NCBI GenBank assembly: GCA_023151185.1
Contig: JAKLJL010000001.1
Location: forward strand, 359,306 to 423,305
Direction: 5' to 3'
From: Bacteroidota bacterium
GTDB lineage: Bacteria > Bacteroidota > JABWAT01
Length of the DNA stretch: 64,000 nucleotides
In this document: piece by piece, positions 1-64,000 of the stretch
Position numbering within the stretch: position 1 is the stretch's first letter
Layout of the letters: each line of letters opens with the position of its first letter
Translations under genes and position numbers: made by a program
Notes under the pieces: generated by a model
Databases searched by the model: none
What the model was told of the DNA's origin: nothing
What the model saw: only the letters and a program-made list of their open reading frames with translations

Positions 1-791
1 CGCTGCAGCTCATGGATGTGGTCCAGATGAACTGCCTTGGCCGTATTACCTGTACCCTTAAAGTAACTGACGGCCAAAAAGACGGAATAATTATTTTCAA
101 AAAGGGAGATATCGTTCACGCCGAAACCAGCGGAATGGTCGGGAAGGAAGCCTTTTTTAATATTGCCGGCTGGAAAGGCGGCAGTTTTGATATGGTAAAT
201 GAAATTTCTGCCCAGGTGACCATTCTCGACCATTGGGAACAGCTTCTGATCGAGGCCCTTCAGGTACTGGATGATGGCAGTCAGGATAATGTAGCCGGTG
301 ATGATTTTGATTTTGATTTTGGTCAGCCGCCTTCCGGGACCACCATCAAAGCCAGTGTGGCTGAGCAGGCTCCTTCAGCTCCGGTAAGTCCGGTAGAAAC
401 CAATCTCGATATGACCCCGGTTGGAGATACGGCAAACGATGCCTCGACTCTGATGGAACGTATGCTGAAAAAAACCGGATCAGATGCTGTGTTTATCATG
501 ACCCCTGATGGCTTTGTCATCGACCGGAAAATCACCAATGAAGCCCTGAAAATTGACCAGTCCGGCGAAAACATTTCAAGAACTTTATCGGCCGTGATTG
601 CGTTAGGTGAAAATATGTTTTCAGGACCGCTGAACCGGGTTGTCATGTCCTTTCAGAATAAATACATCATTGTTAAGGCAATACCGAACAGTGATCTGTT
701 GTTTGTCATGTCGGCTCCGGCAGCTCTGCGCCTGGATGATATTCTACCGACAATTGAAAAAGAAGCCCAATACCTGACCAATCTAATCTAA
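1..791 (+). CDS. DUF4388 (PatA-N-like) plus C-terminal roadblock/LC7 domain protein, probably 5'-truncated by the window edge
   Basis: Frame is open to the window edge (LQLMDVVQM). GIIIFKKGDIVHAE...GKEAFFNIAGWKGGSF is DUF4388-like. The C-terminal AVFIMTPDGFVI segment is roadblock-like. Lies upstream of mglB/mglA. Confidence 0.75.
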   Translation, partial: LQLMDVVQMNCLGRITCTLKVTDGQKDGIIIFKKGDIVHAETSGMVGKEAFFNIAGWKGGSFDMVNEISAQVTILDHWEQLLIEALQVLDDGSQDNVAGDDFDFDFGQPPSGTTIKASVAEQAPSAPVSPVETNLDMTPVGDTANDASTLMERMLKKTGSDAVFIMTPDGFVIDRKITNEALKIDQSGENISRTLSAVIALGENMFSGPLNRVVMSFQNKYIIVKAIPNSDLLFVMSAPAALRLDDILPTIEKEAQYLTNLI

Positions 792-808
792 TCAGCCGGG
801 AAACCATC

Positions 809-1177
809 ATGACTGCGCAACTGAGTGATATCATCCGCCCCCTATCCGACCTGCCTGGGGTTGTTGGCATTTTAATAATTGATCAGGATGGACTTGTGAT
901 GGAAACCACATTTCCGTCGGAAAGGGATCCTGATCTTCTTGGATCGGTCTTTGCAATTCTTGACCTGAATGTCACCGGGCAGTTATCAAAGCTGGGTGAA
1001 AATGCCCATCAGGTCTTTTTTTCAACCGCCGATAAACTGATTCTGATCCAAAAAATTGAAGATGTTACTTTGGTGCTGTATACTCGAAAAGAGAATCTTT
1101 CTGAACTTCAGGACCGGTTATTTGATGCAGCCGGCAAGATTTCCGAGTTTTTACACATTGCCGGTCAGAATACTTGA
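809..1177 (+). CDS. mglB: Roadblock/LC7 domain protein (MglB-like)
   Basis: LSDLPGVVGILIIDQDGLVM roadblock signature; directly upstream of an MglA GTPase. Confidence 0.75.
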   Translation: MTAQLSDIIRPLSDLPGVVGILIIDQDGLVMETTFPSERDPDLLGSVFAILDLNVTGQLSKLGENAHQVFFSTADKLILIQKIEDVTLVLYTRKENLSELQDRLFDAAGKISEFLHIAGQNT

Positions 1178-1229
1178 AAAAATCAGTAAGACTTTGAATA
1201 TTAGCAGAAGAAATGACTAAGGGGATGAG

Positions 1230-2054
1230 ATGGCTTCGATCAATTATGCGAACCGTGAAATTGTAATTAAAATTGTTTATTACGGTCCCGGGCTCAGCGG
1301 TAAAACAACCAACCTGCAGGTGATCCACCAGAATGTTCCCGATAATACCCGCGGAAACATGATTTCACTGGCAACCGAAGCAGACCGGACTCTCTTTTTT
1401 GACCTTCTTCCTCTGAATCTTGGAAGTGTTAAAGGGTTTAATACCAAATTCCAGCTTTACACGGTTCCGGGACAGGTTTATTACAATGCAACCCGTAAGC
1501 TGGTTCTTAAAGGCGTTGACGGTGTTGTTTTTGTTGCCGATTCAGGTGTCGGTAAGATGAACGAAAATATCGAATCCCTCCAGAATCTGAAAGATAACCT
1601 TGCTGAGTATGGAATCGATCTGAACAATTTCCCGATCGTTCTGCAGTACAACAAACGGGATCTTGCCAATGTTTACAGTGTTGAAGAGCTGAATAAAAAT
1701 CTGAACCCGAATAACGTTCCGGCAGTTGAAGCTTCCGTTATCAAAAATATCGGGGTATTTGAAGTTCTTAAAGCAATCAGCCGTGAAACACTTGCCCGGA
1801 TTAATAAACAATCTGGTCCTGCACCACAGCCTGCAGCGGGTGCCCAACAGGCTGCTCCGGCGGCGGCTGCACCTGCACCTGCGCCTGCACCGGCTCCCGC
1901 ACCAGCACCAGCTCCGGCGCCCGCACCGGCTCCACCACCTGCACCGGCTCCACCACCTGCCCCTGCACCGGCTCCCTCCGGACAGCAGCCTGGTGCGCCA
2001 CAACAGGGCGGCACGTTTTTTAAAAACCTGATTAATAAAATGGATAATAAATAA
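1230..2054 (+). CDS. mglA: MglA-family small GTPase with Pro/Ala-rich C-terminal tail
   Basis: KIVYYGPGLSGKTTNL, DRTLFFD, LYTVPGQVYY and NKRD motifs typical of MglA. Confidence 0.93.
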   Translation: MASINYANREIVIKIVYYGPGLSGKTTNLQVIHQNVPDNTRGNMISLATEADRTLFFDLLPLNLGSVKGFNTKFQLYTVPGQVYYNATRKLVLKGVDGVVFVADSGVGKMNENIESLQNLKDNLAEYGIDLNNFPIVLQYNKRDLANVYSVEELNKNLNPNNVPAVEASVIKNIGVFEVLKAISRETLARINKQSGPAPQPAAGAQQAAPAAAAPAPAPAPAPAPAPAPAPAPAPPPAPAPPPAPAPAPSGQQPGAPQQGGTFFKNLINKMDNK

Positions 2055-2072
2055 TCCGTTTTCCAGTCTGAC

Positions 2073-2106
2073 AGGGGGATCCGGTTTCCGGCTCCCCCTT
2101 TTTTTT
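2073..2106 (+). terminator. Rho-independent terminator after mglA
   Basis: AGGGGGATCCGG...CCGGCTCCCCCT stem followed by a T run. Confidence 0.85.
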
Positions 2107-2210
2107 ATCCGGAACCAAAGGTAACTCTCACTCATACGTACGGGAATTGCCTGACTTCAGTTTTCTTTTATTCCGCATACTTTCTATTTTTAAGGTTTTA
2201 CAGGAAAACT

Positions 2211-2915
2211 ATGCTCAGAACTATCTGGGCCGGTGCCATTATTTTTCCGGCAACGGTCATTTGTGCCTTTTTTTCAATGGTTTGGTCCTTGTTTGTTCCA
2301 AGGGGAAGAGGGTATCACCTGTGGGCAAGAATCTGGTCTTTTATCATCATCAAAACCATTGGGATCAGAATCAAAATTACGGGCCTGGAAAACCTGGATC
2401 CCGAAATGAATTATGTTTTTGTGTCAAATCATGCAAGCGCCATTGATATTCCGGTTGTCATTCATGCAATTCCCTATCAGATCCGCCTGGTTGCGAAAAA
2501 GGAACTTGAAAAGGTACCTATGATGGGATGGTCCCTGAAGGTCGGAGATTATATTCTCATTGACCGGACGAACCGGAGTAAATCGAAAGAGTCACTGGAT
2601 GAAGCTTCCTATAAACTCAGAAATGGCAGAAGTGTTCTGATGTTTGCTGAAGGAACCCGGAGTACCGACGGGAACCTGCTCCCGTTTAAATCAGGGCCAT
2701 TCCTGCTGGCGATTGATGCTCAGGTTCCGGTTGTTCCGGTGACTCTCAACTTTACCCATAAAATAATGGAAAAGGACCGTCTTCGGGTTCACCCCGGTCA
2801 GGTTGAAGTTGTGATATCTGAACCGGTTTACACTGAAGGAAAAACAGAAGCCGACAGAAAAGAGCTTCTCGAAAGGACTCAGGCTGCAGTAAGATCAAAA
2901 TTGAAATTGAATTGA
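2211..2915 (+). CDS. plsC: 1-acyl-sn-glycerol-3-phosphate acyltransferase
   Basis: NHASAID (HX4D) and FAEGTRS motifs. Confidence 0.9.
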   Translation: MLRTIWAGAIIFPATVICAFFSMVWSLFVPRGRGYHLWARIWSFIIIKTIGIRIKITGLENLDPEMNYVFVSNHASAIDIPVVIHAIPYQIRLVAKKELEKVPMMGWSLKVGDYILIDRTNRSKSKESLDEASYKLRNGRSVLMFAEGTRSTDGNLLPFKSGPFLLAIDAQVPVVPVTLNFTHKIMEKDRLRVHPGQVEVVISEPVYTEGKTEADRKELLERTQAAVRSKLKLN

Positions 2916-2922
2916 GGGAAAA

Positions 2923-3212
2923 ATGGCTGTAACACCAAAGGATGTCGATTATATTGCTGCTCTGGCCCACCTGAAGTTTGGTGAGGCTGAGAAAGCCGCC
3001 ATGGTAACGGATATGAATAATATTCTGTCTTACATGGAAAAGCTGAATGAACTGAATACTGATCAGGTTGATCCGCTTACTGCGATAACGGATGCAGAAA
3101 ACGTTTTACGGCCCGATGAACCAAAGACCATGCTCCAGAACGAGGATGCCTTATCCAATGCACCGTCCAAAATCGGACCATTCTTCCGGGTTCCCAAGGT
3201 GATTGACCAGTT

Positions 3213-3216
<4 letters not shown>
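2923..3216 (+). CDS. gatC: Asp/Glu-tRNA amidotransferase subunit C
   Basis: VDYIAALAHL...NVLRPDE...ALSNAP...FFRVPKVI; 97 aa. Confidence 0.92.
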
Positions 3217-6453
<3,237 letters not shown>

Positions 6454-6474
6454 CCATTTTAAAAGTTCAGGAAT

Positions 6475-7446
6475 ATGACTGACCCGATTATTGCAAGCGG
6501 ATTAAAAACTGTCCGGATTGAAGAACAAGCCATTCGTGCACTATCCGAACGGATTGATGATCAGTTTAAGCAGGCTGTTGAAAAAATTCTCTCGATCAAA
6601 GGCCGGGTAGTTGTTACGGGCGTAGGAAAATCGGGGATCATTGCCCAGAAAATGGTGGCAACTTTAAACTCGACCGGGACGCCAAGCATGTACCTGCATC
6701 CGACAGATGCAATTCATGGTGATATGGGAATGGTCAGAAAAGAAGATGCTGTTATTGCCATTTCAAAAAGCGGCAGTTCCGAAGAAATGGTTTACCTGCT
6801 TCCTCTTCTGAAACGGATTCCGGTACCGATTATCTGCATGGTAGGGAATTTAAAATCAAAAATGGCAGAATTGGCCGATATCGTTCTGAATATCCATGTT
6901 CAGGAAGAAGCTTGCCCGCATGATCTGGCCCCGACATCCTCGACAACGGCTACTCTGGTTATGGGGGATGCACTGGCAGTTGCCCTGCTGGAGGCCCGGA
7001 ATTTTACCAAAGAAGATTTTGCCTTTTTCCATCCCGGTGGGGCTCTGGGCCGCCGGTTGCTCCTGACCGTCAGGGAATTTATGGTAACCGGGAATGAACT
7101 TCCGGTTGCCCGACCTGAAACCCGGATGAAAGAAGTCCTGTTCATCATCACCAGCAAACGGCTTGGATCCTGCCTGATCACAGATCCGGAAGGTAAACTG
7201 GCCGGAATTATTACCGACGGTGATATTCGGCGGTCCATTGAGAAGTACCCTGATTTTCTGAGTCTTCAGGCTTCAGAAATTATGGGCCGGTCGCCAAAAA
7301 CGATTCTGCCCGAAACGCTGGCTTCCACTGCACTGAGTAAAATGGAAGCCTTCAACATTACGCAGCTTGCTGTAACCGATGAGGCAGGAAAACCTGTGGG
7401 GATTGTTCACATCCATGATCTGATTAAAGCCGGACTGGACGGATGA
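6475..7446 (+). CDS. kdsD: Arabinose-5-phosphate isomerase (KpsF/GutQ family, SIS plus CBS domains)
   Basis: GVGKSG, HGDMG, APTSST and FHPGGALG motifs; CBS pair. Confidence 0.95.
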   Translation: MTDPIIASGLKTVRIEEQAIRALSERIDDQFKQAVEKILSIKGRVVVTGVGKSGIIAQKMVATLNSTGTPSMYLHPTDAIHGDMGMVRKEDAVIAISKSGSSEEMVYLLPLLKRIPVPIICMVGNLKSKMAELADIVLNIHVQEEACPHDLAPTSSTTATLVMGDALAVALLEARNFTKEDFAFFHPGGALGRRLLLTVREFMVTGNELPVARPETRMKEVLFIITSKRLGSCLITDPEGKLAGIITDGDIRRSIEKYPDFLSLQASEIMGRSPKTILPETLASTALSKMEAFNITQLAVTDEAGKPVGIVHIHDLIKAGLDG

Positions 7447-7988
7447 AAAAGTTTCTCCTTCACACCCTGCCGGTTTTTTTCCTCCTGATTACTTCCTGCG
7501 GGGATTCCGATCAGAAAATGGTAACTGAACTTCTGCCTTCCGGCGCACCAACCAATCAGCTCTGGACCATGTCGACCACTGTAACGGATTCCGGATTTGT
7601 AAAGTCGGTGATTCAGGCCGGTTATACAGCCAAATTCGGCCGGGCAGAGGAAAGCAAAACCCACCTCGACAGCGGTGTTTTTGTTCAGATGTTTAATGAA
7701 GCCGGGGAATTAACCTCCACCCTGACCTGTCAACGGGGCATTATCGATGATATTTCCAAGGATATGGAAGCCTTTAACCAGGTTAAACTGGTAACAAAAG
7801 ACAGTACAATTCTGGAGAGTGAATATCTGAAATTCCTTCAGACAACCGGCAAAATATCCTCCGATAAATTTGTAACCATCACCAAGCCTGGCCAGGTTCT
7901 GCGCGGAACCGGGTTTGAGTCCGACAAAGACGTTGTCAATTTCAAGATATTCAAGGCCAGCGGTGAAGCAGAGGTTGAATCCAAATGA
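7443..7988 (+). CDS. lptC: LPS export ABC transporter periplasmic protein LptC
   Basis: Lipoprotein signal (LITSC); C-terminal SDKFVTI...GTGFESD; position in the kds-lpt operon. Confidence 0.8.
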   Translation: MKKFLLHTLPVFFLLITSCGDSDQKMVTELLPSGAPTNQLWTMSTTVTDSGFVKSVIQAGYTAKFGRAEESKTHLDSGVFVQMFNEAGELTSTLTCQRGIIDDISKDMEAFNQVKLVTKDSTILESEYLKFLQTTGKISSDKFVTITKPGQVLRGTGFESDKDVVNFKIFKASGEAEVESK

Positions 7989-9244
7989 AACCGGTTGTCC
8001 TTTTGGTTCTCACCCATTTCCTCTTTTTATCAGCATTTTCACAACCCCGGGATCTGGTTAAACTGATTTATGCGGATTCTTTCACCGGATTTCAGATCAA
8101 TGGAGAGCCGGTCAGGGAATTTACCGGAAATGTTCATGTTGAACGGGACGGTGTAAACCTGTACTGCGATAAAATGATTGAATTCGTAAACCGCAGGCTT
8201 CTTGAGGCAAAAGGGAATGTTAAAATTGTCCAGAATGCAGATATTCTGACCGCTGATTTTGGCCGGTACTATCCCGATACCCGGTTTATCACCGTTGAGA
8301 AAAATGTGAAACTGAATTCTGAAGGCAATCTCCTGACCTCTGATTTCGGAAATTTCAACTTCCAGTCCAATCTGGCTGGATTCTGGAGCAGGGTTAAACT
8401 GGTTGACCCCGGAAATAATGAAATTCTTGCCGATTCTCTGGATTATAACCGGAATACCGGTCACAGCAAACTTTTCAGGAACGTCCGGATTTATTCACCG
8501 GCCGATCAGTCGGTTATTACCGGACAGTATGCCGAGAACTACAACACCTCACGGACTGCGTTCATTGAAAAAGAGGCCTTTTTATTCCAACTGCCCCGAA
8601 AACCGGGCGAAGATACACTGATGATCCGGAGTCTTAAAATGGAATCCAACCGGTCTGATTCTGTTAACCGGTATGTGGCCATCGGAAAGGTCAGAATGGT
8701 GCAAGGGGATCTTTCTGCCAGGTCTGATACGATGACCTTTCTGAAAAATGAAGGGAAAATCAGTTTAAGAAGTGAGCCCGCAGTCTGGCATGGAGCCAAC
8801 CAGGTGACAGGAGATTCAATTGATGTCTTACTGGAAGAAAATAAATTAAAAAAACTGGATTGCCTGGGAAGTGCATTTTCTGTTTCCAGAAAAGATTCGG
8901 TGATGAGAAAATATGATCAGTTGCGTGGCCGCCGGATCCAGTATCTGTTTTCGGATAAAAAGCTTGAAACTGTTGTAGTAGATACAACAGCAGAAAGCCT
9001 GTACTACCTGGATCAGGACGGGAAACCCTCAGGAGCCAATTTTATCACCGGGGACCAGATTGTCATCCGGTTTACCGATAATGAAATCGAAGACATCCGG
9101 GTTCGCAGCGGGGTTGAAGGAAAATTTTTTCCGGAACGGCTGGTTGCCGCAGAACCGATTTTACTGAAAAATTTTAAGTGGCTCGGAAGGGAACGGCCGA
9201 CGCCGCAGGAGTTGAGGAATTATGTCAGGTCAGGAATCCGGTAA
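7985..9244 (+). CDS. OstA-like (LptA/LptD N-terminal repeat) protein
   Basis: Signal peptide, repeated jellyroll motifs (GNVHV, GNVKIVQ), C-terminal LKNFKW...RP; lies between lptC and lptB. Confidence 0.8.
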
Positions 9245-9989
9245 CGAAAAACAACCCATGATTTTACGTGGTGAAGACCTGGTTAAGCAATATAAAAAAC
9301 GCCGGGTCGTAAAAGGTGTTTCAGTGAACGTCCGCCAGGGAGAAATTGTCGGGCTTTTAGGTCCGAATGGGGCAGGAAAAACAACCACGTTTTATATGAT
9401 CACCGGTATGGTTAAACCCACTTCTGGCCGGATTTTTATAAATGATCTTGAAGTAACCGATGACCCGATGTTTGTCAGGGCTCAAAAGGGGATCGGGTAT
9501 CTGCCCCAGGAGGCAAGTGTTTTCAGGAAACTTTCAGTTGAAGACAATATTCTGGCGATTCTGGAATTCATGCCGTTGAACAAAGCACAGCGGAAGGAAC
9601 GGGTCGAGGAACTTCTGGAAGATTTCAATATTACCCACATCCGGAAGTCATTGGGTTATATGCTTTCGGGAGGTGAACGGCGCCGGTGTGAAATTGCCCG
9701 GGCCCTGGCAAGCAATCCCAGTTTCATTTTACTGGATGAGCCCTTTGCCGGGGTAGATCCGATTGCGGTTGAGGATATTCAGTCCATTGTAGCCAAACTG
9801 AAAGACCGGGGCATCGGCGTTCTGATCACCGATCACAACGTACATGAAACACTCAGTATTACCGACCGGGCTTACCTTCTTTTTGACGGGTCCATCCTGC
9901 TGCAGGGGACTGCCGAACATCTTGCCCAGGATGAAAATGCCAGAAAGCTGTATCTCGGTGAAAAGTTCACCCTTGAAAGATATAAATAA
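9222..9989 (+). CDS. lptB: LPS export ABC transporter ATP-binding protein
   Basis: [39 protein letters not shown] and ITDHNV motifs; alternative start at 9258. Confidence 0.96.
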
Positions 9990-10045
9990 AGTTTGCATTC
10001 CGGAGTGGAATTTGTTTATTTTTACTCCGCAATAAAACTAAAGCT

Positions 10046-10114
10046 ATGACCCATCAGCCAACATATCAAACCGGCTTCTTCTCCTTTTCCTACTGGTATT
10101 TCTATTGGGCTTAA
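10046..10114 (+). CDS. Putative aromatic-amino-acid leader peptide MTHQPTYQTGFFSFSYWYFYWA
   Basis: 22-codon ORF read directly from the sequence. 8 of the 11 codons from F11 to W21 plus one more give 9 Phe/Tyr/Trp codons in that stretch. Ends 136 nt upstream of DAHP synthase. Absent from the ORF track. Confidence 0.8.
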   Translation: MTHQPTYQTGFFSFSYWYFYWA

Positions 10115-10133
10115 GCCCATATTTTCTTTTTCT
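10105..10133 (+). promoter_or_regulatory. Candidate attenuator hairpin overlapping the end of the leader peptide
   Basis: TGGGC-TTAA-GCCCA followed by TATTTTCTTTTTT. Confidence 0.55.
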
Positions 10134-10250
10134 CCAAAAATCCTTGTTTTGATTTATATTCCGGCCGGAAACGTCCGGATTTGCCCGGATTAAAACTTTT
10201 ATCCGGAAAACCCTGTTTAAAAAGGAAAAATTTTACAAAAGGTACAGATT

Positions 10251-11303
10251 ATGGTTGTCGTAATAGAAAAAAATGCAAGCGAAGAACAGATTCAGCAGGT
10301 TATCGGGTTTTTGAACGGATTCGGATTCGATGTTCACCGGTCATCAGGGGTTAGCCAGACGGTTCTGGGCGCCATTGGCGTGAAGCCTGATTTTGACCAG
10401 CGGGAGGTTCAGCTTTTACCCGGGGTTCAAAAGGTTTTCAGAGTGACAGAACCTTATAAACTCAGCAGCCGGTCATTTAATCCCGAAGGAACAATTCTTG
10501 ATGTTAAAGGGGTAAAAATTGGTGGGCCTGATGTCGTCATGATGGCCGGTCCCTGCAGTGTGGAATCAGAAGAGCAAATTCACCTGGTTGCCAAACATGT
10601 CGCTGAACAGGGTGCTGTAGCCCTCCGGGGCGGTGCTTTCAAACCCCGGTCCTCTCCTTATGCCTTCCAGGGGCTTGGAGAACCGGCACTGAAATGGATG
10701 CGGGAGGCTGCCGATGCCAACGGCCTGATTGTGATCACGGAGGTAATGGACAGCAGCCAGATTGATTTGGTCGGGAAATATGCGGATATTTTTCAGCTTG
10801 GTGCCCGGAATATGCAGAACTATGCCCTGTTAAAGGATATTGGCAGGACCCGGGTGCCGGTAATGCTGAAACGGGGACTTTCGGCAACCATTGAAGAATG
10901 GCTGATGTCGGCAGAGTATATTCTTGCTTCGGGAAATCACAATGTCATGTTGTGTGAACGGGGCATCCGGACTTTTGAAACTGCAACTCGGAATACCATG
11001 GATATTTCGGCCATACCGGTAATTCACAAGAAATCTCATCTGCCTGTGATTGCCGATCCCTCTCATGGGGTTGGAATCCGGGACAAAGTGATTCCGATGG
11101 GGCTTGCCGCCGTTGCTGCCGGTGCAGATGGCTTGATTGTTGAAGTTCACAACTGTCCGGAAAAAGCAAAATCGGATGGGGCCCAGTCTCTGTATTTTGA
11201 ACAATTTACTGAACTTTCCCGCCAGGTTGGGGCCATTGCCCGAGCCATTGACCGGGGAATCCATGTGAATCCCAATAGTTTTATTGAAGATACCCAACAT
11301 TGA
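10251..11303 (+). CDS. aroF: DAHP synthase, type I-beta with N-terminal ACT/ferredoxin-like regulatory domain
   Basis: [26 protein letters not shown] and DPSHG motifs. Confidence 0.95.
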
Positions 11304-11315
11304 AAGGTTTTTCGT

Positions 11316-13154
11316 ATGTGCGGAATTATCGGTTATATCGGTAAGAAAAATGCAATTGACATCGTACTGACCGGATTGAAGCGGATGGAGTACCGGGGAT
11401 ATGACTCCACCGGTGTTGCCCTGCTTCAGGACGGTCGGTTTACGGTAAAAAAACGCCGTGGAAAAGTGGTTGAACTCGAAGAGATCATTGATCTTGGTGA
11501 AATGGCTTCAACCTGCGGACTGGGACATACCCGGTGGGCTACCCACGGACAGCCGAATGATGTCAATGCACACCCGCACATTGATTCCGACGGTCAGGTC
11601 GTGGTTATTCATAACGGAATCATCGAAAATTACGACACTCTTAAAAAAGATCTTCTGGGAAAAGGACACCGGTTCCGGTCAGAAACGGATACTGAAGTCG
11701 TAGCCCATCTCATTGAATCTCTCCATAAAGACCATCCTGAACTTCCCCTGGATGAGGTTGTTGCTGTTATGCTTCACGAAATTACCGGAACCTATGGTCT
11801 GGTTATGATGGCTGCCTGGGACCCAGATAAAATCGTGGTTGCCAGAAAAGGAAGTCCGATGATTTTGGGGATTGGGGATGGTGAGTTTTTTGCTGTTTCT
11901 GATGCTTCTGCAATAATTGAACACACCCGGGATGTTGTCTATCTGAATGACGGCGAAATGGCGGTTCTGACAAGAACCGGATATTCGGTCAGAGATATGA
12001 AAAACAAAGCGCTTGAAGCTGAAATTGACCGGATCACCTATGATCTGGATCAGATAGAAAAAGGTGGATTCCCGCATTTCATGCTGAAAGAGATTTTTGA
12101 ACAGCCCGAGTCCATTTTCAATTCGATGCGGGGACGGATTGATTATGATGCGCTTTCCATTCGTCTTGGCGGAATTTCAACCCATTTGGGCCGGCTGCTC
12201 AGGGCCAGGAGAATTATAATCGCTGCCTGCGGTACTTCCTGGCATGCCGGACTTGTTGGTGAGTATTTGCTTGAAGAATATGCCAAAATTCCGGTCGAGG
12301 TTGAATATGCTTCAGAATTCAGGTACCGGCAGCCCATTATCTACCCGGATGATGTTGTTATTGTGATTTCACAATCGGGTGAAACTGCCGATACGCTTGC
12401 TGCGGCACGGGAGGCTAAATCTAAAGGTGCTCTTGTAGTCGGTATCGTGAATGTGGTTGGGTCAACCATTGCCCGGGAAACTGACTGCGGTATTTACATC
12501 CATGCCGGGCCTGAAATCGGAGTGGCCTCGACAAAGGCCTTTACTGCACAGGTTACCGTTCTGGCCCAGCTTTCTCTGATGCTGGGTGTTTATACCGGGC
12601 TGGATATTACCAAGCGCCGGGCATTTGTTGAAGCCCTCAGAACCATTCCTGATTTAGCCAGACGAACACTTGAACTCAATCCTGATATTGAAACGATCGC
12701 TGAAACTTTCCGGAATTCAACCAATTTTCTGTATCTGGGCCGTGGGTACAACTTCCCGGTTGCACTTGAAGGGGCTCTGAAACTAAAGGAAATCAGCTAC
12801 ATCCATGCAGAAGGATATCCGGCAGCCGAAATGAAGCATGGCCCGATTGCCCTGATTGATGAAAATATGCCGGTTGTCTTTGTAGCAATCCAGGACAGCA
12901 CCTATCACAAGGTTATTTCAAACATCGAAGAAGTAAGAGCCAGAAAAGGCCGGGTAATTGCCATTGCAAATGAAGGAGATGAGAATATTGACCGTCTTGC
13001 TGAATTTGTAATTAAAATTCCGGTGACAATTGAACCGCTTACTCCCTTGTTGACCTCCATCCCGCTTCAGTTGCTTTCTTACCATATTGCTGTCATGAGA
13101 GAGTGCAATGTGGACCAGCCACGAAACCTGGCTAAATCAGTTACAGTTGAATAA
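11316..13154 (+). CDS. glmS: Glutamine-fructose-6-phosphate aminotransferase
   Basis: MCGI start, GHTRWATHG, SQSGETADT and PRNLAKSVTVE. Confidence 0.98.
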   Translation: MCGIIGYIGKKNAIDIVLTGLKRMEYRGYDSTGVALLQDGRFTVKKRRGKVVELEEIIDLGEMASTCGLGHTRWATHGQPNDVNAHPHIDSDGQVVVIHNGIIENYDTLKKDLLGKGHRFRSETDTEVVAHLIESLHKDHPELPLDEVVAVMLHEITGTYGLVMMAAWDPDKIVVARKGSPMILGIGDGEFFAVSDASAIIEHTRDVVYLNDGEMAVLTRTGYSVRDMKNKALEAEIDRITYDLDQIEKGGFPHFMLKEIFEQPESIFNSMRGRIDYDALSIRLGGISTHLGRLLRARRIIIAACGTSWHAGLVGEYLLEEYAKIPVEVEYASEFRYRQPIIYPDDVVIVISQSGETADTLAAAREAKSKGALVVGIVNVVGSTIARETDCGIYIHAGPEIGVASTKAFTAQVTVLAQLSLMLGVYTGLDITKRRAFVEALRTIPDLARRTLELNPDIETIAETFRNSTNFLYLGRGYNFPVALEGALKLKEISYIHAEGYPAAEMKHGPIALIDENMPVVFVAIQDSTYHKVISNIEEVRARKGRVIAIANEGDENIDRLAEFVIKIPVTIEPLTPLLTSIPLQLLSYHIAVMRECNVDQPRNLAKSVTVE

Positions 13155-13181
13155 TAAAAAAGGGGCTGAGGCCCCTTTTTT
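13155..13181. terminator. Bidirectional terminator between convergent genes
   Basis: AAAAAAGGGGC-TGAG-GCCCCTTTTTT. Confidence 0.88.
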
Positions 13182-13470
13182 ATTCCGGTAAATCATCCTG
13201 GGATTTCGACAGATTCTGCCTGGCCCGTTCATCCTCAATATACTCTCTGACAGCCGGTTTCATATAAACCTGGTCAAGATCCATACCGGCAAAAATCCGG
13301 GCGAGGGTGGCCATCCGGATTTCAGGAGTCAGGCGTTTATTGATCATGATCAGTTTCTCCTGGTTTAACAGGCAGGATCCGCCGGAAAAATCCCCGATTT
13401 CATACCGGATTCTGAAGCCAAGGTCCCTGGCAAGCTGTTCAAGTTCGGTTAGTATCTCCTGCTTTTTCAT
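13180..13470 (-). CDS. Small hypothetical protein
   Basis: Start MKKQEIL overlaps the upstream stop (TAATG). RYEIGDFSGGSC...IMINKRL resembles an ImmA/IrrE-type fold but lacks HExxH. Confidence 0.65.
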   Translation of the reverse strand: MKKQEILTELEQLARDLGFRIRYEIGDFSGGSCLLNQEKLIMINKRLTPEIRMATLARIFAGMDLDQVYMKPAVREYIEDERARQNLSKSQDDLPE

Positions 13471-14198
13471 TACCAGCACACTCCTGCAGTCAGTTCATGG
13501 TGAAGGAGGGAAATCCGGCCATCTTCCCGGTCCAGATTCCATCGCTGAACACCAGAGCAGGCGGTAACCGACAGTCCGGCCCAGCCAAAAACCTCCGGGA
13601 TTCTGAACCGGATTAATCCGGAAGCTCTGAACTGGCTTCCGAGTCCGTCGTTAAAGGAAGAAAGCCCAAATCCGGCACCGGCAAGAAGGCTGAAATCAAC
13701 CAGAATCAGTTTTCTCTGGAAAGAACAGGAATAACCGGTTTGCAACCCAGCAGAAGTTCCGTAGAAGGAGTTTTGTCCGGAACTGTCCGGTTTTTTCCAG
13801 CTTAGAATATCACTAAAAATCATCAACGGAATTTTATGGGCCGGGTGGGTTGTTGAAAGGGTGAATTCTGCAATTTTCTGGCTTAACTGGCCAAACTGCC
13901 AGGATCCGGTAGCATCAGGATTTTTAAGTTTTCCGTACGAGTACCGAATGCCGAGATTTTCAGACTGGTAGACCACAACCGGACTCTGGATCCGGCCGGT
14001 GAGAGTTTTAACACCTGGAGTTTCTGAAAAGCCGCTGATCGATCCGGCAGTTACCCCTGCTTCGAAGGACGCGGTAACTTCCTGAGAGGAACGGGTCCCC
14101 GAAAAAATCTGGGCCGGAGAAGAAAATGGGGGAATCAGGGCGAAAAACACAGGCAGGAACAGAAAAAATGCCTTAACGATAAAGGTATTTGGGTTCAT
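13470..14198 (-). CDS. Hypothetical exported or outer-membrane beta-rich protein
   Basis: Signal-like N-terminus, alternating beta-strand pattern, terminal Trp. Confidence 0.55.
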   Translation of the reverse strand: MNPNTFIVKAFFLFLPVFFALIPPFSSPAQIFSGTRSSQEVTASFEAGVTAGSISGFSETPGVKTLTGRIQSPVVVYQSENLGIRYSYGKLKNPDATGSWQFGQLSQKIAEFTLSTTHPAHKIPLMIFSDILSWKKPDSSGQNSFYGTSAGLQTGYSCSFQRKLILVDFSLLAGAGFGLSSFNDGLGSQFRASGLIRFRIPEVFGWAGLSVTACSGVQRWNLDREDGRISLLHHELTAGVCW

Positions 14199-14293
14199 TT
14201 AAATTAAATTGTAAATGGTTAATAAAATTTGTATCTTAAAATACCTATTTTCTTTTCTAATTTCTAATTGAAGGTCAAGGACAGGTAAACTGT

Positions 14294-15163
14294 ATGCCGT
14301 TAAAAATCTCTCAGGACTACCTGGAAAAACTTCGGGATCAAAGCTTCAGAAGAACGAAGGCTCTTTCCATTAAGACGGATCAGGATGCTGTGGATTTCAT
14401 TTCCAGTGTCGGATTCTGTTTCGCCTTCAAAGCCGAACTGTCTGAACTGCCTTCCATCTGGAATGCTGTTAAAGGAGAACGCCGTCCTGAAATCCCCACC
14501 AGTATCAATCAGGACCCTGATGTCACCTTTACCTGGGCACTGAAAGATAAATTACCCCAGAACCGGAAAGCCTTTTACGGTAAATTCCTGAAGAAACAGC
14601 CAACTTTTATTTCGGTTGACTACATTCCTTATTTTTTTGTTCTGAATGCCAATGTTGGCTCTGCCGACAGTTCCTGGGAAAATTTCGTTCACAAACATAT
14701 TTCCGAAGCAGAAAAACGGGTTCTTGATACCATTCTTGAAGACCATCCGATTACGACAATTGAACTGAGACGGAAAATGGAAATGACCGGGAAATACATC
14801 CGTCCGGTTTTTGACAAATCGCTTCAGGAGCTGGAACGGAAGATGTACATCATGGAAGTTGGCCGGCAGGACCATCCTTTTACCCCCATCTGGGATATGG
14901 TTGTTTCCCACTTCCCCGGGTTAAATGACAAAATCAATTCGCTGACTGAAGATGATGCCCGGGAACGGATTCTGGAGAAATATTTCCAGGTTCAGGTGAT
15001 TTCCAATGAAAAAAGGATTCAGGCTCTGTTCAACTGGCAGCCAAAAGACATTGACAATGCCCTTGAAAACCTCAGAAAGCAGGGACAACTGGTTCCGATT
15101 TCTCTGGTTGCCTCACGTGGCCGGTGGCTGGCTCATCACACCGTACAGGATTTATTGAAGTGA
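14294..15163 (+). CDS. AlkZ/YcaQ-related winged-helix protein (crosslink-repair glycosylase-like)
   Basis: FISSVGFCF...LPSIW...WALKDKL...FYGKFLKKQPTFIS pattern plus wHTH segments. Confidence 0.6.
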   Translation: MPLKISQDYLEKLRDQSFRRTKALSIKTDQDAVDFISSVGFCFAFKAELSELPSIWNAVKGERRPEIPTSINQDPDVTFTWALKDKLPQNRKAFYGKFLKKQPTFISVDYIPYFFVLNANVGSADSSWENFVHKHISEAEKRVLDTILEDHPITTIELRRKMEMTGKYIRPVFDKSLQELERKMYIMEVGRQDHPFTPIWDMVVSHFPGLNDKINSLTEDDARERILEKYFQVQVISNEKRIQALFNWQPKDIDNALENLRKQGQLVPISLVASRGRWLAHHTVQDLLK

Positions 15164-15612
15164 GTTCACAACCGTCAGCCCTGCTGCCGGAGATTGCTGA
15201 CTACACCCACTCCCTGTCCCGGTCCTTCCCGATGACCGGGATTCCGGCGCAAACCTCTCCGGAAAATGACGGCCTTTTCAGACTGCTTCTGATCCTGAAA
15301 CTGACCGGCCGGGTACATACAGTTGCGGTAATATCTGCCTCTGATTCGGCACTGCGGGAGTTTCTTCAGGCCCACTTTATTCAAACCGCCCTTTCTGACG
15401 GTCCTGATCTGGTATTGGATATTTCTGAAGACCGGTCCGAACCCAGCCCTGAAAGTTTTTTTTCAAGGCTCAACCGGGGAACACTTGTTGTTCAGGGGCC
15501 CCTTACCGGGCAATCAGGAACCGGGCAAAACCAACGGTCTGCTTCCCCAGACGGATTCACTGGGTCTTTCCTTCCTGCCGGCCGTGGATTTTGGTTTGCA
15601 ATCAAAAATTAA
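15160..15612 (+). CDS. Hypothetical protein, possibly a degenerate O-methyltransferase
   Basis: GTGA overlap with the upstream stop. C-terminal FLPAGRGFWFAIK resembles O-methyltransferase ends, but no SAM-binding motif is visible. Confidence 0.4.
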   Translation: MSSQPSALLPEIADYTHSLSRSFPMTGIPAQTSPENDGLFRLLLILKLTGRVHTVAVISASDSALREFLQAHFIQTALSDGPDLVLDISEDRSEPSPESFFSRLNRGTLVVQGPLTGQSGTGQNQRSASPDGFTGSFLPAGRGFWFAIKN

Positions 15613-15630
15613 ACATCAACAGGACCAACC

Positions 15631-17646
15631 ATGAAAAAAACTTCTGCAGTATTTCTGTTCCTTCTTTTACCCGCCCTGCTTTTTGCTCAGGGCAGACCAT
15701 TGACTATTGACGATATGATGAAAATGAAACGTCTTGGTGGTTTTTCGGTCTCACCAGATGGAAAATCAGTTGTCTTTGCTGCCGGAGAGGTTCACTTTCA
15801 GGAAAACAAGGTGGTAAATGATTTATATCTGCTGACTATCGGAACCAAGGCTGTTCAACGCCTGACTGAAAATCAAAAAAGCAACTTCAGTCCCGTGTTC
15901 AGCCGGGACGGCAAATCCGTCTGGTTTGTTTCAACCCGGACAGGTGCTCCTCAGATTTTTAAACTGGAGACCGAAACCAGGCAGACTGAACAGGTTACTT
16001 CCTTTTTAATGGGGATTGGCGGATTTGTTCTTTCCGCTGATGAAAGCCGGATTGCTTTCGATTCTGAAGTCTATCCGGAAGAAACCACACCTGAAGGGAA
16101 TCTGGCACGGTCAGAGGCTGCTGATGCTTCGAAAGTCAAGGCACAGGTCATTTCAAAACTTCCCTACCGGTTCTGGACATCCTGGAAAAATGGAATGCGG
16201 AATCATGTCTGGATTTATGACCGGGAAAAGAAAACCTACACAGATGCGACGCCGGGTGATTTTGATACCCCGCCTTTTGACCTTGGCGGATCTCAGGATT
16301 ACCAGTTTTCGCAGGACGGAAAAAGCCTTTGGTTTGTGAGAAACCCAGACCGTCAGGTTGCCTGGTCTACAAATAATGATGTTTTTCTGGCTGATCTTGC
16401 TACCGGTGCTCTCCAGAATCTGACAGAAGCAAACAAGGCAAATGACATGAACCCGATGCCGTCACCTGATGGAAAATTCATCGCCTGGCTTTCGATGAAG
16501 AGACCGGGCTTTGAAGCGGATAAAATTGATATTCTGGTTAAAAACAGAGAAACCGGGGAAGTAAAAAACCTAACCGCCGGCCTGGACCGTTCAGTGGGTG
16601 AGGCAAAATGGTCGCCTGAAGAAGACGCCTTCTTTTTTACAGCAGGAAATCTGGGCTATAACTCACTTTATCAGGTCGGTGTTTCTTCCGGTTCTCCCAG
16701 ATTGATTCTGGATAAGGTTTCAACCGGTTCCTTTTCCTTTGCAGGACCCGGAAAAATAGTCTACTCTGCCAGCAGGAGCAATCTACCCTATGAACTCTTT
16801 CTGCTGGACTCTGCAACAGGAAAGTCAGAGCAGCTTACCTTTCTGAATCGGGAGATTCTGGCCGGGCTGGACCTTCCGGCGCCAAAGGAAATCTGGTATG
16901 AAGGTGCAAACGGGATAAAAAACCACGCCTTTGTTTTTCTTCCGCCGGCTTTTGATCCGAATAAAAAATACCCGCTTGTTTATTATGTTCATGGTGGGCC
17001 TCAGGGTGCCTGGGGGGATAGCTGGAGTTACCGCTGGAATCCGCAGGTGTGGGCTGCCCAAGGATTTATTCTGGTGGCTCCAAATCCGACCGGCTCAACA
17101 GGTTACGGGCAAAAATTTACTGATGACATTTCAGGAGACTGGGGTGGGGCTGTTTATACTGATCTGATCAAGGGATTGGATTATTCAATCCAAAACTTTC
17201 CGGTTGATACTACCCGTATGGCAGCAGCCGGGGCCAGTTATGGCGGCTACATGATGAACTGGTTTCAGGGCCATACCACCCGGTTTAAAACACTCATCAG
17301 TCATGCCGGTGTGTACAATCTTTCAACCATGTTCGGCACAACTGAGGAAGTATGGTTTCCGCTTTGGGAGTTCAGAGGAACACCCTGGACCAACCCGGAG
17401 ATGTACAAAAAATGGTCACCCTCCGAATATGTGAAGAATTTCAGGACCCCGACCCTCGTTATTCACGGTGCTCTCGATTTCAGGGTTCCCGAGTCGCAGG
17501 CTTTTGAATATTTCACTGCTCTTCAGTATCAGGGAGTGGAATCCAGGTTCCTGTACTTTCCGGATGAAGGGCACTGGATTTTAAAACCACAGAATTCGAA
17601 ATTCTGGCATGACACCATTTTTTCCTGGCTGAAGGAGAAACTTTGA
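15631..17646 (+). CDS. S9 family peptidase (DPP5/acylaminoacyl peptidase-like) with beta-propeller
   Basis: HGGPQG, GASYGG, DFRVP and DEGH catalytic motifs; signal peptide. Confidence 0.92.
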   Translation: MKKTSAVFLFLLLPALLFAQGRPLTIDDMMKMKRLGGFSVSPDGKSVVFAAGEVHFQENKVVNDLYLLTIGTKAVQRLTENQKSNFSPVFSRDGKSVWFVSTRTGAPQIFKLETETRQTEQVTSFLMGIGGFVLSADESRIAFDSEVYPEETTPEGNLARSEAADASKVKAQVISKLPYRFWTSWKNGMRNHVWIYDREKKTYTDATPGDFDTPPFDLGGSQDYQFSQDGKSLWFVRNPDRQVAWSTNNDVFLADLATGALQNLTEANKANDMNPMPSPDGKFIAWLSMKRPGFEADKIDILVKNRETGEVKNLTAGLDRSVGEAKWSPEEDAFFFTAGNLGYNSLYQVGVSSGSPRLILDKVSTGSFSFAGPGKIVYSASRSNLPYELFLLDSATGKSEQLTFLNREILAGLDLPAPKEIWYEGANGIKNHAFVFLPPAFDPNKKYPLVYYVHGGPQGAWGDSWSYRWNPQVWAAQGFILVAPNPTGSTGYGQKFTDDISGDWGGAVYTDLIKGLDYSIQNFPVDTTRMAAAGASYGGYMMNWFQGHTTRFKTLISHAGVYNLSTMFGTTEEVWFPLWEFRGTPWTNPEMYKKWSPSEYVKNFRTPTLVIHGALDFRVPESQAFEYFTALQYQGVESRFLYFPDEGHWILKPQNSKFWHDTIFSWLKEKL

Positions 17647-18659
17647 TCAAGCGGTTTGAATGGGGCATTTTCAGGTATTTAACTTTTGGACGGATCCTGA
17701 ATGCTGCCCTTGTTTTAACCTCGTACCAGATTTCCAGACTGATCAGAAGGCCGGTCGTGTGGGGCGGGCCCTGGTCAGTCTCACTTGAACCAACCAATCA
17801 CTGCAACCTGAAGTGCCCCGAGTGTCCTTCAGGGCTTGGTGAACTGACCCGGCCTTTGGGTCTTGTCCGGCCGGATGCATTCAAACTTTATGCCGGCTCC
17901 CTAAAAAAACATGCATTTTACGTTCAGTTGTTTTTCCAGGGGGAGCCGTTTGTTAATACCTACCTGCCTGAACTGATCCGGATTGCTCATCAAAGCCGTC
18001 TGTATGTGGCCATTTCAACCAATGGAATTTTACTGACGCCCGACCGGATTGAAGCTCTTTTAAAGGATCCACCCGATAAACTCATCTTCTCAATCGACGG
18101 TCTGGACGAGGAAACTTACCGGAATTATCGGATCGGGGGGACTTTTTCGGCCGCTTTTTCGGGACTATCCGAAATTATGAAACACAAAAAGGCGGGGAGG
18201 CTGCCCCATACTTTCGTGGAATTTCAGTTCATCGTTATGAAGCAGAATGAGCACCAGATTCCGGAGGTTCTTAAACTCGGGAAAAGGCTCGGGGTCAATA
18301 AAGTGACGTTGAAAACCATGCAGGTTTATTCAACTGCTTCTGCAGAGTATTTCCTTCCGCAAAATGAAAAATACCGCCGGTATAGCCTGGATGCTTCAGG
18401 TCTCAGAATCAAAGGTACGTTTAAAAATGACTGCTTTGCGCTTTGGCGGTCGGCGGTGATCACCTGGGATGGAAATGCCGTTCCGTGCTGTTTTGATAAA
18501 GATGCCCGCTTTGTCTTTGGAAATGTATCTCAAACCCCATTTCTGACTCTCTGGAAAAATTCCGCCTGGCAAACCTTCCGTCAGGACCTCATGATGGACA
18601 GAAGCCGGCTGGAAATGTGCCGAAACTGTACCGAAGGTGTCCGGATCAATATTGTCTGA
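17643..18659 (+). CDS. Radical SAM protein with SPASM/Twitch domain
   Basis: CNLKCPEC, GEP, and C-terminal C...CCFD...GN...CRNC. Confidence 0.9.
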   Translation: MIKRFEWGIFRYLTFGRILNAALVLTSYQISRLIRRPVVWGGPWSVSLEPTNHCNLKCPECPSGLGELTRPLGLVRPDAFKLYAGSLKKHAFYVQLFFQGEPFVNTYLPELIRIAHQSRLYVAISTNGILLTPDRIEALLKDPPDKLIFSIDGLDEETYRNYRIGGTFSAAFSGLSEIMKHKKAGRLPHTFVEFQFIVMKQNEHQIPEVLKLGKRLGVNKVTLKTMQVYSTASAEYFLPQNEKYRRYSLDASGLRIKGTFKNDCFALWRSAVITWDGNAVPCCFDKDARFVFGNVSQTPFLTLWKNSAWQTFRQDLMMDRSRLEMCRNCTEGVRINIV

Positions 18660-18822
18660 TCTGTGAAGTTAAAAAGTCATCCTGACTTTTCCTGCCTGAA
18701 ATTCTTATCTGCCTGATAAATCATTATCGAAAAAATAAAACTGCCGGATCTTGGCCGCAACCAGAACCGGTCTGGGAATGCAGTAAAATACACTTTTAGA
18801 AAAAGCCCTGTGTGTCCTGAAT

Positions 18823-18838
18823 TGGCACGGTTCCTGCA
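18823..18838 (+). promoter_or_regulatory. Putative sigma54 (-24/-12) promoter of the mannan operon
   Basis: TGGCACGGTTCCTGCA (GG-N10-GC), about 40 nt upstream of the GH5 start. Confidence 0.55.
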
Positions 18839-18879
18839 AGGAGCAAACCGTCGCAGTCACTTTACAGAAAGGCATCACC

Positions 18880-20391
18880 ATGACATACCGGGCTTGTTTT
18901 CGGGTCATTCCTGCGGTTTTTCTTTTATTTTCCCCGGGCTTGTTTGCTCAAACTTCTCAGATTTCTCCAAAACTTAAAAATTTCATTACGGTTCAGGTTG
19001 ACCGGTTGATGGACGGTGAAAAACCGTTCCGTTTTTTCGGTCTTGCTGCACCCAATATCCAGCAAAATGAATCCCAGATCAGAGCAGACCGGACGAACCG
19101 TTTTCCTGACGAGTTTGAAATCCGGGATATTTACAGCGGAATTCAGCGCACGGGCGGACTTGCTACCCGGACATTTTCTCTCTCTGTCTATTCTCCTGAT
19201 GATAACGGAATGCCGGTTTATATCCCGGCACGGCGAACCTACAATGAAGTGGCTTTTCAGTGTCTCGACCGGGTCATTGCTTTCGCCCATGAATATAACA
19301 TCCGGGTGATTATTCCCCTCATAGCCTCTCAATCCTTTGGCGGCATCCGGGGGGTTGATGAATTCTCAACTTTATCCGGCAAACCCAAAGGATCCTTCTG
19401 GACGGATGAAGAAGTCAAAGCGGATTTCCGGCATTTTCTCGATTATCTGCTCAACCGGAAAAATACAGTAAACGGACTTCTCTACAAAGACGATCCGGCC
19501 ATTTTGTGCTGGCAGCTTGGAAATGAATTTGGCAGTTATAGTGGTGACCGTGGACTGAACTGGGACGAATGGAGTCCGAAGATTCTGGCCTGGAGTCTTG
19601 AAATGGCAGCTTACATCAAAAAAGTGGATCCGAACCACCTGATTATGGAGGCAAATGGCGGTGACCGGAAAGCTTTGCTTGCAGATCCGAATATTGATCT
19701 GATCAGTGACCATCTGTATGAATACTGGAACCGGATGGGTGGAAGGCCATGGGAACTGGCCCCGATTGCCAAAGCATCCTGGGAAGAATGCAAAGGAAAG
19801 AAACCGCTTTTGATAGATGAGTTCGGACTTGCTTCCGTTGAAAATCAGCGTGAACTCATGAAAGTGATCAGAGAAACCGGAATTTCCGGCGGACTCATGT
19901 GGAGCATCAGAAGTCACCGCCGGGATGGCGGGTGGTATTACCACAACGAAGGCGGCACCCCCGTCAATTCGTTTCACGTTCCCGGATTTGCTGACGGAAC
20001 TTCCTTCGAAGCAACCCGGATTCTGGATATGCTCAGAAAAGAATCGTTCCTGATCAGAGGAATTGGACCTGAACCCATTTCAAAACCTGCACCGGCACCG
20101 GTTCTGTTTAAAAAGGACACTGGTTTTACGTGGAGAGGATCTGCCGGAGCCTCCTCCTACACCATTGAACGTGCAGAAAATCCCAAAGGACCCTGGAAAG
20201 TGCTTCGTTCCGGTTTGCATGATTCTGTGATCTGGGATGTGGCAAAATTTGAACCGTCACCCGAAGCTTCTGAACCTTTGATTCTGTACACTGATGAATC
20301 TGCAGAAAAAGGAAAACCGTACTGGTACCGCATTAAAGCAGTGAATGAAGCCGGTGAAACCGATTATTCTCCCGTTCTGGAGGTTAAGTAA
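18880..20391 (+). CDS. GH5 family endo-beta-mannanase-like glycoside hydrolase with FN3-like C-terminus
   Basis: YKDDPAILCWQLGNE acid/base motif, IDEFG nucleophile, signal peptide. Confidence 0.82.
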   Translation: MTYRACFRVIPAVFLLFSPGLFAQTSQISPKLKNFITVQVDRLMDGEKPFRFFGLAAPNIQQNESQIRADRTNRFPDEFEIRDIYSGIQRTGGLATRTFSLSVYSPDDNGMPVYIPARRTYNEVAFQCLDRVIAFAHEYNIRVIIPLIASQSFGGIRGVDEFSTLSGKPKGSFWTDEEVKADFRHFLDYLLNRKNTVNGLLYKDDPAILCWQLGNEFGSYSGDRGLNWDEWSPKILAWSLEMAAYIKKVDPNHLIMEANGGDRKALLADPNIDLISDHLYEYWNRMGGRPWELAPIAKASWEECKGKKPLLIDEFGLASVENQRELMKVIRETGISGGLMWSIRSHRRDGGWYYHNEGGTPVNSFHVPGFADGTSFEATRILDMLRKESFLIRGIGPEPISKPAPAPVLFKKDTGFTWRGSAGASSYTIERAENPKGPWKVLRSGLHDSVIWDVAKFEPSPEASEPLILYTDESAEKGKPYWYRIKAVNEAGETDYSPVLEVK

Positions 20392-21384
20392 GTGATGGCT
20401 TATTTACCCGACGAAAACCGTTACGATAAAATCAGGTATAACCGGACCGGGAAATCCGGACTGAAACTTCCGGCACTTTCACTGGGACTCTGGCATAATT
20501 TCGGTGGCGTTGATGTCTATGAAAATGCCAGAAAAATGGTTCACCGGTCGTTTGATCTGGGCATTACGCATTTTGATCTCGCCAATAATTACGGTCCGCC
20601 TCCCGGTTCTGCAGAGGAAACTTTCGGCCGGATTCTGAAGCAGGATTTGTTGCCTTACCGGGATGAACTCATCATTTCAACCAAGGCCGGTTACGACATG
20701 TGGCCGGGTCCGTATGGTAACTTCGGATCCCGGAAGTATCTGCTGGCCAGCCTGGATCAGAGTTTGGTGAGAATGGGATTGGATTATGTAGATATTTTTT
20801 ATTCCCACCGGCCTGATCCTGAAACTCCGCTCGAAGAAACCATGGGTGCACTGGATACGGCGGTCCGGTCGGGGAAAGCACTTTATGCGGGAATTTCGAA
20901 TTATCCGGCAGAGCAATCAAAAAAGGCAATTGCCATTCTGAAAGATCTGGGAACGCCCTGTCTGATCCATCAGGCCAAATATTCAATGTTTGAAAGATGG
21001 GTCGAAGGCGGACTTCTCGATGTTCTTGAAGAAACCGGCACCGGATGTATTGCCTTTTCCCCTCTTGCCCAGGGTCTTCTTACCACTAAATACCTGTCCG
21101 GCATTCCGGAAGATTCCCGTGCGGCCAAAAGTCACGGCGCACTTCAGGCAAGTCAGGTTTCTGCGGATAAAATCAGTAAAATCCACCGGCTCAATGAACT
21201 GGCCCTTCAGCGGAATCAAACTCTTGCGCAAATGGCCATTGCCTGGCTCCTGAAAGATCACCGGATTACTTCCGTTTTAATCGGGGCCAGTAAGGTTTCC
21301 CAGATTGAGGATTGTTTTGAAGCCTTGAAAAATCTGCAGTTTTCTCCGGTAGAACTGAACGTGATTGAACAGATTCTGTTGTGA
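20392..21384 (+). CDS. Aldo/keto reductase, L-glyceraldehyde-3-phosphate reductase (YghZ/Gpr-like)
   Basis: SLGLWHNFG, HFDLANNYGPPPGSAE, STKAGY and FSPLAQGLL motifs. Confidence 0.9.
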   Translation: MMAYLPDENRYDKIRYNRTGKSGLKLPALSLGLWHNFGGVDVYENARKMVHRSFDLGITHFDLANNYGPPPGSAEETFGRILKQDLLPYRDELIISTKAGYDMWPGPYGNFGSRKYLLASLDQSLVRMGLDYVDIFYSHRPDPETPLEETMGALDTAVRSGKALYAGISNYPAEQSKKAIAILKDLGTPCLIHQAKYSMFERWVEGGLLDVLEETGTGCIAFSPLAQGLLTTKYLSGIPEDSRAAKSHGALQASQVSADKISKIHRLNELALQRNQTLAQMAIAWLLKDHRITSVLIGASKVSQIEDCFEALKNLQFSPVELNVIEQILL

Positions 21385-22070
21385 AAGGAAATTCAATGAA
21401 ACCACTTTTTCTGCTCAGTTTGATGACGACCGTTACTTCGGGTTTTGCCCAGCTTCCGCCGGATTACAAAGGGAAACCGTTTCAGGATTCTGTTTATACC
21501 CGTGGTGCCCAGGTGATCCCGGGCCGGGTTGAACTGGCTTACTTCGATCTGGGCGGAGAAGGAATTGCCTATCACGACACCACTCCTGAAAATGAAGGTG
21601 CCAAACTGAATCACGAAGTTCATGACTACGGCAGTCACCATCGGCCTGGAATTCCCGCCTATCTGGCTTTTTTCCGTGAAAATGAAGGGGTTGACATTTC
21701 TTACACGAAGGACTGGGCCGACTTCAACCATCCGAATAAGGTCGATCCGGCTGTCAACCAGCTTTATATCGGCTGGGAATCTGACGGGGAATGGACGAAT
21801 TATACGGTGGATGTAAAAGTTCCGGGAAAATATAAACTCATCACCGTTTACGGAAACAGGGACAATCACTCCACGCTCTGGCTGAATAACCAAAAAGCGG
21901 TGGATCTGGTTTTACCCGAAGATACGGGAAACTGGCATTACTGGACTCAGGCAACTGTCGGGGAAATCACCTTTCCGAATACCGGACTCAATCTGCTGAC
22001 ATTAAAATACAATGCCGGATCCAACCTGGCCTACTTCGATTTTGTCCTGATTGAAGAACTGAAAAAGTAA
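21381..22070 (+). CDS. Exported CBM6-like carbohydrate-binding protein
   Basis: FDLGGEGIAYHD...GEWTNYTV...TGNWHYW; the same motif set as the CBM6 in the GH81 protein. Confidence 0.75.
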   Translation: MKGNSMKPLFLLSLMTTVTSGFAQLPPDYKGKPFQDSVYTRGAQVIPGRVELAYFDLGGEGIAYHDTTPENEGAKLNHEVHDYGSHHRPGIPAYLAFFRENEGVDISYTKDWADFNHPNKVDPAVNQLYIGWESDGEWTNYTVDVKVPGKYKLITVYGNRDNHSTLWLNNQKAVDLVLPEDTGNWHYWTQATVGEITFPNTGLNLLTLKYNAGSNLAYFDFVLIEELKK

Positions 22071-22090
22071 CATCAAAGAACGAGAAAACA

Positions 22091-24025
22091 ATGAAAGTCC
22101 AGGTCTTGTCTGGTATGCTCTTCCTGATTTCGTTTGCTGCACCGGCACAGCCCCCCGTCAACCCGAATGCAACCCCGGCTGCCATCAAACTGAAATCAAT
22201 GCTGGATTCCCTTTACGGTAAAAAGCTGATTTCGGGTCAGATGGATGAGGCTTACCTTCAGTATATTATTTCGGCTTCCGGTGGAAAATCTCCGGCCATT
22301 ATGGGATATGATTTCAACGGCATTTGTCCGTCTCAGGGCGGAAATAATGATGCTCAGAAAGCCATCAAATGGGTGAAGGAAAAAGGCGGTATTGCCCAGT
22401 TTCAATGGCACTGGATCTCTCCGGATGCCAACGGTGATTTCTACACCAAAAACTTCAAACTGAATCTGGCTTTAGCCGACACGAACGGTGCTTCCTACAA
22501 ACATATTATCCGGGATATTGATCTTGTTGCCGGTGAAATGAAAAAAATGCAGGATGCGGGAATTGCAGTGCTTTGGCGTCCGCTGCATGAGGCAGAAGGT
22601 GCCTGGTTCTGGTGGGGAATGGCAGGTGGCGAAGCCTGCAAAGAACTCTGGAACCTCATGTATAACCGGATTGTCAATCATCACAATATCAACAACCTGA
22701 TCTGGATCTGGAACAGTTACGGGACAACGAAGCAAAACTGGTATCCGGGAGACAGCACGGTCGACATTATCGCCTGGGATTATCCCGATTATTCAGCAAC
22801 CGGATCCTGGTATCAGTATAACAAACTCTTTGGCGGAAAAGGAAAATTGTTCGGCATTGCTGAAGACGGGAAGTTAACCGATCCGGCCATTTTTGCCAGT
22901 CAGCCCTGGTTATTTTTCATGACCTGGGCCTACATGATACAGGATCCGAAAGATCACAAAGACGGAAAAAATCCGAAAGACTGGATTTATAAAGTTTACA
23001 ATGACCCAAAAGTTCTGACCCTTGATGACCTGACACTGGGACCGAAAGCCTACGCCGGAACCAGTCAGCTTCTTTTTGATCTGGATGGAAACGGAACCGA
23101 ATCGGTTCAGCTTGACGGCAGCAACAGTTACACCGATACCGGTACCATCACCTCCTATGTCTGGACGGAAGGCGGAACCCGGATTGCAGAAGGACCCAAA
23201 CCCGTCGTTTCCTTTGGCATCGGAATCCACACCGTCACCTTAACCATAACCACCAGTACCGGTGCCACCAAAACTGCGGGTGTAATCTTCACCCTAAAAT
23301 CACCAAGTCTTTCGTTTAAAAAACCGGTCAGAGTCTCTTCAACTGAAGCCGGACTGGGGAACCTTGCCCCAAATGCCGTTGACGGAAACAGTGCCACCCG
23401 GTGGTCAAGTTTGTACGCCGATCCGCAATGGTTTTCAATCAATCTGAGAAAACGGTGTGATATCGAAAAAGTGGTCATCGCCTGGGAAGTGGCTTCCGCA
23501 AAATCGTACCGGATTGAGGAATCCAACGACAGTCTCACCTGGACGACTGTTAAATCCTTCACGAACCAGCCGGCAGGTGCCAGAACGGATGTTATTGATC
23601 AGCTTAAAGGTGGCGCACAGTGGATCAGAATGTATGGACTTCAGCGAAATACCAGCTACGGATATTCCATCTGGGAATTTGAAGTCTGGGGGAAGGAAAA
23701 TGCTCTGGCAGAGCCGGTTCCTGAAGGGCAGCAAACCGGACTGGGAAGTCTGGAAAAACCCAATGAATTCTCCCTTGGAAAAGCCTATCCGAATCCGTTC
23801 AATCCCGAAACGAGAATTCCGTTTTTTACACCTGAATCCGGGAAGGTGGATCTGAGAGTTTTCAATGTACTGGGTCAGGTGGTGTACACAGGGAGTCAAT
23901 TCCAAAATACCCCCGGCACCGGGCTGTTTACCTTTTCCGGCGAAAATCTTGCAAGCGGATTGTACACCTTTTCGCTTCAGTTCGGGAATCAGATGAAATC
24001 GGGGACGGTGGTGTTGATCAGGTAG
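22091..24025 (+). CDS. GH26 beta-mannanase with PKD, CBM32 (F5/8 type C) and T9SS-type C-terminal domain
   Basis: WRPLHEAEGAWFWWG; AVDGNSATRWSS; YSIWEFEV; AYPNPFNP tail. Confidence 0.9.
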   Translation: MKVQVLSGMLFLISFAAPAQPPVNPNATPAAIKLKSMLDSLYGKKLISGQMDEAYLQYIISASGGKSPAIMGYDFNGICPSQGGNNDAQKAIKWVKEKGGIAQFQWHWISPDANGDFYTKNFKLNLALADTNGASYKHIIRDIDLVAGEMKKMQDAGIAVLWRPLHEAEGAWFWWGMAGGEACKELWNLMYNRIVNHHNINNLIWIWNSYGTTKQNWYPGDSTVDIIAWDYPDYSATGSWYQYNKLFGGKGKLFGIAEDGKLTDPAIFASQPWLFFMTWAYMIQDPKDHKDGKNPKDWIYKVYNDPKVLTLDDLTLGPKAYAGTSQLLFDLDGNGTESVQLDGSNSYTDTGTITSYVWTEGGTRIAEGPKPVVSFGIGIHTVTLTITTSTGATKTAGVIFTLKSPSLSFKKPVRVSSTEAGLGNLAPNAVDGNSATRWSSLYADPQWFSINLRKRCDIEKVVIAWEVASAKSYRIEESNDSLTWTTVKSFTNQPAGARTDVIDQLKGGAQWIRMYGLQRNTSYGYSIWEFEVWGKENALAEPVPEGQQTGLGSLEKPNEFSLGKAYPNPFNPETRIPFFTPESGKVDLRVFNVLGQVVYTGSQFQNTPGTGLFTFSGENLASGLYTFSLQFGNQMKSGTVVLIR

Positions 24026-24067
24026 GCAGAAGGCAGAATACAGGAGACAGAAGACAGAAGGCAGAAG
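24025..24067 (+). repeat. Heptamer tandem repeat, about 6 x G(G/A)CAGAA
   Basis: ggcagaa ggcagaa tacagga gacagaa gacagaa ggcagaa. Confidence 0.7.
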
Positions 24068-24273
24068 AAAATTCCCCTTTTTTTGTAAAGTTAGTAATCC
24101 GGCTGTGGGGTTAGGGGTGGGGTAAACACCCAATCCCAACCGGACGTCCACTTTATTTAAATCCCGGCCGTTTTAAGTCAGGATTTTGCCGGGTAAAAAG
24201 TATAAGTCCCCAGGAAAGACCCGGACCAGATGCTCCAGCCTCCTGGACAGGAACAGAAGGCGGTTTTTAGGTT

Positions 24274-24798
24274 TTACTTCTCTTTCAGCAACGGGAAATA
24301 CCGGTCTTCGATGACCTTAAAATGCCACCGCTGATGCCCGGCAAGAATGAAACCGATGGCATGAACCGAGTAGTCCCCCTTAAACCCCTTTCCGGTTTTT
24401 GCCAGCATATCGTCGGTAAAGCTCCGGAAAAGTGCCAGTGATGCCCTCCTGACCAGAACTGCCTCTTCCAGGATATCCGCAAGTGACCGCCTGTCCGCCC
24501 GGGCGGAACCAGCGTACAGGTCTTCATCAAAAGGCTTCACCTCCCGCTCACCCCGGGCAAAAGACAAGGCCCGGTAGCAGAAAACCCGTTCAGTATCGAC
24601 AATATGCTGAAGGAGATCTTTTACGGTCCACTTTCCGGGCGCATAAACACGGTCCCCCAAAGCCGTCCAGTTGTCAACGGGAGCGGTTTCCAGTTCCTTC
24701 AGGCTGATTTTCAGGGAAGTTAAAACCGGGACATCATCTGCCAGGTTGATATACCGGTCGAAATAGTCGGGTAACGGATAAAGCTGGGATCGGGTCAT
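24274..24798 (-). CDS. DinB family protein
   Basis: YAPGKWTVKDLLQHIVDTERVF...AGHQRWH. Confidence 0.88.
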   Translation of the reverse strand: MTRSQLYPLPDYFDRYINLADDVPVLTSLKISLKELETAPVDNWTALGDRVYAPGKWTVKDLLQHIVDTERVFCYRALSFARGEREVKPFDEDLYAGSARADRRSLADILEEAVLVRRASLALFRSFTDDMLAKTGKGFKGDYSVHAIGFILAGHQRWHFKVIEDRYFPLLKEK

Positions 24799-24870
24799 TT
24801 GAAGGTCCTGTTTGGTGATTCGGGTTTTTAAGAAAACAGTTCGAGGAGCAAATTCCGGTTTGTGACAGGT

Positions 24871-25293
24871 TCAGGTTTTAAAAAAGAATCCGGAGGCCGT
24901 TTGTTTCGATTCCGAAGTAAGCGGAAGACTTTTTCCGGTTTGGCTGTTAACCTGAACGATGACCGTTTCAGCAGAGGCAACACAGATTCCGTTCTGAAAC
25001 AGTTGCTGATAAAGCCGGAGTGAACTGTTCCCAACGGACCGGATTCCAGTTCCGGTTTGAACCGTTCCCGGCCACCTGAGTTCTGCCAGAAAGGAAACAT
25101 GCAGAGAGGCAATGACGAAACTTCCGTTTTCGGAAAGCAGCGGATATTCAGGGTTGTAGAGGAATTCAACCCGCCCGGTTTCGAAAAAGGTTGAGAAAAC
25201 CGCATTGTTCACATGTCCCTGCCGCTCTGTATCGGCATACCGGATTTTGTCCTCGGTTTTCAGAGGAAAATCGGCAAGTGAAAGTAAAGACAT
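24871..25293 (-). CDS. Acyl-CoA thioesterase (4HBT/YbgC family)
   Basis: RYADTERQGHVNNAVF...VGNSS. Confidence 0.88.
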   Translation of the reverse strand: MSLLSLADFPLKTEDKIRYADTERQGHVNNAVFSTFFETGRVEFLYNPEYPLLSENGSFVIASLHVSFLAELRWPGTVQTGTGIRSVGNSSLRLYQQLFQNGICVASAETVIVQVNSQTGKSLPLTSESKQTASGFFFKT

Positions 25294-25416
25294 GGTTCCG
25301 CCCTGCGTTAATTCTGAAAAAAGATAAGCAAAATTCAGGAGTTTAGACAGGGGAAGACGGGTGGGGGAAATTCCCGTTGACCTGTTAACTCAGGGTACCG
25401 GTTAAAAAAGCTACAA

Positions 25417-25851
25417 TCAGTTGCCGGAAACCTTTAGTTTTGATGCTACTTTGATCTGCTGTTCAACATGGGAAGGCATTTCGGCAGCTATTTTTTTAAC
25501 TACTAACTGCACCCATAAAAAACTGAGTAAGCCTTTCAGGGTGATGGTATTGGTGATTTTGATTCCGTCAGCGGTTTCCTCGATCCGGTGGTCATAATAC
25601 ATTTTTGCCAACGGAAAATTTCCCGTCTCCAGACAATGCTCAAACTCGGTCACTTCCTGCAAAGTAACCGTTACAGTTCGTCCGTTTTTGGGTTTTATTT
25701 GATAGGAATTTCCCGCTTCAAATTTGCCTTCCAGCTTTGCGAATTCAATTTGATTATTCCAGACATGCCACTTGTTTACATCAGTAAAAAGGGCCCAGAT
25801 TTGTTCTTTGGTAACTTCTTTTGTCGTTACCGAGTAGGATTTAGTCCACAT
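25417..25851 (-). CDS. SRPBCC/polyketide cyclase family protein (distal cassette cargo)
   Basis: EQIWALFTDVNKWHVWN pattern. Confidence 0.8.
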   Translation of the reverse strand: MWTKSYSVTTKEVTKEQIWALFTDVNKWHVWNNQIEFAKLEGKFEAGNSYQIKPKNGRTVTVTLQEVTEFEHCLETGNFPLAKMYYDHRIEETADGIKITNTITLKGLLSFLWVQLVVKKIAAEMPSHVEQQIKVASKLKVSGN

Positions 25852-26215
25852 GAGGTGTGTTTAATTTGTGATAATAGTGGTAGGACAGGGCTAAAATTGC
25901 AAATACAGCCAATGGAAAAAACGTCTGCCCGGTCAGGCCATCCACAGCGGCGTGACTGATTGCAGCAAACAGGAAACTAAAGGTAAAACCGGCATAAGCC
26001 CATTCCTTCACCCGTCCGGGAATTTTCGGAATAACCAGTGCCAGGACTCCTGAAACCTTGAAAACGACCAGAACCGTGCCAAAATAGTCAGGATAGCCCA
26101 GGTGCCTGATTCCTTCTTTGGCCAATTCAGTATGAGAGGTTAATGCCGGCATGACACCTTCAAACAAGGCGATGAAGGATGTCGTAAGCCAATAAATCAG
26201 TTTGTCTTTTTTCAT
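25841..26215 (-). CDS. DoxX-like membrane protein (distal cassette cargo)
   Basis: HLGYPDYF...KEWAYAGF motif. Confidence 0.88.
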   Translation of the reverse strand: MKKDKLIYWLTTSFIALFEGVMPALTSHTELAKEGIRHLGYPDYFGTVLVVFKVSGVLALVIPKIPGRVKEWAYAGFTFSFLFAAISHAAVDGLTGQTFFPLAVFAILALSYHYYHKLNTPHVD

Positions 26216-26271
26216 GAATTTTAGTCCGTTTTTCTGTTTCTGTTGATAGTCCTGTTGTTTGAAAGCGTGAC

Positions 26272-26404
26272 AGCTAATGGGTTACGTATTGGCGATGGTG
26301 GGGCATTTGAAAAACGTCTGACCCCCTCACTACAAAAGTCCAATAGAATTACAAATGTTGAGTTTACAACTGTCAGCCCCACTATTGCCAATACGATGTT
26401 AGCG
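26272..26404 (-). repeat. attC-like site 3, about 133 bp, with core mutated GTT>ATT
   Basis: On the minus strand CGCTAAC...ATTAGCT; arms CGTATTGGCGATGGTGGGG / CCCCACTATTGCCAATACG; near-copy of 28109-28242. Confidence 0.8.
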
Positions 26405-26468
26405 GCTCGTTGTTCTTCTCTTCATTTATTTTAGAGACCTATGCAGTATAGTTGTTTGTCTTATTATT

Positions 26469-26906
26469 TCAATTTGTCCTTGCCCATAGTACATTAATTA
26501 TTTTCCATTCATTTTCAATCTTTGATAAATGTAAATAGTCGATAAAATTCATTTTATTCTGTGTAACTTTTACAGTTGCGATATCATTTGAAATATCAAA
26601 TATAGTTATTGTGGCTTTGAATGGTTCATTTGATTGATCAGGTTTCCTTTTAAACATTTTTGTGTTATACAGCAATTCGCTAGCCCCCATATTTTTTATC
26701 ATAGAAAAGCCTAACGAGTCTTTTACAACGATTCTTTTTGCCAGCTCTGGATGTACAGCTTTTACTACTCTCTGGAAATTATTTGTATAAAAGCCCTCAA
26801 TGTAATTAAGTGAAGTCTCTTTAATCAAAAGAGAATCTTTAGCTGTTTGTCCAGCAGCAATATTACTTAAGAACAAAACACAAAGTGCATAAAGTATTTT
26901 TTTCAT
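26469..26906 (-). CDS. Exported NTF2-like (putative lumazine-binding) protein
   Basis: Signal peptide; NYIEGFY...HPELAKR...DYLHLSKIENEWKIINVLW. Confidence 0.8.
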   Translation of the reverse strand: MKKILYALCVLFLSNIAAGQTAKDSLLIKETSLNYIEGFYTNNFQRVVKAVHPELAKRIVVKDSLGFSMIKNMGASELLYNTKMFKRKPDQSNEPFKATITIFDISNDIATVKVTQNKMNFIDYLHLSKIENEWKIINVLWARTN

Positions 26907-26911
26907 ATTTA

Positions 26912-28084
26912 TTATTTTAAATAAAACGGGGTATAGTTTTCCCATTGCCATGGGGTGAATTTATCGCCAATGGCAATCTCTAAAAGCTCTTTAAATATAC
27001 TATCTCCATTATCGCTATTTGTCATTATAATAATTGCTATTTTTTTATCAGTAAAACAAATTGAGTAATGTTGCCATCCTTCATCGTTACCTTCTTTGAA
27101 AAAAGCTTTACCATATGGCGAACTCAATACTCCTATTCCGAAACCGTAACCAAGCTGAATTGGATCATTATCTGTACCATCAACCATTGAAAGCGGACCA
27201 AATTGTCGTATAGATTTAATTCTTACCTGCAAATTGGTCATTTCTTTAAACAAACTTTTCTTTAAACCTTTTCCTTTTATTAAAGCGGCATAAAATTTTG
27301 TAAAATCTGTTAGTGTGGTACTCATTGAACCCGCAGCATTTGGCTTGGTTCTTTTGTTTGGTTTGTATGGATCCCCTTTTGAATTATGACCAAAAGACAA
27401 TAGTGAATCAAACTGTTCTTTCCAAATCTGACTGCTCTGATTCATTTGAAGTGGCTTAAATACTCTTTCCTGTGAAATTGTTTCATAATCCTTGCCCAAT
27501 AGTTGCTCTATTACAAATTGCAACAGAAACAAGCCTTCGCCTGAATATCTGTATCGTGTTCCAGGCTCAAACAAAAATTTTAATTTATCATCTTCTTCAA
27601 ACCAGCGCCAATTAGGAAATCCAGTAGTATGAGTTAGACACATTCTTGCAGTAATTATTTCGTATCGATTATCATTTTCTAAATCCTGATAGCCTCTGTT
27701 CTTTTCTGTAAATTGATATTCAGTTAATGGCTTTTTGAGATAACTAACTAATGGCTTGTCCAAATCTATTACTTTTTCAGCTACCAATTGTAGAACAATA
27801 TACGTGAACACCATTTTGGAAAAAGAAGCTGCAACGAGGACTGAATTATCATTAAGTGGTTTTTTAGTTAAGGTATTTGAATAACCAAATGATTTGCTGT
27901 AAACAGGGTTATTATTATTAAAAATGGAAATTGCTATACCTGAAACATTAGCCTGCTTCATCAAGTAGTTTATTTTGTTATCTAAACTGTCAACAGAAAT
28001 TTTTGAACCATCTATTCTGTCAACTGATTGTCCAAAAGCTGTGAAAGAATAAATAACAATAAAAATAATGCAAATATTTTTCAT
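26912..28084 (-). CDS. Serine hydrolase of the beta-lactamase/AmpC-like family
   Basis: AASFSK (SxxK), LTHTTGFPNWR, YRYSGEG; signal peptide. Confidence 0.88.
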   Translation of the reverse strand: MKNICIIFIVIYSFTAFGQSVDRIDGSKISVDSLDNKINYLMKQANVSGIAISIFNNNNPVYSKSFGYSNTLTKKPLNDNSVLVAASFSKMVFTYIVLQLVAEKVIDLDKPLVSYLKKPLTEYQFTEKNRGYQDLENDNRYEIITARMCLTHTTGFPNWRWFEEDDKLKFLFEPGTRYRYSGEGLFLLQFVIEQLLGKDYETISQERVFKPLQMNQSSQIWKEQFDSLLSFGHNSKGDPYKPNKRTKPNAAGSMSTTLTDFTKFYAALIKGKGLKKSLFKEMTNLQVRIKSIRQFGPLSMVDGTDNDPIQLGYGFGIGVLSSPYGKAFFKEGNDEGWQHYSICFTDKKIAIIIMTNSDNGDSIFKELLEIAIGDKFTPWQWENYTPFYLK

Positions 28085-28108
28085 TTGTCTGTGGCGATTT
28101 ACAATGAC

Positions 28109-28242
28109 CGCTAACGGTTTACGTATTGGCGATGGTGGGGCATTTGAAAAACGTCAACTCAACATTTGCACAAATGCACAATAGAATTACAAATGTTGAG
28201 TTTACCACTGTCAGCCCCACTATTGCCAATACGATGTTAGCG
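28109..28242 (-). repeat. attC-like site 2, about 134 bp
   Basis: CGCTAAC...GTTAGCG termini with internal palindromic arms. The TAA stop of the upstream gene lies inside the inverse core. Confidence 0.85.
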
Positions 28243-29160
28243 GCTGGCACTCTTCGCTTTCTTTTGTGGTTTGTCAACAAGCCATTCTAAATGTCTGTGC
28301 ATTGCATTGAAAACTCTTTCAGGAACTGCAATTTGTTCATAATACTTCTTAATTTCTTCTGCATTCTCGTCTGGTTGTGTCATTAATTCTGCAAGTTCAT
28401 CAAAGAATTTCAAAGTCTTTTTGTTTGTCATAGAGTTGTTTGGTCTTGGCATTCCACTCCAAGCATCCCACTGTAAAAGTTCCTGCTTTTGCATAGAAGC
28501 AACGTCTTTTACAAGATTACCTGCGATAAACCAAAGCCCACGCATTTCAGGCTGAAATATTCCAAATTTTTGTGCGTCAAGTTTACCTTGCCTGCATAAA
28601 AGCCAACTTTCAGCAGGTCTAAAAAACTTGTCGTTTGGAACGTCAAATACATTATGTTTAATTCCTAAATTTTTAATCCAAACGTTGTCAAACTGTGGGT
28701 CAACTATAATCCAACGCTTTTCTTTTTCGTTCCAATATTCACAAACGGAATGGTCTTCATAAAACCCTGCATTAAAATAGTTGCCAAATCCATAGCGCAT
28801 TCTTGCAGGTATTTCCTTAGCCCGTAAAAAACCTGTCAAGAGTTTAGAAAAGTGATGGCAAACTCCAACTATTTTTTTGTCGGAAGGTCTTGGTTTTTCA
28901 AACACAGAATTGTCAAATTCTAAAATTTTGTCAAGTAACTTATCAAAGTGTCTTATGTGAGCTTCATTTTCAATTCGCACTTCGTCAAGTTCGATGTTAT
29001 AAAACTCTGTTGCAATAAACATATGAATTGAAAGTCCTTGAACAATTTCTGCTAATTTTATAATATCGTTTGGAAGTTGTTGGACTGCCTTTTTGTGCTG
29101 CCCACTTTCAGTAAATTGTCCTGCCGTAGCAAAAAATGTATGTAAAGGTTTTTCTGTCAT
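28237..29160 (-). CDS. Transglutaminase-like domain protein (cassette)
   Basis: Cys-His-Asp triad: GVCHHF, DHSVCEYW, VDPQ. Confidence 0.85.
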   Translation of the reverse strand: MTEKPLHTFFATAGQFTESGQHKKAVQQLPNDIIKLAEIVQGLSIHMFIATEFYNIELDEVRIENEAHIRHFDKLLDKILEFDNSVFEKPRPSDKKIVGVCHHFSKLLTGFLRAKEIPARMRYGFGNYFNAGFYEDHSVCEYWNEKEKRWIIVDPQFDNVWIKNLGIKHNVFDVPNDKFFRPAESWLLCRQGKLDAQKFGIFQPEMRGLWFIAGNLVKDVASMQKQELLQWDAWSGMPRPNNSMTNKKTLKFFDELAELMTQPDENAEEIKKYYEQIAVPERVFNAMHRHLEWLVDKPQKKAKSASR

Positions 29161-29203
29161 ATTTAATAACTCTCAGTTGTTGTATGCTGTCTCTTATGCT
29201 TGC

Positions 29204-29296
29204 CGCTAACGGGCCGGCGATAAAACAAGTTGCCGAAGGCAATTTGCCCGAAGGGCGTAGTGACCGAAGGGAACGAAGTTTTATTGCCTGTTGGGC
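29204..29296 (-). repeat. attC-like site 1, about 93 bp, different sequence family
   Basis: On the minus strand GCCCAAC...GTTAGCG; arms GGCGATAAAAC / GTTTTATTGCC; internal hairpins TTGCCGAAGGCAA and GCCCGAAGGGC. Confidence 0.82.
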
Positions 29297-29531
29297 GCTG
29301 TTAAATGGCGCGTAACCACAGCGTTTCTTTTCCCGGCCGATTCTCTTCTCTATTTGCATTGAGCGGCACTCATTAAGGGGAGTTGGTTGATTCTCTTTAT
29401 TTTCAATTACCCCAATCTATTCCATCAAAACCAAGAGACCTTATTTTTCGCCTTTAAGAACTTAGTATTCCCAAGTTATAGATCAGCATAATAAAACCGT
29501 AATCCATCTTGAAATGGTTGTCAATTACAAA

Positions 29532-30350
29532 TTAGCAATTTAACATCCCAAGCACTTTTAATGCGTCACTTAAAGCTCTTACATCATGCGTACGGATGTA
29601 ATCCACACCCATATAGCTTATATAAATTTCAGCAGCCAGGGTCGCTGGCGTTCGCTCGTTGACTCCTCGCCCAACAATAGTTCCTAAAAAAGATTTCCGA
29701 GAAACCGAAACAAGAATTGGTAATTTAAAGTATTCTTTTACTCGAAAAATATTTTTCAAAACATATATTGACGTTTCTGGGTTAGAGCCTAAGAAGAAAC
29801 CCATCCCTGGGTCTAAAATAATTCTTTCGGATGAAACGCCTGAATTTTGAAGTGAATTTATTCGTTGCGAAAAGAAATCAATTATTCCATTAAATATATT
29901 TTCGGGAACAGTTTCGATTACTTGGGCTTTCCCAAGCCGCTGTATGGAATGCATAACAATGAGTTTGCAATTAGATTCTGCCAATTCAGGATATAATTCT
30001 GCGTATGGAAACCCTTGAATGTCATTTAAATAGTGGACATTCTTTTTTAAAAAATATTTTTGAACTTCGGGTTTGAATGAATCAACAGAAACTGAAATAT
30101 TTTGAGAATGCAATTTGTCGATGACATCATTTAAACGGATTATTTCCTCATGAGGCTTTACTTCTTTTGATTCAGGATTACTGGAAGCGGCTCCTACATC
30201 AATTATGTCAGCGCCATCCTTAACAAGTAGAAGTGATTTCTCTATAGCTTTATCATAATTTAAATAAAGGCCGCCATCTGAAAAGCTGTCTTCAGTAATG
30301 TTTACTACACCTAGTATTGTAGGCTTTTTTAATTTCATATGTTTTTTCAC
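29532..30350 (-). CDS. Sul-type (Sul3-like) dihydropteroate synthase, putatively sulfonamide-insensitive
   Basis: NITEDSFSDGG, NDIQGFPY, MHSIQRLG, DPGMGFFLGSNPETS, SRKSFLG and RTHDV motifs; alternative ATG start at 30338. Confidence 0.9.
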   Translation of the reverse strand: MKKHMKLKKPTILGVVNITEDSFSDGGLYLNYDKAIEKSLLLVKDGADIIDVGAASSNPESKEVKPHEEIIRLNDVIDKLHSQNISVSVDSFKPEVQKYFLKKNVHYLNDIQGFPYAELYPELAESNCKLIVMHSIQRLGKAQVIETVPENIFNGIIDFFSQRINSLQNSGVSSERIILDPGMGFFLGSNPETSIYVLKNIFRVKEYFKLPILVSVSRKSFLGTIVGRGVNERTPATLAAEIYISYMGVDYIRTHDVRALSDALKVLGMLNC

Positions 30351-30502
30351 TTTAATTGCCTTTTCTATTCTGCTCTGTCTGTGGTTTTATTTCATATCTT
30401 TTTAATTTAATTCGCGGATTATTGTTTCCCTAAACTGTGCCGCTCGTCTTTTGTTTTTATATTTCTCGGCCGGGCTATTTATTTAACGCGCCATTTAATT
30501 GC

Positions 30503-30540
30503 GCCCAACTCGTTTATATAAGCCCCTTTTATATCCATAT
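30503..30540 (-). other. Putative attI-like recombination site at the head of the cassette array
   Basis: Minus strand reads GGGGCTTATATAAACGAG/TTGGGC. The core GTTGGGC is complementary to the first cassette's inverse core, with no attC-type palindrome upstream of it. Confidence 0.55.
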
Positions 30541-30741
30541 CCTGCTATATTAGGAGGATATGAGAGATTTTGTGCTCCTTATTTTGTACTAATATCTGGC
30601 CTTTTACCATTAAGCGCAATACAGGAAACCCCTTAATTTTCGGGGAAAAAGGACCTTAGTTTTAGGTTGTTTTATACCTTAGAAGACCTAAGGTGCCAGC
30701 CCGGCAGGCACACTCGGCGTCGGTTCACTGAACAATCCCTA

Positions 30742-31032
30742 TTCAACAGTCATCGTCGTATCAAATTGATAAGCTGGCCTCTGTTTATCAGTCATCGTCG
30801 TATCAAATTGATAAGCTGGCCTGAGTTCAACAGTCATCATCGTATCAAAATGATAAGCTAGCCTCTGCTTATCAGTCATTGTCCTATCAAAATGATAAGC
30901 TGGCCTCTGTTTGTCAGTCATCATCGAATCAAATTGATAAACTGGCCTCTGTTGAACAGTCATTGTCGTATCAAATTGATAAACTGGCCTGAGTTAAACA
31001 GCGATCACCGTATCAAATTGATAAGCCAGCCT
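30742..31032. repeat. Tandem repeat, 7 x 42 bp, consensus CAGTCATCGTCGTATCAAATTGATAAGCTGGCCTCTGTTnAn
   Basis: The TATCAAA(T/A)TGATA core starts at 30759, 30801, 30843, 30885, 30927, 30969 and 31011, an exact 42-bp period. Confidence 0.93.
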
Positions 31033-31118
31033 TTGGTGGTTTACTGTCACCGGTCAGGTGGGGCTGCAGCCCCAACCGGAATCTGACGGGTTAGACCGGT
31101 ACCTGGTGTGAGGCGGGT

Positions 31119-31280
31119 TTAAAAACCGGCGATGATAATTTGTTTCATAACCATCAGTTTCTTGTATGCACCGGGTTTTTGGTTGAGTTCCTCCCAGTTT
31201 TCAGGGCAGACTTGCTAGCTTAATCCGTACTTGTCTATTAACCAGCCACTGACACTTTCCTGAACGCCGTTTGCAGTGAT
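31119..31280 (-). pseudogene. Decayed duplicate of the 3' end of the neighbouring VOC gene
   Basis: Translates as TANGVQESVSGWLIDKYGLS*QVCPENWEELNQKPGAYKKLM versus TANGGQESVCGWLKDQFGLSWQICPENWEELNQRPGAFRKLM; in-frame stop plus a frameshift. Confidence 0.85.
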
Positions 31281-31445
31281 AGTATTTAAATTTTAATATG
31301 ATACGAAGTGATTCGTTTTTATTCGATAAATATCCGAAAGATTTGATACGATATGAGCTTATATGATACGATAGCAGTTCGGTAAAATGCCCTGTAACTC
31401 TCTTACTTAAGCCACTATTACACCCCTATCCTGGAAGATAGGGGC

Positions 31446-31907
31446 TTAAAAATCGGCGATCCTGATTTTCTTCATTCCCATCAGTTTCCGGAAGGCACCG
31501 GGTCTTTGGTTGAGTTCTTCCCAGTTTTCAGGGCAGATCTGCCAGCTTAATCCGAATTGATCTTTTAACCAGCCGCAGACACTTTCCTGACCGCCATTGG
31601 CGGTGAGGGCCGTCCAGTAACAATCAATTTCTGCCTGGTCTTTACAGGGTATCATGAACGAAACGGCTTCTGTAAATTTGAACTGGGGTCCGGCATTGAT
31701 GCCGATAAACCGCATCCCCAGAATCTCAAATTCAACGGTGAGTACTTTTCCTGCAAAGTCTTTCTGAAAAGGGGCAAGTCCGTCTGCTTCAGTTGCCGGG
31801 TAGTAGGTGATGCCGGTTACTTTTCCGTCTTTGAAAACCGAGAGATAAAAGTCGGCGGCTTCTTTGGCGTTGCCGTCGAACCACAGGTTGGGAATGATCT
31901 TGTGCAT
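31446..31907 (-). CDS. VOC family protein (PhnB/3-demethylubiquinone-9 methyltransferase-like)
   Basis: IIPNLWFD, NAGPQFKFTEAVSF and CGWLKDQFGLSWQI motifs. Confidence 0.9.
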   Translation of the reverse strand: MHKIIPNLWFDGNAKEAADFYLSVFKDGKVTGITYYPATEADGLAPFQKDFAGKVLTVEFEILGMRFIGINAGPQFKFTEAVSFMIPCKDQAEIDCYWTALTANGGQESVCGWLKDQFGLSWQICPENWEELNQRPGAFRKLMGMKKIRIADF

Positions 31908-32158
31908 GGTGTTCCTTATTGGTTTCCGGGAGAGAGGCCATCCGGGTTATCCGCTGAAGGTAAGGGGTTTACCTTCCTGAAGCAATCCGGTCTGTTTTCT
32001 GGAGACCGGTCATCCGGCAGGTGAACCGGCTTTTCAGGTACAGGGTCCGGTCTGGCGAAGTGCTGCTTTTCCGGTGATTCCGGTGGTTTGGGGTCACAGG
32101 CGGCAGATGGGCCGGGAGCGGGATTCCGGACCGGATCCGGGATCCGGGGATTTCGGTT

Positions 32159-32605
32159 TTACCGGCAGTACAGACTGACGATGGTTTGCAGCCGGTCGAG
32201 GACTTCGGTGTTGGCCGATTCGCTTAACGTCCGCATGGCGCGGGCAAATTCGGGCGATTCAAATTCCTGGTTCCACCCGACCAGCGTTCCGGTTTCCTTT
32301 TCAGTTAAGGTAACGGTAAGCAGAAACCAGGGCTTGACGGTGTGTTCAATGACAATGAGGGAATCGGGCTGGATTTCACGGAACAGGCTCGAATTGGGAT
32401 AGGTCACCCCGTTCGGGGCATGCATATCAAATTCCCACTTTCCGCCGGGAACAAACTCAAAGGTATGAAAGGTGTTCGAGTACCCGTTCGGTCCCCACCA
32501 GTACGACAGAATTTTGGCATCCCGGAAGGCTTTGAACACTTTATCGGGTGAGGCAGGAATCAGCCGTTCAGAATAAAGGGAAGCCTCAGATTTTGCAGAT
32601 GACAT
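32159..32605 (-). CDS. SRPBCC/AHSA1-like domain protein
   Basis: KVFKAF...WWGPNGY...FVPGGKWEFDMHAPNG; start taken at MSSAK. Confidence 0.85.
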   Translation of the reverse strand: MSSAKSEASLYSERLIPASPDKVFKAFRDAKILSYWWGPNGYSNTFHTFEFVPGGKWEFDMHAPNGVTYPNSSLFREIQPDSLIVIEHTVKPWFLLTVTLTEKETGTLVGWNQEFESPEFARAMRTLSESANTEVLDRLQTIVSLYCR

Positions 32606-33008
32606 CACGATCAGGTCACTTTCAGTTAACGGCCGGTGAACACCGGCAAATATAGGCAATTACGGGCAAAATGGAAATGAAAGGCCCCGTCCTGTCTGCC
32701 GGTTCTGAAAAGTCAGGTGAGGCCGGAAGCACCCGAAAAGGGGCCATTCTGACCAGTGACGGAAACCAGTTGCTGCGGGGGGTGGGTATCCGTCAGATTT
32801 TCTGAAACTCTTTGCGCCCGAAACGGTGTTCAGGTCCTGCAGCCGGCCAGACTTTGGTTAAACTTATCCTTGAATATTTAGGTAATTATCTCGATACTGT
32901 TAAAAAAGTAAAAAAAATTCTCGTTACTTGTTGTATTATGAACTTAACAGGATTAAATTCACCTTCTTTTTGTGACAAAAGTTGCGCAAAACAACGGAAC
33001 AGGAGACT

Positions 33009-33377
33009 ATGAAACTACTCATCGTTGACGACTCAAGCATCATGCGGCGGGCCATTCAGAAGTATCTGGATGAAAACCGGATTGAAGTCGTCGGGACAGC
33101 AGGGAACGGGCTTGAAGCGATAGAAGTCTTTAAAAAAACTGACCCGGATCTGGTAACCATGGATATTACCATGCCCGAAATGGATGGGCTGACCTGCCTG
33201 CAGGAACTGTTGAAAATTAAACCCGGCACCAAAATCATGGTGATAACCGCCCTGACCGATAATGCAACCGGGCTTAGAGCACTGAAACTGGGAGCCAGGA
33301 ATTTTCTTGGAAAACCCTTTACTCCCGAAAAACTGAACGAAGCATTCCTAAAACTGATCGAGGGGCCAAAGAGATGA
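33009..33377 (+). CDS. CheY-like single-domain response regulator
   Basis: IVDDS, TMDITMPEMDG, ITA and KPF motifs; AGGAG RBS before the ATG at 33009. Confidence 0.92.
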   Translation: MKLLIVDDSSIMRRAIQKYLDENRIEVVGTAGNGLEAIEVFKKTDPDLVTMDITMPEMDGLTCLQELLKIKPGTKIMVITALTDNATGLRALKLGARNFLGKPFTPEKLNEAFLKLIEGPKR

Positions 33378-33820
33378 CGGATAAAGAACTGCAGGTATTT
33401 CTGGAAGGTACAGTCAATTATTTCCATGAAGTTTCGGGGACACCGGCTGCGATGGGAGTTCCCTATATTAAAGAGACTCAGGATGAAGTTTCTCTGGATC
33501 TGACCGGCGCCATCGGGATTTCAGGAAATAAAAAGGGCGTGATCTACATCACCTGTCCCTCTCTGATGGTAAAAGAACTGGTGGGTATCATTCTGGGTGA
33601 TGGGAATCCGGATTCCGGTTCACTCTGCGATATGACCGGTGAAATCGCCAACACCATTGCCGGAAATGCCCGGCAGGTCTTCGGTGCCAATTTTATGATT
33701 TCTGTTCCCATTATTATTGAAGGCAAGCCCATTCACCTGAAAGTTGCTGCCCCTACCTTTGTCATCCCGATTACCTGGAGATCTCATAAATCATTCCTTG
33801 TTGTCGGAATCGAATCCTGA
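33374..33820 (+). CDS. cheX: CheX-family phosphatase
   Basis: TGAIGISG...GEIANTIAGN (ExxN motif)...ISVP. Confidence 0.88.
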   Translation: MTDKELQVFLEGTVNYFHEVSGTPAAMGVPYIKETQDEVSLDLTGAIGISGNKKGVIYITCPSLMVKELVGIILGDGNPDSGSLCDMTGEIANTIAGNARQVFGANFMISVPIIIEGKPIHLKVAAPTFVIPITWRSHKSFLVVGIES

Positions 33821-33841
33821 TTTTCCCCCGGAGAAACTGAA

Positions 33842-36800
33842 ATGGAAAAATCGCTGATTGATGTTATGTGGGTCCTTGTTACCGCGGGACTCGTTTTTGT
33901 AATGCAACCCGGATTTGCCTGTCTGGAATCGGGGCTGACCCGGTCGAAGAACAGTATTAATGTGGCGGTGAAGAATGTAACGGATGCCATGATTGCCCTG
34001 ATCCTGTTCTGGTTTGTTGGGTTTGGGGTTATGTTCGGTGTGACCGAGGCGGGTTGGATCGGTACTACTGAGTTTATGATTCCGTTCACTGAAAGCTCCT
34101 GGCATGTTGCCTTTTTCCTGTTCCAGGCCATGTTTGTTGCTACTGCAGCCACCATTGTTTCGGGTGCAGTTGCCGAACGGATGAAATTTGAAGCCTATCT
34201 GATTATGACCGCCCTGATTTCGGCGGTGATTTATCCGCTTTTCGGGCATTGGGCCTGGAACGGATCCATGTCGGATACCTACTCCGGCTGGCTGGGGGCC
34301 ATGGGGTTCAGAGACTTTGCCGGGTCAACCGTCGTTCACAGTATCGGCGGCTGGGCTTCACTTGCTGCACTGGTTCTGATCGGACCCCGTACGGGCCGGT
34401 TTAATGAGCAGGGAGTTCCCCGCCAAATACCCGGCAGTAACATTCCGCTGGCTGCATTGGGTGTTCTGCTGCTGTGGTTCGGATGGTTCGGGTTTAACGG
34501 CGGGTCGACACTCGGCCTGACTGAACGGGTACCCATGATTATCGTGAATACATTTCTGGCAGGTGCTGCCGGCGGGCTATCCGGTATTGCAATGGGTTAC
34601 ATTGCCAACCGGAAAGTGATTTCGGTGGATCTGATTTTTAACGGATCGCTGGCCGGGCTTGTTTCGGTAACCGCAAGTGCAAACGTCATTTCTCCGCTTT
34701 CAGCACTGCTTATCGGTATCATTGCCGGGCCTGTTTTCTATTCTGTCCACCGGCTTCTGCTGAAATTTAAAATTGATGATGCCGTAGATGCCGTCCCCGT
34801 TCACCTGGGTGGTGGAATCTGGGGAACACTGGCCGTTGCCATTTTTGCCGATCCGGCTGTGCTCGGGACCGGACTGGGTTTTGCAGACCAGCTTGGGGTT
34901 CAGGTGCTGGGTATTGCTGTGGCTGGTGTCTGGACTTTTGCACTTGTTTTCATCATTCTCTGGATTGTTAATAAACTGATCAAACTCAGAGTTTCAGAGG
35001 AAGATGAACACATTGGACTGAATGTTTCTGAACACGGAGCAACCACCGAAATTCTCGATTTATTCATCGCTATGGATCAGCAGGCGAAAACCGGAGATAT
35101 GAGTTTACGGGTCCCGGTCGAGCCGTTTACTGAAGTTGGTCAGATTGCCAACCGGTATAACCGGGTGATGGAGGCTCTGGAACGGGCCATCCGGAAAACG
35201 GAAGCCATTGTTACAACCGCACTTGATGGTATTATCACCTTCACGCCGGACCAGTATCAAATCCTGACGGTAAATCCCGGCGGACAGGCCATGTTTAAAC
35301 TTGCCGAAAAAGATCTGACAGGAACTTCTCTTATCCGGTTGTTTGATCACGAAAATGCCGGATATAAGGAATTCAATGAATTCCGTGCCGCCGAACTGTT
35401 CAGACAGGTCGAGCAAACCGGCACTCCGGTTGAACTTGTCGGCAAACGGGCTGACGGAACTGTGTTCCCGATGGAAGTGATTGTAACGAAGGCCGATCTG
35501 GGATTTGAGTCGTTTTACACCGGTATGTTCCGGGATATAACCGAACGGAAAGAGGCCGAAGCAGCCATTCTTGCCGCCAAAAAAGAAACCGACGATATTC
35601 TCTACAATATCAATGAAGGAATTTTTCTTCTGAATGAGAAGTTTGAAATCGGTTCGCAGCATTCACTTGCACTCAGAAAAATTTTCCGCCGTCAGGAAAT
35701 GTCGCAACTGAACCTGCTGAGGCTGTTTTCCAAACTGGTTCCTTCCAAAACCTACCAGTCCATTCAGGATTACCTTGAACTGATGTTCCAGCTTGATATT
35801 GATGAAGATATCGTGAATAATCTGAATCCGCTGAAGCAGATCGAGGTGAATTTTGAAGAAGAAAACGGACAGTTCAGCACCCAGTATCTCCAGTTCAAAT
35901 TCAGCCGGATTTACCATGGGGCCAGAGTCAGCCACCTGATGACAACCGTTTCGGACGTTTCTGAACAGGTTCTGCTGGCCCGTGAACTGAAGGCCAGTGA
36001 AGAACGGACCAAAAACCAGATGTCCCTGCTGTTCAATATTCTTCATATCGATCCGCTGCAGCTAAAACCGTTTGTGGAAGAGTCGGATGAGGCCGTCCAT
36101 AAAATCAAATCAACCCTGAAGGCAGCCGCAGACAAGGCCATTGCCGATGATTATTATCTTCTGCTGACCGATATTTACCGGATTGTCCATAATATCAAGG
36201 GAAATGCCAGTATTCTGGACCTGAAGTTCTTTGCAGAATCTGCACATGAACTGGAAGATATGATCCGTGATGTTCAGTCAAAGCCATCCATCAAGGGAGA
36301 GGATTTTATCACCCTGCTCTTTAAAATTTCGGATCTTGAAGCAAATATAGAGGATATTAAATCACTCGTTTCCCGGCTGATGACCTTCCAGAACGCTGCA
36401 CGGAGCCAGCAAGCCGAAAGTGAAGCACCGGCTGCATCACCCAAAACACCCGACCGCCCGGCAGATCTGGTGATCAGCCAGCTTACAGATGCCATCCGGA
36501 AGCTAAGCAGCGGTCTGAATAAACAGGTCGACTTCAATACTGCCCGGTTTGATGCCTCGGCAGTACATGAAAGTCAGGTGTCCCTGGTCCGGGATGTTCT
36601 CATCCAACTGATGCGGAACTCACTGGTACACGGAATTGAATCACCCGAAGACCGGTCCAGATCTGGGAAACCGGCAACCGGTTATATTGAGGTTACAACT
36701 TCGGTTACCGAGGAACCGGGTTTTCTTTCCATTAAACTCAGAGATGACGGCCGTGGGCTTCAGATTGAAAAAATCAGGCAAAAAGCCATCTCGATGGGAA

Positions 36801-37024
36801 AATGGAATGAAGAACAACTTAAAGCCATGCCGGCAGGTCAGGTTGTAAAACTGATTTTTGAACCTGGGTTTTCTACCGCAGATGAAGTTACGATGGATGC
36901 AGGAAGAGGCGTTGGGATGGATCTCATCCGGAAGAATGTGACCCAGGCCGGAGGTAAAATATCTCTGGCTTCCGGCGCCGGGAAATTCTGCGAATTCACA
37001 GTAAAACTTCCATTGAAATCCTGA
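33842..37024 (+). CDS. Ammonium transporter-HAMP-PAS-HPt-HATPase fusion (Amt-sensor CheA-like kinase without CheW domain)
   Basis: Amt motifs MQPGFACLESG, SGAVAER, DFAGSTVVH, WFGWFGFNGGS and DDAVDAVPVH. PAS ends in RDITERK. HPt is RIVHNIKGNAS. CheA-type catalytic motifs RNSLVHGIE, DDGRGL, IFEPGFST and GRGVGMD. Confidence 0.9.
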   Translation: MEKSLIDVMWVLVTAGLVFVMQPGFACLESGLTRSKNSINVAVKNVTDAMIALILFWFVGFGVMFGVTEAGWIGTTEFMIPFTESSWHVAFFLFQAMFVATAATIVSGAVAERMKFEAYLIMTALISAVIYPLFGHWAWNGSMSDTYSGWLGAMGFRDFAGSTVVHSIGGWASLAALVLIGPRTGRFNEQGVPRQIPGSNIPLAALGVLLLWFGWFGFNGGSTLGLTERVPMIIVNTFLAGAAGGLSGIAMGYIANRKVISVDLIFNGSLAGLVSVTASANVISPLSALLIGIIAGPVFYSVHRLLLKFKIDDAVDAVPVHLGGGIWGTLAVAIFADPAVLGTGLGFADQLGVQVLGIAVAGVWTFALVFIILWIVNKLIKLRVSEEDEHIGLNVSEHGATTEILDLFIAMDQQAKTGDMSLRVPVEPFTEVGQIANRYNRVMEALERAIRKTEAIVTTALDGIITFTPDQYQILTVNPGGQAMFKLAEKDLTGTSLIRLFDHENAGYKEFNEFRAAELFRQVEQTGTPVELVGKRADGTVFPMEVIVTKADLGFESFYTGMFRDITERKEAEAAILAAKKETDDILYNINEGIFLLNEKFEIGSQHSLALRKIFRRQEMSQLNLLRLFSKLVPSKTYQSIQDYLELMFQLDIDEDIVNNLNPLKQIEVNFEEENGQFSTQYLQFKFSRIYHGARVSHLMTTVSDVSEQVLLARELKASEERTKNQMSLLFNILHIDPLQLKPFVEESDEAVHKIKSTLKAAADKAIADDYYLLLTDIYRIVHNIKGNASILDLKFFAESAHELEDMIRDVQSKPSIKGEDFITLLFKISDLEANIEDIKSLVSRLMTFQNAARSQQAESEAPAASPKTPDRPADLVISQLTDAIRKLSSGLNKQVDFNTARFDASAVHESQVSLVRDVLIQLMRNSLVHGIESPEDRSRSGKPATGYIEVTTSVTEEPGFLSIKLRDDGRGLQIEKIRQKAISMGKWNEEQLKAMPAGQVVKLIFEPGFSTADEVTMDAGRGVGMDLIRKNVTQAGGKISLASGAGKFCEFTVKLPLKS

Positions 37025-37031
37025 AGGAAAA

Positions 37032-38096
37032 ATGACACGGATAAAAATTCTTGCCTTTGACGGAAACAAATACAACCTTTTGGCACTTCAGGGCATTTTT
37101 GCCAGAGAGGAGTTTGAGTTCCGTTCAACCAGTTCAAGTTTTGAAATCCCCAAAATTCTGGAAACCTGGGTGCCTGATTATTTGATCATGGATGATGGCC
37201 TTCACGATGGGAAAGTCCTGGATCTGATTGAAGAAGTCAGTTCCCTTCAGGCAATGAAATCTGCTTCCATTATCCTCCAGGTTGATAAACTGAACGATAA
37301 ACTGTTCTATGATTATCTGCGGGCAGGGGTAACGGAATTCATCAGAAAACCGGTTGTTGGCACTTACCTTGTCCACAAGATCAACCTGCATTATTCCGGG
37401 CAGCACAGCCAGTCGAAGGCCAGAGACCTTACAGGCAAAGTGGAACGGATGTCTGAGTTTGTGAAGAAGTACTTTTCTGATGAACTGGTCGATCAGCTAA
37501 CCAGCCAGTCGGGAACAGTTGAACTGAAAGGAAGCCAGCAGGTCGCCACGATTATGAATCTGCATATTATCGGGCTGGACGTGGTTGCAGAAAATCAGGA
37601 CCCGAGAACCCTGGCTGACTTCCTGAATGAGGTTTTTACCGACCTGATGGATCTGATCTACGGAAACGGCGGTTCGGTGAACAAACTTCTTGCTGATGGA
37701 CTGATTGCCACATTCGGAGTCCCGGTTGCCGCTGAAAAGGATGCCTTTAAAGCTGCCAAATGTGCCCTTGAAATTGTTGATTACCTTCAGACCATCAATG
37801 ATGTCCGGCCAAAATTCATCAAACAGCCGTTATCTCTTGCCATCGGGCTTTCGACCGGAAAAGTTTTTGCCGGACTGATCGGCTCGGTAAGGAGGCTTGA
37901 GTTTTCTGTGCTGGGAGAGGCGGTTACTCTGGCTGATCAGATGAAAAGTTACGGTGAACTGAGAGGAATCCCGGTTCTGATTGATGATAAAACCATGAAT
38001 GCGATCGGCGTTCCGCAAAAAACACTCGAAGTTTCCATGCCGGCCGGTGCCCGTCCGTTTAACGTGGGTGTCTTTCAGCTCACACAGTTGCTGTAA
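37032..38096 (+). CDS. Receiver domain plus degenerate class III adenylate/guanylate cyclase domain
   Basis: Receiver (LIMD, FIRKP). Cyclase fold GGSVNKLLADGLIATFGVP, IGLSTGKVFAGLIGS, FSVLGEAV, with catalytic residues substituted. Confidence 0.82.
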   Translation: MTRIKILAFDGNKYNLLALQGIFAREEFEFRSTSSSFEIPKILETWVPDYLIMDDGLHDGKVLDLIEEVSSLQAMKSASIILQVDKLNDKLFYDYLRAGVTEFIRKPVVGTYLVHKINLHYSGQHSQSKARDLTGKVERMSEFVKKYFSDELVDQLTSQSGTVELKGSQQVATIMNLHIIGLDVVAENQDPRTLADFLNEVFTDLMDLIYGNGGSVNKLLADGLIATFGVPVAAEKDAFKAAKCALEIVDYLQTINDVRPKFIKQPLSLAIGLSTGKVFAGLIGSVRRLEFSVLGEAVTLADQMKSYGELRGIPVLIDDKTMNAIGVPQKTLEVSMPAGARPFNVGVFQLTQLL

Positions 38097-38114
38097 CCCG
38101 GATGGGGTACAATT

Positions 38115-38142
38115 AAAAAGCCGGATTTTCCGGCTTTTTTTT
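38115..38142. terminator. Bidirectional terminator
   Basis: AAAAAGCCGGA-TT-TTCCGGCTTTTTTTT between convergent genes. Confidence 0.85.
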
Positions 38143-38163
38143 CTCTAAGCAGGGAATGGGTGG

Positions 38164-38448
38164 TCAGGATCCGGCCAGCGGCGATCCGAAAAGTCCGACA
38201 GCAAGTTCTGCCCAGATTATCAAAAGCAGAAGAAGCACGGAAACGGTAAGCAGAATACGGTAGGCCGGCCGTGTCACTTTGGTCAGAACAATGGAAATGG
38301 CCTGTCCGGTGCCTATCAATAAAACTGCAGCGACTGCAAAATCAAGCCAGGACCAGTTTACTTCTGCAGTGAACTGCATGGCGGTGTAGGGAATCAGAAG
38401 TATCAGTGCTGATCCGCCCAGAATAAGTCCCCAATGCCGGGTGTTCAT
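38164..38448 (-). CDS. Small membrane protein
   Basis: Three hydrophobic segments; AMQFTAEVNWS..DF and WAELAVG motifs. Confidence 0.75.
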   Translation of the reverse strand: MNTRHWGLILGGSALILLIPYTAMQFTAEVNWSWLDFAVAAVLLIGTGQAISIVLTKVTRPAYRILLTVSVLLLLLIIWAELAVGLFGSPLAGS

Positions 38449-38467
38449 AATCCCTCCCTGAATTTGT

Positions 38468-41400
38468 TTACTTCACTAAGATCAATTTCCGCGTCTGTGA
38501 AAGCGTTCCGGCTTCGAACCGGCAGAAATAAACGCCGGACGGGAATTCGGCGGCATCCCACTGTATCAGATGAATTCCCGCAGGAAGAGTTCCGCTGACG
38601 AGTGTTTTCACTTCCTCTCCCAGCACATTATAGAGAGTCAGGCGAATAAAGGCTGCGGTGGGAAGCGAGACGGGGATCCGGGTTACCGGATTGAACGGAT
38701 TGGGATAATTCTGCTCCATCGTGAAGCCGGCAGGTGGTGCTGACCCGTCCTGGATACCGACGGAAGTGCTTTTTTTAACGGTAATTGAGTTGATAGTAAA
38801 CTCGGGGGATTCAATCGCCAGCCTGAGAATCTGCTTTCCTTTTGACAGGGGCACTTTTGCTGATGTAACGTCTTTCCAGAACTGCCAGCCACCGGTTGCC
38901 GGAACCAGTTTTTTTCCTGTGACATTCTGGCCGTTGAATTCAAGGTGATACGCCCCGATTCCGGGAACTGAAGCCGTCCGGACAGTAAGATCATAATCGC
39001 CGGCATCGGCAACTTCTACAGTATATTCCAGCCACTCGCCTGCTGCAGTCCAGCCAACGTCATATCCGCCGCCGGTATCACTGCAGTTTTCAATATCCAC
39101 CCCTTCAGAAGAACGGAAGGGCACACCCTGGTTTTTCGGATCGGCATCATGGTAGGCTGTCCCTTCGCCGCCGAGATCATAATTTTCTGCCTGAATGGTT
39201 CCCGGCAGCAGAACGGGCGTTCCTTTGTAAGGTGTGCCGTTTCCGATAACGGTGATCCGGAGTTCACCTTTACCTGATTTATTCAGGCTGTTGGTGACGG
39301 TCAGTTCAGCGGTGTAAATTCCCGGGGCCGGATAGTCATGGACGGTATCAGCCTGGGAAGATGAGGTTCCGTCGCCAAACTCCCAGTGGTAACTGAGAGG
39401 CAAACCGGACCGGTCAAAACTGGAACTGCCGGAAAAGGAAATCTTCAGCGGGGCCTTGCCGCTTGATACCGACGCCAGCGGAACCGAGACCGGTGCATCT
39501 TTTCCGGCCGGATCGGTATTGTACGAAACCTGCTTCCGGGCAGGAACCATCAGTGAAAATCCGTCCGAAAAATGAACCCGGACCGAATCGGAGCCCGGGT
39601 TCCAGGCCACGTAAGTTTTGATTCCTTTTTCAGTTTCAAAAACGGCAAAGGTTGGGATGTCTGCGAAAATGGTTGTGCTGACTTTTCCGGTTTTAATCAG
39701 ATTTCCGAGCCAGTGGTAAGTGTGAGCCCGGGATTCACCATCAAACGGTTCATAGCCGGGATCAGCATAATACTGGTTCAGAGCTGTTTGCGGATCGGCG
39801 AAGGCGAGATATTGCCAGAATATATCTTTCCATTTCCTGGGAAGGCTTCCTATTTCCTTCGTCATTTCATTGTAATTCTTCATCACATACTCCGGATGGC
39901 GTCCCAGATAAAGAGAACCTCCGGTAAGCGGAAGCAGATTAATTCCATGAATGAATTCCGGGTCAGCACCAAACCAGGTTGAATGCACGCCCTTTCCGCC
40001 CCAGACCATACCCAGAGCTTCATATCCGTAGGCAGCAGGGAACACTGCGTTATCCACATCAAACCAATAGTGTTCAATGGCCGTTCGTTCAGTTGTATAC
40101 AGAAAGATACCCAGATCCCGGATTTCTTTGTTTCCGGTTGCAGATCCCCATAAAATCAGCGAGGTAGCAAAATTCATGGATTCAGAGCTGGATTCTTCAT
40201 TGTTTCCGTCGCCGAAATCACCATGCCCGGCTTCCCAGGAATGTCCGGCATACGGGTCGAAGGCTCTCAGGAAAGGAAAGCGGCCGTCACTGCGGTCCCA
40301 GTTGGCGCAATCCCGGATCAGCAGATCCACCATTCCTCCCCAGTTTCCAGGAGCAGCCCAGGCCGAATCATATTGGGCAACAGTTGAGGCTGCCATAATC
40401 AGATAGCCATAGTGGAAATTGTGGTCGTTCAGTTGATTGTCAGCGCCGTATCCTGAAGGGTAGGCGATCAGGGTATTCCATTTTGAAACGTAGGAAAGTT
40501 CTTCTGCACCGCCGGCAGTCAGCCAGGCTTCGAGCCGTTTCTTTAATTGGGAAAGAAAATAATCACGGGCACCACTGTTTCCCGCCTGGTCGGCAACCGG
40601 CACCAGATTGGCAAACCGGGCCATCAGCTTTCCGTTTTCATAAACCGGGCCGGCCGGAAGGGTTTCTTTTTTCACCTGGTCAAGGTACGAGTTGAGCTGA
40701 GCCGGATTGTAAATCCCTTCATTTGGAAGAGCTGGCAGCACTCCGTTAAATTCAACGGTTGTGGAAAACTCATTGCCGTCGAACACCTTCATCGTGCCAT
40801 GCACCGAGGTATAGGTAAAGGCCGTCAGCGGGTGGGAAGTATTTAGCCACTGGTGGCGGTAAAGCGCTGTTAGTGTAGCCGGGAGGTTTCCGTTTCCGGT
40901 TTCCATAAGGGTTGTGGTCAGGCTGAAGGTTGAATTCAGTTTTGCAGATGCTTCATCATATTGCCAGGACACCTGGCTACCGGTTACAAAGGCATAAGCT
41001 CTTTTCCGGTAAAACTCCAGAGTAGCCGGCGTGTTATCCGGCAGAATTGCAACAGAGAAAAAATTCTTGCCATTCAGGCTGGATTTCAACACGGAGGTTC
41101 CGGTCCAGGCCGAGCCTGCAGGTCCGAAAATACCATAATGCCGCCCGCCGGCAGTCAGCCCGACCACGCCGTTCTGGTTCGACCAGATGACCGGCGTTTC
41201 TTTGACGGTAATTGAGGCGTTTCCGCCGGCAATGGTGAAAAAGACAAAGGGGATTCCATGACCGAAGGTGGCTTTCATTGCCCGGGTTCCTTCCGACCAG
41301 GAGGCCGTAACCGTCCAGTCCCCATAACTGTCCACAAGCGTCTGGGTAGCTTTCAGTCCGTCAACACCGGCGAGAAGCTGCTGCTGATACGGGAACAGAT

Positions 41401-41752
41401 AATCGGCTGCAGCATACACAGGATCTTTGGTGTAGCCGATTCCCAATCCGGCAGATTCGGCCTTGACTACCAGCGGATGAACATAGAGAGTATTAGAAAA
41501 CTGGCTTCCGTAAAACGGAAAGATGAGACTGCTCCAAAAATCATTGGTCTGAACAGGCTGCGAAAAGTCTGGAGATACCTTGGGGGATACCGATGCCCCC
41601 TGAAAGGTTGACGGGCCGACTGCTTTTGGCGGAAGTACAGTCGAATAACTTCCGCTGCCAACCTGGATTTGGGCCTGGATGGTCTTTACAGGGAATGAAA
41701 TCAGACAGGAAAAAAGAATGGCAGAAACGAAGGGATGGGAAGAACTTTTCAT
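38468..41752 (-). CDS. GH81 endo-1,3-beta-glucanase with PKD, CBM6 and T9SS-type C-terminal domain
   Basis: QTNDFWSS, LNDHNFHYGY, GNNEESSSE; PKD WEFGDG; CBM6; QNYPNPFNP tail; start taken at MKSSSH. Confidence 0.9.
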   Translation of the reverse strand: MKSSSHPFVSAILFSCLISFPVKTIQAQIQVGSGSYSTVLPPKAVGPSTFQGASVSPKVSPDFSQPVQTNDFWSSLIFPFYGSQFSNTLYVHPLVVKAESAGLGIGYTKDPVYAAADYLFPYQQQLLAGVDGLKATQTLVDSYGDWTVTASWSEGTRAMKATFGHGIPFVFFTIAGGNASITVKETPVIWSNQNGVVGLTAGGRHYGIFGPAGSAWTGTSVLKSSLNGKNFFSVAILPDNTPATLEFYRKRAYAFVTGSQVSWQYDEASAKLNSTFSLTTTLMETGNGNLPATLTALYRHQWLNTSHPLTAFTYTSVHGTMKVFDGNEFSTTVEFNGVLPALPNEGIYNPAQLNSYLDQVKKETLPAGPVYENGKLMARFANLVPVADQAGNSGARDYFLSQLKKRLEAWLTAGGAEELSYVSKWNTLIAYPSGYGADNQLNDHNFHYGYLIMAASTVAQYDSAWAAPGNWGGMVDLLIRDCANWDRSDGRFPFLRAFDPYAGHSWEAGHGDFGDGNNEESSSESMNFATSLILWGSATGNKEIRDLGIFLYTTERTAIEHYWFDVDNAVFPAAYGYEALGMVWGGKGVHSTWFGADPEFIHGINLLPLTGGSLYLGRHPEYVMKNYNEMTKEIGSLPRKWKDIFWQYLAFADPQTALNQYYADPGYEPFDGESRAHTYHWLGNLIKTGKVSTTIFADIPTFAVFETEKGIKTYVAWNPGSDSVRVHFSDGFSLMVPARKQVSYNTDPAGKDAPVSVPLASVSSGKAPLKISFSGSSSFDRSGLPLSYHWEFGDGTSSSQADTVHDYPAPGIYTAELTVTNSLNKSGKGELRITVIGNGTPYKGTPVLLPGTIQAENYDLGGEGTAYHDADPKNQGVPFRSSEGVDIENCSDTGGGYDVGWTAAGEWLEYTVEVADAGDYDLTVRTASVPGIGAYHLEFNGQNVTGKKLVPATGGWQFWKDVTSAKVPLSKGKQILRLAIESPEFTINSITVKKSTSVGIQDGSAPPAGFTMEQNYPNPFNPVTRIPVSLPTAAFIRLTLYNVLGEEVKTLVSGTLPAGIHLIQWDAAEFPSGVYFCRFEAGTLSQTRKLILVK

Positions 41753-41887
41753 GGGGGATGGCTCCGGATTTACAGGTAGAAAAGGACACAGGAAAAAGGT
41801 AAAGAGAAAGGTAGAGGATAGGCGGGGAATACCCAAATAAAATTCCGGTGAAAGTGCGGGTTGATGGCAGGTTGGGGCTGAAACGGG

Positions 41888-41919
41888 AAACCCCGGCCGG
41901 AAAGACTTTCAGACCGGGG
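41888..41919 (-). terminator. Terminator after sod
   Basis: Minus strand CCCCGGTCTGAAAG-T-CTTTCCGGCCGGGG followed by TTT. Confidence 0.7.
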
Positions 41920-41929
41920 AATCTGCTGC

Positions 41930-42592
41930 TTACTTTTTCAGGGCTTCGGCATACCGCCGGCTGACTTCCTTCCAGTTAATCACATTCCAGATGGCTGCAA
42001 GGTAGTCACCCCGTTTGTTCTGATACCTGAGGTAGTAGGCATGCTCCCAGACATCAATTCCCAGAACCGGAATCCCTTTAACTTCAGCTACTGACATCAG
42101 CGGATTGTCCTGATTCGGTGTGGAAGAAACAACAAGTTTCCCGTTAGGATCAACCGATAGCCAGGCCCAGCCCGATCCAAACCGTTTTGCACCTGCTTCG
42201 TTCATCCGTTTCTTCAGGGAATCCAGGTTCCCGAAGGCCGATGAAACTGCCGAGAGCAATTCAGGAGAGGGATCACTTTTTTCCGGGCTCAGCACGGACC
42301 AGAATAAGTCGTGGTTGTAATGGCCGCCGGCGTTATTCCGGATGACATCCGGAAACTCACCCATCCGGGAAAAGAGTGCAGTCAGTGAAAGTCCCTCGGC
42401 CGGAGTTCCTTTTACCGCTTTATTTAGATTGGAAATATACCCGGCATGGTGTTTTGTGTAATGGATTTCCATGGTCTGGGAATCAATATAGGGTTCGAGG
42501 GCAGAATAGGAATAAGGCAGGGGAGCCTGAGTAAACTGAGCAGTGGCCGTCATAGCCGTTACCAGAGCAGAAAATAAAATCCAAAAGCGCAT
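41930..42592 (-). CDS. sodA: Mn/Fe superoxide dismutase with N-terminal signal peptide
   Basis: HYTKHH, NNAGGHYNH, FGSGWAWL, PNQDNP and DVWEHAYY motifs. Confidence 0.92.
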   Translation of the reverse strand: MRFWILFSALVTAMTATAQFTQAPLPYSYSALEPYIDSQTMEIHYTKHHAGYISNLNKAVKGTPAEGLSLTALFSRMGEFPDVIRNNAGGHYNHDLFWSVLSPEKSDPSPELLSAVSSAFGNLDSLKKRMNEAGAKRFGSGWAWLSVDPNGKLVVSSTPNQDNPLMSVAEVKGIPVLGIDVWEHAYYLRYQNKRGDYLAAIWNVINWKEVSRRYAEALKK

Positions 42593-42742
42593 ATATACTC
42601 CTTTTTGTTTTCCGGGATAACAGAAACCGGTCGCAGGAAATTCCTGCCGGTATTCCGGATATTTTCTGCAGGCTGGCAGTCATTTTTTTAATCGGGAGTT
42701 ATTTTTGTTCCTTCTTTAAAACGTCATATCAGGGATGGCAAA

Positions 42743-43405
42743 ATGAGCAGGTGGTACCAGAGCAGCACCGGAATCCGGATCAAACAGGCGGCAGAGCTTT
42801 TGTTCTGGAAGTATAAAAAGGCACTGGCCGGAAAACTGGAAAACTCACACTATTCCTGGTTTTACACCACCTATTTTTCTCTGAGTACAAATGATTACCA
42901 GAATAAGTCAGTGCTGGATATTGGCTGCGGACCCCGTGGAAGTCTGGAATGGGCTGAAATGACGGCGCTTCGGGTTGGCCTGGATCCTCTTGCCGGTCAC
43001 TACCTGAAAATGGGAGCTTCTGAACACAAAATGACCTATGTCTGTGCCGGGTCAGAACAGATTCCTTTCCCCGATGGCACGTTTGATTTTGTCTGTTCCT
43101 TCAATTCCATTGATCATGTAGCCAGTCTGGATGAAACTTCCCGGGAGATCAGGCGGGTGTTAAAACCAGGCGGACTCTTCCTGCTCATTGTGGATGTTCA
43201 TGACTATCCGACCCTGACGGAACCTCAGGCGATCGGGTGGGAATTTATCCAGACTTACTTTCCTGATTTTAAAATTCTGGAAAAAAGCCATCTTGAGGCC
43301 TTGCATCGGGGTCATATTTACCGGAATCTGAAGGCAGGGAAAAAGCTGCCGGAAGACAGCAGGAAAACCGGTATTTTAACTGCCAAACTCCGGAAACCGG
43401 CCTGA
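42743..43405 (+). CDS. Class I SAM-dependent methyltransferase
   Basis: VLDIGCGP, IPFPDGTFD and RVLKPGG motifs. Confidence 0.9.
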   Translation: MSRWYQSSTGIRIKQAAELLFWKYKKALAGKLENSHYSWFYTTYFSLSTNDYQNKSVLDIGCGPRGSLEWAEMTALRVGLDPLAGHYLKMGASEHKMTYVCAGSEQIPFPDGTFDFVCSFNSIDHVASLDETSREIRRVLKPGGLFLLIVDVHDYPTLTEPQAIGWEFIQTYFPDFKILEKSHLEALHRGHIYRNLKAGKKLPEDSRKTGILTAKLRKPA

Positions 43406-43437
43406 GAGCCTGCTATTAAGAAAAAACTTCAACCGGA

Positions 43438-43642
43438 AATCCGGACACTGAGGTGGTTGCTGAGCCTGTCGAAGCACTCTCGAAGGGTCCGGTCATTTCG
43501 AGCGGTTCCTGAGCTTGCCGAAGGGCAATGACCGGGAATCAGGCCCCTGAGACACTGGTGTCTGAGGTTCTCGAAGACACCTGCTGAAGTGTCGAACGAT
43601 GACTTCGAGCAGTCATTGAGCGAAGTCGAAATGCAGTCACCA
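43438..43642. repeat. Cluster of nested REP-like palindromes (TGAG-N4-TCGAA family), left of GIY-YIG
   Basis: Examples: GGTGTCTGAGGTTCTCGAAGACACC, GCTGAGCCTGTCGAAGC, CATTGAGCGAAGTCGAAATG. Confidence 0.85.
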
Positions 43643-43650
43643 CTTCCATA

Positions 43651-43947
43651 TCAACCACCGGTTTTATCACGATACGCCATTGCCAGTTCCGGTAACCGAT
43701 TCCCCTCAGACAGAATCAGAGCTTCCTTCTTCTTCCGGGACCATCCCTGAACCTGCTTTTCCCTGTAAAAAGCTTCATCAATCCGGGAAAATTCCTCAAG
43801 ATAAACCAACTCAACTGGTAGTCGCTTTTTAGTATAATTGGCACCTTCTCCGTTCTGATGCTGCCACAACCGTAGAGTCAGATTGGTGGTACTGCCAGTG
43901 TAATATGTTCCGTCGGAACACAGCAGGATGTACATGAATCCATTCAT
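43651..43947 (-). CDS. Small GIY-YIG nuclease (UPF0213-like)
   Basis: MYILLCSDGTYYTGST...RLWQH...YT..RLPV...REKQVQGWSRKKKEALI. Confidence 0.92.
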   Translation of the reverse strand: MNGFMYILLCSDGTYYTGSTTNLTLRLWQHQNGEGANYTKKRLPVELVYLEEFSRIDEAFYREKQVQGWSRKKKEALILSEGNRLPELAMAYRDKTGG

Positions 43948-44024
43948 TGTTTGCTAATTTTTATTTCGGGATCAGAATCTCATGCAAAAATAAGGAAATT
44001 TTTCTAACGGTGCCTTTTTTTGTA

Positions 44025-44367
44025 CCGGTCATTTCGAGAGCCTGCACTTCGACTCCGGTGCCATCGAGAACCTCAGGCACCGGGAGGTCGAAGACAATAT
44101 CCGGACCCTGAGGTTCTGGTCACTGAGCCTGTCGAAGTGTCGAAGGGGCCTGGTGGCTTCAAGCGGTCATTTCGAGAGCCTCAATGACCGGTCGAAATGT
44201 AATCACCTGCCTTTCTGGTGCCTGAGGCTCTCGAAGGCACCATTCGAATCCGCGGCGGAACCGGTGGCTTCAAGCGGTCATTGAGCAAAGTCGAAATGCA
44301 GCCACCGGTTACAATGAAATGACAGGGAAATCCGGACCCTTCGAGAACCTCAGGGTCCGGATTTCCC
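44025..44367. repeat. Cluster of nested REP-like palindromes, right of GIY-YIG
   Basis: Examples: GGTGCCTGAGGCTCTCGAAGGCACC; GGGAAATCCGGACCCTTCGAGAACCTCAGGGTCCGGATTTCCC. Confidence 0.85.
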
Positions 44368-44405
44368 TTGCACTCATTCAAGAAAAACTGTATATTTGTG
44401 CAGTT

Positions 44406-47400
44406 ATGTTTCCACTATTAAATTTACATTCCAATTTTTCCTTCGGATGGGGCGCTTCTGATATTGAAGGACTCTGCCGACGGGCCCGGGATCTGGGTTT
44501 TGACACCGTTGCCCTCACGGATATCAATAATCTGTATATCCTGTTTCTCTATTATGAGACGGCCAGAACGTTCGGACTCAGGGCCATTACCGGCGCCCAT
44601 CTGAAAGATTCCGTTCAGGAAATTTCGGCTTACGTGAAAAATGCAGAGGGATTTGCAAATCTCACCCAGCTTGTTTCCCGGCTTCAGGAAGATAAAAAAG
44701 CCAATCTCCGGCTGCTCCTTCCTCTTCATGCGGGAGGACTTATTTTCATGACGCCGTCGGTGGAACTGGCCGAATTTCTGAAAGTGGAAGGCGGAATCCA
44801 TGACGTCTACCTGCAGATTGATTCGTTCCACATTCCCCTGATCAAACTCCGCCGTGCAAAAAAAAGCGGGATCAGACCTATTGCGGCCCATCCGGTTTAC
44901 ATGGTTAAAAAGGAGGATTACCTCAGACATCAGGTGCTGAAAGCCATCAGGGAAAACAAAACCCTGTCGCAGTTGAGTCCCCCCGACCTCATCAGCGAAG
45001 AAACGTATTTGCTTCCCCCTGACGAACTGATCCGGCGGTTCGGGATTCTCCCCGAAGCGGTTGAAAACCTTACCGCAGTTTCCCGTGACTTAACCTGGTC
45101 GTATCCCCCGAACCAGTTGTTCAAGCCCCGGTATCTCGGACCTGCCGGCAGTTCACCCTTCAGCTATTTGCGGAAACTGACCTATGACGGGGCTTTTAGG
45201 CGATACGGCACCCTGACAGAAGCCGTCACAGCCCGGATCGAAAAGGAACTGATGATCATTGAAGCCAAGGGATTTTCGGAGTATTTTCTTACGGTCAGTT
45301 TTATCATCCGGCAATCGGCGTCTCATTGCGGCAGAGGATCGGCAGCCGCCAGCATCATTGCCTATTGTCTCGGGATTACCGATGTAGAACCCATCCGCCA
45401 TAACCTGTTTTTTGAACGGTTTCTGAACCTTCGCCGTGACGATCCGCCCGATATTGACGTGGATTTCTGCTGGGATGAACGGGATGATATCCTTGATACG
45501 CTGTTCCAGACTTATGGGCGGGAGTACTGCGCCATGGTCTGTAATCATGTCCTTTACAAAGACCGGATGGCCATCCGGGAAGTGGCAAAAGTCTTCGGTA
45601 TTCCTGAAATGGAGATCCAGACCTTCTTTCATAAAATTCCCATGTTTTCGCAGTATTACGGATCTCACGGCGTCGAGACGTTTCTGGCTTCACCTCAGGC
45701 CAGAACCCTGAATGCCCAGTGGCAGAAAGTCATTGCGCTTTCAGCGGAAATTCTGGGATTTCCCCGGTACATTTCAGTTCATGCGGGCGGATTTGTGATT
45801 ACAGAAGCTCCGATCCGGGTCCATGCGCCTCTTGAACCGGCCCCGAAAGGCATTCCCGTTGTTCAGTGGGAAAAAGATCAGACTGAGGATTCCGGACTTA
45901 TTAAGATTGATATTCTCGGAAACCGGTCTCTGGCCGTCATCCGGGACTGCAAGCGAACCGTGTATCAGCACTACGGGCATCTGGTTGATTTTGATCAGTT
46001 CGATGTGTTTACCGATCAGAAAACCCTTGATTTACTGGCTAACGGAAAGTCGATGGGAGTCTTTTACGTCGAATCGCCGGCCATGCGGCAACTTCAGGAA
46101 AAGACACGGCTGGGTGATTTTGATCATCTCACGATTCACAGTTCCATCATCCGGCCTGCTGCCAACAAATTCATCACGGAATATGTGCGGCGGGTGAAAG
46201 GCGGAGCCTGGGAACCGATTCATCCGCTTCTGGCCGGGCAGCTCAGCGAAACCTATGGCATCATGTGTTATCAGGAAGATGTGATCAAGGCAGGAATGAC
46301 GCTGGCGGATATGGACGAGTACGATGCCACTAAACTGCTGAAATCGCTTAGCCGGAAGAACGACAATGAAATGAAAATCCGGTATAAACAGCTTTTTATG
46401 GATGGATGCCGGAGCAAAGGACTATCACAGGCAAAAACCGACGAAATCTGGGACATGATCCACAGTTTTGCCGGATATTCGTTCAATAAACCGCACAGTG
46501 CCTCATACGTGGTTGTGTCTTTTCATTCGGCCTACATGAAAGCCCACTTCCCGGCAGAGTTTATTGCTGCTGTCATATCGAATCAGGGCGGATTTTATTC
46601 GGCCTTTGGCTATGTCTCTGAAGCACGGCGCATGGGGATTACCCTGCTGCTTCCGGATATCAATGACAGTTTGTTCGAGTACTCCGGCTACACCTGGCCG
46701 CCGGGAACCTTCCGTCCGGATACTGGCAGTACCGGTCTGGATGTGCTGCTTCAGGAAAACCGGATCAGTTATGACCCCGGGCAAATGGAACGGCCGAAGC
46801 AGCCATCCCCCCAGAAAGTGACCCGGGCTTTCCCTTACCTCCGGGTTGGGTTTATGCAGATTAAAAATCTGACTAAAGAGTATATCGTCAGGGTGTTGGG
46901 CGACCGCCAGAAACGGGGGTATTTTAAAAACCTTCAGGATCTGATTCTCCGAACGGAACCGCAGCTCAGCGATCTGCAGATTCTGATCAAAGCCGGTTGT
47001 CTGGATTCTGTGAGTCAGGGAAAAACCAGACCGGAACTCATGTGGGAGGCTGAACTCCATTATTCCAGAACGTCGGTTCAGATTGGGGACTGTTTCGATC
47101 TTTTCGAAGCCCCGCCGTTACCGCCGCCGCCGGTCCCCGACTATCCGTACGAAAAAGTGATCGAGGATGAAATGATGACGCTTGATTTTGTTCTGTCGGT
47201 TCATCCGCTGTTTCTCTACAGGCAGATTACTGACCGCCTGAATCATGTTCCCGGCTCAAAACTCCATCTGTTTGCAGGGAAAAAAGTTAAAACCATCGGG
47301 TGGATGATTACCCGGAAGGTGGTCTATACGAAAAACGATGAACCCATGCAGTTCGTCAGTTTTGAAGATACAACCGCAATTTATGAAACCGTTTTTTTCC

Positions 47401-47528
47401 CGGAAGCTTATGCCCGATTCTGTACCATGCTCAGTACCATCAAACCCTATAAACTATCCGGACTCGTAATGGAAGATAATTCGGCGATAACCCTCCAGGT
47501 TGATAAAGTCGAATTTCTGGATGGGTAA
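44406..47528 (+). CDS. dnaE2: DNA polymerase III alpha subunit, DnaE2-like second copy
   Basis: PHP N-terminus, GRGSAA, PDIDVDF, HAGG, KIDILG, YSFNKPHS and C-terminal OB fold. Start taken at ATG 44406 because the longer ORF runs through the repeats. Confidence 0.82.
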   Translation: MFPLLNLHSNFSFGWGASDIEGLCRRARDLGFDTVALTDINNLYILFLYYETARTFGLRAITGAHLKDSVQEISAYVKNAEGFANLTQLVSRLQEDKKANLRLLLPLHAGGLIFMTPSVELAEFLKVEGGIHDVYLQIDSFHIPLIKLRRAKKSGIRPIAAHPVYMVKKEDYLRHQVLKAIRENKTLSQLSPPDLISEETYLLPPDELIRRFGILPEAVENLTAVSRDLTWSYPPNQLFKPRYLGPAGSSPFSYLRKLTYDGAFRRYGTLTEAVTARIEKELMIIEAKGFSEYFLTVSFIIRQSASHCGRGSAAASIIAYCLGITDVEPIRHNLFFERFLNLRRDDPPDIDVDFCWDERDDILDTLFQTYGREYCAMVCNHVLYKDRMAIREVAKVFGIPEMEIQTFFHKIPMFSQYYGSHGVETFLASPQARTLNAQWQKVIALSAEILGFPRYISVHAGGFVITEAPIRVHAPLEPAPKGIPVVQWEKDQTEDSGLIKIDILGNRSLAVIRDCKRTVYQHYGHLVDFDQFDVFTDQKTLDLLANGKSMGVFYVESPAMRQLQEKTRLGDFDHLTIHSSIIRPAANKFITEYVRRVKGGAWEPIHPLLAGQLSETYGIMCYQEDVIKAGMTLADMDEYDATKLLKSLSRKNDNEMKIRYKQLFMDGCRSKGLSQAKTDEIWDMIHSFAGYSFNKPHSASYVVVSFHSAYMKAHFPAEFIAAVISNQGGFYSAFGYVSEARRMGITLLLPDINDSLFEYSGYTWPPGTFRPDTGSTGLDVLLQENRISYDPGQMERPKQPSPQKVTRAFPYLRVGFMQIKNLTKEYIVRVLGDRQKRGYFKNLQDLILRTEPQLSDLQILIKAGCLDSVSQGKTRPELMWEAELHYSRTSVQIGDCFDLFEAPPLPPPPVPDYPYEKVIEDEMMTLDFVLSVHPLFLYRQITDRLNHVPGSKLHLFAGKKVKTIGWMITRKVVYTKNDEPMQFVSFEDTTAIYETVFFPEAYARFCTMLSTIKPYKLSGLVMEDNSAITLQVDKVEFLDG

Positions 47529-47629
47529 GCCGGCCTTTGGCCGGAAGAATGAAGGTTGAATTTAGAATGATAAATTGTAATCCCGGTGGCAGAGAGATCC
47601 AATCTGGGTGTCTCTACTGGACATTTAAC

Positions 47630-48166
47630 ATGGGAAAATTCCAAAATAAATATAGAATACCCTCTGCACGGGCGAATTGGTGGGATTATTCCGCCGGCGG
47701 TGTTTATTTTATAACCATTTGTACCGCTCAACGATTGCATTATTTTGGTGAGGTTCATGATGGTAAAATGATTTTATCTGAAATCGGTGAAATTGCGGAA
47801 TCCTGCTGGAAACAAATTCCCGATCATTTCCCGTTCGTGAAATTGGATGCGTTCGTGGTTATGCCAAACCATTTTCATGGCATTTTGATAATTGATCCCG
47901 TGGCAGAGACGTTGCGTGCAACGTCTCTGCAAAATCGGGAAAATGAAACAATGGCCCGAATTTCACCAAAACGGGGTTCTTTGGGTTCGGTAATCCGGTC
48001 TTATAAATCCGCCGTCACCCTTTCCGCCCGGATAATCCGTGCAGATTTTTCATGGCAATCACGGTTTCACGATAAAATAATCTTGCATGAAAATGAATTT
48101 TACCAAATCCGGTTTTACATTGAAACCAATCCGGAAAATTGGAAACCGGATGGATTTCTGACCTGA
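47630..48166 (+). mobile_element. REP-associated tyrosine transposase (RAYT, Y1 HUH family)
   Basis: WDYS..GVYFITICT, VVMPNHFHGIL (HUH), WQSRFHDKII, YIETNP. Confidence 0.88.
47903..47930. repeat. Intragenic REP palindrome in the RAYT gene
   Basis: GCAGAGACGTTGC-GT-GCAACGTCTCTGC; a degenerate relative lies at 47589-47617. Confidence 0.85.
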
Positions 48167-48294
48167 TATTTCCACACATTAATCTTTTAAACAAATTTCA
48201 AACTGAACAGCTTCGCCAAAAGTTGGATGCCACCTGAATCTGAAGGAAAAACAAAAATTAAATCCCAACCCAAACAAATCAGTCAGGAGTAGTT

Positions 48295-48684
48295 ATATAT
48301 CCCGTTGTCCATTTTGAACTGCCGTATACAAACGGAAAAAGAATAGCCGCATTTTATCGAAATGTGTTCGGATGGAAAACACAGGACCTTGGCGAAGAAG
48401 GCGGACATTACATTCTCGTCACCACAACAGAAACCGATGCCAAACCCGGGCTTCCGGCAGGTGCCATTAATGGCGGACTTTATCCAGTAAAACCGGACTG
48501 GCCGGCCCAGTTTCCATCAGTTGTAATCGGGGTCGATGATATCAAAAAGGTTATGGAAAAGGTGAATTCCAACGGCGGAAATGTTCTGGGGGAACCCATG
48601 GATATTCCCGGTTTCGGACTCTATGTCTCTTTCCTGGATACAGAAGGAAACCGGAACAGCATTATCCAGCCTGCCGGAATGTAA
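48295..48684 (+). CDS. VOC/glyoxalase family protein with non-canonical (ATA) or lost start codon
   Basis: The in-frame extension IYPVVHFELPYTNGKRIAAFYRNVFGW precedes the called ORF; AGGAG lies 5 nt upstream of ATA. Confidence 0.75.
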   Translation: MYPVVHFELPYTNGKRIAAFYRNVFGWKTQDLGEEGGHYILVTTTETDAKPGLPAGAINGGLYPVKPDWPAQFPSVVIGVDDIKKVMEKVNSNGGNVLGEPMDIPGFGLYVSFLDTEGNRNSIIQPAGM

Positions 48685-48952
48685 TATCCAACTTTTGTTG
48701 AGATTGTTAACAGGTAGCAGTTGGTTCCCGAAGAACAGGATGAGATAAAAATCCGGGTAAACAGTTAGGTCAAAATTGTACTTTAATCCGAATTCAATTT
48801 TAAAAATCAGACTGAAAGCTCTTTGTAAGGGTAAATAATTAACCATTTCCGGGTGATGCTGCCCCGGTATTCCGTGCAATCTGAATTTGATTTTTTCTGA
48901 ATTAGTATGCAGTATTTCATTTCCCAACCGTAATCACAAAAAGGAGACCCCC

Positions 48953-49327
48953 ATGCCTGCAATTTTCTCAGCCCGGCTTTTCCTGTTTGGCTTCTATCTC
49001 TGGATCATTCCGTTTGTTGCGGCAATCCCGCTATTTCAGTTGCTTTCAGATCACCGGATTGTTTTTAAAGGAATCATGGGTGTAGTCATGACCCTGACAA
49101 CTGCTGTTCTCTGGACCCGGTTTTTAAAAAAGATACCGGCGGTTTCTGTAAAGGAAGCTGTTCAGGTCAGTCTGTTATGGATGACAATGAGCATTGTTCC
49201 AGATTTGTTTGCCTTTATTCTGGGATTCAATATGGAAGTCAGTGTTTACTTTTCTGAAATCGCAGTCAGCTATCTGGTTATCCCGATTCTGCTGATCACA
49301 AGCGCCCTGCAGGTCAAGAATACCTGA
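48953..49327 (+). CDS. Small membrane protein
   Basis: Four hydrophobic segments; AAGGAG RBS before MPAIF. Confidence 0.65.
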   Translation: MPAIFSARLFLFGFYLWIIPFVAAIPLFQLLSDHRIVFKGIMGVVMTLTTAVLWTRFLKKIPAVSVKEAVQVSLLWMTMSIVPDLFAFILGFNMEVSVYFSEIAVSYLVIPILLITSALQVKNT

Positions 49328-49452
49328 CCCAAAAGTAAGAAGTGAACCCGATTTCTGGTGGGTTGTGTCTATATACAGACTATAGTATCCGAAACTCCTG
49401 CTATCCGTTCTCCGTAAAAGGGCTTTTCTGTTTAAATCTGAAAGGAAGCTCA

Positions 49453-50289
49453 ATGCGTGTTACTCAGTACAACCGGCCGGTTCTATTTTATACCCTGTCG
49501 TTAATCATACCCTGGGCAATCTGGAGTTATGTGGCCTGGCTGAGTCATTTGCCGGAACAATCCCAAATGAGCCGGTTTATTCAATCCACTTTGGGTCTCA
49601 CCGGCTTGATAGCCCCGTTTGGTGTTGCTCTTGCACTTGGATTCAGGAACAGGGAGTTAATAACTGACTATAAATCCCGAATGCTGAGTTTATCCGGTTT
49701 TCCGGTTAAATATCTGATCATCACGTTAACGCTGATTTTCACTTCGATTGTGCTGGGTCAGCTCATTTCAGTTTTGTTCGGGCATAGTCTGAATCAGTTT
49801 GTTATGACGGGGCAACCTTCCTTTACTTCCATGCAGTTTTCTCCCTGGTTCATTTTGCTGTTTGCCCCGGTCGTTGAAGAACTGGCCTGGCATTCGTATG
49901 GGACAGATACCCTGCGGCGGTCATTTTCTTTGTTTTCAACCTCCCTGATTTTTGCAGGCTATTGGGTGTTCTGGCACCTGCCCCTGTCGATGATTAATGG
50001 ATATTACCACAGTAATATGGTTGCAGAAGGCTGGATTTATGCAGTAAACTTTATTTTCAGTCTGTTTGTATTCGTGATTCTGATGAACTGGCTGTATTAT
50101 AAAACCAACCGGAATATTCTGATTACGATTCTTTTTCATCTCACAGCAAATGTGTCGAATGAGATATTTGCAACCCATCCGGATAGCAAAGTAATCCAGA
50201 CTGGACTGTTGCTTCTGGTTGCCGGATACGTGCTGATTACAGAAAGAAAACTGTTTTTTACCCGGGAACTACCGCCTGACCTGAAGTAA
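49453..50289 (+). CDS. CPBP/Abi (CAAX protease) family intramembrane metalloprotease
   Basis: EELAWH, WVFWHLP and FHLTAN motifs. Confidence 0.88.
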   Translation: MRVTQYNRPVLFYTLSLIIPWAIWSYVAWLSHLPEQSQMSRFIQSTLGLTGLIAPFGVALALGFRNRELITDYKSRMLSLSGFPVKYLIITLTLIFTSIVLGQLISVLFGHSLNQFVMTGQPSFTSMQFSPWFILLFAPVVEELAWHSYGTDTLRRSFSLFSTSLIFAGYWVFWHLPLSMINGYYHSNMVAEGWIYAVNFIFSLFVFVILMNWLYYKTNRNILITILFHLTANVSNEIFATHPDSKVIQTGLLLLVAGYVLITERKLFFTRELPPDLK

Positions 50290-50334
50290 AACTTCGGCAG
50301 ACCCTGGTTTCCGGTTTAGTTTATCTGGAAGGAG

Positions 50335-50892
50335 GTGATTCCCCCGATGTCAGAGTCTTTTGATCTGGTTCTGATGACTTTTAAAAAGGACGCAATGCTC
50401 CGGTTCCTGAGAGAACATCCCGAAGAACTCAATTATGCAGCGGACCTTGCTCTTGACAACCGCCAGCCTCTTTCCTGGCGGTCGGCCTGGGTGTTGTGGA
50501 GTTTATTTCAGGAAGGTGTGCCGTTCCCTCAGGGATTCTCAGAAAAAATACTGCCGGTTATTCAGGAGAAAAGGGATGGTCATCAGCGGGAACTTCTCAA
50601 ACTTCTCTGGATATCAGGGATTGATGAAGAGGAAGAAGGCCGTATTTTTGATCTGTGTGCAACGTTGTGGGAAGATATCAGAAAAGATCCGTCCATCCGG
50701 ATAATGGCGATGAAATGGATGTTCCGGATTTCCGGGGAACACCCTGAGCTGCTGATTGAATTACCGTACTATCTGCAGGAGAAATTTACTGAGCCCCTGT
50801 CACCAGGGGTAAAACGGTCTCTTGAAAAACTAAGGGCAGTTTATTTACCTGCCGGAAAGAATAAACCAAACGGGATGAAACCCCGAACCTGA
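50335..50892 (+). CDS. Hypothetical alpha-helical (HEAT-like) protein
   Basis: SWRSAWVL...GHQRELLK...IFDLC..LW pattern. Confidence 0.6.
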   Translation: MIPPMSESFDLVLMTFKKDAMLRFLREHPEELNYAADLALDNRQPLSWRSAWVLWSLFQEGVPFPQGFSEKILPVIQEKRDGHQRELLKLLWISGIDEEEEGRIFDLCATLWEDIRKDPSIRIMAMKWMFRISGEHPELLIELPYYLQEKFTEPLSPGVKRSLEKLRAVYLPAGKNKPNGMKPRT

Positions 50893-50906
50893 AAGCAGGC
50901 TGAAAG

Positions 50907-51620
50907 ATGGTCTTTACAGAAACCGCCGAAAAAGCTGTTACAGCCTATGGCGGTGCGGATGTTTGGATGAAAGCCCGGAAAATTGAAGCTGTTGTTTCCG
51001 CCAGCGGGCTTGCTTTTTTCCTGAAACGGCGCCCGCCATTCAAAACGGCCAGCCTGATGCTTGAAGTCAACCGCCCGGCTGTTTCTCTGACTCCCATCGG
51101 AAACCAGAAGCACCCGGTTACCGGTATCCTGAACGGTCAGGATGTTACACTTACTGATGGGCAGGGCCGGATTTTAGATTCCCGTACCAATGCCCGGTCA
51201 GCTTTCCCGTTCGGAAGACGGCTGTTTTTCTGGGATGACCTCGACATGACCTATTTTGCCTGTTATGCTTTCTGGAATTATCTCACCCTTCCCCGCCTCC
51301 TTCTCAGGGAGGATATTTTATGGGAGGAGAAAGCGCCCGGCCACCTGACAGCCGGATTTCCAGATCACCTCCCGACCCACTCCAAAAAACAGGAATTCCG
51401 GTTTGACCCGGTCACCGGGTTATTGCTGCAGCACACTTATACTGCAGAAGTGATCAGCAACCTGGCTGCTGCGGCAAATTGTGTTGTTTCACATTCAGAG
51501 GAAAAAGGAATCCGGTTTCCCTCCCGGCGGATCGTAAGTCCGATGAAGCCGAACCGGGAGGCACTGGGGTATCCTGTCCTGATTGATATGACCATCCGCC
51601 AGTTCCGGTTGATTTTATGA
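50907..51620 (+). CDS. Conserved hypothetical protein
   Basis: AYGG..W and WDDLDMTYFACYAFWNYLTLP motifs; function unknown. Confidence 0.65.
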   Translation: MVFTETAEKAVTAYGGADVWMKARKIEAVVSASGLAFFLKRRPPFKTASLMLEVNRPAVSLTPIGNQKHPVTGILNGQDVTLTDGQGRILDSRTNARSAFPFGRRLFFWDDLDMTYFACYAFWNYLTLPRLLLREDILWEEKAPGHLTAGFPDHLPTHSKKQEFRFDPVTGLLLQHTYTAEVISNLAAAANCVVSHSEEKGIRFPSRRIVSPMKPNREALGYPVLIDMTIRQFRLIL

Positions 51621-51718
51621 GTTAATCCGGATTTCTATAGAAATCATGTTTCAACATGAAACAAAAATGAATATCTTCGGTAAAAATTTCGTCATCCCAA
51701 ACCTAAAGAAAGAATTCA

Positions 51719-52375
51719 ATGAAAAAACTGATCAATTTCGGTGAAACCGTAGATGGGTATTCAATCCCGGTATTAAATGAAAGAGAAATCAGGGCTGCAG
51801 CCGGTTTATTGTTTCTGATGATGTTTATCACCATCATGATTGTCATTTTCAAGGGGAACTTTACGCCTCTGAAATATGCGACAATTTTGTTTTTGACGGA
51901 TATTCTGATCCGGGTTCTGGTGAATCCGAAATATGCACCTACTTTAATTCTCGGCCGGTGGATTGTCAGAAATCAAACTCCTGAGTACGTCGGAGCCAAA
52001 CAAAAAAAAGTGGCCTGGTGGATCGGGGTTCTTCTTGCCCTGACGATGTTTATCCTTCTGGTAGTTGTTAATTCATACAGCGTTATAACGGGACTGATCT
52101 GTCTGATCTGTCTGATATTTCTGTTTTTTGAATCTGCTTTCGGGATTTGTCTGGGGTGCAAGGCCTATGCTCTGATTTATAAAGATCAGGCACAATATTG
52201 CCCGGGCGAGGTTTGCGATATCAAGTCACGCCATGAAATCCAAAAGTCATCCTGGCCCCAGTTTTTTATTGTTCTTGCCTGGTTTGCCTTTCTGGTTCTC
52301 CTGGTTTACCTGGCAAATGATGCCCTCAGCCAGCCGCCCTTTGACCTGTTCGGACTTGAGCCAGCAGCAAACTGA
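51719..52375 (+). CDS. DUF4395 family membrane protein
   Basis: NEREIRAAAG...ESAFGICLGC motif. Confidence 0.82.
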   Translation: MKKLINFGETVDGYSIPVLNEREIRAAAGLLFLMMFITIMIVIFKGNFTPLKYATILFLTDILIRVLVNPKYAPTLILGRWIVRNQTPEYVGAKQKKVAWWIGVLLALTMFILLVVVNSYSVITGLICLICLIFLFFESAFGICLGCKAYALIYKDQAQYCPGEVCDIKSRHEIQKSSWPQFFIVLAWFAFLVLLVYLANDALSQPPFDLFGLEPAAN

Positions 52376-52378
52376 AGC

Positions 52379-53047
52379 ATGAACGGATTTTCGGACCTGC
52401 CGGATTTGAGTCCAACGATAAAAAGCTGGAATGCACTTTCTGAGGTGTACGCCGACCGGTTTGATGACCTGCCAGCCTATTTTGACTCGTATCAGTATTT
52501 TCTTGACAGGATTCCAGAAGGATCAGACCTGTTCGAAATCGGCTGTGGGCCGGGTACAATTACGCGGTTTATCTCCCGTTCCCGGCCTGACCTTACCCTG
52601 ATTGCAACAGACGCTGCTCCTGCAATGGTTGATCTTGCCCGGAACCGGCTTCCCGGTGCAGAATTCAGGGTTTTGGATGCCCGAAACCTTGATACGGTTA
52701 CCGGTTCATTTTCTGGAATTGTCTGCGGATTCTGTCTTCCGTACCTTAGCCGGGAGGAATCTGCGGCCGCTCTTAAAGAGGCTGCCCGGCTGCTGAACCC
52801 CAACGGGCATCTGTATGTAAGCGTAATGGAAGAAGAGTATTCGAATTCTGCCGTGATTCCGGGAAAGGAGCCCGGTCAGGAAATGGCCGTCTTTTATTAC
52901 ACAAAAGCTGAACTTACAGCAATGCTTACTGAGGCAGGTTTCACCATTCTAAAAGATTTTCGCCTGAATATGGAGGTCAGCCTGCCGCAACCGCCTTCTC
53001 AACTCATCCTCATTGCACAAAAAACAGATAACTTAACCCCTGGCTGA
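52379..53047 (+). CDS. Class I SAM-dependent methyltransferase
   Basis: EIGCGPG, GFCLPYL and LLNPNG motifs. Confidence 0.88.
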   Translation: MNGFSDLPDLSPTIKSWNALSEVYADRFDDLPAYFDSYQYFLDRIPEGSDLFEIGCGPGTITRFISRSRPDLTLIATDAAPAMVDLARNRLPGAEFRVLDARNLDTVTGSFSGIVCGFCLPYLSREESAAALKEAARLLNPNGHLYVSVMEEEYSNSAVIPGKEPGQEMAVFYYTKAELTAMLTEAGFTILKDFRLNMEVSLPQPPSQLILIAQKTDNLTPG

Positions 53048-53060
53048 AAAGGAGAACCTG

Positions 53061-53444
53061 ATGTCTTCACTTAAAAAATCCGTCCTTCCTGTGCTTCTTG
53101 CCACAGTCTGGATCAGTGTTTCAGAGTTTTTCAGGAATGAATTCCTGCTGAAATCCTATTGGGTAGAGCATTATCAGGCGATGGGACTTACCTTCCCGGG
53201 AGATCCGGTCAATGGTGCCGTTTGGGGACTCTGGTCATTCGTTTTCGCCTGTCTGATTTTTGTTCTGGCAAAAAAATTCACAGTCTTTGAAACAGTTTCT
53301 CTGGGCTGGGTTCTTGGTTTTGTGATGATGTGGCTGGTTATCGGGAATTTGCAGGTGCTGCCCTATGGAATTCTGCCGGTTGCGGTTCCGCTGAGCCTTC
53401 TTGAGGTTCTTCTGGCTGTCTGGATTGTTAAGAAACTCTCCTGA
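53061..53444 (+). CDS. Small membrane protein
   Basis: WISVSEFFRNE...NGAVWGLWS; four hydrophobic segments. Confidence 0.7.
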   Translation: MSSLKKSVLPVLLATVWISVSEFFRNEFLLKSYWVEHYQAMGLTFPGDPVNGAVWGLWSFVFACLIFVLAKKFTVFETVSLGWVLGFVMMWLVIGNLQVLPYGILPVAVPLSLLEVLLAVWIVKKLS

Positions 53445-53446
53445 AA

Positions 53447-54037
53447 ATGCCGCATCCGCTTATTGAAGAATTTTTGGCCATTGAACCGCTCAGCGCAGAA
53501 GAAATCGGTGCTATTGAGAGGAGCATGGTGATCCATCGGTACCCGGCAGGCCATTTACTTCTCAGGCAGGGAGAAATTGCAGACCTGTGCTTTTTTGTTG
53601 TTTCAGGATGCATCCGCCAATTTACTGCACAGAACGGGGAGGAAAGAACGACAGCCTTTTTCACAGAGGGAAACTGGGTTGTTTCTCTCGACAGCTTTAC
53701 CCGGAAGGTCCCGGCTACCCATTCCTGGCATTGTATTGAAACTACCGAAGTTGTGGTGGGGAATGAGCAACGGGAATCCGATCTGCTGAATCAGCATCCA
53801 GGATTAGGAGAAATTGCCCGGAAAGTGGTAGAAAGACTGCTTGCCGCCAACCAGCAGGAGACTGAGCGGTATCTCGTTTCGACACCGGAACAGCGATACA
53901 CTTTTCTTTTAACTGAACGCCCTGACCTGATCAGCCGGGTTCCCCAGTATTTTCTGGCCAGCTACATCGGGGTTCAACCTGAATCACTCAGCAGGATTCG
54001 CCGCCGGATTTCTTCTGTCAAAACGGAGAAAAGTTAG
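53447..54037 (+). CDS. Crp/Fnr family transcriptional regulator
   Basis: cNMP-binding fold plus VPQYFLASYIGVQPESLSRIR HTH. Confidence 0.9.
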   Translation: MPHPLIEEFLAIEPLSAEEIGAIERSMVIHRYPAGHLLLRQGEIADLCFFVVSGCIRQFTAQNGEERTTAFFTEGNWVVSLDSFTRKVPATHSWHCIETTEVVVGNEQRESDLLNQHPGLGEIARKVVERLLAANQQETERYLVSTPEQRYTFLLTERPDLISRVPQYFLASYIGVQPESLSRIRRRISSVKTEKS

Positions 54038-54618
54038 GAGACTGGGTGCTCTGATGCCCGGGCTGAGTTAAGGCCCCGGAACATCAGGAAAATTCCAAAA
54101 GACAGCTCAAATAACCCGCCTGGAATAGCAGGCCATAACCCGGTCTGAATTCCTGCCAGCTCAACCAAGCAACTGGTGCCGAGAACACCATATCCGGCAA
54201 GCCCCCAAAAGCCCAGCCATTTCGGGATTTCCTTCAGTCGGGTAAGGAACACCAGCAGGGGGAGGCTGCTGCCAGATAATGCCAGCATTGCAGAGAAATA
54301 AAAAAACCGGCTTGTGTCCGGTAAGGACCCGGAGGGTTCAGGATTCCCGGTAAAAAGCAGCCCTGCTGCAAGCAGGAGTCCCTCTGCAACTCGTCCGGAA
54401 AGGTAACTCCAACAAATACGTTTATTTTTATTTTGGTAAAGTTTAAAAAATAGCCAACCGATTCCTATCACGGTCAGACTGTTCAGACTCACCAAAACCT
54501 GACCCAGGAACCTGAATTCAGGCGTAGTTTTAAGGAAATAATCGCCGGCACCATATAAAAAAAACGGCAGAATGAAAAATAATCCAATCCAAAATGAAAC
54601 TTTTCTTATATTGAGCAT
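54034..54618 (-). CDS. DUF4386-like membrane protein
   Basis: IPKWLGFWGLAGY...PGGLFELSFGIFL..G; start taken at MLNIRK. Confidence 0.72.
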   Translation of the reverse strand: MLNIRKVSFWIGLFFILPFFLYGAGDYFLKTTPEFRFLGQVLVSLNSLTVIGIGWLFFKLYQNKNKRICWSYLSGRVAEGLLLAAGLLFTGNPEPSGSLPDTSRFFYFSAMLALSGSSLPLLVFLTRLKEIPKWLGFWGLAGYGVLGTSCLVELAGIQTGLWPAIPGGLFELSFGIFLMFRGLNSARASEHPVS

Positions 54619-54674
54619 TCCAAACCTCTGTGATTGATGAATTGCAAAGTTGGCTAACGGAAAGAGACTGATCA

Positions 54675-54688
54675 TTGATCCGGGTTAA
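54675..54688 (-). promoter_or_regulatory. Crp/Fnr-type palindromic site upstream of the DUF4386 gene
   Basis: TTAAC-CCGG-ATCAA, 22 nt before a CAACTTTG -7-like element on the minus strand. Confidence 0.5.
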
Positions 54689-54694
54689 GAAATA

Positions 54695-55261
54695 ATGAAA
54701 GGCGAAAAAATGATTCTGAACTATGCGATTGGAATTTTACTGGTCACCGGTTCCTGCCAGCAAATGAGCCAGGTAAAGGTGGATCCGAATGCAGGCTGGA
54801 ATGGCGGATTTGAAACGGTAAAAGATGGACTGCCGGTTAACTGGCTGGTCTATACTGCTAAAACTGCCGGATCCGGAGAGTTCGATATAATACCCGAAAC
54901 CGGCGGTTCCCCTGAAGGAACCCATCACCTGCGGTTCTCTGTAAAATCCTGCTCAGCAGCAGGCGGCAGACTAAGTCCGGGAATTGCACAGGAACGGCCG
55001 GCCAGGCCGGGTGCCATGTACCGGGTAACCTGTAAAGTGAAAAATTCAGGAACTGCCTTCAGAATTCTTGCCGGAGGAGTTGGTGCGAAAACCGGAGAAG
55101 TTAAAATCGTTGATGAAAGCAGATTGAGTGACTCTGAGTGGCGTGCAGTCAGTTTCAACGTTCCGGTTGGAGCCGAATTTGAACGCCTCAGGCTTGAGGT
55201 TTCTGTTCTTTCACCCGGGACTTTTCTCATAGACGACATTCTGGTTCAGGAATTGAACTGA
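54695..55261 (+). CDS. Lipoprotein with CBM4/9-like galactose-binding fold
   Basis: VTGSC lipobox; NGGFE...NW...FLIDDI pattern. Confidence 0.65.
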   Translation: MKGEKMILNYAIGILLVTGSCQQMSQVKVDPNAGWNGGFETVKDGLPVNWLVYTAKTAGSGEFDIIPETGGSPEGTHHLRFSVKSCSAAGGRLSPGIAQERPARPGAMYRVTCKVKNSGTAFRILAGGVGAKTGEVKIVDESRLSDSEWRAVSFNVPVGAEFERLRLEVSVLSPGTFLIDDILVQELN

Positions 55262-55421
55262 TTTTTTCAGGAAAGGTGCCGGAGGTTCAGATTCCGGCCC
55301 CTTTTCACTTACCCTGTCTGTGTTCCTGCCTTTAAATTCCCCTAAAAAAAACCGTCCGCTTGAATCCGGTTTCCCTTTCTCCTACCTTGATTTCAGATCA
55401 ACCCTTGACTATCAGGATTTT

Positions 55422-55865
55422 ATGGACGAATTCATGCGTGAGGCCATTAACCAGGCCCGGAAAAGCTTGTCGGAAGGGGGAATCCCCATCGGTTCTGTTT
55501 TGGTTCGCAATGGAAAACAGATTGCAGCCGGGCATAACAAGCGGGTACAGGAAAACAATCCCATTCTGCACGGTGAAATGGATTGTCTGAATACTGCCGG
55601 CCGACAGGGATCCTTTAAAAACACAGTTATCTATTCGACTCTGATGCCCTGTTATATGTGTGCCGGAACCATTGTCCAGTTTAAAATACCAAGGGTCATT
55701 GTTGGGGAATCCAAAACATTCAGCGGTGCCCGTGAGTTTATGGAACAGCACGGAGTAGAGGTCATTGACCTTGACCTTCAGGAATGTACCTCGATGATGA
55801 CTGAATTTATTCAGGAAAATCCGGATCTTTGGAATGAAGATATCGGGGAAACCGAAGAACCGTAA
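55422..55865 (+). CDS. Cytosine/nucleoside deaminase (Fcy1-like)
   Basis: EGGIPIGSVL, HGEMDC, PCYMC and WNEDIGE motifs. Confidence 0.9.
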   Translation: MDEFMREAINQARKSLSEGGIPIGSVLVRNGKQIAAGHNKRVQENNPILHGEMDCLNTAGRQGSFKNTVIYSTLMPCYMCAGTIVQFKIPRVIVGESKTFSGAREFMEQHGVEVIDLDLQECTSMMTEFIQENPDLWNEDIGETEEP

Positions 55866-55921
55866 CCTACACCTGCCGGATTCACCTGCAGATGAGCCGG
55901 AAGCATCCTTCAAAAATCCAA

Positions 55922-58147
55922 ATGAAAAAATACCAGTTTTTTTTCCTGACCTGTTTTTCACTGATAGTAAGTTTATCCGGAATTCTGAATCCTGCCACCG
56001 GGTTTGCCCAGAACCTTACTGAGGTCCGTCTTCAACTGAAATGGAAGCATCAGTTCCAGTTTGCCGGCTATTATGCCGCAATTGAGCAGGGATATTACCG
56101 TGATGCGGGTCTTCATGTTTTATTACAAGAAGCCAAAGAAGGTGAAAACCCGTCTGATGCTGTTTTTTCGGGACTGGCTGATTTTGGCGTGTGCACTTCG
56201 GAAATTCTGCTCAAAAAGGCAGAAGGAAAATCACCGGTTCTTCTTGCTACCATTTTTCAGCATTCCCCTCTGGTTCTTGTCGCATCAGCTAAGGCAGAAA
56301 TCAATCATGTTCAGGATCTCGCCGGTAAAAAACTGGCTCTTGAGCCCAATTCGGCTGACATTATAGCCTATTTGAATGATGAGGGAGTATCCTTAACCCA
56401 ATGTAAGTTATTTGAACATGAGTTTAATGTAAACAATCTACTTTCCGGTGAAGTTGACGCAATTTCGGCCTATCTGACTGATGAACCTTTTTTGCTGAAA
56501 GAAGCGGGTTTTGACTTTTACCTGATTAAGCCGGTTATGGGCGGAATTGATTTTTATGGGGACGGATTGTTTACCACCCGGGAGTTTCTGGAAAAAAATC
56601 AGGACCTGGTTCGCAGATTCAGAGAAGCATCCCTGAAGGGCTGGGCTTATGCGATGGCGAATCCCGAAGAAATTGCCAAATTGATTTACACCACCTACAG
56701 CCAGCGGCACAGTCTGGATCATTTGGTTTATGAAGCAGACCGGATGAAGAAACTGATCATGAACGATGTGGTCGAGATCGGGTATACCAATCCGGGCCGG
56801 ATGGAATCCATAGTGGGTACCTATCAGAAAGTCGGGATGCTGAATCCGGATTTTTCGCTGGAAGGAGTCCTGTATTCAGATTATCTCGAAACAGACACTC
56901 CGGTTAACTGGCGGGTACTCGGTCCGCTGATTCTGATTTTAATTGCGGTCGTATTGACTGCAGCATTTTTTTACCGGCTGTCGAGAAATTTAAAAAAGGA
57001 AATCTCCAGCCGAATTGCAGCCGAGTCGGAACTCAGAAAAAGTGAATCCAGGCTCAGAACCCTTTCACTTGCAATAAATCAAAGTCCGGTGACGATTCTG
57101 ATTACCGACATGGCGGGCAATATTGAATTTGTAAATCCCTGGTTTACTGAAACCACCGGTTACCGGTATGAGGAAGTTGCCGGAAAAAACCCCAGGTTTC
57201 TGAAACCGGGAACCGAATACGGACTGAATTTCAAGGAGATGTGGGATACCATTCTTTCCGGCAAAAGCTGGACGGGAGTTTACCAGAACAGAAAGAAAAA
57301 CGGGGACTTATTCTGGGAATCTGCCATCATTTCACCGGTAAAGGACAAGTCAGGTGAAATCACCCATTTTCTTGCGGTCAAAGAGGACATCACCCAGAAA
57401 AAGGAAAGGGAAGAGGAAATCAGGAGAAAGAACGAAGAGCTTTCAAGGCTGAATGCTGAAAAAGATAAGTTTTTTTCGATTATTTCTCATGACCTCAGAA
57501 ACCCGTTCAACGGATTTCTGGGGTTGACCAACCTGCTTCTGGATGAATTTTCTGCACTGAGTGAATCAGAAATCAAACAGTATATTACCGATTTGAATCA
57601 GTCGGCAGGGACGTTATATCTGTTGCTTGAAGATTTATTGGCGTGGGCCCGGATACAGCAGGGCCTGATGCCGTTTTCGCCTGTTCCACTTGAGCTTAAA
57701 CCGGTTGCGGGGAAAAGCCTTGCGATCCTCAGCGAAACGGCCCGTCTGAAAAAGGTCACGGTTGAAAACTCTATTCCTGACGGATTAATTGCTTCTGCCG
57801 ATCAGAATATGCTTCAGGCCGTCTTTTCGAACCTGATCACGAATGCTGTTAAATTCACTCCCCAGGGCGGGAAAGTCACCCTGAGTGCTGAGACCTGGGA
57901 GAATGAAGTTACCGTTTCGGTGAAAGATACCGGAATCGGAATGTCTGAAAAAGTTTCTTCCGGACTGTTTTCTCTCTCAGGCACGGCTGGACGTACTGGT
58001 ACAGACGGCGAACCCGGAACGGGCCTCGGGCTGATCCTTTGCCGGGAATTTATTGAAAAACACAACGGGAAAATCTGGGTTGAATCACGTGAGGGGCACG
58101 GATCCAATTTCAAATTCACTTTGCCGGTCCGGCCTGTCTCTTCATGA
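55922..58147 (+). CDS. Sensor histidine kinase with NMT1/THI5-like periplasmic binding domain and PAS
   Basis: LQLKWKHQFQFAGYYAA, one TM segment, PAS, SHDLRNP, NAVKFT, DTGIG, GTGLGL. Confidence 0.9.
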   Translation: MKKYQFFFLTCFSLIVSLSGILNPATGFAQNLTEVRLQLKWKHQFQFAGYYAAIEQGYYRDAGLHVLLQEAKEGENPSDAVFSGLADFGVCTSEILLKKAEGKSPVLLATIFQHSPLVLVASAKAEINHVQDLAGKKLALEPNSADIIAYLNDEGVSLTQCKLFEHEFNVNNLLSGEVDAISAYLTDEPFLLKEAGFDFYLIKPVMGGIDFYGDGLFTTREFLEKNQDLVRRFREASLKGWAYAMANPEEIAKLIYTTYSQRHSLDHLVYEADRMKKLIMNDVVEIGYTNPGRMESIVGTYQKVGMLNPDFSLEGVLYSDYLETDTPVNWRVLGPLILILIAVVLTAAFFYRLSRNLKKEISSRIAAESELRKSESRLRTLSLAINQSPVTILITDMAGNIEFVNPWFTETTGYRYEEVAGKNPRFLKPGTEYGLNFKEMWDTILSGKSWTGVYQNRKKNGDLFWESAIISPVKDKSGEITHFLAVKEDITQKKEREEEIRRKNEELSRLNAEKDKFFSIISHDLRNPFNGFLGLTNLLLDEFSALSESEIKQYITDLNQSAGTLYLLLEDLLAWARIQQGLMPFSPVPLELKPVAGKSLAILSETARLKKVTVENSIPDGLIASADQNMLQAVFSNLITNAVKFTPQGGKVTLSAETWENEVTVSVKDTGIGMSEKVSSGLFSLSGTAGRTGTDGEPGTGLGLILCREFIEKHNGKIWVESREGHGSNFKFTLPVRPVSS

Positions 58148-58746
58148 CCCTGAAAGATCATTTGCTTTACAAAAACCTGGAACGGGTTCTCGGTGATTCC
58201 CTCAGCGAGCCGGAATTCAGCCGGTTTCTCTCGGTTTTTGTCCCGAAAAGTTTTGACAGGAAATGCCTTTTAACCGAGGAGGGAAGTACCTGCAGGTACG
58301 TTTATTTTATCCTGAGTGGTTCTGCCTGCAGTTATTATGTGAATGAGGAAGGTGAGAAGCATGCTATACAGTTTGCTCTTGAAGGATACTGGATAACCGA
58401 TCATTACTCATTTTTTTCGGGCCGTCCCGGTCTTTATACCATCGAAACCCTTGAACCTGTTGACCTGCTGATGATTAACCGGGACAATTTCGAGTCGTTA
58501 TGCCAAAGCAGTCATCAGTTTGAGCATTTTTTCAGGATTCTGATACAAAATGCCTTCACGGCGCTTCAGTACCGGTTGGCCAAAACCAATGCTGAAGAGG
58601 CAGAAAGCCGCTATGTTGAGTTTGCAAAATCGTATCCGGCCTTTGTTCAGAGAATTCCGCAGTATTTAATTGCCTCTTATCTTGGAATCAAGCCCCAGTC
58701 GCTCAGCCGCATCAGGAAAGACCTTTCCGGTAAAAACCATCCCTGA
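58144..58746 (+). CDS. Crp/Fnr family transcriptional regulator
   Basis: IPQYLIASYLGIKPQSLSRIR HTH. Confidence 0.9.
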   Translation: MTLKDHLLYKNLERVLGDSLSEPEFSRFLSVFVPKSFDRKCLLTEEGSTCRYVYFILSGSACSYYVNEEGEKHAIQFALEGYWITDHYSFFSGRPGLYTIETLEPVDLLMINRDNFESLCQSSHQFEHFFRILIQNAFTALQYRLAKTNAEEAESRYVEFAKSYPAFVQRIPQYLIASYLGIKPQSLSRIRKDLSGKNHP

Positions 58747-58754
58747 TTCCGATC

Positions 58755-58768
58755 TTCACCTATGTGAA
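58755..58768 (+). promoter_or_regulatory. Crp/Fnr-type palindromic site upstream of yceI-pirin
   Basis: TTCAC-CTAT-GTGAA, 22 nt before GATCTTTG. Confidence 0.55.
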
Positions 58769-58830
58769 TGAACCCGTTTTTCCTTTGCCGGATCTTTGTT
58801 CTATCAAAACAAATCAAAAAGGAAACAAAC

Positions 58831-59364
58831 ATGTCAGCATTACAAACCTGGAACCTGGATCCGGCACACAGCGAAATCATTTTTAAAGTCAAGCACCTGA
58901 TGATTACGAATGTCAAAGGAGAATTCAGAACCTTTTCCTCTCAGATCATTTCAGAAGGGTCCGATTTCAGCAAGGCAAAAATTTCTTTAAAAATTGACAC
59001 TTCTTCGATTTTCACCAATCAGGAAGACCGGGATAATCACCTTCGCAGTGCCGATTTCTTCGAAACTGAAAAATATCCGGAACTGGTTTTTGAGGGGACT
59101 TCCTTTTCCAGACTGGATGATGAAAATTACAAACTGAAGGGAAATCTGACCATGAAAGGGGTGACCCGTGAGGTAACTCTGGACGTGGAATTCGGCGGGT
59201 TGATGAAGGATCCCTGGGGAAATGAAAAAGCAGGATTTTCTGTCACAGGAAAACTGAACCGGAAGGACTGGGGCTTAAACTGGAATGCAGCTCTTGAAGC
59301 CGGAGGCGTTATGGTGAGTGAGGAAGTGAAAATCCAGGCAGAAGTGCAGTACATTAAAGCCTGA
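58831..59364 (+). CDS. YceI family protein
   Basis: WNLDPAHSEI.FKVKHLM, RDNHLRSADFF, NRKDWGL. Confidence 0.92.
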   Translation: MSALQTWNLDPAHSEIIFKVKHLMITNVKGEFRTFSSQIISEGSDFSKAKISLKIDTSSIFTNQEDRDNHLRSADFFETEKYPELVFEGTSFSRLDDENYKLKGNLTMKGVTREVTLDVEFGGLMKDPWGNEKAGFSVTGKLNRKDWGLNWNAALEAGGVMVSEEVKIQAEVQYIKA

Positions 59365-59415
59365 ATAATTTCCGGGAAGGGCAAGTTGCCTTTCCCGGAG
59401 AGTTGAGGAGAAGAA

Positions 59416-60126
59416 ATGAAAACAGTTTTTCATTCGGCAGAATCCCGTGGTTTTGCAGATCATGGTTGGTTGAAAAGTCACCATACCTTCAGCTTTGCAG
59501 GGTATTACCATCCCGGGCGGATGAATTTTGGGGCACTCAGGGTACTGAATGATGACATTGTGGCTGCCGGAATGGGGTTTGGAACCCATCCGCATGATAA
59601 TATGGAAATCATTTCCATTCCGCTGGAAGGGGATCTGGAGCACCGTGACAGCATGGGGAACCTGGCGGTAATCCGGAACGGTGACATTCAGGTTATGAGT
59701 GCTGGAACCGGGATCCGTCACAGCGAATACAATAAAAACACAGATCAGCCGGTAAAATTTCTTCAGATCTGGGTCATTCCTGATCAAAGAAATGTCAATC
59801 CGCGGTATGACCAGGTGAGCCTTGACCCAAAAGACCGGCATAACCGGCTTCAGCAGATTGCTTCACCTGATCCAACCGGTGACGGCGTTTGGTTTCATCA
59901 GCAGGCCTGGTTTTTTCTCGGGCAGCTTGACCGGGGTTTTCAGGAAACCTACACCCTGAAAAAACCGGGTAACGGTATTTACTTTTTCGTTCTTTCAGGA
60001 AAAATAACCCTTGCAGGTCAGGAACTTTCTTCCCGGGATGGACTTGGCGTTTGGGAAACGTCTGAAGTTCACCTGACTGCAGAATCTGAGTCATCACTTC
60101 TGATCATGGAAGTCCCGATGCTGTGA
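59416..60126 (+). CDS. Pirin family protein (YhhW-like)
   Basis: HGWLKS.HTFSF, GFGTHPH.NMEI, MSAGTGI.HSE. Confidence 0.92.
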   Translation: MKTVFHSAESRGFADHGWLKSHHTFSFAGYYHPGRMNFGALRVLNDDIVAAGMGFGTHPHDNMEIISIPLEGDLEHRDSMGNLAVIRNGDIQVMSAGTGIRHSEYNKNTDQPVKFLQIWVIPDQRNVNPRYDQVSLDPKDRHNRLQQIASPDPTGDGVWFHQQAWFFLGQLDRGFQETYTLKKPGNGIYFFVLSGKITLAGQELSSRDGLGVWETSEVHLTAESESSLLIMEVPML

Positions 60127-60270
60127 GCGGGCCGGGACTTTTTTCCTCCGGCACTGACCGGCAACGTATTTTCATCCTTTCTGACTCCAATAAAACGAAT
60201 TTGCCCGGAAATTTGTTATAACTTAAACCGGCATTTAGTCGTAAAAGTATGATTTTACAGGAGATATCAG

Positions 60271-60813
60271 GTGGAATCCCGAAAACTGACTTTGTTTATC
60301 GCCATGAGCCTGGATGGGTTTATTGCTACCAAAGAAGATGATCTTTCGTTTTTATCAGCAGTTGAACAAGCTGGAATTGATTACGGATATTCAGCATTCA
60401 CATCCGGAACTGACACGGTAATCATGGGCCGGCGGACTTATGATAAAGTCATGACATTGGTTGATCAGTTTCCGCATTCTGATAAGGAAACCTACATTAT
60501 TACACGGTCAGCCCGGCCGCCGGAGGGAAACATCACCTTTTACACAGGAAATCTGAAAGACCTGATCACGACCCTAAAATCCAGACCGGGGAAAACCATT
60601 TATTGTGATGGTGGTGCAGGCCTTGCTGCTGAACTTCTCCGGCAGGATCTTCTGGATGACCTGATCATTTCCCTCATTCCGGTTCTGCTGGGTGATGGGA
60701 TCCGGTTATTTCCCGGCGGGCTTCCTGAACAGTCGCTTGAATTTATCTCCAGCCAGACCTGGCCCAAGGGTCTTGTTCAACTGCATTATACCAGAAACCG
60801 GAGCAGGAAATGA
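60271..60813 (+). CDS. Dihydrofolate reductase-like (RibD C-terminal) protein
   Basis: IAMSLDGFIA, MGRRTY, DGGA and PVLLGDGIRLF motifs. Confidence 0.9.
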   Translation: MESRKLTLFIAMSLDGFIATKEDDLSFLSAVEQAGIDYGYSAFTSGTDTVIMGRRTYDKVMTLVDQFPHSDKETYIITRSARPPEGNITFYTGNLKDLITTLKSRPGKTIYCDGGAGLAAELLRQDLLDDLIISLIPVLLGDGIRLFPGGLPEQSLEFISSQTWPKGLVQLHYTRNRSRK

Positions 60814-62078
60814 AGAAAAAAGTCGTGGTTCTCGGCGGCGGATTTGCCGGACTGCAGTTCTGCCGGAGCCTGAACAAAAAGATATTCGACATCACCCTGA
60901 TTGACCGGCAGAATCATCATCAGTTTCAACCTCTGTTTTACCAGGTGGCAGCTTCCCAAATCGAGCCGGCGAATATTTCTTTCCCGCTAAGATCCGTTTT
61001 CAGAAATCAGCCCCAGGTTCAGATCCGGATGGCAGAAGTTAAAACAGTGGATACCACTTCCAGAACGGTAAAGACTACCGCCGGTGATTTTTCCTTTGAT
61101 ATTCTGGTTCTGGCCACCGGATGCCGAACGAATTTTTTTGGCAATGAAGCACTGGCCCGCCATGCCCTGACACTTAAAACAACGGCTGATGCAATCCGGA
61201 TCCGGAATCACATTCTGTCTTTGTTTGAACGGATGGTGGTTGCCCCGCCAGACGAGCAGGAACATCTGTGTAATATTGTTATCGCCGGGGCAGGGCCAAC
61301 CGGGGTGGAACTGGCAGGTGCATTTGCCGAGATCAGGAGAGATGTACTTCCAAGGGATTTTCCCGGAGTTGATTTCAGCAAACTGACCGTCTACCTGGTT
61401 GAAGGAAGCCCAGATACACTTGCCGCCATGAGTGAGGCATCCCGGACAGAATCCCGCAGGTATCTTGAAGGGCTTGGGGTTACGGTTAAAACCGGAACAA
61501 TGGTGAAGACTTTTGATGGCCGGACTGTATTTTTTCAGGACGGATCGTCTATCCGTACAGAGACACTGATCTGGGCAGCCGGAGTCATTGCAAACCGGCC
61601 AGAAGGATTACCGGAGGCAAACAAGGCTCCCGGAAACCGGGTCCGGGTTAACCGCCTGAATCAGGTTGAAGGAACAAATCAGATCTTTGCTCTGGGTGAT
61701 CTGGCCTACATGGAAACCCCGAAATATCCCAAAGGGCACCCCCAGGTTGCCAATGTTGCCCTCAGTCAGGCCCGGTTTCTGGCGAAAAACCTTGAGAAAC
61801 TGGAAAAAGGTCACCGTGCAGGCGAGTTTGAATACCGGGATCTTGGATCCATGGCAACAATTGGAAAGCATAAAGCGGTGGTTGATTTTCCGTTTCTTCA
61901 TGTCAAGGGGTATCCGGCCTGGCTCATCTGGATGTTTCTTCATCTGATGCTGATCCTGTCAGTTAAAAATAAACTGCTGATTTTTATTAACTGGGCATGG
62001 AATTACGTCAGTTATGATTCTTCACTCAGGTTGATTTTTACCGCACCTGAAACCAAAAAGGCGAATGATTCTCCCTGA
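60810..62078 (+). CDS. ndh: Type II NADH dehydrogenase (NDH-2)
   Basis: GGGFAG, FQPLFYQVA, GAGPTGVELAG and GSMATIG motifs. Confidence 0.9.
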   Translation: MKKKVVVLGGGFAGLQFCRSLNKKIFDITLIDRQNHHQFQPLFYQVAASQIEPANISFPLRSVFRNQPQVQIRMAEVKTVDTTSRTVKTTAGDFSFDILVLATGCRTNFFGNEALARHALTLKTTADAIRIRNHILSLFERMVVAPPDEQEHLCNIVIAGAGPTGVELAGAFAEIRRDVLPRDFPGVDFSKLTVYLVEGSPDTLAAMSEASRTESRRYLEGLGVTVKTGTMVKTFDGRTVFFQDGSSIRTETLIWAAGVIANRPEGLPEANKAPGNRVRVNRLNQVEGTNQIFALGDLAYMETPKYPKGHPQVANVALSQARFLAKNLEKLEKGHRAGEFEYRDLGSMATIGKHKAVVDFPFLHVKGYPAWLIWMFLHLMLILSVKNKLLIFINWAWNYVSYDSSLRLIFTAPETKKANDSP

Positions 62079-62147
62079 TTTCACCGGTAAGTTTTTCAGG
62101 AATGTAGTATATTGGGCAGAAAGAAAGACTTAAAAAAGGATTTTCCT

Positions 62148-62687
62148 ATGTTCGGCAACCGTCTGTGGGTACTTTACCTGATTTCCGGTTTTTTGCTTGG
62201 CTGTCAGCCCGAAAAATTTAGGGAAGCAGGTTCAGAAAATACCGGATCCACTTTTCAGCCTTCAGATTATGGTCTGCAGGATAATCCGGTAAAACTTGTC
62301 AGAGGTCAGGTCTTGTACCTGCCGGTTTATTCCAACATTCCCTATTCACTTGATTCAGTCAAGTTTGATATGAGTGCTTTTCTGGCAGTTCACAACACTG
62401 ACTTCAGGCAACCGGTCCGGATAAAAAGAATTCAGTTTTTCAATTCGAAAGGGCGGATGGTAAAAGAGTATACTGAAACTCCCGCCAGACAACTGGGACC
62501 ACTCGAAACCGCCGATTTTTATGTACCATACAGTGACAAAAGCGGAACGGGGGCCAATTTCCTGATTGAATGGGAATCTGATTCTCTTGTCACTGAACCT
62601 CTGATTGAATCCGTAACAATCAACCTGAATTCCCCAAACAGTCTGGCGGTTCTCAGTACCGGGAAAGTTCTTCGTGAAAGGCGGTAA
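62148..62687 (+). CDS. DUF3124 family lipoprotein
   Basis: LLGC lipobox; YLPVYSNI...HNTD...GTGANFLIEW...PLIESV. Confidence 0.82.
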   Translation: MFGNRLWVLYLISGFLLGCQPEKFREAGSENTGSTFQPSDYGLQDNPVKLVRGQVLYLPVYSNIPYSLDSVKFDMSAFLAVHNTDFRQPVRIKRIQFFNSKGRMVKEYTETPARQLGPLETADFYVPYSDKSGTGANFLIEWESDSLVTEPLIESVTINLNSPNSLAVLSTGKVLRERR

Positions 62688-62690
62688 CCC

Positions 62691-63095
62691 TCACTTCTGA
62701 TGTGGCTCTCTTTCAGCACTATAATACCCAGATGCAAACAGGATCAGTCCAATACTGCCGAAGATAGCCTGAAATGGATGGAAAACCTGAATCAGGAGAA
62801 TCTGAACCAAAATCCAACCTGAAAGAAGGATTCCCTGAAGCATGATCAGCCAGGGTGCTTTCGGGTGGCCGAGTACCACAAACAAAAAAGCAGTCAGCCC
62901 CAGAAATCCGTTTACCGCAAGAAGAATTATCCCGGGAATCAGATAGTCTGAAAAGGGAGTTCCTGCCAGATAAGAAATTGGAAGACCAAGCGAAGATCCG
63001 TCCGGATTGGTAACCAGATGGTAGCCGCCGAAAAAGGCTCCGGTCCAGTTCAGAAAAAGAAGGGCAGCGGTCAGAAAGGTGAGCAGTTTTTTCAT
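62691..63095 (-). CDS. Small membrane protein
   Basis: PDGSSLG...TPFSDYLIPGIIL...WILVQ. Confidence 0.75.
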   Translation of the reverse strand: MKKLLTFLTAALLFLNWTGAFFGGYHLVTNPDGSSLGLPISYLAGTPFSDYLIPGIILLAVNGFLGLTAFLFVVLGHPKAPWLIMLQGILLSGWILVQILLIQVFHPFQAIFGSIGLILFASGYYSAEREPHQK

Positions 63096-63110
63096 CGTTT
63101 TCCCGGGATT

Positions 63111-64000
63111 TTAATTTTCAAGTGTAATCAGAGTCCAGATGCCAAGTTGAGGGAGCGTGAAGTGAGATTCCTTGCTTTCAACGGTTATTTCCGGGAAAAC
63201 AGGCGCCCCAGACCGGTAATCCGGCGACGCAATCCAGATTTTAGAATAAGTCCCGGGTACAGCAACCTGTACTGACTGGAAGGTGGTTGGCCAGGCTTTG
63301 GTTCCGTTTGTATCCCGCCAGTCAAGGGATGAAACCCCAGAGAGATTAATCAGGCTGATCACCGTTTTGTTGCCGGTTTGCTTTGATAAAGCCACCACCC
63401 TGTTGCTTTGATACGGCCAGTTCTGAACCGGAATTGCGCCCTGGTTTAAACTGATCGGAACGGCGCTGAAACCAGATGACGTTACGAGCAATTCCTGATA
63501 GGCTACCTGAAAATCGTACCAGGCGATCAGTTTTTTCTCCAGATCCTGAGGCATTGCCAGATTAGAGTTCGGAAAGTATTCCTTTCCGAGCATGTGTTCA
63601 CCCAATTCAAGATGAAAACCCCCGGCTGCGAAAATAAACGAATCGGTCAGCAGTACCGACGGTACATTGAAAGTCCCGGGTGAATCGGCCTTTTTATAGT
63701 TCATATAGGCTGCCAGAACAGTTTTCCTGCCATAAGTTGTTTGGTTACCGGCCAGAATCGAAAGCAGACTGGAATACGTATCGTTGGGTGACCAGACTTC
63801 AGTATATAAAAAAGGAGTTGGTGCAGAACCAGCCGTCTTCAGGCCATATTGATTCACCAGATTAAAACTGTTTTTCTTTTCAGGAAACCGGCTGGCAAAC
63901 CGGTTGATCAGCGTCCCGAAAAAATCTTCCGGGTTAACCCGGTTTCCGTCAGAATCATAGACCACACCCCGGTCGCCAAGCTGATCCATGTGGAACCCGT
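63111..64000 (-). CDS. GH66 family (dextranase/CITase-like) glycoside hydrolase, C-terminal part, truncated by the window
   Basis: (GFH)MDQLGDRG, NLVNQYG, YTEVW, AAYMNY, HLELGEHMLGKEYFPN, WRDTNG. Confidence 0.85.
   Translation of the reverse strand, partial: GFHMDQLGDRGVVYDSDGNRVNPEDFFGTLINRFASRFPEKKNSFNLVNQYGLKTAGSAPTPFLYTEVWSPNDTYSSLLSILAGNQTTYGRKTVLAAYMNYKKADSPGTFNVPSVLLTDSFIFAAGGFHLELGEHMLGKEYFPNSNLAMPQDLEKKLIAWYDFQVAYQELLVTSSGFSAVPISLNQGAIPVQNWPYQSNRVVALSKQTGNKTVISLINLSGVSSLDWRDTNGTKAWPTTFQSVQVAVPGTYSKIWIASPDYRSGAPVFPEITVESKESHFTLPQLGIWTLITLEN

Follow-up and report, generated by a model that had tools for sequence, protein, structure and literature searches.

The window analysed here is a stretch of 64,000 nucleotides from a Bacteroidota genome (contig JAKLJL010000001.1, positions 359,306 to 423,305); the source organism is uncultured. 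Between an lptB-like gene and the DAHP synthase gene aroF, it holds a short open reading frame crowded with codons for aromatic amino acids, whose last codons and stop codon lie within a hairpin. The features of the locus are listed below in window coordinates. For the comparison within the small Bacteroidota class of this organism, five genomes were used, namely that of the window (G000) and G001, G002, G003 and G004.

9222 to 9989, + strand: lptB-like ABC ATPase, the gene 5′ of the leader (Pfam ABC_tran, 1.1e-36); upstream of aroF in 5/5 class genomes
9992 to 10023, + strand: promoter-like motif of the Bacteroidota type, TTTG-N21-TATTTTT (regular-expression match), ending 22 nt 5′ of the uORF ATG
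10046 to 10114, + strand: leader ORF (uORF) from the ORF list, MTHQPTYQTGFFSFSYWYFYWA followed by a stop codon; a 22-codon ORF ending YWA-stop is kept in G001, G002 and G003
10076 to 10108, + strand: aromatic codon run, codons 11 to 21 (FFSFSYWYFYW), from sequence and uORF composition
10106 to 10119, + strand: hairpin H1, UGGGC-UUAA-GCCCA, −7.0 kcal/mol; its 5′ arm contains the Trp-21 codon and its loop the TAA stop
10120 to 10133, + strand: U-rich tract TATTTTCTTTTTCT after H1, terminator- or pause-like by its sequence
10160 to 10179, + strand: predicted hairpin P1, UCCGG...CCGGA, −10.3 kcal/mol; sequence unconserved in G001 and G003
10185 to 10206, + strand: predicted hairpin H3, CCGGAU-loop-AUCCGG, −8.0 kcal/mol, ending 44 nt 5′ of the aroF ATG
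10251 to 11303, + strand: aroF, type I-beta DAHP synthase with an N-terminal ferredoxin-like regulatory domain (Pfam and NCBIfam)
11316 to 13154, + strand: glmS (Pfam SIS and GATase domains), starting 12 nt after the aroF stop

The aroF product matches the Pfam families DAHP_synth_1 (1.5e-75) and DAHP_snth_FXD (2.3e-18) and the NCBIfam model NF006421 with 478.7 bits (cut-off 335). A first-pass annotation of this DNA, made without database searches, had taken DAHP synthase as the common first step for all three aromatic amino acids. The identity of the enzyme is borne out by these matches, but a second DAHP_synth_1 gene is present in the genome of the window and the aroF enzyme is thus not the sole entry point to the pathway. 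The same annotation had described an ORF with four Phe, four Tyr and two Trp codons clustered near its end, a TGGGC-TTAA-GCCCA hairpin over the final codons with a U-rich tract behind it, CCGG-rich stems at about 10157-10208 and a glmS gene 12 nt behind aroF. All of these were found at the positions listed above, the CCGG-rich stems as the predicted hairpins P1 and H3. The adjacency of aroF and glmS is kept in all five class genomes and in several other families, and the two genes are probably co-transcribed.

The uORF ends 136 nt before aroF. Phe, Tyr and Trp account for 10 of its 22 codons, and nine of these ten residues fall within the last 12 codons. Eight aromatic residues in a window of 10 correspond to a binomial p of 3.6e-7, and only one of the genome's 1233 upstream regions has a more extreme uORF composition. 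In the list of the 45 highest-ranking compositions, this uORF is the sole entry of the Phe/Tyr/Trp group, and no further leader peptide was evident in that set. Rfam covariance models searched against positions 9000 to 11500 on both strands gave unrelated families as best matches, with E-values of 0.7 and 1.7, far below gathering.

A putative Bacteroidota-type promoter just 5′ of the uORF is suggested by the motif match at 9992 to 10023. Equivalent matches occur at the corresponding aligned position of G001 and G003, which covers all three genera that carry the uORF, and the regular expression found no match in the stretch from the uORF to aroF. Of 846 upstream regions, 2.8% contain the pattern, versus 0.5% of 586 coding pieces.

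With its stem of 5 bp overlapping the uORF stop, H1 is terminator-like but weak, and a T-rich tract follows it in G001 and G003 as well. Perfect hairpins with a T tract that are at least as strong as H1 were found at 245 of 2882 gene 3′ ends compared with 16 of 2252 coding control pieces, i.e. about 12 times more commonly at gene 3′ ends. A simple terminator scan of positions 9800 to 10400 alone returned one terminator-like site where 0.8 were expected, which is non-significant. Between H1 and aroF, a second terminator was found neither by the terminator scan nor in constrained minimum-energy folds. Folding of the leader, which had been recommended as a check, showed that the whole leader folds no better than shuffled sequences (z = −0.89). 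By our own reading of the sequences, G001 and G003 carry a hairpin with another stem sequence that ends 44 to 46 nt before the ATG, and the loop AAAACTTTTA at the position of H3 is common to G000 and G001. Some distance 3′ of H3, we also noted a U-rich stretch in G001 only.

A 22-codon uORF ending YWA-stop, together with the same hairpin, is kept in four of the five class genomes, which represent three genera; a search of related aroF upstream regions had been called for in the first-pass annotation, and this is its positive outcome. The exception is G004, a genome of the same family without the uORF. The ATG lies exactly 22 codons before the stop in all three genera, while the 5′ half in between is unalignable. 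The 5′ half of the leader peptide varies freely and the changes in the conserved 3′ half are mostly synonymous: codons 12 to 22 of G000 and G001 differ by four synonymous and two non-synonymous codons. The H1 stem is invariant in the four genomes, with T, A or G as variable loop base. Due to this invariance and to the fact that the window's lineage gives three independent sequences only, there is no covariation in this lineage. In genus g1, the last five sense codons before Ala-stop read W-Y-F-Y-W and all three aromatic amino acids are therefore represented, while only Tyr and Trp occur near the uORF end in the third genus. The 16-base motif TAYTGGGCNTAAGCCC was scanned for in 401 genomes of the phylum. 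It occurs exactly once per genome in the four genomes with the uORF, always at the aroF leader. Outside the class it was found in 4 of 396 genomes in unrelated contexts, equal to the four matches of a reversed-pattern control.

Among 80 metagenome loci searched for closer relatives, the best AroF identity was 71%, and an aromatic uORF was present in 0 of 75 usable upstream regions versus 3 of 75 in the reverse-complement control. Upstream of aroF homologues from other phyla and families, an ORF with at least five aromatic residues within 10 was found at 9 of 104 loci versus 8 of 104 in the reverse-complement control. Five of these nine loci belong to the class itself (one record twice), and another one, L020, led to a second Bacteroidota lineage. 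In this lineage, an aromatic-rich frame ending W-R-(N, S or H)-stop in a hairpin precedes DAHP synthase at all 13 readable loci, with an ATG start in 12 of the 13. The frames comprise 22 to 44 codons and include FYFT units that have expanded in frame, and part of the lineage has zero Phe codons. The hairpin shows one two-sided compensatory change, UUCGCC/GGCGAA to GUCGCC/GGCGAC, and contains G-U pairs, which speak for a structure formed in the RNA and against a palindrome at the DNA level. At most of these loci, no U tract is adjacent to it. Both leader families are followed by the cognate gene and share P-T-Y codons (GCCAACAUA), and in both Trp is always the last aromatic codon and lies inside the terminal hairpin.

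Since the uORF is conserved, lies behind a promoter-like motif and stands ahead of a DAHP synthase gene, an aromatic sensor is the best reading of the locus. We propose, with a probability of roughly 0.6, that the 22-codon ORF encodes a true leader peptide, which acts in cis as an aromatic sensor and controls aroF by attenuation. Most likely, the sensor serves the aroF-glmS unit and relies on ribosomes to read the supply of aromatic aminoacyl-tRNAs. Transcription would start at the Bacteroidota-type promoter just 5′ of the uORF, and ribosomes on the uORF would have to decode ten Phe/Tyr/Trp codons, five of them consecutive (W17-Y18-F19-Y20-W21) right before Ala-stop. Judging from composition and conservation, this run would make the speed of the ribosome a report on the supply of charged aromatic tRNA. 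H1, which is built from the final codons, the stop codon and the five bases after it, is melted according to the modelling described below once the ribosomal A site has reached codon 18. After fast translation and release, the pyrimidine-rich RNA of the leader would lie exposed around H1, and transcription would end prematurely within these 136 nt. A ribosome held up at the aromatic codons would block this premature end and RNA polymerase would reach aroF. On a wider scale, aromatic leaders appear to precede DAHP synthase in two Bacteroidota lineages, with Trp, Tyr and Phe codons in lineage-specific proportions. These proportions suggest an isoenzyme-specific tuning of the sensed end products. 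The earlier idea that one attenuator integrates all three end products agrees with genus g1, where all three are represented, but not with the third genus, limited to Tyr and Trp, nor with those second-lineage leaders that are devoid of Phe.

In the mechanism suggested by the first-pass annotation, H1 and the U tract form an intrinsic terminator whose 5′ arm could be covered directly by a ribosome halted at the final aromatic codons, so that starvation would lead to read-through with no antiterminator involved. H1 with its T tract is indeed terminator-like and overlaps the uORF end, and the authors who described an aroF uORF in Acholeplasma considered that translation speed might control the adjacent terminator stem (PMC8632094). 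We modelled the effect of the ribosome by partition-function folding of the three leaders of the window's lineage, in which a 28-nt mask stood for the ribosome and was placed at 23 A-site positions in turn. The pair probability of H1 was 0.95 to 1.00 with the ribosome at codons 1 to 17 and dropped to 0.00 to 0.01 from codon 18 onwards in G000, G001 and G003. H1 was thus abolished with the A site at codons 18 to 22, which include Tyr, Phe, Tyr and Trp codons in G000 and G001. Neither the masked partition-function folds nor the constrained minimum-energy folds gave a structure competing with H1, i.e. an antiterminator. The absence of a competitor is in line with direct masking. With neither antiterminator nor second terminator found, a classical attenuator switch is absent. 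The footprint of a ribosome extends about 12 nt 3′ of its A-site codon, that of RNA polymerase encloses about 14 nt of the nascent transcript, and release takes place 7 to 9 nt past the stem. With these footprints, a polymerase positioned on the U tract (about 10127 to 10133) places the nearest possible A site at about codon 19. The ribosome cannot have passed and left H1 while the polymerase sits on the U tract, and a close, fast ribosome masks H1 equally to a stalled one, whereas a starved ribosome lagging at F11 to Y16 leaves H1 free. Direct masking works geometrically only at A-site codons 18 to 22, and fast coupled translation would mask H1 as well; masking would thus act with the wrong sign or not regulate at all. 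Furthermore, aromatic codons 5′ of codon 17 had no modelled effect on H1, so that codons 7 to 17 would be useless or harmful under masking, and the equivalent hairpin of the second lineage lacks a U tract directly 3′ of it. Due to this timing problem, intrinsic termination at the U tract of H1 that is relieved by simple masking is doubtful and less likely than termination by Rho.

Among terminating agents, we tentatively favor Rho as the most likely one, which would load on the G-poor stretches flanking H1. A Rho gene was found in the genome of the window. The best 78-nt window over the 3′ part of the uORF and the tract contains 23 C and 8 G, which corresponds to the 82nd percentile of 457 upstream regions, and the C-over-G skew of the spacer alone falls between the 59th and 69th percentile. 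The skew is thus unexceptional for this genome and lends the Rho variant no specific support. We further speculate that a split Rho-loading site is made up of the aromatic run, H1 and the pyrimidine tract, as a starvation-sensing counterpart of tnaC and speFL, and that the W-R-N leaders of the second lineage follow the same principle, perhaps from a common ancestor, although we regard this as unlikely. Two G-poor halves would then flank a small hairpin, and a ribosome halted at hungry Phe/Tyr/Trp codons would exclude Rho and give the polymerase passage to aroF. Such a device could do without an antiterminator and without an intrinsic terminator.

A stalled ribosome could also act post-transcriptionally, either by freeing the aroF start from base pairs with the pyrimidine-rich uORF, as in erm- or cat-like translational attenuation, or by shielding the leader from nucleases and thereby stabilizing the mRNA. 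Models of this type work without ribosome-polymerase coupling, and all aromatic codons would count in them. In the free G000 leader, the minimum-energy fold has UCCUUUU (10082 to 10088) paired with AAAAGGA (10220 to 10226) and brings the uORF start region together with the aroF start region, and in the consensus fold of six second-lineage leaders a pyrimidine stretch of the uORF pairs with the AAGGAG Shine-Dalgarno sequence. However, pairing of the uORF with the cognate translation start is not superior to pairing with the starts of 960 other genes. The proportion of these controls that pair equally well or better is 0.71, 0.44 and 0.46 in the three leaders of the window's lineage and ranges from 0.15 to 0.95 in the 13 second-lineage leaders. 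Shuffled segments pair about equally well with the translation start. Also, the modelled accessibility of the aroF start is nearly flat over the ribosome positions in G000 (0.41 versus 0.39 to 0.51) and has no consistent direction in G001 and G003, and we consider post-transcriptional action improbable. Even less probable, in our view, is that the conserved block is no sensor at all, with H1 being the terminator of lptA-lptB or a palindromic operator in the aroF promoter and the aromatic ORF a by-product of T-rich DNA. Phe and Tyr codons are favored by such DNA, the arms of H1 are invariant as expected of a protein site, a CATAT-TTT box 3′ of H1 resembles a −7 box, and lptB has no other terminator-like site before H1. 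The background rate of aromatic-rich small ORFs upstream of other aroF genes (9/104 versus 8/104) would fit this explanation, too. Assembled contigs of the RNA runs X14 and X18 do not cover positions 10040 to 10123; X14 has one contig at 10142 to 10312, which leaves the uORF uncovered and, as an assembled contig of low depth, is a hint at most. Because the depths of the RNA contigs are 2 to 7, no transcript start, end or level can be read from them. Against a by-product stand the span from ATG to stop that is fixed at 22 codons in three genera despite an unalignable 5′ half, the mainly synonymous differences in the 3′ half and the promoter-like motif that matches 5′ but not 3′ of the uORF. The second lineage with its aromatic frames, in-frame FYFT expansions and G-U pairs in the hairpin, and the presence of the cognate gene downstream in both lineages, point in the same direction.

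The aromatic sensor proposed here can be compared with well-studied leaders. In E. coli trpL, the 1:2 pause hairpin has a Trp codon in its 5′ arm and the stop in its loop, and a pause-prone tract follows. The layout of H1 is the same, and as in trpL and pheL the leader ORF is rich in codons of the end products. Typical elements of trpL-, pheL- and hisL-type leaders are found here, i.e. a short leader ORF before a biosynthetic gene, a cluster of end-product codons and conservation of both the frame and the regulatory codons. In contrast to these leaders, three amino acids are represented, and the mutually exclusive antiterminator/terminator pair is absent. In E. coli pyrBI and pyrE, the leader ORF enters the terminator hairpin and a ribosome close behind RNA polymerase masks it. 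What is regulated there is the pausing of the polymerase at low UTP, and expression is on when coupling is close. The leader ORF described here likewise runs into its hairpin, but the same geometry gives the wrong sign for an amino-acid sensor. In tnaC and speFL, a ribosome held at the 3′ end of the uORF keeps Rho off the leader, which has a long untranslated spacer and needs neither an antiterminator nor an intrinsic terminator. These systems sense a free ligand via the nascent peptide and induce downstream genes, whereas the signal here would be hungry codons.

The kind of device is already known from aroR of C. glutamicum and from uORFs before aroF or shikimate genes of Acholeplasma and Clostridia. 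The short leader ORF aroR, which contains Phe-Tyr-Phe, lies directly 5′ of the aroF DAHP synthase gene (Neshat et al. 2014, as cited in PMC11802643 and PMC4046766), and transcription of aroF is reported to increase when ribosomes stall under Phe limitation. The position of an aromatic leader ORF immediately before a DAHP synthase gene is shared, but aroR belongs to another phylum and encodes an unrelated peptide, and the uORF found here is far richer, with 10 aromatic codons including two Trp. It further differs from aroR in that its stop codon lies within a hairpin and that no antiterminator was found. The bioinformatic motif uORFC-13-1 is a uORF before aroF in Acholeplasma that abuts an apparent intrinsic terminator stem (PMC8632094), and two Phe/Tyr uORF candidates are tied to shikimate genes (PMC6429828). 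By their published description, they share with our leader the layout of an aromatic uORF before aroF or shikimate genes. They come from other lineages and are described with Phe or Phe/Tyr, whereas Trp is added here and is always the last aromatic codon. The first-pass annotation had noted that attenuators usually monitor a single amino acid; multi-amino-acid leaders have already been published, as has an aromatic leader ahead of aroF.

Our literature search found no report of leader-peptide control of DAHP synthase in Bacteroidota. Control of the aromatic entry enzyme by a leader peptide has been demonstrated only in Corynebacterium and is predicted in a few Firmicutes and Mollicutes. The layout poses a puzzle, because the stop codon lies inside the terminal hairpin, an antiterminator is missing and simple masking would be mistimed. 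If the output should be Rho-dependent or otherwise non-classical, the range of wirings for hungry-codon sensors would be broader. The uORF is worth annotating and marks aroF-glmS as a regulated unit.

All of what the first-pass annotation had described in the leader of aroF was recovered: a small open reading frame (uORF) whose ten aromatic codons (4 Phe, 4 Tyr, 2 Trp) fall, with one exception, within the last twelve codons, a hairpin (H1) at its end followed by a T-rich tract, two CCGG-rich stems and glmS close behind aroF. H1 is built from the final TGG-GCT-TAA of the uORF plus five further bases. The features are as follows.

9222-9989, lptB-like gene, 5' neighbour of the leader
10046-10114, + strand, uORF of 22 codons, MTHQPTYQTGFFSFSYWYFYWA, between the lptB-like gene and aroF
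10106-10119, hairpin H1, TGGGC-TTAA-GCCCA, five pairs, -7.0 kcal/mol
directly 3' of H1, T-rich tract TATTTTCTTTTTCT
10160-10179, CCGG-rich hairpin (predicted fold)
10185-10206, CCGG-rich hairpin H3 (predicted fold)
10251-11303, + strand, aroF, type I-beta DAHP synthase with N-terminal ferredoxin-like regulatory domain
starting 12 nt past aroF, glmS

We propose, with a probability of about 0.6, that the uORF is a leader peptide that senses aromatic tRNAs and controls aroF-glmS in cis. Sequence, conservation, composition and the modelled behaviour of H1 form the basis of this reading; the leader would be transcribed, translated and responsive to starvation, all of which we infer.

The order and class of the window's genome comprise five species genomes in all, and the sequencing runs containing this DNA are mostly labelled as activated-sludge and bioreactor metagenomes. 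Four of these five carry a 22-codon ORF 5' of aroF (G000, the window's genome, and G001, G002 and G003; three genera, here lineage 1), with the peptides MKNLQ[I/T]PQNYRPSFSTWYFYWA in G001/G002 and MTFPTSFTTVRFYRNWSSLYWA in G003; the fifth, G004, has a short aroF spacer without uORF. All four ORFs end in YWA-stop inside a hairpin TGGGC-NTAA-GCCC, and a T-rich tract comes next. The alignment keeps the ATG in one column throughout, although the 5' half of the ORF is unalignable. Between G000 and G001, 5 of codons 12-22 are unchanged, 4 differ synonymously and 2 non-synonymously. Covariation is absent from H1 in lineage 1 because the stem is invariant and only one loop base (T/A/G) varies, at the wobble position of the Ala codon. 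Each of the four genomes has a single copy of the 16-base palindromic motif TAYTGGGCNTAAGCCC, located at the aroF leader. Elsewhere in the phylum it turned up in 4 of 396 genomes, always in an unrelated context and as often as the reversed-pattern control (4 matches). At L212 and L213 (genus g8) it lies in an unrelated region with many other GC palindromes (CCCCGG...CCGGGG, GGGCTTTAGCCC), possibly a repeat-element family. Small aromatic ORFs before aroF homologues from other families and phyla occurred at background rate (9/104 vs 8/104 in the control). Metagenome contigs yielded no closer relatives (best AroF identity 71%) and an aromatic ORF in 0 of 75 upstream regions.

A scan of the window's genome (1233 upstream regions) for short ORFs enriched in any of 21 amino-acid groups ranked the uORF as second most extreme in composition (8 Phe/Tyr/Trp in 10 residues, p 3.6e-7); it was the sole Phe/Tyr/Trp entry among the 45 most extreme listed. 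We regard a uORF/H1 block devoid of sensor function as very improbable. The top entry is a Cys-rich ORF (VCPCECSCQVCRF..., contig C11), ~114-36 nt 5' of a gene at 634508 for a 232-aa protein with signal-like N terminus; this ORF may be due to chance.

In the window's genome the Bacteroidota -7 box TAnnTTTG is found in 13% of 846 upstream regions vs 2% of coding pieces, and Shine-Dalgarno use is moderate (core motif at -20 to -4 in 37.5% of regions). A TTTG/TTG-N21-TAnnTTT match stands immediately 5' of the uORF in all three genera, and the same search found none between uORF and aroF, which on motif evidence would place the uORF within the aroF transcript. In G000 and G001 the match ends 22-23 nt short of the uORF ATG; in G003 the gap is 4 nt, which may leave that mRNA nearly leaderless.

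The first aroF survey also returned a locus of genome G017 (L020; DAHP synthase 49% identical) with MICRSTTYFTAFSFFFFATWWRN upstream. Among 31 relatives of G017, the paralogue was present in 14 genomes with readable upstream DNA in 13. In each of these 13 a frame stays open down to W-R-[N/S/H]-stop, and its last 20 residues include 4-12 aromatic ones. An ATG starts 12 of the frames; the L200 frame, with 12 Phe/Tyr/Trp in its last 20 residues, has no ATG, GTG or TTG start. One type is Phe/Tyr-rich with one Trp (e.g. ...SKFYFTSFYFTPFYFAGWRN), the other Trp/Tyr-rich without Phe (MITYKPTYCANRYWRRPTWQGCAWRS). This leader family (L193-L205) stands before a DAHP synthase paralogue. As in lineage 1, a hairpin includes the final codons; it reads TTCGCC-GGTT-GGCGAA or GCTGCGC-TTG-GCGTAGC, with one two-sided compensatory change, G-U pairs and a longer stem in G017; most lack an adjacent U tract and one (G017) scored terminator-like. 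P-T-Y codons (GCCAACAUA) are shared by G000 and three leaders of this family, a hint that the leaders of the two lineages may have a common ancestry. The earlier idea that all three aromatic amino acids are sensed together is plausible for the genus of the window's genome (g1) but not general, given the type without Phe.

In a ribosome model with a 28-nt mask at each of 23 A-site positions, all three lineage-1 leaders gave an H1 pair probability of 0.95-1.00 through codon 17, which fell to 0.00-0.01 once the A site reached codon 18. Constrained folds gave an alternative partner for neither H1 arm, and hence no antiterminator, the defining feature of a classical attenuation switch, was found in masked or constrained folds of these leaders. 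We read H1, whose layout resembles that of the trpL 1:2 hairpin, as the element acted on by the ribosome, and direct masking is the sole ribosome-H1 interaction seen in the modelling. Such masking by a stalled ribosome had been suggested as the switch. A ribosome covers ~12 nt past its A-site codon, ~14 nt of nascent RNA lie within RNA polymerase, and intrinsic release takes place 7-9 nt beyond the stem; with the polymerase on the U tract, the closest possible A site is thus around codon 19. By this geometry we judge that no ribosome can then already be past H1, that H1 is masked equally by a stalled ribosome and by a fast one coupled to the polymerase, and that a ribosome starved at F11-Y16 leaves H1 unmasked, so that masking could not work as a starvation switch. 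The same geometry occurs in the pyrBI/pyrE attenuators, where close ribosome-polymerase coupling means ON. Perfect hairpins with T tract of at least the strength of H1 mark 245 of 2882 gene 3' ends vs 16 of 2252 coding control pieces; within the surrounding 600 nt, a simple scan for terminators gave 1 site vs 0.8 expected, not significant alone. Intrinsic termination at H1 relieved by masking is unlikely in view of the footprints and of the U tracts missing from most second-lineage hairpins.

We tentatively suggest that a ribosome halted at the aromatic codons would prevent Rho-dependent premature termination, which we hold to be possible rather than probable. The genome has a Rho gene. RNA flanking H1 contains little G (8 G against 23 C in a 78-nt window), though this skew reaches only the 82nd percentile for the genome (spacer alone 59th-69th). 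Post-transcriptional control appears quite unlikely: in some folds the uORF pairs with the aroF translation start, but the pairing is no better than with the starts of 960 other genes, shuffled segments pair no worse, and modelled accessibility of the aroF start site is flat across ribosome positions. In the free-leader minimum-energy fold the uORF start (10045-10054, UAUGACCCAU) pairs with 10251-10262 (AUGGUUGUCGUA); G003 has a weaker equivalent and none was seen in G001. The entire leader folds no better than shuffles (z -0.89). By sequence reading, a hairpin ends 44-46 nt 5' of the aroF ATG in all three genera (H3 and its equivalents at L002 and L004), with genus-specific stems (CCGGAU/AUCCGG, GGUG/CACC, GGUCUG/CAGAUC) and a loop, AAAACUUUUA, identical in G000 and G001.

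An aromatic leader peptide before aroF is an already known kind. Transcription of C. glutamicum aroF behind the aroR leader (Phe-Tyr-Phe) is reported to rise under Phe limitation (PMC11802643, PMC4046766), uORFC-13-1 precedes aroF in Acholeplasma and adjoins an apparent terminator stem (PMC8632094), and a further two uORF candidates, with Phe/Tyr codons, are associated with shikimate genes (PMC6429828). The literature searched held no report of such a leader before DAHP synthase in Bacteroidota; the present uORF is a variant in a new phylum, for which an output mechanism is proposed here.

The leader would control one of two isoenzymes, since the window's genome has a second DAHP_synth_1 gene (L208 1372-2412, contig C20; I-alpha-like, 346 aa, family E 1.7e-87). 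Its upstream region, 265 nt long, gave no aromatic uORF in the genome-wide scan. kdsA is present and a type II DAHP synthase was not found in this genome. aroF and glmS are adjacent in all five class genomes and in seven loci of other families (L002-L017 survey), and at six loci from other families lptB precedes aroF. The neighbourhood (10251-13154) links an aromatic-pathway gene with cell-envelope genes. A kdsA-like gene (KDO-8-phosphate synthase), paralogous to the DAHP synthase family, lies a few kb upstream (~5623-6429) and shares an LPS-related neighbourhood with an OstA/LptA-like gene and lptB. At L008 (G016), the entire lptB-aroF spacer consists of ~25 tandem 8-base units (AACGAAAT, AACGAAAC variants).

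Follow-up and report, generated by a model that had tools for sequence, protein, structure and literature searches.

The sulfonamide resistance gene sul3 owes its association with class 1 integrons to IS elements and does not itself form an attC cassette. According to the available text of PMC10328974, discrimination against sulfonamides is decided by Phe177 in Sul3 and Phe178 in Sul1. These residues and Phe179 of Sul2 clash with the drugs, their replacement by Gly cuts the Ki for sulfamethoxazole 90- to 243-fold, and the E. coli DHPS is turned resistant by insertion of Phe-Gly; the same text describes the Gly-Phe-Phe motif as a hallmark of Sul-like enzymes. The sul4 gene was found as a mobile sul gene in integron-rich environmental DNA (Razavi et al., 2017; PMC5732528), and a 2025 article (PMC12772301) lists sul1-4 and treats sul4 as the newest type. 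In the available portions of these two articles, movement of sul4 is ascribed to ISCR elements rather than to a cassette. Divergent enzymes of environmental origin have also been studied, and three DHPSs from forest soil, only 46-58% identical to the nearest DHPS entries in databases, increase the sulfonamide MICs of E. coli, as set out in the accessible part of PMC6416219. Here we describe a gene from a Bacteroidota genome that is, in our judgment, probably a second, acquired Sul-type DHPS with predicted drug insensitivity, travelling on an integron-type cassette. The gene is not described in the papers up to 2025 that were searched, a search outside which subscription journals and supplements lay.

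The gene lies on the minus strand of the 64-kb stretch of DNA that was analysed (the window; Table 1). Reading from the ATG at 30338, the start used by public gene callers and the likelier one, gives 268 residues; numbering below follows the longer 272-residue form. The product matches Pfam PF00809 (Pterin_bind) with 203.6 bits, which identifies it as a DHPS, and it exceeds the cut-off of the generic DHPS model TIGR01496 (257.6 bits against 162.6). Among NCBIfam models Sul3 ranks first (351.9 bits), followed by Sul2 (272.2), Sul1 (262.0), and TIGR01496, with Sul4 at 103.3, and the query falls below the curated cut-off of every named Sul model. For Sul3 (NF000296) that cut-off is 475, and the protein is thus no named Sul3 allele. 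The closest solved structures are those of Sul3 (7s2m, 7s2l, and 8scd; E values of 4e-98 to 5e-97), with which the query aligns without gaps over 257 residues; Sul2 (6e-74), Sul1 (1e-73), and ordinary DHPSs (1e-42 and weaker) follow. Global identity is 59% to Sul3 (60% by BLAST), 50% to Sul2, 48% to Sul1, and 32% to the FolP of the host. Because the named Sul types share 43-53% identity with one another, a protein that is 48-60% identical to Sul1-3 is about as distinct as a separate Sul type.

The conserved DHPS motifs (VNITEDSFSDGG, SVDSF, NDIQG, DPG, SRKSF, and RTHD) are all intact. A FastTree phylogeny of 222 sequences, with fragments and proteins outside 240-330 aa excluded, places the query within a large insertion-carrying clade, where its group is sister to the one containing Sul3; its nearest named relatives are from Sporomusa and Propionispora (72-74% identity). 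A sequence-only reading of this DNA had reported a DHPS with DPGMGFFLGSNPETS, NDIQGFPY, and MHSIQRLG that follows Sul3 closely yet is clearly not identical to it. The translation holds all three motifs, and the identity of 59-60% and the sub-threshold Sul3 score agree with the second part of that statement. The gene adds a new member to the Sul family and is likely an unnamed mobile sulfonamide-resistance gene.

The segment that matters most for drug discrimination is conserved. The motif DPGMGFFLG occupies residues 180-188, and the 15 residues of the alpha-6 segment (DPGMGFFLGSNPETS) are identical in the query and Sul3. In the aligned loop DPGMGFFL, followed by G or S, is common to the query and Sul1-3, and the FolP of the host reads DPGFGF--GKT, so that the two-residue insertion claimed in the sequence-only reading is real when measured against the host's own enzyme. 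As the alignment is gapless, Phe185 of the query corresponds to Phe177 of Sul3. Resistance to sulfonamides is strongly suggested by this motif together with the second-copy status of the gene, its neighbours, and its habitat, which are treated below. DPGMGFFLG is present in 132 of the 269 hits fetched, however, and with so many proteins of this kind it is conceivable that a functional mobile Sul-type DHPS gives no useful resistance and has spread as a folate back-up or as protection against natural pABA analogues. We regard this as unlikely, given that the query and Sul3 agree throughout the alpha-6 segment and that environmental DHPSs with 46-58% identity to the nearest database entries conferred resistance on E. 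coli (PMC6416219, accessible part). The near-identity of the gene (99-100%) across orders, in antibiotic-exposed habitats and beside tet(X), erm(F), and aadS, also speaks against it, and we retain predicted drug insensitivity as the preferred reading.

The host genome (27 contigs, 3.74 Mb) yields three Pterin_bind matches. One is a 1229-aa frame that we take to be MetH from its length and domain. Another is a housekeeping folP (C27:42310-43026), whose 280-aa product has the ordinary DPGFGFGKT loop, and the query is therefore an extra copy beside it. Beyond its identity as a DHPS, nothing speaks for the query being the organism's own vertically inherited folP, the outcome that the sequence-only reading had named as fatal to its proposal. 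That explanation is refuted by the separate FolP, only 32% identical to the query, by base composition, and by a patchy distribution, and we give it practically no credence. The cassette has 37.0% GC, as against 48% for the host. More broadly, GC is 33-38% between 26 and 31 kb compared with about 48% elsewhere in the window, in keeping with the AT-richness that had been claimed. The 1.3-kb cassette was found in none of the 30 relatives searched, which included two of the same genus and two more of the same family (the one listed match was 30 nt long and at chance level), yet it is 99-100% identical in members of other orders.

Comparison with other genomes defined the ends of the mobile unit. 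Inside its borders the cassette has a 5' leader of about 170 nt and a spacer of about 235 nt between stop codon and attC. In a scan of one genome per species, a 99-100% identical protein was encoded in 11 genomes, namely those of two Flavobacteriales MAGs, a Chitinophagales MAG, a Cyclobacteriaceae MAG, 'Chlorobi bacterium OLB5', an Ignavibacteria MAG, the cultured Paenimyroides aquimaris CGMCC 1.10825, and four further MAGs. The only DNA that these genomes have in common with the window runs from 30509 to about 29205, at 99.1-99.9% nucleotide identity. A metagenome scan, for which a 78%-identical relative served as query, returned 60 loci, 31 of them carrying the sul cassette at 99.1-100% identity. 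Outside the window this makes 42 loci, 11 from species genomes and 31 from metagenome contigs, with a left flank that could be read in 39 and a right flank in 32. There are 28 distinct left flanks, every one joined at |GTTGGGC, and 25 distinct right flanks, every one following ...CCCG|TT. This diversity of flanks, always at G|TT, identifies a true and highly mobile cassette that has spread widely and recently. It also confirms the sequence-only reading on two counts, the designation as a true cassette and the borders formed by recombination sites. One locus (L008) keeps the left end unchanged but has lost about 90 nt from within the leader, between two AATTAAAT repeats. Contigs from four further public runs, belonging to four studies, match 29203/29207-30509 only and continue into diverging sequence.

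The metagenome scan also returned three groups of relatives with coding regions that match the window gene at 74-78% nucleotide identity (A, B, and C, with 8, 7, and 8 loci; L031-L053), each about 100% identical internally. They were considered as a source or as versions of the same cassette and rejected, since only the coding region matches and G|TT borders are absent. Each group occurs with two alternative flanks, which suggests that its members are mobile by another route.

Table 1. Positions of the sul cassette, its recombination site, and adjoining features in the window
Feature	Position	Strand	Description
Third, last cassette	26272..28114	minus	serine hydrolase 26912-28084 (beta-lactamase fold) and Lumazine_bd_2 26469-26951
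Third cassette attC	~26404-26272	minus	degenerate R' (ATTAGCT)
Second cassette	28115..29209	minus	transglutaminase-core-like ORF 28237-29160; 134-nt attC 28242-28109
Mobile (sul) cassette	29210..30508	minus	1,299 bp, 37.0% GC; from TT of G|TTGGGC to G of next G|TTA
Putative attC of sul cassette	29204..29296	minus	93 nt
R'	29210-29204	minus	G|TTAGCG
Inner 11-bp stem	29288-29278 / 29226-29216	minus	GGCAATAAAAC / GTTTTATCGCC
R''	29296-29290	minus	GCCCAAC; complementary to the cassette's own start, G+TTGGGC
Partner arm of 24-nt inverted repeat	29290..29313	minus	includes R''
Sul3-like DHPS gene	29532..30350	minus	272 aa from GTG at 30350
24-nt arm, cassette 5' end	30486..30509	minus	92% complementary to 29290-29313
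attI-like core	30507..30520	minus	TATATAAACGAGTT; sul cassette directly after
Repeat element	30507..31077	minus	42-nt tandem repeats 30705-31077, then ~200 nt conserved, ending in TATATAAACGAGTT

An attC is an imperfect palindrome whose R'' (RYYYAAC) and R' (GTTRRRY) boxes are complementary. In the putative attC of the sul cassette, R'' pairs with the cassette's own start and an inner stem is present. Its predicted single-strand fold is weak (z = -1.58; 13 of 200 shuffles folded equally well or better), and a local-alignment scan for attC sites scored it below threshold. The attC sites of the neighbouring cassettes in these arrays are longer and form a uniform family of 129-134 nt, which it does not resemble; two members of that family are in the window, one spanning 28242-28109 with z = -7.7 and another at about 26404-26272 with z = -3.65. 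The complementarity between the two ends of the cassette (24 nt, 92%) exceeds a normal R box, and a circular form of the cassette would therefore hold its R box in a stem of about 24 bp. A hairpin scan also found a palindromic repeat of 150-157 nt (ATCTAACCACGAAAGG...CGTGGTTAACT) at C2:108532-109969, where its four copies are spaced 230-820 nt apart.

Read along the minus strand, the local order is repeat element, sul cassette, transglutaminase-core-like cassette, two-gene cassette, and then host-like genes of normal GC. The serine hydrolase of the two-gene cassette (390 aa) scores 140.5 bits on Pfam Beta-lactamase and 54.6 on the class C model. As the latter is far under its cut-off of 415, an esterase or a hydrolase resembling penicillin-binding proteins is likelier than a known beta-lactamase. 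The sequence-only reading had assigned the sul gene to the first cassette position. This holds insofar as the cassette directly follows an attI-like core; the core belongs to an orphan repeat element, and no tyrosine recombinase gene occurs anywhere in the window, the four in the genome all lying elsewhere. The sequence TATATAA[AG]NGAGTT, which describes the core, occurs six times in the genome, compared with 0.32 expected, and similarity among the six copies breaks off at G|TT, the very point at which the sul cassette begins. One copy follows a recombinase gene on contig C1 and five stand at the ends of repeat elements (C11, two on C21, C25, and C4). Three attC sites lie 8-12 kb downstream of the copy at C21:97485. 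The other three orphan copies are followed by larger genes, and the scan found no attC there.

The repeat element is present in five copies (window 30507-31077; C21:285313-285707; C21:97157-97485; C25:162281-162468; C4:61271-61561), each with 2 to about 8 tandem 42-nt units, and every unit holds the palindrome TATCAAtTTGATA. The part of about 200 nt that follows contains several hairpins, one of which keeps its pairing despite sequence differences between copies. Rfam gave no match in the whole window at gathering thresholds, and between 29100 and 31500, with E values up to 1, a single chance snoRNA-like match; the upstream element is thus not a known RNA family. Between the tandem repeats and a 3-dmu-9_3-mt/VOC-family gene (31446-31907) lies a 165-nt copy (31115-31279), 82% identical to 31442-31606, of the 3' end of that gene. 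It may be left over from a second gene that was interrupted when the repeat element inserted.

A genome in 27 contigs, with a five-copy repeat element on one side of the array, offers an opportunity for mis-joining, and the array could in principle have been misplaced in this genome by assembly or binning. We consider this improbable. The window lies within a 992-kb contig, further copies of the 134-nt attC (on C1) and of the flanking repeat element (on C21, C25, and C4) are confined to the same genome, and a search of 30 relatives did not find the repeat element. A mis-join at the repeat would, moreover, still leave the array in the genome, and we therefore keep to the reading in which the acquired cassette is resident there. 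Expression of the gene is presumed, and the best-expressed position proposed in the sequence-only reading finds no support. No promoter can be named, because a sigma-70-type and terminator scan of 29100-31200 gave 7 promoter-like sites compared with 5.5 +/- 2.3 in shuffled sequence and the Bacteroidota -7 motif (TAnnTTTG or TAnnTTT) is absent from 31100-30339, the 762 nt upstream of the ATG.

Two of the genome's recombinases are relevant to cassette movement. The one on C5 (C5:61105-62130; L016:11106-12131, minus) is a canonical IntI, with 429.8 bits on TIGR02249 (cut-off 265) and the additional domain present. Its gene lies 456 nt from the contig end, and any cassette array that it may have is not assembled beside it. 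As the 456 nt beyond intI do not contain the repeat element, the C5 integron could not be linked to the window array. The recombinase on C1 (C1:47384-48445; L015:3385-4446) is Xer-like (NF040815, 247.6 bits against 220; TIGR02249, 221 against 265); it has an N-terminal extension and no IntI insertion. About 100 nt downstream of its gene stands TATATAAACGAGTT, followed by an array with four 131-134-nt attC sites. Within this genome, the C1 locus has the appearance of a complete cassette platform of a non-canonical kind. Genes in its array, which extends to C1:58987, include a type I restriction-modification hsdM-like gene, an MFS gene, and others.

The same type of enzyme accompanies the sul cassette elsewhere. 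A tyrosine recombinase was within the fetched flank in 10 of the 42 loci, and all ten are of the short type, with a KGxKDR-LRHS spacing of 66-69 aa compared with 108 aa in the genome's canonical IntI; the IntI-specific additional domain is absent from every one. Seven are oriented with the sul cassette and three diverge from it, and the cassette directly adjoins the recombinase gene in L006, L011/L056, L059, L061, and L066. As none of the ten is a canonical IntI, the unit is an integron cassette by its behaviour and not by the defining enzyme. The available text of PMC11194056 places tetX, catB, and aadS of Chryseobacterium beside 'XerD' recombinases and does not call them cassettes.

The array in the Paenimyroides aquimaris isolate (L012) runs in the order recombinase, Tet(X) (871.4 bits; cut-off 750), AadS (517.9; 450), an AAC(3)-I-like protein (below cut-off), Erm(F) (587.7; 575), encoded on the opposite strand, the sul cassette, and ArsR. 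Within L012:359-5841, an attC-like hairpin of 129-132 nt with GTT at its end comes after each of tet(X), aadS, and the AAC(3)-I-like gene, and the three thus behave as cassettes of the Xer-like platform. Other loci encode a Lnu(D)-like protein (305 bits; cut-off 325) and tetracycline-efflux-like MFS and SMR/Qac-like proteins, all below their cut-offs. The whole cassette is contained in 21 listed runs of 19 studies, and 15 of the 21 runs are flagged as possible sources of the window DNA itself; the runs are labelled activated sludge, anaerobic digester, biogas fermenter, bioreactor sludge, wastewater, sludge, or 'metagenome'. Six of them are RNA libraries, in which presence is no proof of transcription. 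A search of PLSDB did not find the gene on any plasmid, and the top match among the best 5,000 records is sul3 (60.4%). Drug selection fits a cassette that is 99-100% identical across orders, comes from antibiotic-exposed habitats, and has tet(X), erm(F), and aadS beside it.

These observations suggest the following scheme. The Sul-type enzyme would run the normal reaction of pABA and DHPP, as Sul1-3 do, and the extra alpha-6 residues (Met-Gly-Phe-Phe-Leu, including Phe185) would sterically keep sulfonamides out, so that the acquired DHPS could bypass the drug-sensitive FolP of its host. The 1.3-kb cassette, a single ORF with its own putative attC hairpin, is cut and joined at G|TT and enters the cassette arrays of sludge and wastewater Bacteroidota and Ignavibacteria-type bacteria at their attI-like or attC sites. 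In the window, the sul cassette is the first of three docked at an orphan chromosomal attI-like site, presumably inserted in trans by the Xer-like recombinase of C1, which lacks the IntI insertion. More tentatively, and with somewhat less than even confidence, we suggest that this may be the first sul gene carried as a genuine cassette and moved by an Xer-like system that standard integron tools miss, with one recombinase serving six docking sites. One recombinase gene and six sites would imply that cassettes and larger islands are captured in trans at several chromosomal places. If that is true, a pool of cassettes in wastewater Bacteroidota (tet(X), erm(F), aadS, and sul) would be moved by an undescribed multi-site capture platform.

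Only four types of mobile sulfonamide-resistance gene have been named, and the curated Sul models miss the present one. It has already reached, with hardly any change, at least 25-28 genetic contexts, and the bacteria of sludge and wastewater that carry it belong to several orders. Should resistance be confirmed, the gene would merit a name and an entry in surveillance databases, and sul genes would have to be regarded as able to travel as cassettes.

Set against the described systems, the query most resembles the plasmid-borne Sul3, with which it shares fold, length, a gapless alignment of 257 residues, an identical DPGMGFFLGSNPETS segment with the key Phe, and low GC; it differs in being only 59-60% identical and below the model cut-off, and in being, unlike sul3, a cassette. 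With Sul1 and Sul2 it has the DPGMGFFL motif and the presumed mechanism of drug exclusion in common, although identity is only 48% and 50%, respectively. Sul4 is more remote, its model giving only 103 bits on the query. The Sul-like DHPSs from soil are similarly divergent, and for them resistance has been measured in E. coli; in the accessible part of that article (PMC6416219) the authors call them non-mobile, whereas the gene described here is highly mobile and near-identical across taxa. The cassettes of class 1 integrons, such as dfrA and aadA, offer the closest parallel in organisation: one ORF with its own attC (putative in the sul cassette), crossover at G|TT, varied neighbours, and an attI-like site. 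The recombinases associated with the sul cassette set it apart from these, for they are without the additional domain of IntI, are extended at the N terminus, and mostly point in the same direction as the cassettes.

What the first reader, a model, noticed from the sequence alone, without database searches (positions are those of the whole stretch)
33009..38096. Ammonium-transporter-gated CheA-like phosphorelay: CheY + CheX + Amt-HAMP-PAS-HPt-HATPase + receiver-cyclase
Seen: four tightly linked genes ending in one terminator. The 1060-aa protein has a complete Amt domain retaining both pore histidines (STVVH, VPVH) and the Phe gate (FLFQ, WFGFN). It continues with a HAMP-like linker, PAS, a second PAS-like region, HPt (HNIKG) and a CheA-type ATPase. 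It ends without a CheW domain, and no MCP, CheW, CheR, CheB or GlnK gene is nearby. Known: Amt-sensor fusions have been characterised with a classical histidine kinase (Kuenenia Ks-Amt5) and with a GGDEF domain (Shewanella Sd-Amt1), while CheA normally needs receptor/CheW arrays. Inference: a receptor-independent, one-protein ammonium sensor with a class II kinase, a dedicated phosphatase for fast reset and two receiver outputs. I know of no characterised example of this architecture.
Basis: partly seen in the sequence, partly recalled or inferred. Interest (0 to 1): 0.85.

Follow-up and report, generated by a model that had tools for sequence, protein, structure and literature searches.

The report
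Ammonium sensor fused to mini-CheA kinase
A sludge bacterium carries a four-gene operon in which an ammonium-receptor-like membrane domain is fused to a stripped-down chemotaxis-type kinase with its own CheY and CheX, a common but unstudied design that could signal ammonium without any chemoreceptor array.

Summary
Four co-oriented genes end at one hairpin: cheY, cheX, a 1060-aa fusion and a REC-cyclase-like gene. The fusion reads Amt, HAMP-like linker, PAS, PAS-fold domain, Hpt (His783), CheA-type ATP-binding domain. It has no P2, P3 or P5.

It is not unique. The best 120 hits are all Amt+HATPase fusions (113 also Hpt) of about 910 aa, named at most "ammonium transporter"; 17 of 18 organism labels are spirochaetal. 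cheY-cheX flank the kinase in 17 of 17 loci, including five where GAF, MASE6 or other domains replace Amt.

I read it as a "class III" histidine kinase system (named in 2017; paper not readable here) with an ammonium-receptor-type input. The nearest solved structures are the receptors Sd-Amt1 and Ks-Amt5, and the ammonium-site ligands are kept.

Particular to this copy:
- an inserted PAS domain;
- a host without flagellar marker genes;
- a REC-cyclase partner that lost three catalytic residues yet is under purifying selection.

This scan found the same design earlier in a spirochaete (e1-1246477). I found no paper or experiment on it. No ammonium response has been shown.

The parts
33009..33377 (+). 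cheY-like single-domain response regulator (122 aa), with D7, D8, D52, T80 and K102 intact
   Evidence: Pfam Response_reg 105.7 bits. The best solved relatives are chemotaxis CheY proteins 6er7 and 1tmy, E 1e-30 to 1e-29. Residue positions.
33374..33820 (+). cheX-like CheY-P phosphatase (148 aa) with the motif D86-x3-E90-x2-N93
   Evidence: Pfam CheX 58.3 bits against a cut-off of 27. Solved CheX relatives 3h4y and 3hm4 at E 5e-10, with the E..N motif aligned. Motif position. It is the only CheX match in the genome.
33842..37024 (+). 1060-aa Amt-fused class-III-type histidine kinase (whole gene)
33866..35044 (+). Amt domain (residues 9-401). It keeps the twin His (H166, H321), the Phe gate (F98, F218), W150, D158 and S222, and the N1/N2 ligands Q22, E29, N45, D48, T104 and S107.
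   Evidence: Pfam E 3.7e-118. Best solved relatives: Sd-Amt1 8qj3 at E 4e-120 and Ks-Amt5 6eu6 at E 6e-101, against E. coli AmtB at about 1e-37. Residue conservation in 16 family members.
35045..35218 (+). HAMP-like two-helix linker (residues 402-459), with the conserved RVPVEPFTEVGQIA connector
   Evidence: Aligned to the Sd-Amt1 linker up to residue 451. AF2 predicts helices at 402-417 and 431-459. The same linker occurs in Amt-GGDEF/EAL and Amt-HisKA proteins.
35225..35545 (+). PAS domain (residues 462-568). Among 16 aligned family members it is present only in this protein and its two closest relatives.
   Evidence: Pfam PAS_9 at 41.3 bits. It appears as an insertion in alignment A1. The model is of low confidence here.
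35618..35956 (+). Family-wide PAS-fold domain (residues 593-705) with no Pfam match
   Evidence: AF2 pLDDT about 85-90. Foldseek matches FixL, DosP and LOV PAS domains at probability 1.00 and E 2e-7 to 1e-5. No Pfam family at E 0.1.
36053..36415 (+). Hpt (P1-like) four-helix bundle, residues 738-858. The phospho-acceptor His783 is encoded at 36188-36190.
   Evidence: Pfam Hpt 29.1 bits. Aligned to E. coli CheA P1 with the His in register. His783 is invariant in 16 of 16. Codon checked.
36416..36457 (+). 14-residue low-complexity linker in the place where CheA has P2 and P3
   Evidence: AF2 predicts no secondary structure for residues 859-872. No H-kinase_dim match. phmmer against full-length CheA aligns only P1 and P4.
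36458..37024 (+). CheA-type ATP-binding domain (P4-like), residues 873-1060. N926, D968/G970/G972 and G1021/G1023/G1025 are invariant. The gene ends here, with no P5/CheW domain.
   Evidence: phmmer to CheA P4 at E 1e-28 to 1e-31. Foldseek to CheA P4 gives TM-score (by target) 0.80-0.91 and rmsd 2.0-3.4 A. NCBIfam CheA models match 873-1058 only. Invariant residues.
37032..38096 (+). Degenerate receiver plus degenerate class III cyclase-homology protein (354 aa). REC: D10-G11, D54, Q83, K106. Cyclase: H178 for a metal Asp, D222 kept, T299 for Asn, Q303 for Arg.
   Evidence: Pfam. Alignments to solved cyclases and to partners from other loci. Positions. dN/dS 0.069 against G003.
38115..38139 (+). 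Terminator-like hairpin (11-bp stem) followed by a T run
   Evidence: and the sequence

Best explanation
The operon encodes a self-contained phosphorelay whose input is ammonium.

Proposed mechanism:
1. The Amt-like domain acts as a membrane receptor. By family rule it is a trimer. It binds NH4+ at the internal two-ion N1/N2 site described for Sd-Amt1 and Ks-Amt5.
2. The change passes through a HAMP-like two-helix linker, a lineage-specific PAS domain and a family-wide PAS-fold domain. Either PAS domain could add a cytoplasmic cue.
3. This sets how readily the CheA-type ATP-binding domain phosphorylates His783 of the adjacent Hpt domain. The kinase has no dimerisation domain and no CheW domain. 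It needs no receptor array and probably acts in cis or around the three-fold axis.
4. The phosphoryl group goes to Asp52 of the CheY-like protein. CheX removes it quickly.
5. The fourth protein descends from a receiver-regulated nucleotide cyclase that is intact in some relatives. Here it is probably non-catalytic and serves as a docking or sink module.

The target of CheY-P in this host is unknown and is probably not a flagellar motor.

Shown here: gene order, domains, residue conservation, family distribution, purifying selection.
Inferred: ammonium control, phosphotransfer, oligomeric state, output.
For: 1. Input domain. The best solved relatives of residues 1-460 are the two proven ammonium receptors: Sd-Amt1 8qj3/8qj4/8qpf at E 4e-120 (alignment 3-451, including its HAMP linker) and Ks-Amt5 6eu6 at E 6e-101. 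Canonical transporters score far lower: Af-Amt1 9e-62, Mep2 about 1e-41 to 3e-44, E. coli AmtB about 1e-37 (PDB codes tied to the papers).

2. Ammonium site. The Sd-Amt1 N1/N2 ligands Gln22, Glu29, Asn45, Asp48, Thr104 and Ser107 (passages) are present at the same numbers. In 16 aligned family members, E29, D48, T104 and S107 are kept in 16 of 16, and Q22 and N45 in 14 of 16.

3. Input slot. The same PAS-fold/Hpt/ATP-binding module carries GAF or MASE6 at its N terminus in 3 of the 5 non-Amt relatives examined (L114, L121, L128; L119 and L127 gave no N-terminal Pfam match). The N-terminal position is therefore the interchangeable input slot.

4. Kinase competence. His783, N926, D968/G970/G972 and G1021/G1023/G1025 are invariant in 16 of 16. 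The P4 fold matches CheA P4 with a TM-score by target of up to 0.91.

5. Partners. cheY and cheX lie beside the kinase in 17 of 17 loci examined: the window, G003, and 15 of the 18 spirochaetal matches. The CheY and CheX catalytic residues are intact.

6. Selection. Against G003, dN/dS is 0.013 (cheY), 0.021 (cheX), 0.052 (kinase) and 0.069 (gene 4), with dS saturated.

7. Spare transporter. The genome has a separate 514-aa Amt with a signal peptide, so the fusion need not be the uptake route.

8. Habitat. Runs labelled activated sludge, sludge, wastewater or bioreactor from 10 studies other than the possible source hold at least half of the sampled words.
Against: - No experiment bears on any step.
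- All pore residues of a working transporter are also intact, so transport is not excluded.
- The published receptor signature QX6EX15NX2D[F/T]X54-60TX2[S/T] is not met literally. Position 49 is Ala here; across the 16 members it is Ala in 3, Leu in 12 and Phe in 1.
- Two family members have Arg22 and Val45.
- The two cytoplasmic PAS domains could be the real sensors.
- The genome gave no FliM, FliG_C or Flagellin_N match at 97.7% completeness. Its best PilT-family match is below the cut-off (173 against 319 bits). No obvious CheY target is therefore in view.
- The receiver and the cyclase of gene 4 are degenerate.
- Contigs from RNA libraries touch all four genes, but they do not prove transcription or co-transcription.
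Confidence: 0.62

Rival explanations
1. Transceptor. The Amt domain still transports ammonium and signals flux, rather than mere binding, to the kinase. The protein would be both an uptake route and a sensor.
For: The twin His, the Phe gate, W150, D158 and S222 are kept in 16 of 16 family members. The Sd-Amt1 paper places N1/N2-bearing plant AMT1 transporters in the same cluster and proposes dual transport and receptor roles (passage).
Against: Ks-Amt5 has all the conserved motifs yet does not complete translocation (passage). The genome has a second, separate Amt.
Confidence: 0.2
2. Reverse wiring. The cytoplasmic PAS domains sense an internal cue such as redox or nitrogen status. The kinase module, or its phosphorylation state, then gates ammonium transport through the Amt domain. 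This would replace GlnK.
For: No P-II gene lies next to either Amt. The two P-II genes are at C11:973043 and C1:32493. The fusion has two PAS domains.
Against: In the relatives, GAF or MASE6 domains, which have no transport function, occupy the same N-terminal slot. The conserved partners are a CheY and a CheX, which make an output pathway rather than a transporter regulator.
Confidence: 0.08
3. Array-independent ammonium taxis. CheY-P from this kinase steers motility, giving attraction to or avoidance of ammonium.
For: The CheY is closest to bona fide chemotaxis CheYs. A dedicated CheX suggests a fast reset. Most carriers with an organism label are spirochaetes (17 of 18 labels).
Against: This genome gave no FliM, FliG_C or Flagellin_N match, and no PilT match above the cut-off. 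No adaptation genes (cheR, cheB) are in the operon. The idea may hold in spirochaetes and fail here.
Confidence: 0.2
4. Decaying or chimeric locus without function.
For: Gene 4 has lost catalytic residues. The operon is absent from the two same-genus genomes searched.
Against: All four frames are intact. dN/dS is 0.013-0.069 against a relative that is 84-94% identical. An independent contig covers the whole locus. Five sequences from several sources form the 98% cluster.
Confidence: 0.02

Closest known systems
Sd-Amt1 of Shewanella denitrificans (ammonium receptor; PDB 8QJ3, 8QJ4, 8QPF; PMC11152129, abstract and passages read)
   Same: It is the best solved relative (E 4e-120 over residues 3-451). 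It has the same N1/N2 ligands at the same residue numbers. It has the same Amt-then-HAMP-like-linker layout, with a fused cytoplasmic transducer.
   Different: The Sd-Amt1 transducer is a GGDEF diguanylate cyclase that must dimerise. Here the transducer is PAS, PAS-fold, Hpt and a CheA-type ATP-binding domain, with separate CheY and CheX. Position 49 is Phe in Sd-Amt1 and Ala here.
Ks-Amt5 of 'Candidatus Kuenenia stuttgartiensis' (ammonium sensor histidine kinase; PDB 6EU6; PMC5764959, passages read)
   Same: An Amt-like receptor fused to a histidine kinase. It is the second-best solved relative (E 6e-101). It is a trimeric sensor carrying kinase modules.
   Different: Ks-Amt5 has a classical DHp+CA (class I) kinase and no HAMP or PAS domain. 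Here the phospho-acceptor His sits on an Hpt domain, the ATP-binding domain is of CheA type, and there is no dimerisation domain.
Class III histidine kinases (HKIII; Adebali, Petukh, Reznik, Tishkov, Upadhyay and Zhulin, J Bacteriol 2017). I saw only the title, in a reference list, and one citing passage (PMC6501615). The features of the class are recalled from the abstract.
   Same: A sensor domain fused to Hpt and a CheA-type kinase domain; no dimerisation domain; no CheW domain; a single-domain response regulator and a CheX encoded alongside. All of these were seen here.
   Different: I could not check whether that paper lists Amt as an input domain. Its proposed link to pilT and type IV pili is not clearly met here (best PilT-family match 173 bits, cut-off 319). 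Most carriers found here are spirochaetes.
Canonical CheA-CheW-MCP chemosensory kinase with CheY and CheX (for example Thermotoga and spirochaetes; CheA survey PMC10782961, passages read)
   Same: An Hpt with the His in register with CheA His48; a P4 fold and sequence (30-33% identity to T. maritima P4); a CheY-type receiver and a CheX-type phosphatase.
   Different: It lacks P3 and P5. That survey finds both in every CheA, as part of a four-domain core. It carries its own membrane sensor instead of using receptors.
Earlier finding of this scan, e1-1246477 (a spirochaete operon: Amt fused to a CheA-type kinase, with CheY, CheX and a PAS-adenylate cyclase)
   Same: The same gene order and the same fusion. 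I saw this operon type myself in 10 spirochaetal loci.
   Different: The present copy has an extra PAS domain. It sits in a Bacteroidota-lineage genome without flagellar markers. Its cyclase partner is degenerate.

Membership tests
Amt/Mep/Rh ammonium transporter family (PF00909) | Full-length match to the family profile above its cut-off | tested here: met
   395.2 bits against a cut-off of 23.2, profile positions 1-397 of 399. TIGR00836 413.6 bits against a cut-off of 343.3.
Amt/Mep/Rh ammonium transporter family (PF00909) | Twin-His pair, Phe gate and the periplasmic binding residues (E. coli AmtB H168/H318, F107/F215, W148, S219, D160; this numbering is recalled) | tested here: met
   H166/H321, F98/F218, W150, S222 and D158 are each present in 16 of 16 aligned family members.
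Amt/Mep/Rh ammonium transporter family (PF00909) | Homotrimer in the membrane; actual NH4+/NH3 translocation | not testable with these tools
   Three copies exceed the size limit of the complex predictor.
Amt-like ammonium receptors (AmR; Sd-Amt1/Ks-Amt5 class, PMC11152129) | N1/N2 ligand set (Gln22, Glu29, Asn45, Asp48, Thr104, Ser107 in Sd-Amt1) | tested here: met
   All six are present at the same positions. In 16 family members, E29, D48, T104 and S107 are kept in 16 of 16, and Q22 and N45 in 14 of 16.
Amt-like ammonium receptors (AmR; Sd-Amt1/Ks-Amt5 class, PMC11152129) | Literal signature QX6EX15NX2D[F/T]X54-60TX2[S/T] | tested here: not met
   The strict pattern fails only at the F/T position, which is Ala49 here. 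The relaxed pattern matches residues 22-107. In Sd-Amt1 Phe49 is not a ligand; in Ks-Amt5 the equivalent Thr51 is (passage).
Amt-like ammonium receptors (AmR; Sd-Amt1/Ks-Amt5 class, PMC11152129) | C-terminally fused transducer module; ammonium-dependent activation | tested here: inconclusive
   The fused transducer is present. Ammonium dependence cannot be tested by computation.
CheA (class II chemotaxis histidine kinase) | P1 Hpt domain with a phospho-acceptor His | tested here: met
   Pfam Hpt 29.1 bits against 24.6. His783 aligns with the His of E. coli CheA P1.
CheA (class II chemotaxis histidine kinase) | P3 dimerisation domain (H-kinase_dim), a core domain found in all CheAs surveyed (PMC10782961) | tested here: not met
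   No Pfam match. phmmer to full-length CheA aligns P1 and P4 only. The AF2 model leaves 14 unstructured residues between the last Hpt helix and the first P4 helix. Caveat: the survey notes that HMMER often misses P3, so the structural argument carries the weight.
CheA (class II chemotaxis histidine kinase) | P4 ATP-binding domain of CheA type | tested here: met
   E 1e-28 to 1e-31 to CheA P4 chains. Foldseek TM-score by target up to 0.91, rmsd 2.0 A.
CheA (class II chemotaxis histidine kinase) | P5 CheW-like domain, found in 100% of the CheAs surveyed | tested here: not met
   The protein ends two residues after the HATPase_c match, and there is no CheW match. The three other CheA-type P4 matches in the genome each have a CheW match in the same open frame.
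Class III histidine kinase system (HKIII; features recalled from the 2017 abstract) | Own sensory domain, plus Hpt, plus a CheA-type kinase domain, without a dimerisation domain | tested here: met
Class III histidine kinase system (HKIII; features recalled from the 2017 abstract) | A single-domain response regulator and a CheX encoded alongside | tested here: met
   Seen in the window and in 17 of 17 loci examined.
Class III histidine kinase system (HKIII; features recalled from the 2017 abstract) | pilT present in every carrier genome (also stated in the citing passage) | tested here: inconclusive
   The best TIGR01420 match is 173.4 bits against a cut-off of 319.1, covering profile positions 2-268 of 343.
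CheX (PF13690) CheY-P phosphatase | Family match, and the active-site E-x2-N motif (motif recalled from the CheC/CheX literature) | tested here: met
   58.3 bits against 27. D86-x3-E90-x2-N93 is aligned with the same motif in solved CheX chains.
Class III nucleotidyl cyclase (gene 4) | Family match above the cut-off | tested here: met
   60.9 bits against 21.9.
Class III nucleotidyl cyclase (gene 4) | Two metal-binding Asp residues, and the transition-state Asn and Arg (roles recalled) | tested here: not met
   H178 replaces the first Asp, T299 the Asn and Q303 the Arg; D222 is kept. The three spirochaetal partners aligned keep D, N and R. G003 shares the losses (R, T, Q).
Receiver domain (gene 4, N terminus) | Acidic pair, phospho-acceptor Asp, Thr/Ser and Lys | tested here: inconclusive
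   D54 and K106 are kept. The acidic pair reads D10-G11 and the Thr/Ser position is Q83. Pfam gives 24.8 bits, below the 30.2 cut-off.

The most novel reading that the evidence does not exclude
An Amt trimer carrying three kinases that have no dimerisation domain would be a three-fold symmetric signalling unit. It would avoid the trimer/dimer mismatch that puzzled the Ks-Amt5 and Sd-Amt1 studies. It would also replace the whole MCP-CheW-CheA array with one polypeptide. In this host, which has no flagellar marker genes, CheY-P would act on a non-flagellar target, with the catalytically dead receiver-cyclase kept as its docking scaffold.
Probability: 0.2. Interest if true: 0.8.

Novelty: new variant of a known kind. 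Interest (0 to 1): 0.6.

Why it matters
Only two ammonium receptors of the Amt type have been studied. Both raise the question of how a trimeric sensor drives a transducer that must dimerise. This family joins the same kind of sensor to a kinase with no dimerisation domain, so it offers a natural test of that question.

It would also give the little-studied class III histidine kinases a defined, cheap ligand, with CheY and CheX partners of textbook type. That makes a full reconstitution realistic: ligand, kinase, receiver, phosphatase.

The carriers are spirochaetes and sludge bacteria from ammonium-rich habitats. Public records name these proteins at most 'ammonium transporter', which hides a signalling system from genome-based nitrogen-cycle models.

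Tried and rejected
1. The genome-collection scan with the family alignment picked generic Amt patterns. It returned mostly ordinary transporters and Amt-GGDEF/EAL or Amt-HisKA sensors. It was useful as contrast but not for neighbourhoods.

2. An 'empty site' test in same-genus genomes was uninformative. In G002 the homologues of the two flanking genes lie about 30 kb apart. I therefore make no claim about insertion or transfer.

3. Only the quick tree of Amt domains finished. Sensor-fused Amts form one clade (SH-aLRT 96). The window pair sits beside a Desulfocurvus Amt-PAS-GGDEF-EAL protein (support 89) and not inside the main spirochaetal clade. That is unresolved and taken only as a hint of domain shuffling.

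4. Contigs from RNA libraries (3 studies) lie on parts of all four genes. None bridges a gene junction by 31 letters, and none covers 33822-35317. Such libraries can also hold DNA. I make no claim of expression or co-transcription.

5. Papers that I could not open: Adebali et al. 2017, tried by PMC id, PubMed id and DOI, and Tremblay and Hallenbeck 2009. Fig. 7B and the supplements of PMC11152129, which list the domain organisations of fused Amts, were not visible. The architecture may be listed there.

6. Literature searches that found no description of an Amt fused to a CheA-type or Hpt kinase. The words CheA, Hpt and chemotaxis occur 0 times in both Amt-receptor papers. 'Ammonium' and 'Amt' occur 0 times in the CheA survey.

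7. Rejected readings: assembly chimera, decaying operon, and a flagellar output in this host.

8. The complex predictor was not used. No binding claim here depends on it.

Full report
**What is in the sequence**

Four genes lie head to tail on the + strand.
- cheY, 33009-33377. Its ATG is preceded by GGAG.
- cheX, 33374-33820. It overlaps cheY by the four bases ATGA.
- A 1060-codon gene, 33842-37024, after a 21-nt gap.
- A 354-codon gene, 37032-38096, after a 7-nt gap.

An 11-bp hairpin followed by a T run sits at 38115-38139. The number of terminator-like sites in the region is at chance level (7 found, 6.8 expected). This one is the strongest, and it lies 18 nt after the last stop codon of the operon.

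Pfam and NCBIfam give these domains:
- cheY: a full receiver (105.7 bits).
- cheX: CheX (58.3 bits, cut-off 27).
- The large protein: Ammonium_transp at residues 9-401 (E 3.7e-118), PAS_9 at 462-568, Hpt at 744-821, HATPase_c at 919-1059. CheA models match only residues 873-1058.
- Gene 4: a class III cyclase domain (60.9 bits) and a receiver below its cut-off (24.8 against 30.2 bits).

**Anatomy of the large protein**

An AlphaFold2 model of residues 401-1060, built on 52 aligned sequences, has mean pLDDT 79.8. In order, it shows:
- two helices (402-417 and 431-459) around the conserved connector RVPVEPFTEVGQIA;
- the PAS_9 domain, at low confidence;
- a connecting helix;
- a confident second domain at 593-705;
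- a four-helix Hpt bundle at 738-858, with His783 on its second helix;
- 14 unstructured residues;
- the ATP-binding domain at 873-1060.

I modelled the second domain alone (pLDDT 80.5). Foldseek matches it to the PAS domains of FixL, DosP and LOV proteins at probability 1.00 and E 2e-7 to 1e-5. Pfam sees nothing there.

The ATP-binding domain superposes on CheA P4 with a TM-score by target of 0.80-0.91 and rmsd 2.0-3.4 A, at 30-33% identity. phmmer against full-length E. coli CheA aligns P1 (with the His in register) and P4 only.

There is no room for P2 or for the two-helix P3 dimerisation domain. The protein ends without a CheW domain. HMMER is known to miss P3 in many CheAs (passage), so I rest this point on the model and not on the missing Pfam hit.

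**The Amt half is of the receptor kind**

The best solved relatives of residues 1-460 are as follows.

| Solved protein | E-value |
|---|---|
| Sd-Amt1 (8qj3, 8qj4, 8qpf) | 4e-120, alignment 3-451 |
| Ks-Amt5 (6eu6) | 6e-101 |
| Af-Amt1 | 9e-62 |
| Mep2 | about 1e-41 to 3e-44 |
| E. coli AmtB | about 1e-37 |

The Sd-Amt1 alignment runs through the region which that paper calls a HAMP domain. The PDB codes are tied to the two papers.

The Sd-Amt1 paper names Gln22, Glu29, Asn45, Asp48, Thr104 and Ser107 as the residues around the two internal ammonium sites (passages). All six stand at the same numbers here. In 16 aligned family members, four of them are invariant, and Q22 and N45 are kept in 14 of 16.

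The literal signature proposed in that paper fails at one position. The F/T after Asp48 is Ala here. Across the 16 members it is Ala in 3, Leu in 12 and Phe in 1. In Sd-Amt1 that Phe is not a ligand.

The pore residues of a working transporter are also all present. Sequence alone therefore cannot separate a receptor from a transporting receptor. Ks-Amt5 likewise keeps them and does not complete transport (passage).

**It is a family, not a singleton**

A search of 5.8 billion proteins scored 8000 candidates of 583-1855 residues, and 4267 of them passed E 0.001. The best 120 are all Amt+HATPase fusions (113 of them also carry a precomputed Hpt match). Apart from two close relatives of 1052 and 1055 aa, they are 880-946 aa long. 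Where a source names them at all, all but two ('hypothetical protein') are called 'ammonium transporter'. Of the 18 rows that carry an organism label, 17 are spirochaetal and one reads 'bacterium'.

Only two clusters, at 98% and 87% identity, share the extra PAS domain. In the 16-sequence alignment it appears as a clean insertion between the linker and the PAS-fold domain.

Distribution in genomes:
- In 41 genomes of the window's own phylum sample, G000 included, the full-length protein was found only in G000 and in G003, which is the same family but another genus. It was not found in the two same-genus genomes.
- In 301 spirochaetal genomes, 16 had the PAS-fold/Hpt/P4 module at E 1e-45 or better. 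Only four candidates per genome were scored, so this is a lower bound.

A profile of the PAS-fold plus Hpt part finds 1144 representatives at E 1e-30 among 1.84 billion. They have many different lengths, and the module starts anywhere from residue 1 to about residue 1200.

**The partners are constant**

I fetched 15 of the 18 spirochaetal matches; the three left out lie at contig ends. To these I added the window and G003.

| Feature | Count |
|---|---|
| Amt-fused kinases among the 17 loci | 12 |
| Kinases with another N terminus | 5 (GAF in L114; MASE6 in L121 and L128; no match in L119 and L127) |
| Loci with a cheY-like and a cheX-like gene beside the kinase | 17 of 17 |
| Loci with a cyclase-domain gene directly downstream | 6 of 17 (window, G003, L114, L118, L120, L125) |

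In 15 of the 17 loci cheY and cheX lie directly upstream of the kinase. In one they lie downstream (L119). In one a diacylglycerol-kinase-like gene sits between them and the kinase (L127). My first, greedy ORF pick missed several of these small genes, and an unfiltered pass recovered them.

The downstream cyclase gene is fronted by a receiver, a PAS domain or both. L119 has one five genes upstream instead.

The fixed unit is therefore cheY, cheX and a kinase with an exchangeable N-terminal sensor.

**What kind of system this is**

A survey of CheA finds Hpt, P3, P4 and P5 in every CheA (abstract and passages). This protein fails two of those four and is not a CheA.

I could not open that paper. 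I saw its title in a reference list, and one citing passage. The passage says that such kinases also occur in genomes without chemotaxis genes and always together with a type IV pilus marker.

As I recall its abstract, the class is defined by its own sensor domains, the absence of a dimerisation domain, a single-domain response regulator and CheX. All of these are met here. The pilT link is not clearly met: the best PilT-family match scores 173 bits against a cut-off of 319.

I therefore file the kinase as class III in design, with an ammonium-receptor-type Amt as its input.

**What is particular to this copy**

*The host.* A close relative's protein is labelled Bacteroidota at NCBI. A neighbouring gene carries a type IX secretion sorting domain. 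Earlier notes call the genome's kin Ignavibacteria-type, which I did not check.

The genome is 97.7% complete. It gave no match to FliM, FliG_C or Flagellin_N. It does have 8 CheW-domain and 8 MCP matches, and three other CheA-type kinases that each have a CheW domain in the same open frame. One such cluster ends about 33.5 kb upstream of cheY, just before the window starts. The operon's CheX is the only CheX match in the genome.

*The partner.* Gene 4 is degenerate in both halves.
- In the receiver, the acidic pair reads D10-G11 and the Thr/Ser position is Q83. D54 and K106 remain.
- In the cyclase domain, H178 stands for the first metal-binding Asp, T299 for the transition-state Asn and Q303 for the Arg. 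D222 remains. The alignments to solved cyclases are and the positions. The roles of these residues are recalled from the class III cyclase literature.

G003 shares the losses. The three spirochaetal partners that I aligned keep D, N and R and have a canonical receiver or PAS domain.

The gene is nonetheless under purifying selection. By my own Nei-Gojobori script, dN/dS against G003 is 0.069. The other three genes give 0.013, 0.021 and 0.052. dS is saturated, so the ratios are rough, but pN is 0.03-0.09 against pS of 0.63-0.74.

The genome has six other cyclase-domain matches.

**Is the locus real, and where does it live**

An independent 7920-nt contig from a bioreactor metagenome of another study covers 32700-38300 in one piece, with 65 differences and one extra T in the terminator run. 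Runs labelled activated sludge, sludge, wastewater or bioreactor from 10 studies other than the possible source hold at least half of the sampled words.

Contigs from three RNA libraries lie on parts of all four genes. That does not prove transcription.

**How it most likely works**

See the best explanation. The points that I regard as shown are the anatomy, the conservation of catalytic and ligand residues, the fixed partners and the purifying selection.

The points that I infer are these:
- ammonium binding at N1/N2 is the signal;
- it is passed through the HAMP-like linker, as proposed for Sd-Amt1;
- His783 is phosphorylated by the adjacent ATP-binding domain;
- CheY Asp52 is the acceptor, and CheX resets it.

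Both receptor papers stress that a trimeric sensor is awkward for transducers that must dimerise. A kinase without a dimerisation domain would not have that problem. This is the most interesting idea that the family offers, and it is untested.

**Novelty**

Both parent kinds are known: Amt-type ammonium receptors with fused transducers, and class III kinases with CheY and CheX. In ten full-text searches and in the papers I could read, I found no description of their combination.

Three sources that could list it were not visible to me: the 2017 class III paper, the 2009 Amt-sensor review, and Fig. 7B with the supplements of the Sd-Amt1 paper.

This scan had already met the same design in a spirochaete (e1-1246477). 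I rate it a new variant of known kinds.

Noticed in passing
window 29532-30350 (- strand), within a low-G+C stretch at about 28000-31000: A 272-aa dihydropteroate synthase ORF scores best against the Sul3 model of sulfonamide-resistant DHPS. It gets 351.9 bits, below that model's cut-off of 475 but above the general DHPS cut-off of 162.6. It lies in DNA of 35-38% G+C, against 47% for the window.
   Followed up: partly
G000 contigs C11:349554-358828, C20 and C24 (outside the window): The genome has 8 MCP matches, 8 CheW-domain matches and three CheA-type kinases with CheW domains. It has no FliM, FliG_C or Flagellin_N match and no PilT match above the cut-off. What these chemosensory systems control is open.
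   Followed up: partly
P0129 (4858 aa) and P0130 (1950 aa): Two giant proteins match the PAS-fold/Hpt profile in 33 and 15 separate stretches. They look like long arrays of this module.
   Followed up: no
L114, L119, L121, L127 and L128 (spirochaetal loci): The same kinase module, with cheY and cheX, carries GAF or MASE6 (or no recognised domain) in place of Amt. In L127 a diacylglycerol-kinase-like gene sits between cheX and the kinase.
   Followed up: partly
L129:2556-4100 (G000:C11, second Amt) and the P-II genes at C11:973043 and C1:32493: The genome's ordinary 514-aa Amt, which has a signal peptide, has no P-II gene beside it. Both P-II genes lie elsewhere. In the quick tree this Amt has a very long branch.
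   Followed up: no
window 33842-35581, compared with L001 (Desulfocurvus Amt-PAS-GGDEF-EAL): The Amt, linker and first PAS part of the window protein is 55% identical over residues 1-596 to an Amt-PAS-GGDEF-EAL protein. It groups with that protein in the quick tree (support 89) and not with the main spirochaetal Amt-kinase clade. This hints that the sensor half and the kinase half were joined by domain shuffling.
   Followed up: partly
window 38468-41836 (- strand): A 1122-aa secreted protein with a type IX secretion sorting domain (Por_Secre_tail, 37.8 bits) lies next to the operon on the opposite strand. Its homologues in the two same-genus genomes each carry one internal TAA.
   Followed up: no
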